Source of the DNA: a virus
Length of the DNA stretch: 44,759 bases
Direction: 5' to 3' (one strand)
IMG/VR virus record: IMGVR_UViG_3300032030_000143
Positions 1-44,759 of this stretch are shown one piece after another. Every line of letters starts with the position of its first letter. Positions within the stretch are counted from its first letter, which is position 1. The position numbers and the translations under genes are program-made. The notes under the pieces are model-generated. The model saw only the letters and a list, made by a program, of their open reading frames with translations. It was not told where the DNA came from and did no database searches.

Positions 1-23
1 GAAACAGAAAAGGAGATAAAAAA

Positions 24-176
24 ATGCTTTGGAATGATATGACCGTAGAAGAACAGATCGAGTGCTGGGAAGGCTATTGCAGTGAGTTTATCGCAGAGTA
101 TGGCGATGATACCACCCCTATGAGCTTTGATGATTTCGATGAAGAGTGGAGAGGATTCTACTACTACGCGTATTAA
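24..176 (+). CDS. small hypothetical protein (50 aa)
   Basis: GGAGAT RBS 7 nt upstream of ATG; open 51 codons ending TAA; below the ORF-track size cutoff. Confidence 0.5.
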   Translation: MLWNDMTVEEQIECWEGYCSEFIAEYGDDTTPMSFDDFDEEWRGFYYYAY

Positions 177-243
177 AAAAGGGGCTTGACAAGACACCGC
201 TTTTATGATACAATACCAGTAGAAACAGAAAAGGAGAAAAAAA

Positions 244-363
244 ATGATGTATGACATTTATCCCTGCGATCTCGACCCCTTCGGCGAATGCCCGAAGCGC
301 TGTCAGGATTGCGCCCATTGTGTGGGCTGGTTCATGGATGAACCAGAGGATGAAGAAAATTAA
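244..363 (+). CDS. small Cys-rich hypothetical protein (39 aa)
   Basis: TTGACA/TACAAT promoter at 186-212; AAGGAGA RBS; ATG..TAA; contains CxxC motifs. Confidence 0.5.
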   Translation: MMYDIYPCDLDPFGECPKRCQDCAHCVGWFMDEPEDEEN

Positions 364-495
364 AAAAGGGGCTTGACAAATACAGCCCACTATGCTATAA
401 TAAAGACACAATGAAGGAGATGAAAACAATGAAAGCACGACCGCCGCCCGCAAGGGTATGAGATTGGATTACTAATAAATTAGATAGTAATGTAT

Positions 496-650
496 AGGAG
501 AATAAACTAATGAATAGAATTAGAGATGAGACGAAAACCTTTTAAGGTTTTCTAATAGATAGTATAGAACAGAAAGATAATAGAAAATGAGGAAAAACTA
601 ATGAATAGAATTAGAGACGAGACCAAAACCTTTTAAGGTTTTCGATGAAT
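496..650 (+). repeat. tandem duplication of an RBS + 11-codon micro-ORF (MNRIRDETKTF) + hairpin unit
   Basis: Two roughly 91-bp copies (about 92% identical); each has AGGAGAAT/GAGGAAAA, ATG, then TAA inside the loop of an AAAACCTT/AAGGTTTT hairpin. Confidence 0.5.
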
Positions 651-693
651 AGAGTAGAATGATAGTAATAAAATAGAAATGTGCATCAAGGGA

Positions 694-737
694 CTGCTTG
701 ACTCGGTTGGAGGATGGAAGTAGTCAAGCAGTTTTTG
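694..737 (+). terminator. rho-independent terminator
   Basis: 10-bp stem CTGCTTGACT/AGTCAAGCAG followed by TTTTTG. Confidence 0.6.
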
Positions 738-860
738 CCCTTGGATGGGCCTCTAATCGGGTAGGCCATTAGCTATGGAGATTAGCCTACGATCACAAAG
801 CAATGCCGATGGGGGTCAATCCAAGGGCAAAAAATTTTTCAAGAAATTTTGAAAAACCCC

Positions 861-889
861 TTGACAAATGCCCGGGCATTTGCTATAAT
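861..889 (+). promoter_or_regulatory. consensus sigma70-type promoter (TTGACA-17-TGCTATAAT) with palindrome AAATGCCCGGGCATTT filling the spacer
   Basis: Exact -35 and extended -10 elements; same design at 1877-1915. Confidence 0.6.
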
Positions 890-923
890 ACAATCACAAA
901 GAGAAAACAAGGAGGAAAACAAA

Positions 924-1037
924 ATGATGAATAGTGATTACTGGGAAGTCCACGAGGCCGAATGGCTCGCCGCTCAGGAGTGCATGGAATGGCTCCTGTT
1001 TGAGGCCGATATGGCTACTGACCCCTACCGGGATTAA
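924..1037 (+). CDS. small hypothetical protein (37 aa)
   Basis: Start at second in-frame ATG after AAGGAGG RBS. The track ORF start at 849 would include the promoter itself. Confidence 0.5.
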   Translation: MMNSDYWEVHEAEWLAAQECMEWLLFEADMATDPYRD

Positions 1038-1116
1038 AACCCGGTAGGGAGAAAATACTTGACAAGTCCAAAAGTGTATGATATAATTAAGGCACGAAAA
1101 CAAAGGAGATAAAAAA

Positions 1117-1428
1117 ATGAGAACTTGTAAAAATTGCGGTTGCTATCTTCCCGATAATTGGATTACTTGCCCCGCATGTTTTACCAATATAAATGAACAG
1201 CAAGAAACAAAAAAGGTGGTTTATAAAGAGACTAAACCGCGCTTTACTGTTTGTCGTGTTGACCTCTATCTTAAAAATAATACTAAATCTTCTAACCTTT
1301 TTGCTTCCTATGATAACGCTGTTAAATTTGCCCATCACATGGCCTGCCGTGCTGATGCTGCTGTCGTTGTTGTAACTGATGTCCCCAGTGGGAAAATAAT
1401 TGAAAAATTTTCTCGTAAAGGGTATTGA
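1117..1428 (+). CDS. zinc-ribbon hypothetical protein
   Basis: ORF track; promoter at 1058-1088; AAGGAGAT RBS; N-terminal CxxC..CxxC. Confidence 0.7.
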   Translation: MRTCKNCGCYLPDNWITCPACFTNINEQQETKKVVYKETKPRFTVCRVDLYLKNNTKSSNLFASYDNAVKFAHHMACRADAAVVVVTDVPSGKIIEKFSRKGY

Positions 1429-1485
1429 CAAATCTAAAATTGTATGGTATAATGTAGTTACAAAAGGAAAAAGGAGATAAGAAAA

Positions 1486-1626
1486 ATGTACGAATACGAA
1501 ATCCGCTATCTGGCAACTGGTGAGACTGATTTCCTGTATGGATATTCTCGTCAGGATTTAGCAAGACGCTATCCCGAAATCCCGACCAATACTTATGTCA
1601 TCGTCTACCGCGAGTACATCGACTGA
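1486..1626 (+). CDS. small hypothetical protein (46 aa)
   Basis: TTGACA..TATAAT promoter at 1426-1452; AAGGAGAT RBS; ATG..TGA. Confidence 0.5.
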   Translation: MYEYEIRYLATGETDFLYGYSRQDLARRYPEIPTNTYVIVYREYID

Positions 1627-1942
1627 TTACTCGCGGTTTTCTATTCATTTTTTTAGAATGGTTATGCATTGTATAAGCATACATTATAAATGAATTTTAT
1701 ACGGGCCATTTTTGGCGCGCCGCTCCTGGTCGATGCGGCGCGTTTTTCGCTGTAATAATTATGCCACAATTTTGTCATCAATTTGTAATACATTCGCGCA
1801 AACAGGCAAAGTCCCGAAATGAATAATTATACAATGAATAATGAATAAAAATTCAAAAAAAAAATAAAAAAAAGTGTTGACAAATGCCCGGGCATCTGCT
1901 ATAATCATAGACAGAAAGGGACAAGAAAAGGAGATAAAGAAA

Positions 1943-2377
1943 ATGTACGCTATCACCTATACTAATATTGTTCACTGCAAAAAGTCCGGCGATACCGCCC
2001 AGCAGACCGCAAACTTCTATCACACTGGACGGACTGAAAGACACGATGATCGCCCGTGGTATGAGGGGAGCGACATTGCAGAAATCGCCGCAAGCGTCAA
2101 GTCTAATGGTTTCAGCCTTGCCGATGGCCGCACCAATCATGGTGACACGCTGGAAGAAAAATGGAACGACTTCCGCACTCGTACCGCTTCCAATCTCTTT
2201 ATTTATGTAACAAATGACTTTATCGGCTATTACATGACGATCGAAGAGTTCGAAGAGTTTGTAAAAATGTGGTGCTATGTTAGCACAGAATCCGCAAAAA
2301 ACGGTGGACGGTCTAAGATTAGATGCAAGCATGAGAGCCAAAAAATGCGGAATTGGTTAGCTCACAGGGCGGGATAA
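1943..2377 (+). CDS. hypothetical protein, paralog family A (144 aa)
   Basis: ORF track frame, start set at the ATG after the AAGGAGAT RBS; promoter at 1877-1915; paralogous to 4698-5153 (shared ...EFE.FVK..C... and C-terminal W.AH). Confidence 0.7.
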   Translation: MYAITYTNIVHCKKSGDTAQQTANFYHTGRTERHDDRPWYEGSDIAEIAASVKSNGFSLADGRTNHGDTLEEKWNDFRTRTASNLFIYVTNDFIGYYMTIEEFEEFVKMWCYVSTESAKNGGRSKIRCKHESQKMRNWLAHRAG

Positions 2378-2405
2378 AAAAACCCGCCCAAAATGAAAAA
2401 AAGTT

Positions 2406-2434
2406 CTTGACAAATCCGGATTTGTAGTGTATAA
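2406..2434 (+). promoter_or_regulatory. consensus promoter with palindrome CAAATCCGGATTTG in the spacer
   Basis: TTGACA-17-TATAAT; the palindrome fills the spacer; a near-copy lies at 2666-2694. Confidence 0.55.
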
Positions 2435-2485
2435 TCCTAAGTGTAAAGGGGTTAAGGAAAACCCCAAGAGAAAGGAGAAAAGACA

Positions 2486-2656
2486 ATGTTCTTTGAAATC
2501 GTTGAAATTACTGAAACTGCATGGGGCGATGACGATATTATTCGTGGCCGCTTTGATACTCTTGCCGAAGCCGAAGCTTTTATCGCTGAGACTTATGGCG
2601 ATGATGTGGACGATATTTATGTACAGGATTCCACTGGAGAAGTTGTCTGGGGCTGA
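2486..2656 (+). CDS. small acidic hypothetical protein (56 aa)
   Basis: Promoter at 2406-2434; AAGGAGAAAAG RBS; ATG..TGA. Confidence 0.5.
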   Translation: MFFEIVEITETAWGDDDIIRGRFDTLAEAEAFIAETYGDDVDDIYVQDSTGEVVWG

Positions 2657-2735
2657 AAAAAAGTTCTTGACAAATCAGGATTTGTAGTGTATAATCCTAA
2701 GTGTAAAGAAGAGATACGAAAGGAAGTAAAAAAAA

Positions 2736-2954
2736 ATGAAAAAGTTCGTTTATCAGGTTGCGGGTTTTGAATATGTTGGTTTTGAGGCTTTCGGCGACGC
2801 ATGGAAGCAGGCCAGAGCCAAGGCCACCGAACTTCACGCGGGCGTGTATCGTCTGGTTATCAAGGGCGAAATCGTCAAGCAGGAAGTGCTTGCAAATGGC
2901 GGCGTGTTCCTGTCCGTGGAACGCGTACAGCCTGAGCAGGTGCTCATCTTCTAA
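2736..2954 (+). CDS. hypothetical protein (72 aa)
   Basis: ORF track; near-identical promoter/leader to the preceding unit; hairpin plus T-run terminator at 2955-2985. Confidence 0.65.
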   Translation: MKKFVYQVAGFEYVGFEAFGDAWKQARAKATELHAGVYRLVIKGEIVKQEVLANGGVFLSVERVQPEQVLIF

Positions 2955-3320
2955 GGGACTTGAATAAAGTCCCATTTTTTTTGACTATTTATTCAATACA
3001 TAAATATTCATTCTGGATGAAACTTTATACGATTTTTTTGGCGCGCCGCTCCTGGTCGATGCGGCGCGTTCTCATTATAACACACGCGGCAGAAAAAGTC
3101 AATAGGCAAAATGCACAAAATTTTTGATGCTGGTAAATCCCGAAAATTCCTTTGTGCAAAGTGACGAATCGCTCAAAAATTGAAAAAAACTCTTGCAATC
3201 TGCGTTATAGTATGGTATTATAACAGTGTCAGGAGGGGTTGACTTGTCCCCCTCAAAACCGGCCCGGGCGGTCTCCGGGGATGCCGACACAAGGGCAATA
3301 AAAAAATGGAGGTACTGACT

Positions 3321-3437
3321 ATGTACGCTATCTGCACCACCCGCAATGGGTTCATCACCCGCCGCTATTATGGGGTTATTAATCCCGAGATGCTTTGCCG
3401 CCACTACGGCAAGGTCATCTTGACCAACGCCCTCTAA
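3321..3437 (+). CDS. small hypothetical protein (38 aa)
   Basis: GGAGG 8 nt upstream of ATG; sits behind a structured GC-rich leader. Confidence 0.35.
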   Translation: MYAICTTRNGFITRRYYGVINPEMLCRHYGKVILTNAL

Positions 3438-3562
3438 GGCGGTGAGCTCCCTTGAAATGATATACAGGGAGCAAAAAAGTTCTTGACAAGCTATAAAACA
3501 TCTGCTATAATCTTAAGTGTCAAAGGGGTTAAGAAAGCCCTTGATTGAAAGGAGAAAAGAAA

Positions 3563-3748
3563 ATGTCCTCTATCGCTGTCCGCTACATCGACCTGCTCAC
3601 TGGTATCATTAGCTCTGAGACCATGCGCCTGTGTGAGCTCCACCTGTTCCTCGAAGATGAAAACAACGGGGAAATCAAAATCCTTGAAATCGACCAGTCG
3701 TTCGATGGCTGGGAGACTATGGAAGTTATTTTCCAGCTCGACCAGTAA
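3563..3748 (+). CDS. hypothetical protein (61 aa)
   Basis: ORF track frame, start at the ATG after the AAGGAGAAAAG RBS; promoter at 3481-3510. Confidence 0.6.
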   Translation: MSSIAVRYIDLLTGIISSETMRLCELHLFLEDENNGEIKILEIDQSFDGWETMEVIFQLDQ

Positions 3749-3807
3749 AAAAAATTAAAAAAGGGGCTTGACAAACCCCTACAAATCTGATATAATCCAT
3801 AGTGTCA

Positions 3808-4320
3808 GGAGGGGTTGAGAAGATCCCCCACCCGACCCGGCGGTTCTCAAGGGTTCATCCTTAAAGCCCTTCCCCAATGGCGGTTCTACTGAAAAGCCCC
3901 GCCTCTGCCCTTCGGGGAATCCAAAGCTTACAGCTTGCGCAGGCGGCAAGACAATTCAGCCGCTGGTTATGGTTCCAGAGTCAACAAAAAAACCGCTCCC
4001 TCAGCCGAGTGACTGGCGTCGATACAGCCAGCGGGGGTTCGCTCCCCGAAATCCAAGCGACGCGCGGTATGCGAAATAATCCCCCTCCCCAGTGGGAAAA
4101 CTGGGGAAGCCCAAGGGTGTAGGCAGAATGAACAAAGGCCCACGAGAGCCGTGTAAGACCTACCAAGACCCAGAGGAGCCGCACGCCGAAGTCCTACTGT
4201 GCGGGATATAAATGTGCAGGCAACATGCGGGGAGCTTCTGGAACCCCCAGGCTGGTAGGATGGAAGCAACGGGATGGGAGTGGAAAGCCCGCCCCAAAAT
4301 GAATGGGTATTCATAAAAAT
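3808..4320 (+). ncRNA. candidate large structured non-coding RNA (about 500 nt, GC-rich, promoter-to-terminator unit)
   Basis: Strong promoter at 3767-3800; no RBS-linked ORF; GC-rich and hairpin-dense; long hairpin terminator at 4312-4356; the 5' end AGTGTCAGGAGGGGTTGA also opens the leader at 3223. Confidence 0.3.
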
Positions 4321-4419
4321 GAATTCCCATTCATTTTTATTATTATGCATCTTTATACATTAAAAGTATATAAAGATGCATTTTCGGCGGGCCGCTCTCA
4401 GCCGTTGCGGCCCGTTTTC

Positions 4420-4580
4420 GCTTTAACACGCTAAAGTGATAAATTGTTAGCGATTTAGCGCGCTAAAGTGCTACTGCGCTAAATCCCTAAACCTACTGGG
4501 GTAATAGACTTTAACACGCTAAAGTGCTAACGCATTAAATTATTAAATATCACGATTTAACGCATTAAAGTGTAAAAGAT
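4420..4580. repeat. cluster of ACGCTAAAGTG-type direct and inverted repeats
   Basis: TTTAACACGCTAAAGTG twice, plus GCGCTAAAGTGC, CGCATTAAAGTG and inverted CGCTAAAT/ATTTAGCG; related copies at 27930-27965. Confidence 0.5.
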
Positions 4581-4697
4581 TACAAATATATGACAAAAAA
4601 ATTTCTAAAATTGACACTTGACTTTTGCCCGTGGTGGTGTTATACTATACTTGTTCCGGAAAGGAAGAAAGAAAAGTTACAAAGGAGTTACAGAATT

Positions 4698-5153
4698 ATG
4701 ACAACCATGTGCGTTCCTGACGTGTTCCCCACTATCAAGAATAAGGGTATCCGCGCGCAGGCTAATATGACCGCCGCTTGCGGACAAAAGTACCTTGCCC
4801 ATGACGGCAAGGCATATAGCCATGCCTCTGATATCGAGTATATGGGCTATCATATCAGCGTTAAGGCGTACCACTTCACCCTTATGAGCGGTACGCTGTG
4901 TGAAGGCAAAGACACTATTAACGACATATGGGATGTATATGCTCGCACCACCCACAGCGACCGCTTCGCATATGTCCTCGGTGAGACAGCATATATCATG
5001 AATATCGTTGAATTTGAGAAGTTTGTCAAGCTGTTCTGTGAGATTGAGCGTGAAAGCAATCACAGCGACAGACAGCACACTGGTAGCTTCAAGGTTCGTG
5101 CCAAGCGTTGCGAAGGCAATATGGCGAAGTGGTTCGCCCATATGATGGCCTAA
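4698..5153 (+). CDS. hypothetical protein, paralog family A (151 aa)
   Basis: ORF track frame, start at the ATG after the AAAGGAG RBS; promoter TTGACT..TGTTATACT at 4612-4645. Confidence 0.7.
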   Translation: MTTMCVPDVFPTIKNKGIRAQANMTAACGQKYLAHDGKAYSHASDIEYMGYHISVKAYHFTLMSGTLCEGKDTINDIWDVYARTTHSDRFAYVLGETAYIMNIVEFEKFVKLFCEIERESNHSDRQHTGSFKVRAKRCEGNMAKWFAHMMA

Positions 5154-5278
5154 TCCATATGCCCGGGCGGCAACATATACAAAGCCGCCCGCTCTAATTT
5201 GTGCAATATGCCGACTTGACAAATATAAAAAAATTTGGTAAAATATATTCACAAAGATAAAGAAAGGAATTGATACAA

Positions 5279-5713
5279 ATGACGATTTGGTTTGATATGG
5301 ACGGTACTCTGGCTGACCTCTATGGTGTAGAAAATTGGCTCCCGATGCTTCGAGCAAGCGATCCTACCCCCTATATGGTCGCACGTCCTCTTGTAAACCT
5401 GTCAGCGCTGGCTCGTGTCCTTAATCGGCTCCAGCGTGAGGGGTATGAAATCGGCGTGATTAGCTGGACTTCCAAGACTGGCACCCCTGATTATAACGCC
5501 GCTGTGACTGCCGCCAAATATGCGTGGCTGTCCAAGCACCTGCCGTCTGTGGATTTTGATGAAATCCATGTTGTCCCCTATGGCACTCCCAAACAGGTCT
5601 TCGCCCATTCTGACAACGATATTTTGTTCGATGATGAAGCAAAAAATCGTGAAAATTGGACTGGACTGGCTCTGGATGTTACCGATATTATCGGTGCTTT
5701 GAAAGCCCTCTAA
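5279..5713 (+). CDS. HAD-superfamily 5'(3')-deoxyribonucleotidase-like phosphatase
   Basis: N-terminal FDMDGTLAD, the DxDGT motif of the HAD family and NT5C-like nucleotidases; promoter at 5217-5250; ORF track. Confidence 0.65.
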   Translation: MTIWFDMDGTLADLYGVENWLPMLRASDPTPYMVARPLVNLSALARVLNRLQREGYEIGVISWTSKTGTPDYNAAVTAAKYAWLSKHLPSVDFDEIHVVPYGTPKQVFAHSDNDILFDDEAKNRENWTGLALDVTDIIGALKAL

Positions 5714-5817
5714 AGGGGCTTCAAAGCCCGGGCGCTCGTCCTATTTTTGTGCATTTTACCTAATTGACAAATTCCAAAAGCAAGAGTATAATAGGTGTAC
5801 AGAAAGGGGATAGAGCA

Positions 5818-6177
5818 ATGGACAAAGAAAAGCAGATTCTGAATTACATGCAGAAACTCAATCTCACCAGTGAAGAAGCTGAACAGCTCTATAAAGATGA
5901 AGAAGAAGACAATCTTCCCGAACTGACAGCCGACCAGAAGAAAGTCGAAAAAGAAATGCGGCAGGCTGATCGCAAAAAGGAAACCACTCCACGCAAGCGG
6001 GAACGCAAACCGGACGAAGATAAGCGTTTTCTTATTGGGATGCTTCAAGAATTTATCGAAAATCCGAATGGGATTTATTCTCCTGCGAAAATCGTAAATC
6101 CTGAACGCGAAATTGAGTTGAAATATAATGGTAATTGCTACCGCCTTGTGCTAATAAAACCGAGAAAGGAAAAATAA
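5818..6177 (+). CDS. hypothetical basic/acidic protein (119 aa), paralog of 22483-22899
   Basis: ORF track frame from the ATG after a GGGGA RBS; promoter at 5764-5795; shares the KRERKP motif with the paralog. Confidence 0.65.
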   Translation: MDKEKQILNYMQKLNLTSEEAEQLYKDEEEDNLPELTADQKKVEKEMRQADRKKETTPRKRERKPDEDKRFLIGMLQEFIENPNGIYSPAKIVNPEREIELKYNGNCYRLVLIKPRKEK

Positions 6178-6179
6178 AA

Positions 6180-6446
6180 ATGAAAGTTGTTGAAGTAAGT
6201 AAAAAAGTTAGAGAAGTGCCGCTTTCTTCGCTAAAATTAGGAGATACATTCATTTTTGATTCGAGAATTGGCATGGTTGCTTCCCGCAATGGGCATGATT
6301 TTCCGTTGGATTTAGTTTTGGGTCGAGAATTCTGTTTGCCCTTTGAGGGAAGAGAATGGATACCCCATGATAGCCCAGCTATGCTCTCTCCTTCTACAAT
6401 GGTAATCCCTGTTGATTGCGAATTACAGTATCGGCTTAAATATTAA
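6180..6446 (+). CDS. hypothetical protein (88 aa)
   Basis: Translationally coupled to the upstream gene; GAAAGGA RBS; terminator hairpin at 6431-6457. Confidence 0.65.
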   Translation: MKVVEVSKKVREVPLSSLKLGDTFIFDSRIGMVASRNGHDFPLDLVLGREFCLPFEGREWIPHDSPAMLSPSTMVIPVDCELQYRLKY

Positions 6447-6563
6447 GCCGATACATTATTTAATAAATAAAAAGTTAACATAATAAAGTTTTCACTTCAT
6501 TATTGACAAAGCCATTCTTTTATGTTATAATTAAGATGTTCCAAAAGAAAGGAGTTTTAAAAA

Positions 6564-6638
6564 ATGACCACTTGGCTGTTAGGAATTGCGGGCGGAGTTG
6601 TTTTTATTCTTCTTTATATGTGGCTGGGCGATAAGTAA
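6564..6638 (+). CDS. small hydrophobic peptide (24 aa)
   Basis: Promoter at 6503-6535; AAAGGAG RBS; a single transmembrane-like peptide. Confidence 0.35.
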   Translation: MTTWLLGIAGGVVFILLYMWLGDK

Positions 6639-6989
6639 GCTCAGCCTAACCGCCCGGGCGATTTGTTAAGAAATTATCAAATGATTTTTTAAAATATCCT
6701 CTTGACATTTCGCAAAACATTTGTTATACTATAATTGTTCCAAGGGAAAGCGAAGAGAAGCGAGAAGCCCAAAGAAGCCGGCAAAACGGGTGATGCAGTC
6801 GCCATACCACTACCCTATGGGATCAAGGGGGATTCTCTTGAATCGCGAGTCAAGCGGAGAGAGGGAAGAATGTTCCCGCCGATAAAAAGAAACCCCCTTG
6901 CTTTTTGAAATGAAATTCAAAATACCCTCTTGACAAAACTTAAAAAGTATGCTATAATAAATACAGAAAGTAAGAAAACAATTAAATAT

Positions 6990-7076
6990 GCGGGTATGGT
7001 GGAATAGGCAGACACCACAGACTTAAAATCTGTTGGCCGTAAGGCCGTGCCGGTTCAAGTCCGGCTACCCGCACCA
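6990..7076 (+). tRNA. tRNA-Leu (anticodon UAA), CCA encoded
   Basis: Cloverleaf with long variable arm; anticodon loop CTTAAAA; resembles E. coli leuZ; own promoter at 6935-6965. Confidence 0.85.
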
Positions 7077-7329
7077 ATAACCTCCCATCTCCTTTCTTTC
7101 TCTCCTTTCTCTTTTCGTGCGGTTCCTACCCTATGGGTAGGAATTGCGCCCGGGCAAAAGATTGTTAAATAAATAACTTACATAAAAAGTATTGACTTTT
7201 AGAGAAAAAAGAGTATAATAATAATTGTCAAGAGGAAGGATATAGCCCAAAAAAATAAATGACCGCGTGGGTGTTTCGTGCGGGATATAAAAACTCTTGA
7301 CATAAAAAATAATATAAAGGTGATAAAAA

Positions 7330-7614
7330 ATGAATATTATTGGTGGAATCTGGCTTATGACGACAGTCTTAGCTTTTTCTCTGTTTGTTTCTGTACATCT
7401 TACAGCAAAAGAAAAATTCCAAAAAAGACATCCAACGGCGAAAATAGAAAAGAGTCTAATTGGAGAAAAAATCTATGGATGTTTAATGGTTTTTGTTCTT
7501 ACAACTATACCAATTATTAATCTTCTTACTTTATTCACTTTGGCGACTCAGTATGATGATATTGTAGAAGGTACGATTTCTAAGGTAGAAAATAAAATTA
7601 TTTCAGAAGAATAA
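7330..7614 (+). CDS. membrane protein (2 TM) hypothetical
   Basis: ORF track; RBS AAAGGTGAT; canonical terminator at 7614-7645. Confidence 0.7.
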   Translation: MNIIGGIWLMTTVLAFSLFVSVHLTAKEKFQKRHPTAKIEKSLIGEKIYGCLMVFVLTTIPIINLLTLFTLATQYDDIVEGTISKVENKIISEE

Positions 7615-7645
7615 GGACTTTTATTAGTCCTTATTCTTTTTTTGG
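7614..7645 (+). terminator. rho-independent terminator
   Basis: GGACTTTTATTAGTCC hairpin plus T-run. Confidence 0.7.
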
Positions 7646-7710
7646 TTGAAAATTTTAAAAAAAAATTATATAATTATTATAGAAAATTAAAGAAAAGGAA
7701 TTGATAAAAA

Positions 7711-7962
7711 ATGATTGTTGCTAATAAGGAACTTAATAAGGAATTTAATGCTCACATTGATAATCTTGTGGCAAAGTGCCCGGGCGATAAGACCAAGGCT
7801 GAACTTTTCCATGAGTTTATGGCTAATGAAATGTTTAATTGTTCGGTTAATGAGAACTATTTTTATGAATTTACTCTTGCTTTTGAAGAGTTTCTATATT
7901 TTGCTTATCGAATGGATCCTGCGAATTTTAAGTATTTTGATTTGGATAGATTTTATTTTTAA
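7711..7962 (+). CDS. hypothetical protein (83 aa)
   Basis: ORF track; class II AT-rich promoter at 7646-7690; AAAGGAA RBS. Confidence 0.65.
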   Translation: MIVANKELNKEFNAHIDNLVAKCPGDKTKAELFHEFMANEMFNCSVNENYFYEFTLAFEEFLYFAYRMDPANFKYFDLDRFYF

Positions 7963-8020
7963 TTTCCTATTGACAAATGTCTTTCAAGATGTTATACTAT
8001 AACTGTCAGGAGGGATATTG

Positions 8021-8281
8021 ATGGAATTAAAAGAAATGATTCAAAAGCTTGCCAATGCACTTGATAAAGAAAGTGATTATTGGTGTAATTTTGCGGTAGC
8101 GAATACCACCAATCCGAATAAAATGATGTATGGTGCGGCGGTTGGTCGAGGAGCAACATACACTGAGGTTGCAATGTTGCTTAAGTTTATCCTTAATAAT
8201 GATACCGATAAATTTGAAGATTTTCTGGCTTCTTATAACGATATTAAAGAAAAATATCAGAAATTAGATGAAGGGAGATAA
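8021..8281 (+). CDS. hypothetical protein (86 aa)
   Basis: ORF track (ATG at 8021 after AGGAGGG); promoter at 7969-8003. Confidence 0.65.
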   Translation: MELKEMIQKLANALDKESDYWCNFAVANTTNPNKMMYGAAVGRGATYTEVAMLLKFILNNDTDKFEDFLASYNDIKEKYQKLDEGR

Positions 8282-8286
8282 TAAAA

Positions 8287-8616
8287 ATGGATATTAGAAA
8301 CATGCCTGCCAAAGCGGCTTATTACGAATTTGTCGTAGCAGTTCCTAATGCTGACCACTACACTTTTCTCGGTATGTATGCCGATGGGCATCAGGCCGAA
8401 AGAACTGCTCTTGAATACGGTGGGATTGTGATTCACAATGTGCGTGTTCATGGCTATCAGCCGCCTAAGTCTGAAAAAAAGTATTATACTTTTAGTGGCT
8501 CTTGGTCTTGGGGATGCTGGGCTACTGACATAGAAGATGCTGAAAAGCAATTTTCTGAGGCCTACGACGAAGAGATAGACATTGACTATGAGCATAAAAT
8601 TGAGGTAGATGAATAA
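8287..8616 (+). CDS. hypothetical acidic protein (109 aa)
   Basis: ORF track; GGGAGAT RBS; coupled to the upstream gene. Confidence 0.65.
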   Translation: MDIRNMPAKAAYYEFVVAVPNADHYTFLGMYADGHQAERTALEYGGIVIHNVRVHGYQPPKSEKKYYTFSGSWSWGCWATDIEDAEKQFSEAYDEEIDIDYEHKIEVDE

Positions 8617-9111
8617 TCTACCTTGATTGCCCGGGCGCGCGTTCACAAAAAGTTCATAATTTTTCGGCAAATACCTATTGACATTCGTGCACTTATCTGT
8701 TATACTATAATTGTTCCAAGGGAGTGGCCATCTACTGAGGAACTTTGAAGGGAAGCCAACATCATCCCTCCGAGTACTAAATAATGTGTGTTGATGACGT
8801 TGAGAATATCGTCCAATCGGAGACGAACCCCATTTCAAGAAGATAATGGGAAAGTAAATGTTCGATTGACCTTTAGTTTTATGGTTAAAGGTGGATATTC
8901 CTTGGGGTGACAGGTTTTGGTTTCCAAAAAAGGAAAACGAAAATAGATAGGAACCCTAAAAAATCCAAGGTAAAGTCTTTAAGTCCCACATTAGTAGGAT
9001 AACCAAGAGCGATGAATAATGGCCGCTTAAAGAAAACACTTTAAAAAGACTTGACAACATCCAAAAGGTATGCTATAATAAATACAGAAATAAGGAAAAG
9101 GAGAAGGTAAA

Positions 9112-9321
9112 ATGAAAAGAATGAATTACAAAGAAGTTTGCGTTTCTCTCCAGTGCCCCTTCTGCGGCAGAGGGCATGAGGTCGAAGTCAATGAGATTGA
9201 TTATCTCAATTGGGAAAATGGCACGCTCGCACAGGATGCTTTCCCCTATCTGTCTGCTACTGAGCGTGAACAGTTGATTAGTCACCTGTGCCCTGACTGT
9301 CAGCGTGATATTTTTGATTAA
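9112..9321 (+). CDS. zinc-finger hypothetical protein (CPFC..CPDC)
   Basis: ORF track; promoter at 9050-9085; AAGGAGAAGG RBS. Confidence 0.7.
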   Translation: MKRMNYKEVCVSLQCPFCGRGHEVEVNEIDYLNWENGTLAQDAFPYLSATEREQLISHLCPDCQRDIFD

Positions 9322-9332
9322 GGAGAAAAAAA

Positions 9333-9602
9333 ATGAAAACAACTGGAATTGTGCGGCGTGTAGATGACCTTGGTCGTATCGTTATCCCCAAAGAAATTCG
9401 GCGGACTCTCCACATTAAAGAGGGCGATCCCCTTGAAATCTATGTTGATGACAATGCGGTGTGTTTCAAAAATTATAAATATCAGGCAGTAGAGGATGCT
9501 TGTAAAGAAGTCCTTAATGCTTCTGCTGATTTAGTCAATGTTGAACAGCGCGATGCAATTGCGGCACATCTCAAAGCAATTCGAGAATTAATTTTTGAGT
9601 AA
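9333..9602 (+). CDS. AbrB/SpoVT-family (swapped-hairpin) transcriptional regulator
   Basis: N-terminus MKTTGIVRRVDDLGRIVIPKEIRRTLHIKEGDPLEIYVDD closely matches the AbrB N-domain MKSTGIVRKVDELGRVVIPIELRRTLGI..LEIYVDD; AGGAGAAAAAAA RBS. Confidence 0.75.
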   Translation: MKTTGIVRRVDDLGRIVIPKEIRRTLHIKEGDPLEIYVDDNAVCFKNYKYQAVEDACKEVLNASADLVNVEQRDAIAAHLKAIRELIFE

Positions 9603-9620
9603 GCCGAGAGTTAATCTCGG

Positions 9621-9712
9621 CTAACCGCCCGGGCGGATTGTTAAATAAATAACTTTTAAAAAGGTATTGACATTTCGCTCCCTATCTGCTATACTATAAT
9701 TGTTCCAAGGGA
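9621..9712 (+). promoter_or_regulatory. representative intergenic cassette: terminator hairpin, CCGCCCGGGCGG, ATTGTTAAATAAATAACT, AT tract, TTGACA-17-TATACT promoter, then the ATAATTGTTCCAAGGGA leader
   Basis: The same architecture recurs about 30 times between 6.6 and 27 kb. Confidence 0.6.
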
Positions 9713-9736
9713 AAAACAAAAAAAGGAGATAAAAAA

Positions 9737-10045
9737 ATGAGAGTACACATTGAGCATTTCGCTACTTCTTACAGCATCACTTTCCATGGCACTATTAGTT
9801 ATGATGTTGAGAGCTTTGGCTCTCTGGATGACGCTCTTGCTTTTGCCGAGGAAGAGATTGATGTGCGACAGCAGGCTACTTTCGCTTCTATCTGGGACAG
9901 TAACACCGGTGAAGTTTATGCCACTTGTTCTTCTGATGATGAATCTACCTCAGAAGAGGATGATAGCTGCCCCGTTGAAGATTGGGACTACAATGAGGAT
10001 GAGGGTTTTGATCCCTACCTTGGCGAATATACTTGGGATTGCTAA
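9737..10045 (+). CDS. acidic hypothetical protein (102 aa)
   Basis: ORF track; promoter at 9667-9700; AAGGAGAT RBS; terminator hairpin at 10033-10062. Confidence 0.65.
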   Translation: MRVHIEHFATSYSITFHGTISYDVESFGSLDDALAFAEEEIDVRQQATFASIWDSNTGEVYATCSSDDESTSEEDDSCPVEDWDYNEDEGFDPYLGEYTWDC

Positions 10046-10235
10046 AAAGTAATCCCAAGTTTTTTCGTATTCCCAGAGAATTCCAGAACGCCCGGGCAAA
10101 AAGATTGTTAGAAAAATAACTTTCTCATCGTTGAAAAAAATCTTGACAAATTCGATTAGGTGTGTTATTATAATAATGCCAAGAGGAAAGAACCACTTGA
10201 CAGAAAACAAAAAATTATAAAGGAGTAAAAAAACT

Positions 10236-10379
10236 ATGATGATGATGTTCGGCGTATGTGATAATGCTGTTGATGCTTACCGTATGATGGAGTATGCGAT
10301 GGAGTTGATTGCCACGTATTATGGCAGCATTGCCGACTATTCGGATGATGATGACGATGATTGGAGATGCGGCACCTGA
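10236..10379 (+). CDS. small acidic hypothetical protein (47 aa)
   Basis: Promoter at 10144-10180; AAAGGAG RBS; ATG..TGA. Confidence 0.45.
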   Translation: MMMMFGVCDNAVDAYRMMEYAMELIATYYGSIADYSDDDDDDWRCGT

Positions 10380-10522
10380 GCCTGGCGCAAGACAAATTAT
10401 CTCAAAAACTTGAGGTAATTTGCCCGGGCGGATTGTTAAAGAAATAATTTTCAAAAAAGGTATTGACTAATGCTGTATAATGTGTTATTATAATAATGCC
10501 AAGAGGAAAGGAGATAAAAAAA

Positions 10523-10702
10523 ATGGATTATGTGTATTTAATCTGGGAAGATGTTGACGATTGGGCCGAGGATGGTGGCGGCACTTATCTTGTTAGCATT
10601 TATGCTAATAAAGAAGATGCTGATAAAGAATGCAGAAAACTCAACGAAAATCGTCCTGCTAAAAATGTTGAGTATTTTGTAGATAAAGGAGCTGTAAAAT
10701 AA
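10523..10702 (+). CDS. hypothetical protein (59 aa)
   Basis: ORF track frame, start at the ATG after the AGGAGAT RBS; promoter at 10462-10495. Confidence 0.6.
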   Translation: MDYVYLIWEDVDDWAEDGGGTYLVSIYANKEDADKECRKLNENRPAKNVEYFVDKGAVK

Positions 10703-10881
10703 TGGAACTTATTTGCCCCTATTGTATTAAGCCCCTTGAATGGGATGATACGATAGATTATGATATTGGCATTGACTATGCTGATACTAAGGATATAGGC
10801 CATTGTCCTAAGTGTAATAGGCATTTCCACTGGTATACACATTTTAAGTTTTTTTGTTACGAAGACTTGACAGAAAATTAA
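10702..10881 (+). CDS. zinc-ribbon hypothetical protein (59 aa)
   Basis: ATG overlaps the upstream stop (TAATG); CPYC..CPKC; the 3' end carries the promoter for the next gene. Confidence 0.55.
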   Translation: MELICPYCIKPLEWDDTIDYDIGIDYADTKDIGHCPKCNRHFHWYTHFKFFCYEDLTEN

Positions 10882-10927
10882 ATCTGTGCTATAATAAATA
10901 CACAAAACAAGAAAGGAAGTAAAAAAA

Positions 10928-11137
10928 ATGATGATTGTAATTGGACTTTTGATCGGGTATGCTATTAGTTTTCTGATGAACGCTGGCCTTGTGTGGCTGC
11001 TGTGCTGGGGTCTGAAAGCAGTTGGGATCACCACTATCTGTGGTTGGACTGTGGCTTTTAGTTGGCCGCTGGTATTGATTTTCACCGTTGTCTATATAAT
11101 TCTTCATGGCATTTTCGGTGGACACAATAAGAAGTAA
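10928..11137 (+). CDS. small membrane protein
   Basis: ORF track; promoter at 10866-10900; AAGGAAGT RBS; hydrophobic. Confidence 0.65.
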   Translation: MMIVIGLLIGYAISFLMNAGLVWLLCWGLKAVGITTICGWTVAFSWPLVLIFTVVYIILHGIFGGHNKK

Positions 11138-11149
11138 GGAGGAACAGTT

Positions 11150-11368
11150 ATGAACGATAAGATTACTTATAGTATTGTTGAGGAAATTGCTGTTCTCTCT
11201 ACCCGCGGCGGTTGGGCTCTTGAGCTCAATCGTGTGGCATGGAATGGCGGTCAGCCTAAGTACGACATTCGTTCATGGAACGAAGATCACACCCGGATGG
11301 GCAAGGGGGTCACTCTCAACGATGATGAGATGAACGCCCTGCTTGATGCGATGGCGGCAAGGGATTAA
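11150..11368 (+). CDS. PC4/YdbC-like putative ssDNA-binding protein (tentative)
   Basis: AAGGAGG RBS; motif ..ELNRVAWNGGQPKYDIRSWNEDH..GKGVTL..EM..L recalls bacterial PC4-like (YdbC) proteins, from memory only. Confidence 0.5.
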   Translation: MNDKITYSIVEEIAVLSTRGGWALELNRVAWNGGQPKYDIRSWNEDHTRMGKGVTLNDDEMNALLDAMAARD

Positions 11369-11480
11369 CCTTGCCCAATCGCCCGGGCAGATTGTTAAAT
11401 AAATAACTAATAAAAAAGATATTGACAGATTTGATTAAGTATGATATTATAATAGTACCAAAGGAAAAGGAGAATAAAAA

Positions 11481-11717
11481 ATGCATGACCCCGAAAGAAT
11501 TGATGATTTTATGTACCATCTGGCCTATTTGTGGGAGAAGTATTGCCCTGACTGGCGATTCGCACAGTTGATGTCTAACTTCTATTCTTATTATAAAAGT
11601 GACCTTTTTTATAATGAGGAAGACCAGTTCATGGAAAAGTTTGAGTGCTACATCTATAACGAAGTGGCAAATAAGCCTGACCCTGATGATTTTTGTTATT
11701 ACCAGAAGGAGGATTAA
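11481..11717 (+). CDS. hypothetical protein (78 aa)
   Basis: ORF track; promoter at 11425-11460; AAGGAGAAT RBS. Confidence 0.65.
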   Translation: MHDPERIDDFMYHLAYLWEKYCPDWRFAQLMSNFYSYYKSDLFYNEEDQFMEKFECYIYNEVANKPDPDDFCYYQKED

Positions 11718-11720
11718 AAA

Positions 11721-11942
11721 ATGGATTTCAAAAATATGACTATGGAAGAACTCAATCAGATAAAAGCCGAAATTTATGATGAAATAGACCGCCGTGTTAA
11801 AGCTGAAGAACAAGAAGCAATTAAAGAATTTATAGATGCTTTTACTAAACTTAATGAAATGGCAGTAACTGTCACCTATGAAGACTGGGAAGATACTTAT
11901 ACTTTAGTAAACCCTGAAAGATTTCACTTTACATCTCTTTAA
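11721..11942 (+). CDS. hypothetical protein (73 aa)
   Basis: ORF track; GAAGGAGG RBS; terminator hairpin at 11936-11958. Confidence 0.65.
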   Translation: MDFKNMTMEELNQIKAEIYDEIDRRVKAEEQEAIKEFIDAFTKLNEMAVTVTYEDWEDTYTLVNPERFHFTSL

Positions 11943-12040
11943 CCCTTTTAGGGTTAAAGCCCGGGCACTAAAAAGGGGCTTGACAAGATGTAAAAGATGT
12001 GCTATAATTAAACCACAAAAAAGAAAGGGAGAAAATAAAG

Positions 12041-12199
12041 ATGATTACTTATACTGAGACTGAACTTAAAACTTGGTTCTTGAAAGAAGTAGCAAAGTAT
12101 CCTCATTCTAATACTGAACAGCATTTGAAAGCCGTGTTTCATTTAATGTTTAATGAGGATAGCAAAGATAATTTGAAAAAGGTGCTTGACAAAGAATAA
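12041..12199 (+). CDS. small hypothetical protein (52 aa)
   Basis: Promoter at 11977-12012; AAAGGGAG RBS. Confidence 0.5.
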   Translation: MITYTETELKTWFLKEVAKYPHSNTEQHLKAVFHLMFNEDSKDNLKKVLDKE

Positions 12200-12246
12200 A
12201 AGGTATGCTATAATTAAATCACAAAGAACGAAAGGGGAACTTAAAA

Positions 12247-12396
12247 ATGGAGAACTTTGATAAGCGCATGAATAAAAAGACTGGCGAGGAGCTTCAGCAG
12301 TATCTCGCTTTTCGCCGCAAGGCTGGCCGTGTGCCCGCCAAAAAGGGCAAGGGCGCAAAATATAATCGTAATGATTTCAAGAAAGAGGTGGCGTAG
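12247..12396 (+). CDS. small basic hypothetical protein (49 aa), ends with TAG stop
   Basis: Promoter at 12186-12222; AAAGGGGAA RBS. The TAG at 12394-12396 is a genuine stop here: the next gene's RBS and ATG follow immediately. Confidence 0.5.
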   Translation: MENFDKRMNKKTGEELQQYLAFRRKAGRVPAKKGKGAKYNRNDFKKEVA

Positions 12397-12397
12397 G

Positions 12398-12568
12398 ATG
12401 AAAGGTTACTCGCTCTGGTGCTGTGATGGGAACGACGTAGAACTGTTATGCATTTTCATGGACAAAGACAAAGCCTATGCGGCTCGTGATGAATTGACGC
12501 GAGAAGCGGAGGCCGATGAATTATACTGGTTTTCTTACACAGTATCATCGGTAGACGTGATTCAATAA
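12398..12568 (+). CDS. small hypothetical protein (56 aa)
   Basis: GAGGTGG RBS; start at the internal M of ORF-track frame 12329-12568. Confidence 0.55.
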   Translation: MKGYSLWCCDGNDVELLCIFMDKDKAYAARDELTREAEADELYWFSYTVSSVDVIQ

Positions 12569-12582
12569 GGAAGGGAAAGAAA

Positions 12583-12771
12583 ATGAAGAACACGAAATGG
12601 CAGATTGAATACCACTGGATAAACGATGAGGGTATTCGTGAGACTTACCGTTATAACCATGTCTTTACTAATCTTGATGCCGCTATCAAAGCTTATGAGG
12701 ATTATGTAAGGCTTGAAGGCGGTGGCTGGTATGACCTGGTTGAGATTACTGAAAAAGTAATTTCCATTTAA
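12583..12771 (+). CDS. hypothetical protein (62 aa)
   Basis: ORF track; AAGGAAGGGAAAG RBS. Confidence 0.65.
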   Translation: MKNTKWQIEYHWINDEGIRETYRYNHVFTNLDAAIKAYEDYVRLEGGGWYDLVEITEKVISI

Positions 12772-12786
12772 TAGGAGGAAAAAATT

Positions 12787-13077
12787 ATGAATGAAATGAC
12801 TAAACTTGCCGCTCTTTTGGAGCAGGCCCATGTTCCCTTTGAAATGCGTGACCATTGGTCTGATACTAAGCAGATTTGTTATCCGAACTGCGAAAATGTA
12901 GTCTGTGATGCTGTCTGCTTCCCCGGCTCCTATGGTTATTCAGATGGACTTCTGGAAATCATGGGTCTTGTAGATGAAGAAGAAACCGGCGATACTGTCG
13001 AGGGCTGGCTTTCTGCGGATGAAGTTTTCCAGCGTATCTATCATCATTATCGTGGTTGGGAGCCTCAAGTTACTTGA
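12787..13077 (+). CDS. hypothetical protein (96 aa)
   Basis: ORF track; TAGGAGGAAAAA RBS; terminator hairpin at 13063-13080. Confidence 0.65.
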   Translation: MNEMTKLAALLEQAHVPFEMRDHWSDTKQICYPNCENVVCDAVCFPGSYGYSDGLLEIMGLVDEEETGDTVEGWLSADEVFQRIYHHYRGWEPQVT

Positions 13078-13170
13078 GGCTAACCGCCCGGGCGAATTGT
13101 TAAATAAATAACTATTAAAAAAAGGTATTGACTTTCCGCCAAAAGAGAGTATAATAATAATTGTCAAGGG

Positions 13171-13450
13171 GGACAGCGGAAGACCACCGCGATACAAGTG
13201 TCTCAAAAGGTTATGGCGCCGACCGGAAAAAATAAAATTCCTCCTTGACAAGCCACACAGACTGTGGTATAATGAATACAGTCAAGAGGGCGGAACACCG
13301 TAGGCAGTAAGTCCCATACGACTAATAAAAAATTCAGTCAATGGCAATAAGTCCCTACGAACCGGAAAAATTTTTCAAAGAAATTTGAAAAACCCTCTTG
13401 ACAAACCCCACAGCCTGTGCTATAATAAGTATGTAAGGTAAAGGAAACCT
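13171..13450 (+). ncRNA. array I of short promoter-driven non-coding transcripts (3 consensus promoters, no ORF or RBS)
   Basis: Promoters at 13126-13170, 13236-13272 and 13403-13437, each followed by 60-110 nt of structured, ORF-less sequence. Confidence 0.35.
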
Positions 13451-13518
13451 AATGGAGCCTTGTCCTACTAAAAGGCTTTAGAATCTGGTAGGTAAATCTT
13501 TTGAAAGAGGTAGATACT

Positions 13519-13944
13519 ATGTCTCGTAAGCTGTCCTATGTTTCTGCGATTGATTTCGCTCTGTCCGTCCTGTCCCAGATTGACGCCGCTCAGGTGGCTA
13601 TCCCCGCCGAGGGTGAGGATGACGCGCCCATTTCTGTCGGTGAGGTTGTCGAAAAGATGACCGCTCTGCGTGAAGCGCAGATGAAGCGCTCCACTTCTAA
13701 GAAGGCCGAGGGTGAGTCCAAGACCCACAAGGCCAATGTTGAGCTGGCCGAGAAGATCTATGCCGCTATGGTGGCGGGTGAGGTTTACGATAACAAGGGC
13801 ATTAAGGCTCTTGTCCCGGAGCTGGTTGACGCCACTCCGCAGAAGCTGGCTCCTATCATGGCCTGTCTCAAGGGCCGTGTTACCGCCACTAAGGTGAAGG
13901 GCCGGGTGTCTTACATTCTGGCCCAGCCCGAAGCCGCAGAGTAA
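13519..13944 (+). CDS. hypothetical protein, paralog family B (141 aa)
   Basis: ORF track frame, start at the ATG after the AGAGGTAG RBS; conserved structured 5' leader at 13454-13518; canonical terminator at 13948-13980. Confidence 0.7.
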   Translation: MSRKLSYVSAIDFALSVLSQIDAAQVAIPAEGEDDAPISVGEVVEKMTALREAQMKRSTSKKAEGESKTHKANVELAEKIYAAMVAGEVYDNKGIKALVPELVDATPQKLAPIMACLKGRVTATKVKGRVSYILAQPEAAE

Positions 13945-13947
13945 TTA

Positions 13948-13980
13948 AAAAATCTGTCCCAATTCGGGGCAGATTTTTTT
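13948..13980 (+). terminator. rho-independent terminator
   Basis: AAAAATCTGTCCC..GGGGCAGATTTTTTT. Confidence 0.75.
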
Positions 13981-14138
13981 AACATCTGGTTAGCTTAGAC
14001 TAACCGCCCGGGCACATTGTTAAGTTTTTAACTTTCAAAATCCTTATTGACATTTTCAAAAAAGAGTGTATAATAATAAGTGAAATGAGGGGAACGAAGG
14101 TAAGCCCCCATTATCTAAAATGAATGGAGAATAATACT

Positions 14139-14780
14139 ATGTCCAAAAAGTATGTTAATGATCCGATGGGTAGTTATGAGAGCACTCAGGAGAAGCACTG
14201 GCAGGTTATTTATCTGTATCAGACTATGACTGCAAGCGCAGTTGCCTCTATTACAGGCTACGCGCCCAGCACTGTACGCAGCTACTATAACAAGTATCGT
14301 GCTGAACTTCCGATTGCAATTATCTTTTTTGAGAAGGGCGAAACGGAAGCCCCTGCCCGAAGAAAGACCGTAAGGCACAATGAGCGCCGCGTGTTTTATG
14401 GTAACACGGAAATCAACTGGCTGAACGGCACTGAAAATAAAGATGATGACGGAAATGAAAAGGCGTATCTTTTCCGGTTCTATGAAGATAATGCCGACCC
14501 CGTTTTTAGCAAGATTGGTACAACTGCTAAAACCTGTATCGGCAGATTGAAGGACGAAATCCGTTATTATAATAACAAAGCAAATTTCAATATCCAGAAG
14601 GTTGAAATTTGCGAGATTTGGGACTGTGGCGAAATGCCCGCAGAAAGCTATGAAAGCTTTATGCGCGCTCTGCTTATTCGTCAGTATCCCAATACTTGGA
14701 AAAAGAACGACCGCTTTTTCGGTGTCACCATTCCTGCCGAGGTATTCCTTGACCTCTGCAAGCAGTACGCCGAAATGTAA
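14139..14780 (+). CDS. HTH-domain protein (213 aa)
   Basis: ORF track frame, start at the ATG 11 nt after GGAG; helix-turn-helix-like segment TMTASAVASITGYAPSTVRSYYNKY; terminator hairpin at 14783-14808. Confidence 0.7.
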   Translation: MSKKYVNDPMGSYESTQEKHWQVIYLYQTMTASAVASITGYAPSTVRSYYNKYRAELPIAIIFFEKGETEAPARRKTVRHNERRVFYGNTEINWLNGTENKDDDGNEKAYLFRFYEDNADPVFSKIGTTAKTCIGRLKDEIRYYNNKANFNIQKVEICEIWDCGEMPAESYESFMRALLIRQYPNTWKKNDRFFGVTIPAEVFLDLCKQYAEM

Positions 14781-15051
14781 TACAGGGGAGGGGGAGTTAG
14801 CTCCCCCTAACCGCCCGGGCGCTTTGTTAAAGAAATAACTTTCAGAAACCTCTTGACTTTTTATTAAAAGAGAGTATAATAATAATTGTCAGGGGGCAAG
14901 AGAATTGATAAAGTAGGGACAGCCCCAAAGTGAGGATTGCTGAATGACCTTGCTTGAAAAATTTTCAAAGAAATTTGAAAATCCCCTTGACAAGAAAGAA
15001 AAGGCATGATATAATAAAAGCACAAAGAAAGAAAAAAGGAGATAAAAAAAA

Positions 15052-16176
15052 ATGGCCACTTATTATTCTGTCACCAAAGATCGCAACATGATTTACTTCA
15101 CCAATGAAGAGGGCAAAGCGTGGAGCTTTGATGTAAACACTGGCATTTTCCTTTCCCCCAAGGGTAACGCTGTCAAGTCTTTCCCGACTGGGCTGGGCAG
15201 TTTCATTGATGGGCATGATACCAGAAATGATATTCCTGCTGTCCGTCTGATGGCCTTTATCCGTAACTCTCCCTATGAATATGGTGTGCGGGATAATCAG
15301 AACTGCTACATGCTGAGAAATCCCAGCTATTATGCAAGACTCGCCCCTCTGTTTCAGACCATAGACAAAATGGCAAGTCTGGGCTGTTCTCCTGACCGCT
15401 GGAATGCTACTGCCTCTAACCTGACTTTCATCAATGACCATTTCAAGGCTTTTGCAAAGTGGTACAAGGATAATCAGTCTAATGAGATTGAAGAATTTAT
15501 CCGCCGTTATGGTGTTGAAATATATTGCCGTGAACACCACATTGATACCGAACACATGAGCGCAGATACTATTTCTTTTATTCAGTTTTATCTGGTCAAA
15601 AACAATGGTATTTACGGAACAAAATGGTCATCTCCGGAATATCTCCCCTATGTTATGTATTATCTGTCGCGTGGTTTGGTCGATTTTGTTGGCATAAATG
15701 TCGCAAGTAATTTGCTGAACACTTTTTTTGACTGGTGTGAAACCACTGGTATCAAGCCGCAGAAAACCGACTTTTATCGGCAGTATCTTGATGTAAAGCG
15801 TACTTATATTGCTAATAAAAAGCAGTATGACATGACGGCACTTGCCAATAACTACGCAGAAAAAAGAAATGCTCTGCTGTTTGAGGATGATACTTTTAAG
15901 GTTATTATCCCCACCACCACCGAGGAATTTCAGGCAGAGGGTGATGCACAGCATAACTGTGTGTACAGTATGTATCTTGAAAAGTGCATTAAAAATACTA
16001 CTCATGTGGTATTTATCCGCCGCAAGGACGCACTCAATAAGAGTTACATTACTTGTGAAGTTGACAAGCGCGGCAATATTGTTCAGTATCTCGGTCAGTA
16101 TAACAACTGGGTATCTGACCCTGACGCAATCGCTTTCAAAAAGCGGTACATGGAGTGGCTTGCCAAGAATTGGTAA
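15052..16176 (+). CDS. hypothetical protein (374 aa), largest early gene
   Basis: ORF track; promoter at 14986-15020; AAAAGGAGAT RBS; terminator hairpin at 16186-16208. Confidence 0.75.
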   Translation: MATYYSVTKDRNMIYFTNEEGKAWSFDVNTGIFLSPKGNAVKSFPTGLGSFIDGHDTRNDIPAVRLMAFIRNSPYEYGVRDNQNCYMLRNPSYYARLAPLFQTIDKMASLGCSPDRWNATASNLTFINDHFKAFAKWYKDNQSNEIEEFIRRYGVEIYCREHHIDTEHMSADTISFIQFYLVKNNGIYGTKWSSPEYLPYVMYYLSRGLVDFVGINVASNLLNTFFDWCETTGIKPQKTDFYRQYLDVKRTYIANKKQYDMTALANNYAEKRNALLFEDDTFKVIIPTTTEEFQAEGDAQHNCVYSMYLEKCIKNTTHVVFIRRKDALNKSYITCEVDKRGNIVQYLGQYNNWVSDPDAIAFKKRYMEWLAKNW

Positions 16177-16419
16177 GCCACTCAAATGGGGTAGGTAATT
16201 ACCTACCCCTAACCGCCCGGGCACTTTGTTAAAGAAATAACTTTTATTTTCCTATTGACTTTTCTAAATCATGTGCTATAATAATACATGTAAAGAAGAT
16301 AACGCGGAGGGAGCCGCAAGGCGTTATGACCTCTATCTTGATATACCCTTTGCCCTTTGGGGAGAGCCTTTCGGGTTATAATAGAAAAATCTCCCCAAAA
16401 TAAATTAAGGAGAATTAAA

Positions 16420-16659
16420 ATGGTAGGAATTAAATTTGAACATGGCCGCGACAAATATCATTATGAACACATGGATTTAGTTGGTTTATTAACTTTTCTA
16501 AATACTATTGCTATTATCTTTTGGAATAAAGGTGCTTATGTTGGCTTACCTGTTGCGATATTTGGCCTTGTTTATGACCTTTATCATGGTTGTCATTGGA
16601 ATAATGTTTCTATACGGTTATCTTTAATTGCTATGAATTTATACTTTTTATTCTCTTGA
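16420..16659 (+). CDS. small membrane protein (79 aa)
   Basis: Start at the ATG after the AAGGAGAAT RBS within track ORF 16357-16659; hydrophobic. Confidence 0.6.
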   Translation: MVGIKFEHGRDKYHYEHMDLVGLLTFLNTIAIIFWNKGAYVGLPVAIFGLVYDLYHGCHWNNVSIRLSLIAMNLYFLFS

Positions 16660-16716
16660 CAAGACGCCAAGAGTATGCTATAATTAAAGTACAAAAAAGG
16701 AAAGGAAGCAAATAAA

Positions 16717-16935
16717 ATGGCAGATGTTTTAGTAGAGTATTCCACAGTTGTCAAACGTACCATTGACATCCCTGATGAGATTTATAATCTCGCATTAAGT
16801 GGTAATTATTCTGATAAAGTGGCTAATTATTTTTGGGATGACCTTCAGAAGCGCGTGGCTGATAGTGACCCAAATTTCATTGAGCTGTGTGGTATTTATA
16901 CCACAGATTATCAGAATGCGTTAGCCGAGTATTAA
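16717..16935 (+). CDS. hypothetical protein (72 aa)
   Basis: ORF track; promoter at 16655-16690; AGGAAAGGAAG RBS. Confidence 0.65.
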   Translation: MADVLVEYSTVVKRTIDIPDEIYNLALSGNYSDKVANYFWDDLQKRVADSDPNFIELCGIYTTDYQNALAEY

Positions 16936-17048
16936 CCTCGGCTAACCGCCCGGGCGAATTGTTAAATAAATAACTATTAAAAAAGTCTTGACATTTTCTT
17001 AATCCAGTAGTATAATAAAATTACCAAAAGGAAAGGGGATAAAAAATA

Positions 17049-17261
17049 ATGAATGAACAGCTTATGCGCGACTGCCTTAGAATGTATCGTGACCGTGCCA
17101 CTTATTTTGAGGAAAAATGGAATAATACTCATGGGGTTGAAAGCTTGAAGGCTCTAAGCTCTTGTACTGCTTATGAAACGGCGGCAATTATGTTAGAATA
17201 TGCTTTATCGGATAATGCTGAATTATTGGCACAGTTTGACTATTATGGGGAGGGTAATTAA
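17049..17261 (+). CDS. hypothetical protein (70 aa)
   Basis: ORF track; promoter at 16989-17025; AAAGGGGAT RBS. Confidence 0.65.
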   Translation: MNEQLMRDCLRMYRDRATYFEEKWNNTHGVESLKALSSCTAYETAAIMLEYALSDNAELLAQFDYYGEGN

Positions 17262-17729
17262 ATGAAAGTTTACCTTGCGGCTCCATTCTTTACTGATAAA
17301 CAGAAGAATGAGAAGTCTACTGTTAAGGCGGCTCTCAGTTTCCGCAATGATGTAGAAATTCTTGACCCACAGGATTTTGATTTAGGGCTTTCTGGTTGGG
17401 AAATGACTAATCATCAGTGGGGGAAGAAAGTTTTTGACGCTGACGTTGAAGCCTTGTTAAAAGCAGACGCAGTAGTTGCCATTGACTATGGTCTGTATAG
17501 TGACACTGGTACAGCTTGGGAAATCGGTTTCGCTTATGGGGCTTGCATCCCTACAATTATCCTTGTACCTGATGAAACTATTTCCATTCAGCATTCTCTC
17601 ATGATAGGTAGTTCAAGTACAGTCTTTTGTTCTATTAAAAGATTTTGTAATGAACTTACCGTCCAAACTTTTGAAGAGTTCATGAAAACTGGTAATAAAT
17701 ATAACCTGCTTGGGGTAGAACTTAAATAA
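17262..17729 (+). CDS. nucleoside 2-deoxyribosyltransferase-family protein (NDT / DNPH1-like)
   Basis: N-terminal MKVYLAAPFF plus downstream D.G...E.G.A.G motifs typical of PF05014-family proteins; ORF track. Confidence 0.65.
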   Translation: MKVYLAAPFFTDKQKNEKSTVKAALSFRNDVEILDPQDFDLGLSGWEMTNHQWGKKVFDADVEALLKADAVVAIDYGLYSDTGTAWEIGFAYGACIPTIILVPDETISIQHSLMIGSSSTVFCSIKRFCNELTVQTFEEFMKTGNKYNLLGVELK

Positions 17730-17844
17730 GAACTACCCCAGCCCGCCCGGGCGGATTGTTAAAAAAATAATTTTCAAAAATCTATTGACATTCTTTTAGC
17801 CCAGTAGTATAATAAAATTACAAAAGGAAAGGAGAATAAAAAAA

Positions 17845-18033
17845 ATGGCTACTTTGAAAAATAATTTCGATAATGAGATGGTTCGTAAATTAATTATTAA
17901 AATGGGAAAACTCGCTACAAAGTATCAAATTCCGTATGATGACAGAGATATGGAAGCATATAAAAATAATAATGAGTTAGATACCCGCTGGGAAATTTAC
18001 GCAGAACTTTTAGAAGAGTTAATGGAGGAATAA
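17845..18033 (+). CDS. hypothetical protein (62 aa)
   Basis: ORF track; promoter at 17780-17815; AAGGAGAAT RBS. Confidence 0.6.
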   Translation: MATLKNNFDNEMVRKLIIKMGKLATKYQIPYDDRDMEAYKNNNELDTRWEIYAELLEELMEE

Positions 18034-18036
18034 AAA

Positions 18037-18348
18037 ATGATTACAGCAAAGGACATTCGGGGAGCGGAACAGCACCTTATTAATGAATGGGGTGTTGCTG
18101 GAGATAAAGTTGTTAATGAAGCCTGCTTTGTGCGGCACACTGAGCCATTTGGTGGTGGCACAAAAGAATTTCTTGACCATTGCGTATGTTGCGGTGGGAA
18201 TTGGGGTGGCATGTTCCTTTCTGGGATAGCAAAGTTATATCCTCGTGTGTATGAAGCTATCCCCGATGACATGGGAGCGACTGGAAATGAAGCCTTTATC
18301 AATATCATTTATGTGATGATGCTGTGCGGCGTGGATACCTCTCGGTAA
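18037..18348 (+). CDS. hypothetical protein (103 aa)
   Basis: ORF track; GGAGGAAT RBS; coupled to the upstream gene. Confidence 0.65.
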   Translation: MITAKDIRGAEQHLINEWGVAGDKVVNEACFVRHTEPFGGGTKEFLDHCVCCGGNWGGMFLSGIAKLYPRVYEAIPDDMGATGNEAFINIIYVMMLCGVDTSR

Positions 18349-18369
18349 TAAAAAAAGGAGATTTTAATA

Positions 18370-18633
18370 ATGACGGATTTAGGAATAATTGTATATATTA
18401 TTTCAGCAGCTTTAACAGGGATTCTTTTTGCTCTTAAAAGAATAGTTATCGCTCAGGACTTACCAATAAAAGTATCTTTAATGGATATTTTTGTTTTAAC
18501 TGTTCGTGCGGTTTTGCTTATGGGTCTTCCCATTATAAATAGTTTGTATGTACTAATTCATGCTCTAACTTGGCAAGACTGTGTGAATGATTTACGCACT
18601 GATATTCGACATAATGATTACCGATTATGTTAA
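18370..18633 (+). CDS. membrane protein (87 aa)
   Basis: ORF track; AAAGGAGAT RBS; hydrophobic; terminator hairpin at 18610-18640. Confidence 0.6.
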   Translation: MTDLGIIVYIISAALTGILFALKRIVIAQDLPIKVSLMDIFVLTVRAVLLMGLPIINSLYVLIHALTWQDCVNDLRTDIRHNDYRLC

Positions 18634-18771
18634 TCGGTAATCGCCCGGGCGCAAGATTGTTAAATAAATAACAATAAAAAACTATCTTGACTTTTTCAAA
18701 TTTTATGCTATACTATAATTGTTGATGCGGGAAAAGAAGTTAAGCCCCATCACAGAAAGGAAAAATATACT

Positions 18772-19482
18772 ATGGACAAAATGTATGTGTTAGTTCTGGA
18801 CGTAGAAACCGCTGGTGATGTTGAAACCAACCCTCTTGTCTATGACATTGGGGCTAAAATTGTTGATCTCACAGGCAATGTCGTGGAATGTGGGAGCTGG
18901 GTAATCTATGACATTTATACTCAGCGTGATCTCATGGCTTCTGCTTACTATGCTGCAAAATTGCCGCAGTATGAACATGACATGGCAAATGGCACCCGCA
19001 AGATGGCACGCCTTGAAACTGTCCGCAAAATTATTTGGAAGTGGATGTTCAAGTATAATGCTTTTACCGTTGCCGCTTACAATGCTTCTTTTGACCGCAG
19101 GGCCCTCAACAACACTGTCCGTACTCTTGGCATGGGTAGTTATTTCTTTCCCTTTAAGGCTGAATTTATCGACATTTGGCGGATGGCTTGTCTGTCTATT
19201 TGTATGATGAAAAGCTATCATCAGATGGCGTATGAAAACGGCTGGTATAGTGATGCTGGCAATATCCGTACAAATGCTGAAACTGTGTATAGCTTTCTCA
19301 CAAATGCGCCTGATTTTGAGGAATCTCATACTGCCCTTGAAGATGTCGATATTGAAACGGAAATTATGCTTTACTGTTGGAAAAAGGTAAAAGCGCAAGA
19401 CCGTGGCATCGTTGGCAATCCGTGGAAAATCCCGCAAAAAGAATGGATTTTTCATGAAGCAAAGTTCGATGAAATTATTTAA
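18772..19482 (+). CDS. DEDDh-family 3'-5' exonuclease (DnaQ-like), paralog 1
   Basis: Exo motifs LDVETAG (I), AYNASFDRRAL (II) and HTALEDVDIE (III); ORF track; canonical terminator at 19487-19518. Confidence 0.8.
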   Translation: MDKMYVLVLDVETAGDVETNPLVYDIGAKIVDLTGNVVECGSWVIYDIYTQRDLMASAYYAAKLPQYEHDMANGTRKMARLETVRKIIWKWMFKYNAFTVAAYNASFDRRALNNTVRTLGMGSYFFPFKAEFIDIWRMACLSICMMKSYHQMAYENGWYSDAGNIRTNAETVYSFLTNAPDFEESHTALEDVDIETEIMLYCWKKVKAQDRGIVGNPWKIPQKEWIFHEAKFDEII

Positions 19483-19486
19483 TAAA

Positions 19487-19518
19487 ATCGCAGGGAAAAA
19501 TCCCTGCGATTTTTTAAT
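19487..19518 (+). terminator. rho-independent terminator
   Basis: AAAATCGCAGGGA..TCCCTGCGATTTTTT. Confidence 0.75.
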
Positions 19519-19683
19519 TGAAAATTTAAAAAAAATATTATAAAATATTTATAGAAAATAAAAAATGAATATTATCGAATAAATATTCACCGCCCGGGCA
19601 ATCTTTTTTTAAAAATCCTATTGACAAGTCCTAAAAGATGATGTATAATAAAGGCACAAAGAAAGAAAAGGAGAAATAAAAAA

Positions 19684-20226
19684 ATGATTACTGCTAATGA
19701 ACTGATGAAAATTGAAATGGAAAGACAGGCCGCTCTGGAAGCAAGAAAGTTAAAGCATGAACAGTCTGCCGAAGCAATTAAGGCCGCAAGGCTTGAACAG
19801 GCAAAGGTAAATTATGAACATGCAAAAGAAAATGTAATTAAATTGTGCGAAGACCGCGTTGGGGCTTTGATTGAAGAAAACATCCAGAAGCAAGGCATTG
19901 ATAACTTTTCTATGCGGTTGCTGGTATCGCTTTTCACTGATGAATTGGGTAATAAACTTTTCAAAGTCGCATCTAAGGATGAGTTTATCCCTGAGAGTCC
20001 CAAAAAGCGAAGCAGATTTAGAAATAATGATCGTGAATATTTCATTGTTAATAGCTCTGATTTTTGTTATAAAACTTTTCAGCAATATTTAAGAAAGCAT
20101 GGCTTTAGAGTTGTGCAGGAACGCAGTAAAGAAACTGTCCCGTCAAGATGGTCTTTCCATTCTACCATTACTTGTAATGTTATCAATATTACTTTATTAA
20201 ATTCTCCTATTAAGAATGAGGATTAA
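19684..20226 (+). CDS. hypothetical protein (180 aa) with coiled-coil N-terminus
   Basis: ORF track; promoter at 19621-19655; AAAAGGAGAAAT RBS; terminator hairpin at 20210-20232. Confidence 0.7.
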   Translation: MITANELMKIEMERQAALEARKLKHEQSAEAIKAARLEQAKVNYEHAKENVIKLCEDRVGALIEENIQKQGIDNFSMRLLVSLFTDELGNKLFKVASKDEFIPESPKKRSRFRNNDREYFIVNSSDFCYKTFQQYLRKHGFRVVQERSKETVPSRWSFHSTITCNVINITLLNSPIKNED

Positions 20227-20325
20227 TTCCTCATTCGCCCGGGCGCCAGATTGTTAAATAAATAACTATTAAAAAAGGTATTGACTTTTCGCTAAAAGAG
20301 AGTATAATAATAATTGTTAAGGGGA

Positions 20326-20590
20326 GGGGCTCCCAAAAAAACAAAATCGCCTGTGGGATTTAACTGGCGACCTGATAAAAAAAATTCTTGAAACAAAGAA
20401 AAACCCCTTGACAAGCTCCACTTAATGTGGTATAATGAATACAGTTAAGAGGGCGGTGGAAACCACGATACGCACCGTTTGTGCTGATGAAAGAAACAAG
20501 CCCGAAAAAAATTTCAAAGAAATTTGAAATCCCTCTTGACAAACCCCACAAGCTGTGGTACAATAAGTATGTAAGGTAAAGAGAAAACGA
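20326..20590 (+). ncRNA. array II of short promoter-driven non-coding transcripts
   Basis: Consensus promoters at 20281-20325, 20406-20442 and 20540-20575 with no ORFs or RBS between them. Confidence 0.35.
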
Positions 20591-20657
20591 ACGGAGCCTT
20601 GTCCTACTAAAAGGCTTTAGAATCTGGTAGGTAAATCTTTTGAAAGAGGTAGATACT

Positions 20658-21047
20658 ATGGCTAATTCTGCTACTGATCGCAAGCCCACCAAGCGTGACC
20701 ACTTCAATCGGCTTTACACCATCGTGCAGGAGGGTTCTTATCCCGATGCTGACGAGCTGATGGGCTTTATTGAGCACGAGCTGGAACTGCTCGATAAGAA
20801 GAACTCCGGTGAGAAGAAGCCCACCGCCAAGCAGGTCGCTAATGCGGCTCTGGGTGAGGCCATTATCGGCTGGATGGAGCCCAATACCCTCTATCTGTCT
20901 GCCGAGGTTGCCAAGACTTGCCCCGCTGTCATTGACGCGGGTGCTACTCAGGGCACTGTCACCGCTATCTTGACCCAGCTTTACAAGGCTGGCAAGATTG
21001 TCCGTACCGAGGACAAGCGCAAGAACTATTACTCTCTCGCAGAGTAA
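20658..21047 (+). CDS. hypothetical protein, paralog family B (129 aa)
   Basis: ORF track frame, start at MANSATDRKPTKRD; conserved leader at 20594-20657. Confidence 0.7.
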   Translation: MANSATDRKPTKRDHFNRLYTIVQEGSYPDADELMGFIEHELELLDKKNSGEKKPTAKQVANAALGEAIIGWMEPNTLYLSAEVAKTCPAVIDAGATQGTVTAILTQLYKAGKIVRTEDKRKNYYSLAE

Positions 21048-21088
21048 TAGTCCCCTGCAAGGGGGAGAATAATCTCCCCCTAATCTAT

Positions 21089-21164
21089 GCGGGCATAGCT
21101 CAGATGGAAGAGCACTTGACTTTTAATCAAGGGGTCGGGGGTTCAAATCCCCCTGCCCGCACCA
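21089..21164 (+). tRNA. tRNA-Lys (anticodon UUU), CCA encoded
   Basis: Anticodon stem-loop CTTGA/CTTTTAA/TCAAG; T-arm GGGGGTTCAAATCCCCC; acceptor GCGGGCA/TGCCCGC. Confidence 0.85.
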
Positions 21165-21310
21165 CTAATTTCCCATCTCCTTTCTGTCTTTTGGCGGTTC
21201 CTACCCTATGGGTAGGAATTGCGCCCGGGCGAATTGTTAAATAAATAACTATTAAAAAAGGTATTGACTTTTCGCCAAAAGAGAGTATAATAATAATTGT
21301 CAAGGGGAGA

Positions 21311-21909
21311 AAGAAAACAACCTCTCTCAGGCGTGTAACCTGATGTAAGTAAAATCAAATCTCTTCAAAAAAATGGAAAAACCCCTTGACAGACTCACAG
21401 GTTTGTGATATAATGGATACAGTCAAGAGGGAGAGCCGAGAGTTGAAAAACATCGCCAAGGCTCGAAAAAAAATAAAAAAAATCTCCAAAACCCTCTTGA
21501 CAAGACCACGAACCTGTGGTATAATGATTATGCCATCTACCCATCTGCGTAGGGTAGTGAGGGGGACGCAGACCCCAAGAAGCGAGCAACGGCTTACAGA
21601 GAGCGCTGGACTCCGCGCCCATCGAGGCGGGAAGTGCTGGTAGAGCAGGGGACACCAGACGCCAGAACACAAGGGCATGTGGAATGGCAACACTTTTCCT
21701 GTATTGATTTGTCGGTTTTTAAGTAAACCTTCCGCAGTTTTGGACTGTTATAAGTTCTGCGTAAATAAAAACTTGCAAAAGAAATGGGTAAAGGCGTTGA
21801 GCGTGTATGTCTACCCCATTAAAAACGCTACAAAGGGTTTTACGGCAGGAGACCTATATAGGGGTGAGAAACCTATTCCCCTAATTTATAAGCGCGTGTA
21901 ACTTAAAAT
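21311..21909 (+). ncRNA. array III: short transcripts plus about 380 nt of GC-rich non-coding leader preceding the tRNAs
   Basis: Promoters at 21265-21310, 21378-21412 and 21496-21530. Track ORFs in this stretch overlap on both strands and lack RBS. Confidence 0.3.
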
Positions 21910-21986
21910 GGTGGGGTCTTCCAATCGTTTAGGATATGCAGTTAGTAGCTGTAAGATGGTGGTAATCGACTAATCCACCCCGCACC
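21910..21986 (+). tRNA. irregular tRNA-like element (possible tRNA pseudogene or non-canonical tRNA)
   Basis: Acceptor, D-like arm and anticodon-like arm (TGCAG/TTAGTAG/CTGTA) can be drawn, but the T-region GGTGG-TAATCGACTAAT-CCACC has a 12-nt loop. Confidence 0.3.
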
Positions 21987-21992
21987 TATCAT

Positions 21993-22079
21993 GGCCCCTT
22001 CTACTAATTGGATAGGTAATCAGGCTTTCAACCTGAAAATGGTGAGTTCAAACCTCCCAGGGGTCACCAATAATATCCT
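21993..22079 (+). tRNA. tRNA-Glu (anticodon UUC), CCA encoded
   Basis: GGCCCCTTC... start typical of tRNA-Glu; anticodon arm TCAGG/CTTTCAA/CCTGA; T-stem has one U.C mismatch. Confidence 0.6.
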
Positions 22080-22232
22080 CTCTCCTTTCTTTCCCTCCTT
22101 TCTCTTTCGGGCTCTACCACTTTAATGTGGTAGAGTTCCCGCCCGGGCGATTTGTTAATGTTTTAACACAGCTTGACAGGAAGAAAGAAAGATGCTATAA
22201 TATAATCACCAAAAGGAAAGGATTTTGAACAA

Positions 22233-22463
22233 ATGAAAGAAAAGATTTTGGCTTGTCTTAATCGTTATCCCGGAGCCCGCAAACGTGAAGTTGCCACAGA
22301 AATTCATTGCCCTGTAAATGGTATATTTCTTCATAGCTTTAGCGAGCTGGAAGATATTGGTTTTATCCAGCATGTTACTATTAATGATCCTGCGAATATG
22401 GAATTTTATGATAAATGGTACTTGACAGATGTCGGGTATCGTGCTATAATGAATGTAGACTAA
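22233..22463 (+). CDS. small winged-helix-like protein (76 aa)
   Basis: ORF track; promoter at 22170-22205; AAAGGAAAGGAT RBS; C-terminal WYLTDVGYRAIM resembles 26273-26443. Confidence 0.6.
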   Translation: MKEKILACLNRYPGARKREVATEIHCPVNGIFLHSFSELEDIGFIQHVTINDPANMEFYDKWYLTDVGYRAIMNVD

Positions 22464-22482
22464 AAGGAAGGGGGAAACACTA

Positions 22483-22899
22483 ATGGCAAAAATTACATTG
22501 ACTGAAAAAAATATTGCCGATTACATGAAGCGGAATAAGTGCAATCGTGAAGAAGCTATCGAACTTATCAACTATGATAATGCGATAGAGGGCGGCGAAG
22601 AAACTGAATATGACCTTAGCCCTGAGCAGGTAAAAGTCGTGCAGGAAATGAACCGCAAGATTGACCATGCGAAGCCCACCACTATTAAGCGGGAGCGCAA
22701 GCCGAATGAATTGAAAGAAGCTCTTGTAGCCGCACTTGCGGACTTCCTTGAAAATACTTGCGAATTTGAAATGAAAGACAACGGGGTTATTTATTGTGGT
22801 GATGTAGAAATTACCAACAAAAACCGTATGATTCATTTCACTTGCAAAGACAAGGAATTTGACCTCCAGCTTATTGAAAAGCGGGCAAAAAAGTCCTAA
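22483..22899 (+). CDS. hypothetical protein (138 aa), paralog of 5818-6177
   Basis: ORF track; promoter embedded at 22418-22455; GGAAGGGGGAAA RBS; terminator hairpin at 22900-22920. Confidence 0.65.
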   Translation: MAKITLTEKNIADYMKRNKCNREEAIELINYDNAIEGGEETEYDLSPEQVKVVQEMNRKIDHAKPTTIKRERKPNELKEALVAALADFLENTCEFEMKDNGVIYCGDVEITNKNRMIHFTCKDKEFDLQLIEKRAKKS

Positions 22900-23418
22900 A
22901 TAGGCGAATCCCCGAACTTTTCGGGGCAATTCGCCCGGGCCATTTGTTAAATAAATAACTTATAAATAGATATTGACAACTACCCCCAATCCTGTTATAA
23001 TATAATTGTTCCAAGGGAAAGCAAGAAAGTGACTGAGTCTGTTAGATTTGAGTCTGCGAATGGGTGCACACATTCATGATTCGTTCCTCAGCCAGTCGGT
23101 CAACCTTGTGGAAGCTTCTTACCAAGGAACATTCTCTGGGTAGGATTTGCTACCCTACCCATACAAATTTAATATAGGGAAGACGTAGGAAAGGAGTTAG
23201 TAAAACATGGTTTTACTACTGCGTTTACCGCATCTTTGACACTTCTGCGGTGTTATAAATTTTGAGACACTACCCACCTATTGGTACGGTGGGCGAGTGC
23301 CCGGGCGCAAAGATTGTTAAAAATTTAATTATTAAAAAATCTATTGACTTTCTGCCGAAAAAGAGTATAATAATAATTGTCCAAAGGATAAAAAATAAAA
23401 AAAGGAAGAATAAAAAAA

Positions 23419-23820
23419 ATGAAGTGTGCCGCAGAATTGATTATGATGAAGAATAAAGCAGTTGAAGCCCATAATGCCATTGTTAATGCTAAATACGAAG
23501 AGATGGTTGCGAATGCGATTAATCTTTGTGAGACAACTATTAACGATGCACTTACTAAAAAGGCGGAAGACAGAGAGCTTTTGAAAGTTGCGTATTGGGT
23601 TGGAACTTATACAGATGAACTTGGTCATGAATTTTTCCGCTTTGGTGCACATCGTACACATTTGATTTCATCTCAGCCAGCTTATGCTATGGAGCCTTTT
23701 ATTGATTATCTTCATAAGTTTTGCCTTGAAGTAAATATAGGTGAGGCGGATGGAAGTGGAGATAGAAAACTCACTGTCTACGTTCCAAAGAAAGATGATA
23801 ATAGAATCTGTGGTGTGTAA
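23419..23820 (+). CDS. hypothetical protein (133 aa)
   Basis: ORF track; promoter at 23345-23390; AAAGGAAGAAT RBS. Confidence 0.65.
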   Translation: MKCAAELIMMKNKAVEAHNAIVNAKYEEMVANAINLCETTINDALTKKAEDRELLKVAYWVGTYTDELGHEFFRFGAHRTHLISSQPAYAMEPFIDYLHKFCLEVNIGEADGSGDRKLTVYVPKKDDNRICGV

Positions 23821-23930
23821 GGGGAGTTAATCTTCCCTAACCGCCCGGGCGGATTGTTAAATAAATAACTTTTAAAAAAGGTATTGACTTTTCTGTAAAA
23901 ACGAGTATAATAATAATTGTTAAGGGGAGC

Positions 23931-24335
23931 GGTAAAGAGTGAGAACAAGCGCTGACCGCGAAAAAAAATAAACTATACTAGGATGGGAAAACCCCTTGAC
24001 AAGTCCCACAAAGTGTGGTATAATAAAGATGTTGATAGGGAAGAGCCGAGCAAGGACGCAATTTGGACGGTGCGCGCGTGAAAAGCTACTGCCTATGGCT
24101 CAATAAAAAAAATAAAAATATTTCCTAAACCCTATTGACAAAACCACATGCCTGTGGTATAATAAGTATGTAAATAAGGGCGAGCAGGTTGAGTAGCCCC
24201 CCTAGGGGGCAAAAGTTAAATGGGGGGTTCGATTCCCCCCACGCCCCCAAAAAAAATAAAAATGGTCTTGACAAAAGCTTAAACCTATGATATAATAAGT
24301 ATGTAAGCAAGAGGGAGTTGAAAATCCCCTGCTAA
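23931..24335 (+). ncRNA. array IV of short promoter-driven transcripts, including a tRNA-like element
   Basis: Promoters at 23884-23930, 23996-24032, 24133-24168 and 24269-24300 with no ORFs. Confidence 0.35.
24178..24249 (+). ncRNA. tRNA-like element without a D-arm, carrying a CUA-containing GC hairpin
   Basis: Acceptor-like pairing GGGCGAG/CACGCCC (6 of 7 bp); canonical T-arm GGGGGG-TTCGATT-CCCCCC; GC hairpin GCCCC-CCCTAGG-GGGGC with CTA at 24202-24204; own promoter. Confidence 0.35.
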
Positions 24336-24401
24336 TAAAAGCCTTGTCCTACTAAAAGGCTTTAGAATCTGGTAGGTAAAAAAACGAAAGAGGTAGATAC
24401 T

Positions 24402-24782
24402 ATGGCTAATTCTGCTACTGATCGCAAGCCCACCAAGCGTGACCGCTTCAACGAACTGCTCGGCATTCCCGCCGTGGCTGAGAATGAGGATCTGGTTGAG
24501 TTTATCAATCACGAGATTGAACTGCTCGACAAGAAGAACACCGCGGAGCGGAAGCCCACTGCTAAGCAGGTCGCTAATGAGGGGTATAAGGCAGCCATTC
24601 TCGGCTGGATGGAGCCTAACCACCTGTATCTGGCGGCTGAGATCGTCAAGGGGTGTCCCACTATTGTGGAAAACGGTGTCACCGCTGGCACTGTGACCGC
24701 CCTGCTGACCCAGCTTTATAAGGCTGGCAAGATTGTCCGCACTGAGGACAAGCGCAAGAATTATTACTCCCTTGCGGAGTAA
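24402..24782 (+). CDS. hypothetical protein, paralog family B (126 aa)
   Basis: ORF track; conserved leader at 24336-24401; about 70% identical to 20658-21047. Confidence 0.7.
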   Translation: MANSATDRKPTKRDRFNELLGIPAVAENEDLVEFINHEIELLDKKNTAERKPTAKQVANEGYKAAILGWMEPNHLYLAAEIVKGCPTIVENGVTAGTVTALLTQLYKAGKIVRTEDKRKNYYSLAE

Positions 24783-24823
24783 TAATTCCCCCATGGGGGA
24801 TAGGTAAATCCCCCACCCTATAC

Positions 24824-24897
24824 GGGCGTGTAGCTGAGGGGTTTAGCAATAGGCTGTTAACCTATGGACGAAGGTTCGAGACCTTCCACGCTCGCCA
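24824..24897 (+). tRNA. tRNA-Asn (anticodon GUU), CCA encoded
   Basis: Acceptor GGGCGTG/CACGCTC; anticodon arm ATAGG/CTGTTAA/CCTAT; T-arm GAAGG-TTCGAGA-CCTTC. Confidence 0.8.
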
Positions 24898-25079
24898 CTA
24901 CTTCTCTTTTTAGTCTCCTTTCTTTCTCTCCTTTCTTTTTCCCCCTTTGTGGGACTCTACCACTTTAATGTGGTAGAGTCTCCGCCCGGGCACTTTGTTA
25001 AAACCTTAACAAAATAAACCGCTTGACATAATTCCAATAGTATGTTATAATTTTTATAGTAAAAAATAAGGAGCGTTAA

Positions 25080-25289
25080 ATGATGGCGGATAACCCTGTG
25101 TCATGGTTTTTCCTTACCGTAATTGGTATTTATTTTATTTGTCGCTTTTTTAAAAAAGTTATTGATGAAAGCGAACGCCTAAAAGCAGAAAGAGAAAAAG
25201 CCTGTCAAGAAATTTTCTTTGAAAATTCTCTTGACAAAACGAACGCTATGGCGTATAATAGATTTATCAACAGGAGGGAAAACAAATGA
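25080..25289 (+). CDS. small protein with N-terminal TM helix (69 aa)
   Basis: ORF track; promoter at 25021-25058; AAGGAG RBS; the 3' end contains the promoter for the next gene. Confidence 0.55.
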   Translation: MMADNPVSWFFLTVIGIYFICRFFKKVIDESERLKAEREKACQEIFFENSLDKTNAMAYNRFINRRENK

Positions 25290-25990
25290 ACTACATGATG
25301 ATTGATACTGAGACTACTAATAGTCTTGATGATCCCCTTGCCTACGATGTAGGTTTTGAGGTCTTTAATCGTGACGGTAACACTATTGAAACGGCATCTT
25401 TGACTAACAAAGATTTGTTTCTTGATAAAGATTTTATGTCCACCGCTTACTATGCCGAAAAAATTCCTAACTATTGGAAAGAGATTTGGGCAAAAGAGCG
25501 TGAACTTTTGACTTGGCGAGAAATCAAGTGGAGAGTGTTTGATGCTTGTAAACGGAACAATTGTCAGATTGTGGCGGCCCATAACGCTATGTTTGACAAT
25601 CGGGCATTAAATCTGACCCAGCGTTATATTACTACCAGTCAGCACCGTTATTTCCTGCCGTATGGTGTAACTTGGTGGGACACTCTAAAAATGGCTCGTG
25701 AAGTCCTCGGCAAAGATGAAACTTATGCACGATTTTGTGAATACTTTGGATATACCACTGCAAAAGGTAAGCCCCGCTTTACCGCTGAAATTGTGTATAA
25801 ATACATTAGCGGGGATATAGATTTTGAGGAACGACACACCGGCCTTGAAGATGTCAAGATAGAAAAAGATATTTTTCTTTACTGTCTTGACCGTGTTCCC
25901 GACATAGATGGGCGGCTTTGGAAACCGAAGCCGGAGCCGCCCCGAAAAATGGAACCTTGGGAAATCGAATTACAAGAATTACTTGCATAA
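25286..25990 (+). CDS. DEDDh-family 3'-5' exonuclease, paralog 2
   Basis: Motifs IDTETTN, AHNAMFDNRAL and HTGLEDVKIE; ORF track; CAGGAGGGAAAA RBS. Confidence 0.8.
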   Translation: MNYMMIDTETTNSLDDPLAYDVGFEVFNRDGNTIETASLTNKDLFLDKDFMSTAYYAEKIPNYWKEIWAKERELLTWREIKWRVFDACKRNNCQIVAAHNAMFDNRALNLTQRYITTSQHRYFLPYGVTWWDTLKMAREVLGKDETYARFCEYFGYTTAKGKPRFTAEIVYKYISGDIDFEERHTGLEDVKIEKDIFLYCLDRVPDIDGRLWKPKPEPPRKMEPWEIELQELLA

Positions 25991-26004
25991 AGGAGAATAA
26001 AAAA

Positions 26005-26151
26005 ATGAAATACTGTGTTACTCTTGGTTATGAAGTTGAAGTGGAAGCCGACACCCGCGAAGAAGCCATGGACGCCGCTGTCATGACTTTTAGTGAAGAT
26101 ACACACCCCAATGTGTATATAGCATTCATCGACGAGCTGGAAAATGAATAA
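26005..26151 (+). CDS. small acidic hypothetical protein (48 aa)
   Basis: AAAGGAGAAT RBS; coupled to the upstream gene. Confidence 0.5.
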   Translation: MKYCVTLGYEVEVEADTREEAMDAAVMTFSEDTHPNVYIAFIDELENE

Positions 26152-26272
26152 TTTTCCAGCCGCCCGGGCGTTTTATTTCAAAAATTTTAAGTAATTTCGG
26201 CACTTGACAAATAGCTCCTTTTGTATTATACTATAATTGTTCCAAGAGATAAGAAGAAAGGAAGTAAATAAA

Positions 26273-26443
26273 ATGACACGTAATGAAATTATTGGTTATC
26301 TGTGCGGGCATCCTGGCTCTCCTCTTGATGATTCTCCAGTCGTGAGGGAACTGGAAAAAGATGAGATGATTGAATGCCGTAATGGAAAATTTTATCTTAC
26401 TCCTATAGGTTGGAGAATTGCTATGTGGAAATGGGAGGTATAA
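26273..26443 (+). CDS. small winged-helix-like protein (56 aa)
   Basis: Promoter at 26208-26245; AAAGGAAGT RBS; paralog of 22233-22463. Confidence 0.55.
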   Translation: MTRNEIIGYLCGHPGSPLDDSPVVRELEKDEMIECRNGKFYLTPIGWRIAMWKWEV

Positions 26444-26446
26444 AAA

Positions 26447-26623
26447 ATGGATAAAAATAATTATCTTTTTATTTGTGTTTTGAAAATTCTTAAACACCGT
26501 GTTGAGACTGCGCATTCTCCGCAGACTAAAAATGCTTTGATTTTCGCTCATAATCTTTTGGTTTATGCACTTCGTAATGATACCGCCGCTATTGATGCGG
26601 CAATGGAGAAGGAAGGTTTATAA
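26447..26623 (+). CDS. small hypothetical protein (58 aa)
   Basis: GGGAGGTAT RBS; coupled to the upstream gene. Confidence 0.5.
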   Translation: MDKNNYLFICVLKILKHRVETAHSPQTKNALIFAHNLLVYALRNDTAAIDAAMEKEGL

Positions 26624-26624
26624 A

Positions 26625-26696
26625 ATGTTTGTTCGTGATTATGATGAAATGAAAGTTGATGAAGATACTGATGAAGTGTTATGGTGCGGCGAGTAA
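26625..26696 (+). CDS. micro-protein (23 aa), tentative
   Basis: ATG overlaps the upstream stop; a terminator hairpin follows. Confidence 0.3.
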   Translation: MFVRDYDEMKVDEDTDEVLWCGE

Positions 26697-26813
26697 GTCG
26701 CACCTAACTGCCCGGGCAGGAGATTGTTAATTTTTTAATTATTAAAAAAGGTATTGACAGATTAAAAATTATTTGTTATAATGATTACAGAAAACAGAAA
26801 AGGAGAATAAAAA

Positions 26814-27011
26814 ATGAAAATGTACGATTTTCTTTTTGAGTTTACCGAAGACAGCGATAATGAGGGTGAGCAGATTCTTGTCGAAGCATCAAGTCTTGAC
26901 AGTGCTTGGGCTTGTTTAGTATTTGACAATGGCTTTGAATTTAAGGAACTGCGTTTCATTGAGCAGATGGAAACTTGGGAAGGTGAACTTCTCGGCCTTG
27001 ATACTTATTAA
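26814..27011 (+). CDS. acidic hypothetical protein (65 aa)
   Basis: ORF track; promoter at 26755-26790; AAAAGGAGAAT RBS. Confidence 0.6.
   Translation: MKMYDFLFEFTEDSDNEGEQILVEASSLDSAWACLVFDNGFEFKELRFIEQMETWEGELLGLDTY

Positions 27012-44759: not shown

What the first reader, a model, noticed from the sequence alone, without database searches (positions are those of the whole stretch)
861..2694. Perfect palindromes occupying promoter spacers (operators built into promoters)
AAATGCCCGGGCATTT fills the 17-bp spacer of the promoters at 861-889 and 1877-1915. CAAATCCGGATTTG fills the spacers at 2406-2434 and 2666-2694. CCACAnnnTGTGG fills those of the sRNA-array promoters. A repressor bound there would occlude RNA polymerase. 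The GCCCGGGC core is the same as in the intergenic cassette.
Basis: seen in the sequence. Interest (0 to 1): 0.55.

Follow-up and report, generated by a model that had tools for sequence, protein, structure and literature searches.

The report
GCCCGGGC motif inside phage promoter spacers
Of the "palindromic operators" seen inside strong early promoters of this large phage, only an 8-base motif, GCCCGGGC, is really conserved; it marks more than 30 gene boundaries and may be a protein binding site, while the longer palindromes are mostly by-products of the promoter consensus.

Summary
The palindromes exist, but only two of the four are perfect: 864-881 (18 bp) and 2411-2424 (14 bp). The copies at 1882-1897 and 2671-2684 each have one mismatch. 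By raw count, spacer palindromes are enriched in the window (11 promoters with arms of at least 5 bp against 3.2 expected). They collapse into three paralogous families, and 221 non-redundant spacers from 37 related loci show no excess dyad symmetry.

- **GCCCGGGC:** This core is under selection. It occurs 32 times against 0.1 expected, and 30 of 30 copies are intact in a relative whose flanks are 92% identical. The AAAT/ATTT arms around it are no more complementary than chance. They come from the promoter consensus (TTGACAAAT, and ATYTG before the -10).
- **CAAATCCGGATTTG:** It decays without compensation among 11 orthologous variants.
- **CCACA..TGTGG:** It recurs more than chance predicts, but its right arm is the TRTG -16 promoter element and the arm spacing varies.

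None of these palindromes forms a stable hairpin. GCCCGGGC in a spacer could act as an operator. Its usual position, though, is right after a gene-end hairpin and just before a Rex-box-like palindrome upstream of the next promoter. No binding protein was identified. The reading is partly supported and of moderate interest.

The parts
861..889 (+). Promoter P861 (TTGACA-N17-TATAAT, extended -10 TG). It drives the 37-aa ORF at 924-1037.
864..881 (.). Perfect 18-bp palindrome CAAATGCCCGGGCATTTG. It runs from the CA of the -35 hexamer to the TG of the extended -10.
   Evidence: Orthologs carry 20-bp (L255), 18-bp and 10-bp (L002, L277) versions.
870..877 (.). GCCCGGGC core at spacer positions 4-11. 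This is the conserved unit.
1877..1905 (+). Promoter P1877. It drives the 144-aa ORF at 1943-2377. It is also the junction of a cassette indel relative to L255.
1886..1893 (.). GCCCGGGC core in the P1877 spacer. The flanking arms are imperfect (AAAT/ATCT) and become AAAC/ATCT in orthologs.
2407..2435 (+). Promoter P2407 (no extended -10 TG). It drives the 56-aa ORF at 2486-2656.
2411..2424 (.). Perfect 14-bp palindrome CAAATCCGGATTTG. It is not conserved in orthologs.
2667..2695 (+). Promoter P2667, a paralog of P2407. It drives the 72-aa ORF at 2736-2954.
2671..2684 (.). Imperfect copy CAAATCAGGATTTG (6 of 7 pairs).
13256..13266 (.). CACAGaCTGTG inverted repeat in the spacer of array promoter 13245-13273.
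13409..13419 (.). CACAGcCTGTG inverted repeat in the spacer of promoter 13398-13426.
20418..20430 (.). CCACttaatGTGG in the spacer of promoter 20408-20436.
20546..20558 (.). CCACAagcTGTGG in the spacer of promoter 20536-20564.
21395..21408 (.). TCACAggttTGTGA in the spacer of promoter 21386-21414. Both arms differ from CCACA/TGTGG, so the change is compensated.
21506..21519 (.). CCACgaacctGTGG in the spacer of promoter 21497-21525.
24006..24018 (.). CCACAaagTGTGG in the spacer of promoter 23996-24024.
24144..24157 (.). CCACAtgccTGTGG in the spacer of promoter 24135-24163.
13061..13155 (+). Typical intergenic cassette, shown for comparison: gene-end hairpin 13061-13081, GCCCGGGC 13086-13093, Rex-box-like TTGTTAAATAAATAACTA 13097-13114, A-tract, promoter 13128-13155.
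24995..25012 (.). Perfect TTGTTAA-N4-TTAACAA (clostridial Rex-box consensus). It starts 3 nt after GCCCGGGC (24984-24991) and 28 nt before the -35 at 25023.

Best explanation
**The flagged palindromes are three different things.**

**1. P861 and P1877.** The selected element is only the 8-bp palindrome GCCCGGGC. This motif is dispersed through the intergenic DNA of the early region of this jumbo-phage clade.
- It most likely works at the level of double-stranded DNA, as the recognition site of a symmetric (dimeric) protein. That protein could be phage-encoded or from the host, and it is not identified.
- In a minority of promoters, clustered at the upstream end of the early region, the motif sits in the spacer at about -26 to -19. 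A bound protein there would block sigma-A RNA polymerase, so in those promoters it would act as an operator.
- In most copies it sits directly after a gene-end hairpin and 20-60 bp before the next -35. There the same protein would mark or insulate transcription-unit boundaries.
- The longer AAAT...ATTT arms are incidental. They come from the promoter consensus, which is TTGACAAAT after the -35 and ATYTG before the -10.

**2. CAAATCCGGATTTG.** This is a fortuitous, non-conserved palindrome in a fast-evolving spacer.

**3. CCACA..TGTGG.** This is a lineage-limited inverted repeat. Its right arm is the TRTG -16 element. Its function is unresolved.

**Shown versus inferred.**
- Shown: motif enrichment, conservation and positions; the lack of selection on the outer arms; and the weak hairpin energies.
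- Inferred: protein binding and repression.
For: **Enrichment and conservation.**
- GCCCGGGC occurs 32 times against 0.11 expected, and every copy lies within 870-27815.
- 30 of 30 alignable copies are intact in the 239-kb relative, whose flanks are 92% identical. The chance of that under neutrality is about 2e-9.
- CCGGGC is the top GC-only 6-mer in all relatives that share only 35-65% protein identity.

**DNA-level recognition.** An 8-mer palindrome cannot fold on its own, and only 1 in 256 8-mers is palindromic. Both points favour recognition of double-stranded DNA.

**Copies inside spacers.**
- They recur in 75 of 600 unique family promoters, at spacer positions 2, 4 and 5. These positions leave the -35 hexamer and the TRTG element untouched.
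- They cluster at the upstream end: 10 of 31 against 0 of 22 promoters in L255 (P = 0.003), and 2 of 6 against 0 of 59 in the window (P = 0.007).

**Outer arms not selected.** 38 of 81 pairs are complementary against 36.5 expected.

**Promoter consensus accounts for the arms.** A1 occurs in 34 of 48 promoters, T13 in 38, T15 in 43 and G16 in 40.

**Hairpins are weak.** Spacer hairpins fold at -3.5 to -7.2 kcal/mol, with z between -1.2 and +1.0.

**Precedent.** One repressor motif that serves both as a promoter operator and as dispersed intergenic sites is known from mycobacteriophage L5 (PMC9283540).
Against: - No binding protein was identified. Pfam scans of 40 window ORFs found only an AbrB/MazE-like protein and a PC4-like protein, and nothing links either to the motif.
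- 26 of 32 copies are tied to an upstream hairpin (gap 0-8 nt) rather than to a promoter. Their distance to the -35 is broad, 20-69 bp. The motif's primary role may therefore lie at gene ends or cassette boundaries, not in promoter control.
- Spacer copies might simply reflect compaction of short intergenic regions or cassette shuffling; one search shows one such indel.
- Promoters, transcription starts and the host are all inferred from sequence alone.
Confidence: 0.4

Rival explanations
1. **Cassette-boundary element with no repressor.** GCCCGGGC is part of composite terminator/promoter cassettes of the PeSL type. These cassettes flank small ORFs and mediate modular shuffling. Copies inside spacers are by-products of recombination and intergenic compaction, and the promoters are constitutive early promoters.
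For: - The architecture matches PeSLs: strong sigma-70 consensus promoters, AT-rich upstream DNA, adjacent stem-loops and small ORFans (PMC2839356).
- A hairpin ends 0-8 nt before the motif in 26 of 32 copies.
- L255 carries an extra NT5C-like ORF between two motif-bearing promoters where the window has a single promoter, P1877. The window segment shared by the two flanking alignments is 1885-1925.
- Other breakpoints between the window and L255 also fall at promoters.
- Relatives have strong stem-loops across the -35, GGGGCTTG...CAAGCCCC, at -14 to -18 kcal/mol.
Against: - Homologous recombination needs no strictly conserved 8-mer. Yet the motif is intact in 30 of 30 copies while its flanks drift, and it persists across deep divergence.
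- The motif cannot itself form a stem-loop.
Confidence: 0.28
2. **The reader's model as written.** Each long palindrome (AAATGCCCGGGCATTT, CAAATCCGGATTTG, CCACAnnnTGTGG) is a dedicated operator for its own dimeric repressor.
For: - A raw excess of spacer palindromes in the window.
- The perfect 18-bp palindrome is retained in several close relatives.
- CACA and TGTG are associated, with an odds ratio of about 10 and P = 0.0016.
- One compensated variant, TCACA/TGTGA.
Against: - The outer arms are not complementary beyond chance.
- CAAATCCGGATTTG keeps only 3-6 of 7 pairs in 10 of 11 variants.
- The spacing between the CCACA and TGTGG arms varies by several bp.
- There is no clade-wide dyad excess.
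Confidence: 0.08
3. **Stem-loop attenuators.** The spacer palindromes are stem-loops that attenuate read-through from upstream units. [quoted passage not shown]
For: [quoted passage not shown]
- Few canonical terminators are found in the region.
Against: - The predicted hairpins are weak (-3.5 to -7.2 kcal/mol) and no better than shuffled sequence (z -1.2 to +1.0).
- They lack a U-tract.
- Most in-spacer GCCCGGGC copies have no flanking arms at all.
Confidence: 0.07
4. **Modification or restriction target.** GCCCGGGC (the SrfI site, which contains the SmaI site CCCGGG) is the target of a DNA methyltransferase or nuclease, and its methylation state tunes the promoters.
For: It is an 8-bp GC palindrome of the kind recognised by type II enzymes (established knowledge).
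Against: - It is about 300-fold over-represented and strictly intergenic, which is the opposite of restriction-site avoidance.
- CCCGGG outside the motif occurs about as often as expected: 2 against 3.6 for all CCCGGG.
- No methyltransferase was seen in the window.
Confidence: 0.07
5. **Not a repressor site.** The spacer motif either loads a factor onto RNA polymerase at initiation, as the lambda Q binding element between -35 and -10 does, or it tunes promoter strength intrinsically through a rigid GC block in an otherwise AT-rich spacer.
For: - The position in the spacer matches that of the lambda QBE (own knowledge).
- The promoters keep perfect hexamers and the extended -10, so they look built to fire.
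Against: There is no evidence for a pause element or a Q-like protein, and this reading does not explain the 26 hairpin-adjacent copies.
Confidence: 0.07

Closest known systems
Operator/stoperator system of mycobacteriophage L5 and other Cluster A phages (PMC9283540)
   Same: One short motif occurs in more than 20 copies. Some copies lie in an early promoter (operator). Most lie in short intergenic spaces between genes that are all transcribed in one direction.
   Different: - The L5 sites are 13-bp asymmetric sequences whose orientation follows transcription, and a monomeric HTH plus stoperator-domain repressor of a temperate phage binds them.
- The motif here is an 8-bp perfect palindrome.
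- No repressor was found.
- The phage is a relative of jumbo phages, about 240 kb, with no sign of temperate genes in the window.
PeSLs (promoter-early stem-loops) of T4-type phages phi1/RB49 (PMC2839356, PMC4122927)
   Same: - Arrays of sigma-70 consensus early promoters with AT-rich upstream DNA and adjacent stem-loops, in front of small ORFans.
[quoted passage not shown]
- Indels between close relatives have their junctions in the promoter cassettes.
   Different: - PeSL stem-loops are stable G-tract/C-tract hairpins that terminate transcription. The flagged spacer palindromes are weak.
- PeSLs have no strictly conserved 8-mer and no adjacent Rex-like box.
- The host here looks like a Firmicute, not a Gram-negative bacterium.
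Engineered spacer operators (lacO placed between -35 and -10 of phage T5/T7 A1 promoters)
   Same: A palindromic protein site fills the 17-bp spacer of a consensus phage promoter, so a bound protein excludes RNA polymerase.
   Different: Those constructs are synthetic and use a 17-21 bp operator with a known repressor. Here only 8 bp are conserved and the binder is unknown.
Rex operators (TTGTTAANNNNTTAACAA in clostridia, TTGTGAANNNNTTCACAA elsewhere; PMC5367854, PMC5355995)
   Same: The cassettes carry this 18-bp palindrome next to GCCCGGGC. There are 29 perfect copies in the loci examined, and both consensus forms and hybrid half-sites occur.
   Different: - The boxes are not in promoter spacers. 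They are centred about -56 to -86, upstream of the core promoter, and none lies in 861-2694.
- Binding by Rex is untested.

Membership tests
Repressor operator embedded in a promoter spacer | Dyad-symmetric sequence between the -35 and -10 hexamers | tested here: met
   864-881 is a perfect 18-bp palindrome and 2411-2424 a perfect 14-bp one. 1882-1897 and 2671-2684 each have one mismatch.
Repressor operator embedded in a promoter spacer | Both half-sites conserved or co-varying in orthologous promoters | tested here: not met
   Only the 8-bp core is conserved. The outer arms match the re-pairing null. CAAATCCGGATTTG keeps 3-6 of 7 pairs in 10 of 11 variants.
Repressor operator embedded in a promoter spacer | Cognate DNA-binding protein, with binding and repression shown | not testable with these tools
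   40 window ORFs were scanned against Pfam. Only an AbrB/MazE-like ORF (9333-9602) and a PC4-like ORF were found, and neither is linked to the motif.
L5-type operator/stoperator system | One short motif in many copies, both in promoters and in intergenic gaps | tested here: met
   32 copies: 2 in spacers and about 26 after gene-end hairpins.
L5-type operator/stoperator system | Asymmetric site whose orientation follows the direction of transcription | tested here: not met
   GCCCGGGC is a perfect palindrome and so has no orientation (PMC9283540).
L5-type operator/stoperator system | Phage-encoded HTH plus stoperator-domain immunity repressor; temperate lifestyle | tested here: inconclusive
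   No such protein or integrase was found in the 44.8-kb window. The rest of the roughly 240-kb genome was not examined.
PeSL composite promoter/terminator cassettes | Sigma-70 consensus early promoter with AT-rich upstream region in front of small ORFs | tested here: met
   65 near-consensus promoters on the + strand, most followed by a Shine-Dalgarno sequence and a small ORF.
PeSL composite promoter/terminator cassettes | Stable stem-loop in or next to the promoter that can terminate upstream transcription | tested here: not met
   For the flagged spacers, minimum free energy is -3.5 to -7.2 kcal/mol and z is -1.2 to +1.0. The feature is met by other promoters of the clade: GGGGCTTG..CAAGCCCC at -14 to -18 kcal/mol and the gene-end hairpins.
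PeSL composite promoter/terminator cassettes | Recombination between cassettes creates ORF indels between close relatives | tested here: met
   The extra NT5C-like ORF in L255 lies between two motif-bearing promoters, where the window has the single promoter P1877.
Rex operator | 18-bp TTGT[TG]AA-N4-TT[AC]ACAA palindrome | tested here: not met
   None within 861-2694 or in any spacer. The box is present in cassettes further downstream in the window: 33 matches against 9.8 expected, with a perfect one at 24995-25012.
Type II restriction/modification target | Sites neutral or avoided in phage DNA, without positional preference | tested here: not met
   About 300-fold over-represented, confined to intergenic DNA of the early region.

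The most novel reading that the evidence does not exclude
A clade of jumbo phages of about 240 kb that infect Firmicutes uses a palindromic 8-mer (GCCCGGGC) as a genome-wide control signal, read by one still-unknown dimeric protein. The signal acts as an operator inside the spacers of the first-transcribed early promoters. It acts as a boundary or roadblock element after more than 25 gene-end hairpins. There it is paired with helically phased, Rex-type boxes that could couple early phage transcription to the host's NADH/NAD+ state.
Probability: 0.2. Interest if true: 0.7.

Novelty: new variant of a known kind. Interest (0 to 1): 0.42.

Why it matters
How jumbo phages that depend on the host RNA polymerase schedule and insulate dozens of very strong early promoters is largely unknown.

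A single conserved 8-mer that sits either inside promoter spacers or at gene boundaries would be an easily testable handle on that control. So would an adjacent box identical to the host Rex operator. It could also yield compact, portable regulatory parts for Firmicutes.

The work shows as well that long 'perfect' palindromes in consensus promoters can arise from the promoter consensus itself (CAAAT ... ATTTG). That is a useful caution for sequence-only scans.

Tried and rejected
- **Phage database search.** Megablast of 12 kb against GenBank phages found no match.
- **Broad pattern scans.** Scans of viral contigs with TTGACAN{0,9}GCCCGGGC and ACAAATCNGGATTTG returned mostly unrelated chance hits and used two scans. 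The more specific cassette pattern, a protein-anchored locus and one metagenome scan gave the useful relatives.
- **Literature.** A search for GCCCGGGC in phage papers found nothing relevant.
- **Hairpin or terminator reading.** Rejected for the flagged spacers on folding energies.
- **Lineage-specific variants of the GC core.** I looked for GC-core variants that co-vary between cassette and spacer across lineages. All lineages share the same CCGGGC core, so there is no covariation signal.
- **General dyad symmetry.** Rejected as a design principle of the clade's promoter spacers.
- **Helically phased activator site.** Not supported for GCCCGGGC itself, because small insertions shift it relative to the -35. 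The neighbouring Rex-like box is phased.
- **Integron attC-like core sites.** Considered and dropped, because the sequences do not fit RYYYAAC/GTTRRRY.
- **Regulator search.** Pfam scans for a regulator found no HTH repressor.
Full report
**Context**

- The window is the early region of a large phage.
  - A 780-aa ORF (33212-35554) is about 41% identical to ORFs of 462-735 kb 'uncultured phage' records.
  - The closest relative found is a 239,565-bp viral contig, IMGVR_UViG_3300028805_000039, about 88% identical in DNA.
- The + strand carries 65 sites within one mismatch of TTGACA-N16-18-TATAAT, almost all between 1 and 28 kb. The - strand has one perfect site.
- Most promoters are followed by a strong Shine-Dalgarno sequence and a small ORF, or by a short non-coding unit.
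- The spacer consensus is A1 A2 T3 C-rich(4-6) A-rich(7-11) T13 R14 T15 G16. This includes the TRTG '-16' and extended -10 element typical of Gram-positive promoters (the identification of TRTG rests on my own knowledge).

**Observation**

- The four promoters are real consensus matches at 861-889, 1877-1905, 2407-2435 and 2667-2695.
- The first palindrome is a perfect 18-mer, CAAATGCCCGGGCATTTG (864-881). It runs from the CA of the -35 hexamer to the TG of the extended -10.
- The copy at 1882-1897 has one mismatch.
- CAAATCCGGATTTG is perfect at 2411-2424 and has one mismatch at 2671-2684.
- CCACANNNTGTGG is exact twice. Six further array promoters have 4-5 bp arms with loops of 1-6 nt.

**Is it more than chance?**

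- Counting promoters, yes. Among 48 promoters with 17-bp spacers, 11 have arms of at least 5 bp against 3.2 +/- 1.7 when spacer columns are permuted between promoters. Four have arms of at least 6 bp against 0.6 expected.
- These 11 promoters form only three paralogous families.
- I pooled 476 unique spacers from 37 related loci and reduced them to 221 representatives. No dyad axis showed more complementarity than positional base composition predicts (|z| < 1.6).
- Spacer palindromes are therefore not a general design feature of the clade. Each family has to be judged by its own evolution.

**Family 1: GCCCGGGC**

- *Enrichment.* The 8-mer occurs 32 times (0.11 expected), all between 870 and 27815.
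- *Conservation.* It is intact in 30 of 30 credible alignments to the 239-kb relative, although the aligned flanks are only 92% identical. The expected chance of that is about 2e-9. CCGGGC is also the commonest GC-only hexamer in relatives that share only 35-65% protein identity.
- *The outer arms are not conserved.*
  - Orthologs of P861 read AAT..ATTTGC, AAT..ATTTGT (a 20-bp palindrome) or TTT..ATTTGC (a 10-bp palindrome).
  - Orthologs of P1877 read AAT..ATC, AAC..ATC or AAT..ATT.
  - In 27 unique family promoters with the motif at spacer positions 4-11, 38 of 81 outer pairs are complementary against 36.5 +/- 2.3 after random re-pairing (P = 0.33). Four are fully palindromic against 3.2 expected.
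  - The arms are what the promoter consensus supplies: TTGACAAAT on the left and ATYTG before the -10 on the right. CAAAT and ATTTG happen to be reverse complements.
- *Spacer copies are a real class.*
  - 10 of the first 31 promoters of L255 carry the motif in the spacer, against none of the next 22 (P = 0.003).
  - The window holds the last two of this zone: 2 of its first 6 promoters against 0 of 59 (P = 0.007).
  - Clade-wide, 75 of 600 unique promoters have the motif at spacer position 2, 4 or 5, which leaves the -35 and TRTG free. Position 4 is favoured by my search pattern; position 5 is not.
- *Most copies sit elsewhere.*
  - 26 of 32 window copies lie 0-8 nt after a stable hairpin of variable sequence (-9 to -23 kcal/mol, median z -3.5).
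  - They lie 20-69 bp upstream of the next -35.
  - They are usually followed within 0-4 nt by TTGTTAA-N4-(T/A)TAAC...

**Family 2: CAAATCCGGATTTG**

- P2407 and P2667 are duplicates whose flanks are almost invariant across relatives. The middle of the spacer varies freely.
- Eleven variants were found. All 7 pairs are kept in only one of them, which occurs in the window and two near-identical contigs. The others keep 3-6 pairs, and no change is compensated.
- This palindrome is fortuitous.

**Family 3: CCACA..TGTGG**

- The right arm is T13 G14 T15 G16 plus one base, which is the TRTG element itself.
- The left arm starts at spacer position 3, 4 or 5, so the spacing between the arms varies.
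- Across the clade, CACA in the left part of the spacer is associated with TGTG at positions 13-16. The odds ratio is 8.8 (P = 1e-4) for unique spacers and 10.1 (P = 0.0016) for representatives.
- Compensated variants exist: TCACA/TGTGA at 21395-21408, and apparently CAGA/TCTG in L247 against CACA/TGTG in L094.
- Most members descend from one array-promoter lineage, and promoters with the same downstream leader can lack the repeat.
- The repeat is therefore real, but its function is unresolved. The variable spacing argues against a rigid dimeric repressor.

**Hairpin alternative**

- T4-type phages have PeSL cassettes: consensus early promoters with stem-loops that often lie between the -35 and -10 and that terminate transcription (PMC2839356). 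This is the closest published description of palindromes inside phage early promoters.
- The clade does contain such elements. Examples are GGGGCTTGacaaatCAAGCCCC across the -35 (-14 to -18 kcal/mol) and the gene-end hairpins.
- The flagged spacers fold weakly: -3.5 to -7.2 kcal/mol, z from -1.2 to +1.0 against shuffles. A terminator or attenuator role is not supported for them.
- Cassette shuffling is supported. L255 has an extra NT5C-like ORF between two motif-bearing promoters where the window has only P1877. The two flanking alignments overlap in the window at 1885-1925.

**Most likely mechanism**

- GCCCGGGC cannot fold by itself, is palindromic, and is conserved as an exact 8-mer in non-transcribed or 3'-flanking DNA. 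Recognition of duplex DNA by a symmetric protein is therefore the most economical reading. This step is inference.
- In a spacer, at about -26 to -19 assuming a start 7 nt after the -10, such a protein would exclude RNA polymerase. At gene ends it would mark or insulate unit boundaries.
- Mycobacteriophage L5 is the formal precedent: one repressor motif in the early promoter and in more than 20 intergenic 'stoperators' (PMC9283540). The L5 sites are asymmetric and orientation-dependent, so this is an analogy, not membership.
- No binder was identified. The window encodes an AbrB/MazE-like protein (9333-9602) and a PC4-like protein (11150-11368), with nothing tying them to the motif.

**By-product: Rex-like boxes**

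- The AT-rich palindrome next to the cassette motif equals the clostridial Rex-box consensus TTGTTAANNNNTTAACAA (PMC5367854).
- The window has 33 matches with up to 3 mismatches against 9.8 +/- 3.3 expected, including a perfect one at 24995-25012.
- Across the family loci, the window included, I found 29 perfect boxes. These include the general consensus TTGTGAANNNNTTCACAA, and hybrid half-sites also occur.
- Box-to-(-35) distances cluster at 28-31, 37-39, 48-51 and 60-61 bp, a period of about 10 bp (Rayleigh z 23.7). The boxes are not independent, so this statistic is inflated.
- The best operator-like palindromes of this genome are therefore upstream of the promoters, not in the spacers. None lies in 861-2694.

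**Verdict**

It is plausible only for the 8-bp core and unproven even there.
- The finding is a new variant of known kinds (dispersed phage regulatory motifs and PeSL-like cassettes) and is of moderate interest.

Noticed in passing
window 6663-26741 (e.g. 13097-13114, 18657-18674, 22152-22169, 24995-25012); L247, L094, L106, L068 and others: An 18-bp palindrome identical or close to the Rex operator consensus (TTGTTAA-N4-TTAACAA, and TTGTGAA-N4-TTCACAA in relatives) follows the cassette GCCCGGGC by 0-4 nt. It lies at helically phased distances (about 30, 38, 49 and 60 bp) upstream of early promoters. There are 29 perfect boxes across the family loci.
   Followed up: partly
window, 26 sites from 5161 to 26717 (e.g. 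13061-13093): Stable hairpins of variable sequence (-9 to -23 kcal/mol) end 0-8 nt before GCCCGGGC and have no U-tract. They look like gene-end structures that are not canonical intrinsic terminators.
   Followed up: partly
L255 723, 956, 2449, 3377, 6067, 7833; weaker versions at window 181-191, 368-378, 3763-3773: Composite terminator/promoter elements. A GGGGCTTG...CAAGCCCC stem-loop (-14 to -18 kcal/mol) has the -35 hexamer forming part of its 5' arm and loop, and its 3' arm lies in the spacer. This resembles PeSLs.
   Followed up: partly
L255 9438-9990 versus window 1877-1925: The relative carries an extra NT5C-like ORF between two promoters that both have GCCCGGGC in the spacer, where the window has the single promoter P1877. 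This indicates cassette gain or loss by recombination between promoters.
   Followed up: partly
window 13128-13500, 20281-20650, 21264-21600, 23884-24300: Arrays of non-coding units of about 80-130 nt. Each has its own consensus promoter, the transcripts start with GUCAAG(R)GGG, and the units are separated by A-rich tracts without obvious terminators.
   Followed up: no
window 24178-24249: A tRNA-like element with a T-arm (GGGGGGTTCGATTCCCCCC), a GGGCG/CGCCC acceptor-like stem and a CCA end. It is transcribed from promoter 24135. ARAGORN and Rfam do not call it.
   Followed up: no
window 13458-13496, 20597-20635, 24342-24380: An identical 39-nt leader (CCTTGTCCTACTAAAAGGCTTTAGAATCTGGTAGGTAAA) precedes three ORFs, two of them clear paralogs (13519-13944, 20658-21047, 24402-24782). 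One ORF has a weak PaaX-like winged-helix hit. The leader may be a cis-regulatory RNA.
   Followed up: no
window 33212-35554: A 780-aa protein with Major Vault Protein shoulder and repeat domains (Pfam E = 1.7e-20). It is about 41% identical to ORFs of 462-735 kb uncultured phages.
   Followed up: no
window 7646, 19518, 28414, 28626, 31167, 35601, 38398, 43321: A second promoter class with a nearly invariant A/T spacer (TTGAAA-attttaaaaaaatatta-TATAAT-atttatagaaaa). It dominates the AT-rich right part of the window, where GCCCGGGC is absent, and may be a later temporal class.
   Followed up: no
window 837-854, 13373-13390, 14963-14980, 20512-20529: An AT-only palindrome, TTTCAA(A)GAAATTT(T)GAAA, lies immediately upstream of the -35 of four promoters, including P861.
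   Followed up: no
window 1714-1742 and 3040-3068: A repeated GC-rich hairpin, GGCGCGCCGCTCCTGGTCGATGCGGCGCG, sits inside repeated non-coding modules of about 250 bp. The first copy is followed by a T-run. These are the clearest terminator-like elements in the region.
   Followed up: no
window 9333-9602 and 11150-11368: Two small early ORFs have nucleic-acid-binding folds: AbrB/MazE-like (PF04014, E = 9e-13) and PC4-like (PF02229, E = 2e-9). They are candidate regulators, with nothing linking them to any motif.
   Followed up: partly
window 27808-27882, minus strand: This is the only perfect minus-strand promoter (-35 at 27882). Its short convergent transcript would contain GCCCGGGC (27808-27815) and end at a strong hairpin.
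   Followed up: no

What the first reader, a model, noticed from the sequence alone, without database searches (positions are those of the whole stretch)
13126..24400. Four tandem arrays of consensus promoters driving short ORF-less transcripts, each array immediately upstream of a family-B gene or tRNAs
The arrays lie at 13126-13450, 20281-20590, 21265-21909 and 23884-24335. Each has 3-4 near-perfect promoters (CTTGACAA-N17-TATAAT) spaced 70-140 bp apart. Between them are only hairpin-rich sequences with no RBS or ORF. Transcript 5' ends share GUCAAGAGGG or GUCAAGGGG. Several promoter spacers hold a CCACAnnnTGTGG palindrome (13246, 20416, 20551, 21505, 24008, 24145). Several are preceded by the palindrome AAATTTTCAAAGAAATTTGAAAA. 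Arrays I, II and IV feed into the conserved family-B leader and array III into tRNAs. This is a highly organised small-RNA and operator locus with no obvious described counterpart.
Basis: seen in the sequence. Interest (0 to 1): 0.7.

Follow-up and report, generated by a model that had tools for sequence, protein, structure and literature searches.

The report
Stacked early promoters with structured-RNA cassettes
In the early region of a large rumen phage, three or four perfect host-type promoters are stacked in front of a small DNA-binding-protein gene or a tRNA, and each promoter's transcript starts with a helix that pairs with the next promoter's -35 region, enclosing a highly variable folded RNA: a new twist on known phage promoter cassettes, whose function is still unproven.

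Summary
Positions 1-28000 (+ strand) hold 44 exact TTGAC[AT]-N16-17-TATAAT promoters, against 0.015 expected. Four stacks of 3-4 promoters have no RBS or ORF between them.

The new finding is that each transcript start, GUYAAG(A)GGG, pairs with CCC(U)CUUGAC. That sequence is the C-rich flank plus the -35 hexamer of the next promoter. The helix covaries (pair 7: AU 15, GC 13, GU 8) and pairs across the unit, not across the promoter. It closes a 60-110 nt insert that is more structured than shuffled sequence.

About 100 related rumen loci yield 114 distinct inserts in 64 sequence families. These are swapped between arrays in close relatives, and two families are tRNA-like.

The arrays contain no terminator, no T-run outside one AU hairpin and no module-boundary motif. 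"Short transcripts" is therefore unproven. Nested read-through into the winged-helix family-B gene or the tRNAs is more likely.

The closest known systems are the PeSL promoter/stem-loop cassettes of T4-type phages and the T7 A1-A3 tandem early promoters. I rate this a new variant of a known kind, because the cargo is ORF-less structured RNA. A role as trans-acting small RNAs is not excluded.

The parts
13087..13103 (+). Module-boundary motif CCCGGGC-N-TTGTTAA just before array I. Further copies at 20238, 21224 and 23844 open arrays II-IV. The next copies, at 14007, 21224, 22142 and 24985, close each module.
   Evidence: 20 copies on the + strand against 0 expected, and none inside an array.
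13128..13426 (+). Array I. Promoters at 13128-13155, 13245-13273 and 13398-13426. Unit I-1 is 13163-13249 and unit I-2 is 13281-13402.
   Evidence: The unit I-1 family is 97.8% paired and has a pseudoknot helix with 2 compensatory pairs.
13434..13518 (+). Family-B leader with an H-type pseudoknot. The core is 13456-13494: GCCUU/AAGGC crossed by CCUAC/GUAGG.
   Evidence: 100% paired, and 4 of the 5 pairs of helix 2 are compensatory across 26 variants.
13519..13944 (+). Family-B paralog 1 (141 aa).
20281..20564 (+). Array II. Promoters at 20281-20308, 20408-20436 and 20536-20564. Units are 20316-20412 and 20444-20540.
   Evidence: In the relative, the same two units sit in the array syntenic to array IV.
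20595..20633 (+). Leader pseudoknot, copy 2.
20658..21047 (+). Family-B paralog 2 (129 aa), followed by tRNA-Lys at 21089-21164.
21264..21525 (+). Array III. Promoters at 21264-21291, 21386-21414 and 21497-21525. Units are 21299-21390 and 21422-21501.
   Evidence: Unit III-1 is about 96% identical to the single unit of the relative's array I. The whole stretch of about 900 bp is absent from relative L022.
21526..21992 (+). Non-coding stretch without a promoter, lying between array III and tRNA-Glu (21993-22069). It is a composite of modules that are conserved separately in relatives.
   Evidence: The 74-aa ORF is not frame-conserved in L096.
23884..24296 (+). Array IV. Promoters at 23884-23911, 23996-24024, 24135-24163 and 24268-24296. 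Units are 23919-24000, 24031-24139 and 24171-24272.
   Evidence: Unit IV-2 has the compensatory arm pair GUUGAUAGGG/CCCUAUUGAC in all 5 distinct end-pair variants found (7 arrays).
24178..24250 (+). tRNA-like core of unit IV-3. It has an acceptor-like stem GGGCGAG/CACGCCC, a T arm GGGGGGUUCGAUUCCCCCC and a central hairpin with CUA in its loop.
   Evidence: The T arm matches the tmRNA model at positions 347-363 (E 5e-4 to 2e-3). It is not called as a tRNA. Relatives are called at a relaxed ARAGORN threshold.
24340..24378 (+). Leader pseudoknot, copy 3.
24402..24782 (+). Family-B paralog 3 (126 aa). The C-terminal domain is a winged helix. It is followed by tRNA-Asn at 24824-24897.
   Evidence: AF2 pLDDT 85. 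Foldseek hits are Zalpha, MarR, ArsR, PadR, Fur and TubR. tRNA.
14853..15015 (+). A fifth, two-promoter stack (14853-14880 and 14987-15015). Its unit 14888-14991 is closed by GUCAGGGGG/CCCCUUGAC. It lies upstream of a PcfJ-like gene at 15052-16176.
7192..7291 (+). A promoter (7192-7219) plus one unit closed by GUCAAGAG/CUCUUGAC. It lies in front of a small gene and has no good second -10. The insert is homologous to a unit family found upstream of family-B in relatives.

Best explanation
Each array is a stack of three or four host sigma-70/sigma-A early promoters inside one transcription module. The module runs: boundary motif, stack, leader, family-B gene or non-coding RNA, tRNA, next boundary motif.

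Shown:
- The predicted first bases of each transcript, GUYAAG(A)GGG, form a 9-11 bp helix with CCC(U)CUUGAC. That sequence is the C-rich flank plus the -35 hexamer of the next promoter.
- The helix clamps a 60-110 nt insert into a compact domain of hairpins and pseudoknots.
- The clamp and the internal helices are kept by compensatory change, while the insert sequence is replaced wholesale between relatives.

Inferred:
- All promoters fire toward the same gene and nothing stops transcription inside the stack. They therefore give nested, co-terminal transcripts. This multiplies early output of the winged-helix family-B protein and of the tRNAs, as the A1-A3 promoters do in T7.
- Each transcript carries its own 5'-terminal structured domain with no single-stranded 5' overhang. 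This is the known recipe for protecting an RNA from 5'-end-dependent RNases.
- The near-identical promoters act as recombination sites that add, delete and swap the ORF-less cassettes, as PeSLs do for ORFan cassettes in T4-type phages.
- The weak spacer hairpins (CCACA..UGUGG, which includes the -16 TRTG element) may attenuate read-through, as PeSL stem-loops do.
For: Promoters: 44 observed against 0.015 expected, all on one strand.

No ORF or RBS follows the array promoters, unlike ordinary promoters here.

Clamp helix:
- It appears in all MFE folds except that of the tRNA-like unit IV-3, which has no complementary arms, and the 7192 unit, which was extracted short of its 3' arm; its GUCAAGAG/CUCUUGAC arms were read directly from the sequence.
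- 65 of 114 units have 9 or more contiguous pairs.
- Shuffling partners among the 64 families gives 6.74 +/- 0.12 against 7.56 observed (0 of 2000).
- 92% of cells are paired, against 31-57% in slid controls. Pair 7 is AU 15, GC 13, GU 8.
- G.T 25 against A.C 5 points to the + strand RNA.
- It pairs across the unit rather than across its own promoter: 8.3 against 5.9 bp, 32:4, p = 4e-7.

Insert structure:
- Mean z is -2.5 against -0.8 for control segments (p = 3e-8).
- There is pseudoknot and hairpin covariation.

Ordinary leaders: the same GUCAAAGGG..CCCUUGA hairpin begins single-promoter mRNA leaders, at window 3483 and in L086, L122 and L080.

No terminator, T-run or boundary motif lies inside the arrays.

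Tandem promoters upstream of family-B persist in relatives at 31-43% identity, even where the inserts are A-rich and unstructured, as in L064.

All three family-B genes in the window carry an array, against about 2 of about 40 other genes. This count is my reading.

Shuffling between close relatives is shown.

Precedents:
- PeSL (PMC2839356).
- T7 A1-A3 and the wHTH repressor Gp5.7 (PMC5569994).
- Two TSSs upstream of the first LTR gene of Listeria phage CKA15 that its authors suggest may be tandem promoters (PMC12282133).
- 5' stem-loop stabilisers, from the reference list of PMC3997798.
Against: - Transcription starts and ends are predicted, not mapped.
- PeSL stem-loops lying between -35 and -10 were shown to terminate strongly. 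The spacer hairpins followed by UAUAAU might do the same here and give discrete RNAs.
- A simple stabiliser does not need 64 insert families, internal pseudoknots or tRNA-like folds. It also does not explain why inserts are conserved as modules across divergent phages (L039 at about 80%).
- No unit is duplicated within the window.
- The host and its RNases are unknown.
- The sequences in the permutation tests are related, so the p-values are optimistic.
Confidence: 0.5

Rival explanations
1. The units are discrete, trans-acting small RNAs. Each would be made from its own promoter and ended by attenuation at the hairpin inside the next promoter, or by processing in the A-rich linker. Possible roles are decoys, tRNA mimics, or anti-defence or regulatory RNAs. 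The arrays would then be a shuffled repertoire of RNA genes.
For: - Every unit has its own consensus promoter.
- Clamp and internal helices covary.
- Structure z-scores are strong.
- There are 64 families, with modules conserved across contexts and across divergent phages.
- No unit is duplicated in the window.
- Two families are tRNA-like.
- PeSL spacer stem-loops terminate transcription experimentally (PMC2839356).
- Phage K makes ncRNAs from its own early promoters next to tRNA genes (PMC9241854).
Against: - There is no canonical terminator or T-run.
- The spacer hairpins are only 4-6 bp.
- The proximal promoter of array IV has no spacer hairpin (read).
- The arrays are tied tightly to one gene family.
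- In distant relatives the inter-promoter segments can be unstructured A-rich filler.
- The same clamp hairpin is an ordinary mRNA leader element.
Confidence: 0.3
2. The repeats act at the DNA level. The palindromes in and upstream of the promoters would be operators for a phage regulator, for example the family-B winged-helix protein shutting off its own early promoters as T7 Gp5.7 does. Alternatively, the inverted repeats would be recombination sites.
For: - Family-B has a winged-helix fold.
- T7 Gp5.7 is a wHTH protein that represses A1-A3 through the -35 region.
- The spacer palindromes are enriched: 72% have 4 or more bp against 44% in shuffles.
- The cassettes do recombine.
Against: - Half-site spacing varies by 2 bp and G.T is tolerated.
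- The G.T versus A.C asymmetry of 25:5 points to one strand as RNA.
- The arms of the clamp lie 70-120 bp apart.
- Compensatory changes are not what a protein site predicts.
Confidence: 0.1
3. The units are decayed tRNA genes left over in a phage tRNA cluster where each tRNA had its own promoter.
For: - Unit IV-3 keeps a T arm and an acceptor-like stem.
- A unit in L085 scores 26.5 bits against the tRNA-Sec model.
- True tRNAs lie next to the arrays.
Against: - Only 2 of 64 families show any tRNA likeness.
- The other families fold as clamp plus hairpins or pseudoknots, with covariation, so they are maintained rather than decaying.
Confidence: 0.05
4. The segments encode micro-proteins.
For: 21 of 64 families have an SD-like motif plus a start codon and 10 or more codons, against 11.8 +/- 2.8 in shuffles.
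Against: - The excess comes from the purine-rich 5' arm.
- The starts are mostly GTG or TTG.
- Members of one family differ by indels that are not multiples of three.
- There is no AAAGGAG-N7-ATG, which every real gene here has.
Confidence: 0.02

Closest known systems
PeSL (promoter-early stem-loop) cassettes of T4-type phages RB49 and phi1 (PMC2839356, PMC4122927)
   Same: - Strong sigma-70 consensus promoters with an AT-rich upstream region.
- An attached stem-loop that can lie between -35 and -10 or overlap -35, often built on GGGG...CCCC.
- Dense occurrence in a region of small early genes.
- Recombination between copies inserts, deletes and swaps cassettes between close relatives.
   Different: - Here the cargo between consecutive promoters is an ORF-less structured RNA, not an ORFan.
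- The main helix is long-range, from +1 of one promoter to the -35 flank of the next.
- The promoters are stacked 3-4 deep in front of one gene family.
- The phage is unrelated: no similarity to the window DNA or to the family-B protein was found in annotated phage records.
- Terminator activity is untested.
T7 early promoters A1, A2 and A3, with the wHTH repressor Gp5.7 (PMC5569994)
   Same: - Three strong host-RNAP promoters in tandem at about 110-130 bp spacing, with no genes between them (the T7 spacing and the absence of genes between A1-A3 are from my own knowledge; the paper read states only that three strong early promoters drive the early genes).
- All drive the first early genes.
- A small winged-helix protein is part of the same circuit.
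   Different: - The T7 inter-promoter segments are not known to form clamp helices or to be hypervariable.
- There is one such cluster per T7 genome, at the entering end, against at least five here.
- Any role of family-B as a repressor is only a guess.
5'-terminal stem-loop mRNA stabilisers (ompA, papA, aprE leaders; the SP82 polypurine stabiliser). Cited in PMC3997798.
   Same: - The helix starts at or next to +1 and leaves no 5' overhang.
- It is also found as a plain hairpin on ordinary leaders of this phage.
- The short leaders here are purine-rich, SD-first.
   Different: - The loops are expanded into 60-110 nt structured, variable domains.
- The 3' arm doubles as a promoter -35.
- Stabilisation is untested.
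Phage ncRNAs with their own early promoters beside tRNA genes (phage K lnc001 and lnc002, likened by that paper's authors to GOLLD and ROOL by their location relative to tRNAs; PMC9241854, PMC12286853)
   Same: Non-coding RNAs driven by their own promoters in an early or tRNA region of a large Firmicutes-type phage.
   Different: - No Rfam family matches, including GOLLD and ROOL.
- The units are small, stacked and hypervariable.

Membership tests
PeSL cassettes | Strong sigma-70-like consensus promoter with an AT-rich upstream region | tested here: met
   A-tracts or an AU palindrome lie upstream of each -35.
PeSL cassettes | Stem-loop attached to the promoter (between -35 and -10, overlapping -35, or upstream) | tested here: met
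   Spacer hairpins of 4 or more bp occur in 72% of promoters, against 44% in shuffles. The clamp 3' arm overlaps -35.
PeSL cassettes | Each cassette carries a small ORF (ORFan) with SD and ATG | tested here: not met
   The array units have no RBS or ORF. Ordinary single promoters in the window do meet this feature.
PeSL cassettes | Copies mediate insertion, deletion and replacement between close relatives | tested here: met
   Units move between arrays, and array III is absent from a relative at 85-90% identity. There are 64 families in about 100 arrays. Mini-circles are not testable here.
PeSL cassettes | The stem-loop terminates or attenuates upstream transcription | not testable with these tools
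   There is no canonical terminator. In vitro transcription or a reporter assay is needed.
T7-type tandem early promoters | Three or more strong host-RNAP promoters, co-directional, with no gene between them, ahead of early genes | tested here: met
T7-type tandem early promoters | Located at the genome end that enters the cell first | not testable with these tools
   The genome ends are unknown. The homologous region lies at 145-154 kb of a 239.6 kb contig.
5'-terminal stem-loop stabiliser | Stable helix starting within a few nt of the 5' end | tested here: inconclusive
   The helix starts 7-8 nt after the -10, which is the expected +1. The TSS has not been mapped.
5'-terminal stem-loop stabiliser | Lengthens RNA half-life | not testable with these tools
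   An experiment is needed.
Independent sRNA gene | Own promoter and own terminator giving a discrete RNA | tested here: inconclusive
   A promoter is present. No intrinsic terminator or T-run is present. The clamp shows that the RNA extends into the next promoter.
tRNA / tmRNA | Cloverleaf scoring above the ARAGORN or Rfam thresholds | tested here: not met
   Unit IV-3 matches the T arm only. The L085 unit scores 26.5 bits, below the gathering score of 47.
Any Rfam family (riboswitches, GOLLD, ROOL, 6S and others) | Match at the gathering score | tested here: not met
   Only the four tRNAs match. Nothing credible appears at E up to 10.
CRISPR array / integron attC array | Fixed-length repeats with spacers plus cas genes, or the attC R''/R' consensus plus an integrase | tested here: not met
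   The repeats are complete promoters. Unit lengths are mostly 61-164 nt. The arms GTYAAGRGG/CCYCTTGAC do not fit GTTRRRY/RYYYAAC when read directly. No cas or integrase hit appeared among the ten proteins scanned.

The most novel reading that the evidence does not exclude
The arrays are an open, recombination-shuffled repertoire of small structured RNAs, including tRNA-like ones. Each RNA would be made at very high level from its own consensus promoter early in infection and released by attenuation or processing. They would act in trans as decoys or inhibitors of host RNA-directed or tRNA-directed defences or RNases. This would amount to an RNA-cassette analogue of an integron or PeSL system, widespread in rumen and gut phages.
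Probability: 0.25. Interest if true: 0.85.

Novelty: new variant of a known kind. Interest (0 to 1): 0.6.

Why it matters
If the reading holds, a large and so far undescribed group of rumen and gut phages builds its early transcripts on a fixed design. A promoter is followed by a clamp helix that reuses the next promoter's -35, and the helix encloses an exchangeable structured RNA.

That offers three things:
- A ready test bed for how 5' structure and tandem promoters set early expression in Gram-positive-type hosts.
- Dozens of new structured RNA families with covariation support.
- A case where promoter-mediated cassette shuffling moves RNA modules rather than genes.

If the RNAs act in trans, this would be a new class of phage counter-defence or host-takeover RNAs.

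Tried and rejected
- Rfam at gathering score and at E up to 10 found only tRNAs, plus T-arm and tRNA-Sec-like fragments.
- Megablast of the 12 kb region against phage records found nothing. tblastn of family-B found one unannotated faecal contig.
- Micro-ORFs are not conserved. The 74-aa ORF in 21677-21901 is broken by frameshifts in L096.
- Stop-codon recoding, which might explain the CUA-loop tRNA-like unit, shows no ORF-length signal in this window.
- Pairing of the -35 flank with its own promoter's transcript start (a cruciform or attenuator across the promoter) is rejected in favour of pairing across the unit.
- Capture of coding or antisense fragments as the source of inserts is not supported. 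All homologous hits are in the same orientation and in promoter contexts.
- A divergent promoter using the GTCAAG complement has no -10 on the minus strand. This was read directly from the sequence.
- Frpo-like single-strand promoters are not needed. Each promoter is complete in duplex DNA, and the -10 is never paired.
- Host identification through genome contigs gave only MAG bins of inconsistent taxonomy.
- MAFFT misaligned the second pseudoknot family (A7), so its covariation is reported only by eye.

Full report
**What the window is.** Positions 1-28000 are packed with small + strand genes. Almost every gene has its own perfect sigma-70/sigma-A promoter.
- There are 44 exact TTGAC[AT]-N16-17-TATAAT matches on the + strand and 2 on the - strand. 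Dinucleotide shuffles give 0.015. There are none beyond 28 kb.
- Many promoters carry TGTG-N-TATAAT. From my own knowledge, this is the -16 TRTG element typical of Gram-positive promoters.
- Ordinary promoters reach a strong AAAGGAG-N7-ATG within 10-35 nt.
- A close relative (85-90% identity) is the 239.6 kb contig IMGVR_UViG_3300028805_000039.
- There are no annotated relatives and the host is unresolved.

**The observation.** All four arrays exist where stated.
- They hold 3, 3, 3 and 4 promoters, with start-to-start spacing of 111-153 bp.
- No RBS or ORF lies between the promoters.
- The starts GTCAAG(A)GGG or GTTAAG(A)GGG are shared.
- Spacer palindromes CCACA-N3-5-TGTGG and the AU palindrome TTTCAAAGAAATTTGAAA are present.
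- Arrays I, II and IV run into an identical 35-nt leader core. Array III runs into 465 nt of non-coding sequence and then tRNA-Glu.
- Array III has only three promoters.
- Two further stacks of the same design lie at 14853/14987 and at 7192.

**The key anatomy.**
- The shared 5' motif is the reverse complement of the sequence just upstream of, and including, the next promoter's -35: GUCAAGAGGG pairs with CCCUCUUGAC.
- MFE folds of the window units close with this helix, except the tRNA-like unit IV-3, which has no complementary arms, and the 7192 unit, which was extracted short of its 3' arm.
- To test the helix I collected relatives. A metagenome scan with the conserved RBS-ATG 19-mer gave 91 rumen loci and about 100 distinct family-B upstream regions. 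Nearly all have 2-4 tandem promoters.
- From these I extracted 114 distinct inter-promoter units.
- 65 of them have 9 or more contiguous pairs in the clamp.
- Shuffling 3' arms among one representative of each of the 64 families lowers the mean helix from 7.56 to 6.74 +/- 0.12 (0 of 2000 shuffles reach the observed value).
- On an arm alignment, 92% of cells pair, against 31-57% when partners are slid. Pair 7 alternates AU 15, GC 13, GU 8. The variant GUUGAUAGGG always meets CCCUAUUGAC.
- Non-Watson-Crick cells are G.T 25 against A.C 5, as expected for the + strand RNA.
- The -35 flank pairs with the upstream transcript start rather than with its own promoter's start: 8.3 against 5.9 bp, 32:4, p = 4e-7.
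- The same design occurs in many other rumen and gut phage contigs, including relatives at 30-40% protein identity: L004, L011, L016, L030, L031, L039, L058 and L066.

**The inserts.**
- They are more structured than dinucleotide shuffles. Mean z is -2.5, and 61% fall below -2. Random window segments give -0.8 and 16% (p = 3e-8).
- The family that contains unit I-1 shows a pseudoknot helix AGGC/GCCU changing to AGGU/ACCU and AGAC/GUCU, with 97.8% of cells paired.
- Other families show the same kind of change by eye.
- The inserts are nonetheless hypervariable. There are 64 sequence families, 41 of them singletons.
- Close relatives carry different units at syntenic arrays. The relative's array I holds the window's unit III-1. 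Its array IV-equivalent holds the window's array II units plus the tRNA-like unit. It lacks array III, the 465-nt RNA and tRNA-Glu altogether.
- Two families are tRNA-like.
- No Rfam family fits.
- Micro-ORFs are not conserved.

**Are the transcripts short?** Several points argue against it.
- There is no intrinsic terminator.
- The only run of 4 or more T in arrays I, II and IV lies inside the AU palindrome.
- The phage's own module-boundary motif, CCCGGGC-N-TTGTTAA, has 20 + strand copies against 0 expected. It brackets each array plus its gene and tRNA and never occurs inside an array.
- The covarying clamp means each RNA reaches at least the next -35.
- The same hairpin, GUCAAAGGG..CCCUUGA, starts ordinary single-promoter leaders at window 3483 and in L086, L122 and L080.
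- Tandem promoters upstream of family-B persist in distant relatives, even with unstructured A-rich filler between them.

I therefore favour nested read-through transcripts with structured 5' domains. The caveat is that PeSL stem-loops placed between -35 and -10 terminate strongly in vivo (PMC2839356). The spacer hairpins here are enriched, have variable loop length and tolerate G.T. They might attenuate transcription and give discrete RNAs.

**What the arrays feed.**
- Family-B is a protein of 126-141 aa. It has hundreds of metagenomic homologs and no Pfam domain.
- The AF2 model (pLDDT 85) has an N-terminal helical part and a C-terminal winged helix. Foldseek finds Zalpha, MarR, ArsR/SmtB, PadR, Fur and TubR, with a target TM of about 0.8 over about 70 residues for the best matches (the Zalpha domains) and weak E-values.
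- Its leader holds an H-type pseudoknot. Helix 2 takes the forms CCUAC/GUAGG, GCUAC/GUAGC, GUCGC/GCGAC and CCCAC/GUGGG. All cells are paired, and 4 of 5 pairs are compensatory.
- Two of the three family-B genes are followed directly by a tRNA.

**Comparison with known systems.**
- PeSLs share the promoter, the attached stem-loop and the shuffling. They carry ORFans, however, and have no long-range clamp.
- T7 A1-A3 share the tandem ORF-less early promoters and a wHTH partner, Gp5.7.
- Herelleviridae give examples of possible tandem promoters at the first early gene and of promoter-driven ncRNAs beside tRNAs.
- 5'-terminal stem-loops are classical stabilisers.

None of these describes ORF-less, hypervariable, structure-conserved RNA cassettes clamped from +1 to the next -35.

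**Verdict.** This is a new variant of a known kind, with interest 0.6.

**Main uncertainties.**
- The transcript ends are unmapped.
- The host is unknown.
- The sequences used in the permutation tests are related to one another.

Noticed in passing
window 13456-13494, 20595-20633, 24340-24378: The family-B leader contains an H-type pseudoknot, GCCUU/AAGGC crossed by CCUAC/GUAGG. Its loops are invariant (UAAA, AGAAUCUG), and there are four covarying forms of helix 2 in relatives. No Rfam match. It is a candidate translational operator or riboswitch-like element. Some relatives use a different element instead, GGGU-NNCG-ACCUA-CGNN, just before the RBS.
   Followed up: yes
window 22973-23300: A promoter (22973-23001) drives a non-coding RNA of about 300 nt. 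It is conserved at 79-95% in 14 or more loci, including a distant relative (L061). Its first 160 nt or so are nearly invariant. Its own 5' end, GUUCC, pairs with GGAAC about 120 nt downstream. No Rfam family.
   Followed up: partly
window 21526-21992: A 465-nt non-coding stretch lies between array III and tRNA-Glu. It is built of modules (1-170, 256-378, 374-467) that occur in different combinations in relatives. In L096 it follows family-B directly.
   Followed up: partly
window 6731-6925, 8707-9045, 16283-16400: Three further promoter-driven stretches have no ORF and are conserved in relatives. Two start with the same GUUCCAAGGGA as the RNA at 23002.
   Followed up: partly
window 6653-26730 (20 sites, e.g. 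13087, 20238, 21224, 23844): The module-boundary motif (CC)GCCCGGGC(G)-N-TTGTTAAATAAATAAC occurs 25-35 nt upstream of a subset of promoters. A hairpin at the end of the upstream gene usually precedes it. There are 20 + strand copies against 0 expected. Its function is unknown; it could be a terminator, an insulator or a regulator site.
   Followed up: partly
window 24178-24250; L085 5589-5668: tRNA-like cassettes. The window unit has CUA in the loop of its central hairpin, and its relatives keep CUA with a U before it. ARAGORN at a relaxed threshold calls one relative tRNA-Pyl(cta). The L085 unit resembles tRNA-Sec or tRNA-Leu(caa), with a long acceptor stem. These may be odd suppressor tRNAs. 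The window shows no sign of recoding.
   Followed up: partly
window 13373-13390, 14963-14980, 20512-20529: The AU palindrome reads as an 8-bp hairpin with a GAAA tetraloop (UUUUCAAA-GAAA-UUUGAAAA). It sits where a promoter UP element would be. A variant at about 6905 appears to swap the arms while keeping hairpin potential.
   Followed up: partly
window 33212-35554: A 780-aa protein matches the major vault protein shoulder and repeat domains (PF11978 at 1.7e-20; PF17795 at 1.3e-08). This is unusual for a phage.
   Followed up: no
window about 28000: There is a sharp change of regime. Consensus promoters stop, G+C falls from about 40% to about 31%, and gene organisation changes. This is probably the border between the early and middle/late regions.
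   Followed up: no
window 15052-16176; 18772-19482 and 25286-25990: A PcfJ-like protein, a family known from conjugative plasmids, sits behind its own two-promoter stack. Two paralogous proteins match a PHROG family of unknown function (phrog_20187) most strongly and, more weakly, a family annotated as DNA polymerase exonuclease subunit.
   Followed up: no
L058, L061, L064, L068 (about 3600-3800): In distant relatives, family-B is the first gene after a divergent promoter region. That region has conserved TTTGTGCA(A/T)TTT elements. The same element precedes the window promoters at 5764 (+), 3102 (-) and 27882 (-).
   Followed up: no

Follow-up and report, generated by a model that had tools for sequence, protein, structure and literature searches.

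The question raised by this locus is how a phage that reads TAG as a sense codon decodes it, and whether a small tRNA-like RNA carrying CUA at the tip of a hairpin could be the decoder. The RNA in question is a predicted 72-nt element on the plus strand (24178-24249) of the viral record IMGVR_UViG_3300032030_000143 from IMG/VR, and the whole stretch of DNA analyzed from this record, 44,759 nucleotides in length, is referred to below as the window. Two readings of the element, an amber suppressor and a tRNA mimic, had been offered by an initial annotation made from the letters of the window alone.

The TAG recoding on which the suppressor reading was built was confirmed by comparison with a relative that has a 249.7-kb genome and 91-94% DNA identity to the window, and whose genes are called with TAG as a sense codon. 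In the fetched stretch of this genome, all 36 genes end in TAA or TGA, and 12 of the 36 carry in-frame TAGs. Downstream of the element, the open reading frames (ORFs) of the window that align to the genes of this relative contain 16 or more in-frame TAGs, most of which are found at the corresponding codons of the relative. The TAG at 41981 lies mid-way in a 537-aa protein that is conserved across hundreds of phage contigs. The positions of TAG in one genome are occupied by CAG, CAA, AAG, or GAA in relatives, an alternation that fits the reading of TAG as glutamine, the amino acid expected under code 15. In the relatives of a second phage type that carries the element (L012, described below), TAG likewise occurs in frame and never serves as a stop codon. 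The family is TAG-recoded and thus needs a TAG decoder.

The claim that the window contains no canonical tRNA-CUA also held. Using ARAGORN, we identified four tRNAs in the window (Leu-UAA, Lys-UUU, Glu-UUC, and Asn-GUU), and the same four were obtained from Rfam at gathering thresholds; neither search reported anything at the element. We detected no tRNA-CUA in the window itself, nor in the portions read of two relatives (30 kb from the 249.7-kb genome and ~33 kb from a 239.6-kb genome), a search that spanned approximately one-fifth of such a genome. The same result was obtained for contig L113, which reaches the Leu-tRNA cluster 8.5 kb past the end of the window, and for five further pieces of the 239.6-kb contig, while an IMG/VR scan for the Leu-tRNA cluster returned no match. 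Borges et al. detected TAG suppressor tRNAs in just 40% of the phage genomes with TAG recoding and suspected the existence of non-canonical suppressors that escape detection. This suspicion, together with the recoding of the phage and a suppressor that was not located, keeps the probability of a suppressor role for the element above zero.

From the 5' to the 3' end, the element is composed of GGGCGAG, CAGGTTGAGTA, GCCCCC-CTA-GGGGGC, AAAAGTTAAATG, GGGGG-TTCGATT-CCCCC, CACGCCC, and CCA, followed by an A-run, and can be described as an acceptor stem, two linkers, a GC hairpin, a T-arm, and an encoded CCA, all on the plus strand. The acceptor-type pairing noted initially is formed at six of the seven positions between the 5' strand GGGCGAG (24178..24184), invariant in all three sequence variants of the element described below, and the 3' strand CACGCCC (24240..24246), with a conserved A.A mismatch at 6:67 (A24241 opposite A24183). 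The T-arm (24223..24239), described as a textbook one, indeed has a 5-bp stem and a loop of the TTCRANN type, and it gives a local match of 16.7 bits to the tRNA/tmRNA clan. In contrast to the statement that CCA is not encoded, this triplet directly follows the acceptor stem (24247..24249) with no discriminator base, and the L012 homolog ends in A-CCA. The A-run after CCA (24250-24262) is at the same time the A-rich sequence upstream of the next promoter (24268-24296). A T-arm with an adjacent 7-nt acceptor pairing occurs at six sites in the window compared to 0.8 expected, and four of these six sites are three annotated tRNAs and the element.

The predicted fold of the element comprises the acceptor-type closing stem, a hairpin with a 6-bp stem and a 3-nt loop, and the T-arm (minimum free energy, MFE, of -34.7 kcal/mol), with a modest z-score of -2.28. 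The place of the D-arm is taken by linker 1, CAGGTTGAGTA (24185..24195), which is 11 nt long and 100% identical in the three variants; the GG within this linker could play the role of G18-G19. The view that there is no room for a D-arm was roughly right, although a 4-bp mini hairpin (GGTT/AGCC, with a 4-nt loop) can be drawn; the fold that includes it is 4.5 kcal/mol less stable (-30.2 vs -34.7 kcal/mol), and the MFE fold shows an 11-nt linker instead of a 3-4-bp stem with a 7-11-nt loop carrying G18 and G19. The GC hairpin (24196..24210) presents CTA at its apex (24202-24204), as had been noticed, but not in the 7-nt loop CCCTAGG that would place it at the anticodon position. Two C-G pairs close the top of the stem (pair probabilities of 0.95-0.96) and leave CUA in a 3-nt loop above six base pairs, and forcing the 7-nt loop open would cost 6.2 kcal/mol, which corresponds to an open fraction of ~4e-5. 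Linker 2, AAAAGTTAAATG (24211..24222), has a core, AAGTTAAATG, that is invariant in the three-variant alignment.

To find homologs of the element, we used pattern scans of IMG/VR, JGI metagenomes, and 185,579 genomes, and then a covariance model over the fetched loci of the phage family. The exact and degenerate pattern scans revealed only the 239.6-kb contig (L001) and L012, all other matches being ordinary tRNAs or unrelated sequences; the scan of JGI metagenomes was not exhaustive, having missed the element-bearing JGI contig L150. Inspection of the contigs encoding 11 homologs of neighboring proteins added one identical copy of the L012 type and two identical copies of the window type, and otherwise gave arrays without the element. 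Near-identity and protein searches of the GenBank phage collection produced no match, and the covariance model built from the three variants, run over ~330 kb of family loci, detected neither additional copies nor paralogs. The element is thus rare, with three sequence variants found, all of them in related phage contigs. The window-type variant is present as the same unchanged 72 nt in contigs from two further samples (L147 and L150) and is therefore not an assembly artifact.

The variant from the 239.6-kb contig (L001/L013) is identical to that of the window except for the hairpin, which reads GCCCC-UCUAU-GGGGC, and one A fewer in linker 2. Its apex is a 5-nt loop, UCUAU, with U at the position equivalent to 37, and opening it to 7 nt would cost 4.7 kcal/mol. 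The flanks of these two copies are ~10% different, whereas the elements differ at three positions, each of them within the hairpin apex or adjacent to it, with 0 changes in the 57 positions outside the apex; two of the differences turn a U.U into a C-G pair and close the window loop further. The third variant (L012/L118) has no promoter of its own and is located between tRNA-Leu(UAA) and tRNA-Lys(UUU) in a tRNA operon, where it is preceded by a hairpin-plus-'tat' leader like those of its tRNA neighbors and has the 3' end GCCC-A-CCA. Its hairpin region is GCCC-CUGCUUAA-GGGC, and the 8 nt CUGCUUAA show complementarity to the conserved UUGAGUAG; in a fold constrained to keep the acceptor stem, an 8-bp central hairpin with a CCC loop is preferred (-26.6 vs -19.5 kcal/mol).

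Comparison of these copies had been suggested as a check. The three variants show no difference at positions 1-23, in the AAGTTAAATGG linker, in the T-loop, or in the acceptor strands, but the CUA apex is not kept in all of them. Within the hairpin at 24196-24210, the basal four pairs alone are conserved and the apex differs in every variant, being CUA in the window, UCUAU in L001, and either CUGCUUAA or the alternative CCC triloop in L012. The central hairpin is thus plastic in sequence, in loop size, and even in register. The overall identity of the element between the window and L012 (85%) is similar to that of tRNA-Lys (88%) and tRNA-Leu (92%), and the 60-nt flanks on each side are at random level. 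The anticodon arms of tRNA-Lys and tRNA-Leu are identical between the two genomes, whereas the changes in the element concentrate at the apex. Such a distribution of changes is consistent with selection on the acceptor/T-arm body and the linkers of the RNA, and not with selection for an anticodon. The T-stem, GAAGG/CCTTC in L012 vs GGGGG/CCCCC in the window, has changed at two pairs on both sides (four substitutions). The resulting covariation is weak, since it involves two pairs in three variants and 60 of 500 shuffles do as well, and only three distinct variants leave it with little statistical power. Furthermore, the GGGGG/CCCCC stem is common to the window copy and tRNA-Lys, and GAAGG/CCTTC to the L012 copy and tRNA-Phe and tRNA-Asn, so that gene conversion with neighboring tRNA genes, instead of independent compensation, could have produced the two stems.

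None of the tRNA searches that we performed called a tRNA at the window element, including the relaxed and organellar modes proposed initially. ARAGORN gave no call for this copy in its default, -ps80, intron, or tmRNA (-m) mode, nor in the metazoan-mitochondrial mode, which tolerates a missing D-arm, and the element neither reached the gathering threshold of 29 bits for RF00005 nor received an ARAGORN call. In a permissive Rfam search of 23800-24450, the sole match was the 17-nt T-arm against the tmRNA model RF00023, at 16.7 bits vs a gathering threshold of 47 bits. With mitochondrial models of the ARAGORN/ARWEN type at default thresholds, the window and L001 copies were not called, and the L012 copy was called only with a 4-base anticodon, namely as a 'D-loop mtRNA' with the anticodon gctt in the mitochondrial mode of ARAGORN. 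A relaxed ARAGORN call of the L001 copy as tRNA-Pro(GGG) was rejected, since the structure includes a mismatch within a weak A-U stem and cannot be formed by the window copy. With regard to canonical acceptor features, the window and L001 copies have 6/7 pairs and CCA without a discriminator base, and L012 has A73-CCA; the missing discriminator base in the former two copies speaks against the non-decoding reading that we come to below.

Other known classes of tRNA-related sequences were also considered and dismissed. A tmRNA domain is contradicted by G3-C70 in place of G3.U70, by a length of 72 nt without a reading frame, by the 16.7-bit score with RF00023, and by the empty result of ARAGORN -m. 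An attP-type 3' fragment of a tRNA gene does not agree with the presence of both acceptor strands in paired form, nor was any match found in 185,579 bacterial and archaeal genomes; no integrase was present among the neighboring genes examined. A Y-RNA-like mimic (YrlA) was rejected as no such Rfam family appeared among the matches up to E=10 in 23800-24450.

The promoter claimed ahead of the element was found as described. A sigma-70 consensus promoter (24135..24163, plus strand) with a 12/12 match is formed by the -35 box TTGACA (24135-24140), a 17-nt spacer ending in TGG, the extended -10 TG (24155-24156), and the -10 box TATAAT (24158-24163), with a predicted start near 24170. The discriminator region and short 5' leader (24164..24177, plus strand) have the sequence aagtatgtaaataa after TATAAT, and ~8 nt of it, GUAAAUAA, are predicted as a transcribed leader before G+1 of the element. 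The same promoter arrangement precedes the L001 copy. However, this promoter is not special to the element, since it is one of 11 perfect promoters in the 20-26 kb region of the window, in which we counted 27 promoter-like sites vs 11.6 +/- 3.8 in shuffled sequences. Four tandem promoters are located at 23884, 23996, 24135, and 24268, and no plus-strand terminator was identified between the element and the ORF at 24402 or tRNA-Asn at 24824, suggesting co-transcription of the element with the downstream winged-helix gene and tRNA-Asn. The downstream genes encode a PaaX-like winged-helix protein and a DEDDh exonuclease-like protein; a functional link of the element to these nearby proteins was rejected, as the downstream genes show no tRNA-enzyme signature. 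Neither a tRNA-acting enzyme nor a Ro60 gene was recognized among the neighboring genes examined.

The distribution of the element among close relatives indicates that it is an optional accessory cassette, present or absent among genomes that are more than 90% identical. It is missing from the syntenic arrays of L110, L111, L115, L116, and L117, and the spacer between tRNA-Leu and tRNA-Lys in two relatives of L012 (L124 and L127) does not contain it. Genomes with a 93-96% identical neighboring winged-helix protein carry other array content. At the place of the element, the L110 array has a different insert of ~90 nt, and in L115 window cassettes 1 and 2 are followed directly by the last promoter, so that exactly the promoter-plus-element unit is missing. 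In L001, the element cassette is combined with cassettes of the array located at 20.2-20.6 kb in the window. The repeated promoters of ~40 bp would be obvious substrates for such cassette shuffling. L110 and L113 represent the 249.7-kb genome type, which is TAG-recoded and of which ~30 kb was read; the element is absent there at the syntenic site, and L110 itself has in-frame TAGs. TAG decoding in this phage is thus independent of a copy at this locus.

Judged by its sequence, the element is best seen as a remodeled tRNA gene. Its acceptor and T-arm are closest to tRNA-Asn(GUU) (GGGCGTG...GAAGGTTCGAGACCTTCCACGCTCGCCA) and tRNA-Phe of the same phages. The element shares with the phage tRNA-Asn(GUU) (24824-24897 in the window) the acceptor strands GGGCG.G / C.CGC.C, the T-arm, the encoded CCA, and placement in a tRNA module or operon, and CUGCUUAA of L012 corresponds to the Asn anticodon loop CUGUUAA plus one C. 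Unlike a canonical tRNA-Asn, it has no D-arm or 7-nt anticodon loop, and linkers of 10-11 nt flank a variable hairpin. Similarly, the tRNA-like domain of tmRNA (RF00023) has a 7-bp acceptor, a GG-bearing D-loop-like strand, a helix replacing the anticodon arm, a T-arm, and CCA, but the element has G3-C70 in contrast to the defining G3.U70 and contains no mRNA-like domain, tag frame, or pseudoknots. Mitochondrial tRNAs lacking the D-arm, such as the metazoan mt-tRNA-Ser(GCU), also combine an acceptor stem and a T-arm with a short loop in place of the D-arm; these tRNAs, however, keep a 5-bp anticodon stem with a conserved 7-nt loop and depend on specialized mitochondrial factors, whereas the loops of the element variants have 3, 5, or 8 nt.

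Non-decoding tRNA-like RNAs that are processed as tRNAs are represented by the eukaryotic mascRNA (MALAT1) and by the stable RNAs C and D of the tRNA cluster of phage T4. The element resembles them in concept, as a tRNA-shaped RNA in a longer transcript or cluster that would be matured by RNase P and CCA addition and has a non-conserved anticodon region, but their architectures are different and no sequence relationship is expected. The Y-RNA-like mimics of bacteria and phages (YrlA) are non-decoding RNAs that copy the acceptor, T-arm, and D-arm of tRNA and are handled by tRNA enzymes (Chen et al. 2014, PMC4201824). The element is likewise a predicted non-decoding mimic of the tRNA acceptor and T-arm but, in contrast to YrlA, it has no long Ro60-binding helix and ends in CCA like a tRNA. 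The kind of RNA is already known, as non-decoding tRNA-like RNAs and partial tRNAs occur in phage tRNA clusters. The particular architecture, which joins the acceptor/T-arm module to a pair of invariant linkers, a hairpin free to vary, CCA, and a consensus promoter for the element itself, corresponds to no Rfam family and, among the databases scanned, was found in one group of uncultured jumbo phages only.

As an amber suppressor, the element would be a non-canonical tRNA without a D-arm, the hairpin of which would open on the ribosome and allow CUA to insert an amino acid, probably glutamine, at the in-frame TAGs. This possibility is raised by the TAG recoding of the phage, with the 16 in-frame TAGs in homology-supported ORFs and the genes of relatives that never end in TAG, by the lack of a canonical tRNA-CUA in the window or ~60 kb of relatives, and by the 40% detection rate of TAG suppressor tRNAs in recoded phages (Borges et al.). 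The element itself contributes its derivation from a tRNA, its CCA, strong promoter-driven expression predicted within a standard-code region, and CUA at the apex in both jumbo-phage variants, with U before CUA in L001 (C-U-CUA-U-G). However, an open 7-nt loop with CUA at positions 34-36, U33, and a purine at 37 is offered by neither the window nor the L001 copy; in the window, the loop has 3 nt above six G-C pairs, widening it to 7 nt would cost 6.2 kcal/mol, and C rather than U occupies position 33. No other part of the element is as poorly conserved as the apex, which in L012 is not CUA, whereas the anticodon arms of real tRNAs of these phages are invariant. The bacterial-relaxed, intron, and metazoan-mitochondrial modes of ARAGORN and the Rfam tRNA model all reject the window copy. 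Glutaminyl-tRNA synthetase (GlnRS) recognizes a weak 1:72 pair, G73, G10, and the anticodon, and glutamyl-tRNA synthetase (GluRS) an augmented D-helix; with G1-C72, C or A at 73, and no D-arm, the element lacks these identity features. Close TAG-recoded relatives, more than 90% identical, have no cassette at the same site. We consider the suppressor reading highly improbable, and equally so its variant with a tRNA-Asn-derived suppressor that has a short anticodon stem and a strong host-type promoter, and of which C-U-CUA-U-G in L001 would be the working version.

Two further explanations ascribe no role to the RNA itself. The tRNA-like fold might serve as a cleavage signal only, for RNase P and a 3'-endonuclease, which would part the read-through transcripts of the upstream tandem promoters from the downstream mRNA and release an RNA without a role. 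The acceptor/T-arm module is a minimal RNase P substrate, the central hairpin is free to vary, and the four tandem promoters (23884, 23996, 24135, and 24268) are followed by no plus-strand terminator before the ORF at 24402. This explanation is nevertheless unlikely, because conservation is strictest in the two single-stranded linkers, which are dispensable for RNase P, the last promoter at 24268 makes its own mRNA downstream of the element, the L012 element lies among tRNAs that already give cleavage sites, and most relatives manage without it. Alternatively, the element may be a functionless scar of recombination or a decaying tRNA-Asn-like gene that has lost its D and anticodon arms, as suggested by the closeness of its acceptor and T-arm to the phage tRNA-Asn, by its sporadic distribution with cassettes that shuffle between repeated promoters, by its acceptance by no tRNA finder, and by the frequent occurrence of partial tRNA genes in the genomes of prokaryotes and phages (PMC9897764). 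Decay is quite unlikely in view of the 85% identity, similar to that of functional tRNAs, across lineages with unalignable flanks, and of the 0 changes in 57 non-apex positions between the window and L001 despite ~10% flank divergence. In addition, pairing in the T-stem has survived four substitutions, the element retains the two acceptor strands together with CCA or ACCA, and identical copies are present in three samples.

Based on these results, we favor, with a probability of roughly 60%, the interpretation of the element as a tRNA-derived, non-decoding tRNA-like small RNA that mimics the top half of a tRNA. Of the two readings offered initially, the tRNA mimic is thus the one that agrees with the acceptor/T-arm module and 3' CCA, with the tRNA-like level of conservation (85%), and with the position of the L012 copy inside a tRNA operon, whereas the amber suppressor conflicts with a CUA held in a triloop closed by six pairs at the most variable site of the molecule. 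On the non-decoding interpretation, the CUA apex in both jumbo-phage variants would be a coincidence or a matter of shared ancestry. In the remodeling of the ancestral tRNA gene, the coaxial acceptor/T-arm module and the 3' CCA would have been kept, the D-arm would have become the conserved 11-nt linker, and the anticodon arm would have been replaced by a stable hairpin with an apex free to vary. The predicted consensus promoter, in its promoter-dense region, would be used by the host sigma-70 RNA polymerase. By analogy with tRNA biology, the leader GUAAAUAA would have to be removed, presumably by RNase P, and the element would be excised like a tRNA by RNase P and 3' trimming or CCA repair. 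The conservation pattern suggests that the mature RNA reads no codons and may present its acceptor end and elbow to some tRNA-binding factor. As a speculative preferred role, it could titrate away or divert a host factor whose targets are the acceptor ends or elbows of tRNAs, such as an enzyme of tRNA-directed defense. Phage tRNAs are known to counter tRNA-targeting defenses (PMC11555353), and the accessory, hot-spot-like distribution of the cassette makes a counter-defense decoy an attractive, if speculative, proposal.

With suppressor tRNAs detected in a minority of the TAG-recoded phages, any CUA-bearing tRNA-like gene in these genomes is worth testing, but the candidate described here is very unlikely to be the answer. 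The element in itself appears to be a conserved tRNA mimic that lacks an anticodon, is listed in no catalog, and travels among uncultured jumbo phages as an optional cassette with a promoter. Should this mimic serve as a decoy, its restriction to an acceptor end and an elbow would be a new twist on the counter-defense by phage tRNAs.

The region at window positions 20281-26230 has an extreme promoter density, with 11 perfect TTGACA-17-TGnTATAAT promoters. Many of these promoters form tandem arrays in which non-coding inserts of 70-110 nt lie between neighbouring promoters, and every insert ends in a closing stem followed by an A-run. The content of the inserts differs among genomes that are more than 90% identical, and the promoter cassettes therefore appear to shuffle. 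Promoters also drive two longer stretches in which no convincing ORF is present. The first (23002-23300, ~300 nt) is conserved in the related phage loci L110 (3410-3700) and L111 (5440-5740), and the second (21530-21990, ~460 nt) runs into the tRNA-Glu gene; neither matched any Rfam family. In addition, a promoter/tRNA module is located immediately 5' of each of two paralogous genes for DEDDh-type exonuclease-like proteins (18772-19482 and 25286-25990), the paralogs being assigned to phrog_20187 and to phrog_192, 'DNA polymerase exonuclease subunit'.

Homology-supported ORFs at window positions 31664-44759 contain 16 in-frame TAG codons (31700, 32728, 32854, 33122, 40224, 40820, 40886, 41003, 41171, 41981, 44043, 44193, 44364, 44541, 44547, and 44685), and the codons that alternate with TAG among relatives are CAG, CAA, AAG, and GAA. 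The shoulder and repeat domains of Major Vault Protein (PF11978, 2e-20, and PF17795, 1e-8) are present in an 815-aa phage protein (33107-35554), and codon 6 of the gene for this protein is an in-frame TAG.

The pattern scan of metagenomes did not return L150 (JGI contig Ga0247610_10488314), although the tRNA-like element is present on this contig, and thus a 'not found' outcome of the scan is no proof of absence. A sequence of ~80 nt, CACCTCCCCAAGGTTGAGTAACGGTAAGGCCGACTCTTTATGGCAAAGACGGAACAGGTTCGAATCCTGTCCTGACTAC, was repeatedly found in many unrelated viral contigs, represented in IMG/VR by L014, L016, L021, and L022 together with over 30 further loci; the sequence has a canonical T-arm and may represent another unusual tRNA or tRNA-like family. 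On the minus strand of the related phage locus L012 (about 1250-440), a gene of the tRNA operon appears to be split by an insert with an HNH-endonuclease ORF, past which the tRNA 3' end GGTTCGAGTCCC...ACCA resumes.

A 41-nt 5'-UTR motif, AGCCTTGTCCTACTAAAAGGCTTTAGAATCTGGTAGG, occurs in three copies in the window (13456-13496, 20595-20635, and 24340-24380) and also at L001 (3505-3545), a locus on a related 239.6-kb phage contig. In three small genes the motif lies just 5' of the ribosome-binding site, and PaaX-like winged-helix paralogs are encoded by two of these genes. Within the motif the stems GCCTT/AAGGC and CCTAC/GTAGG are interleaved, an arrangement that would form an H-type pseudoknot, and in one L001 copy the second of these stems reads GCTAC/GTAGC, altered on its two sides. 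The 41-nt motif may be an autoregulatory leader.
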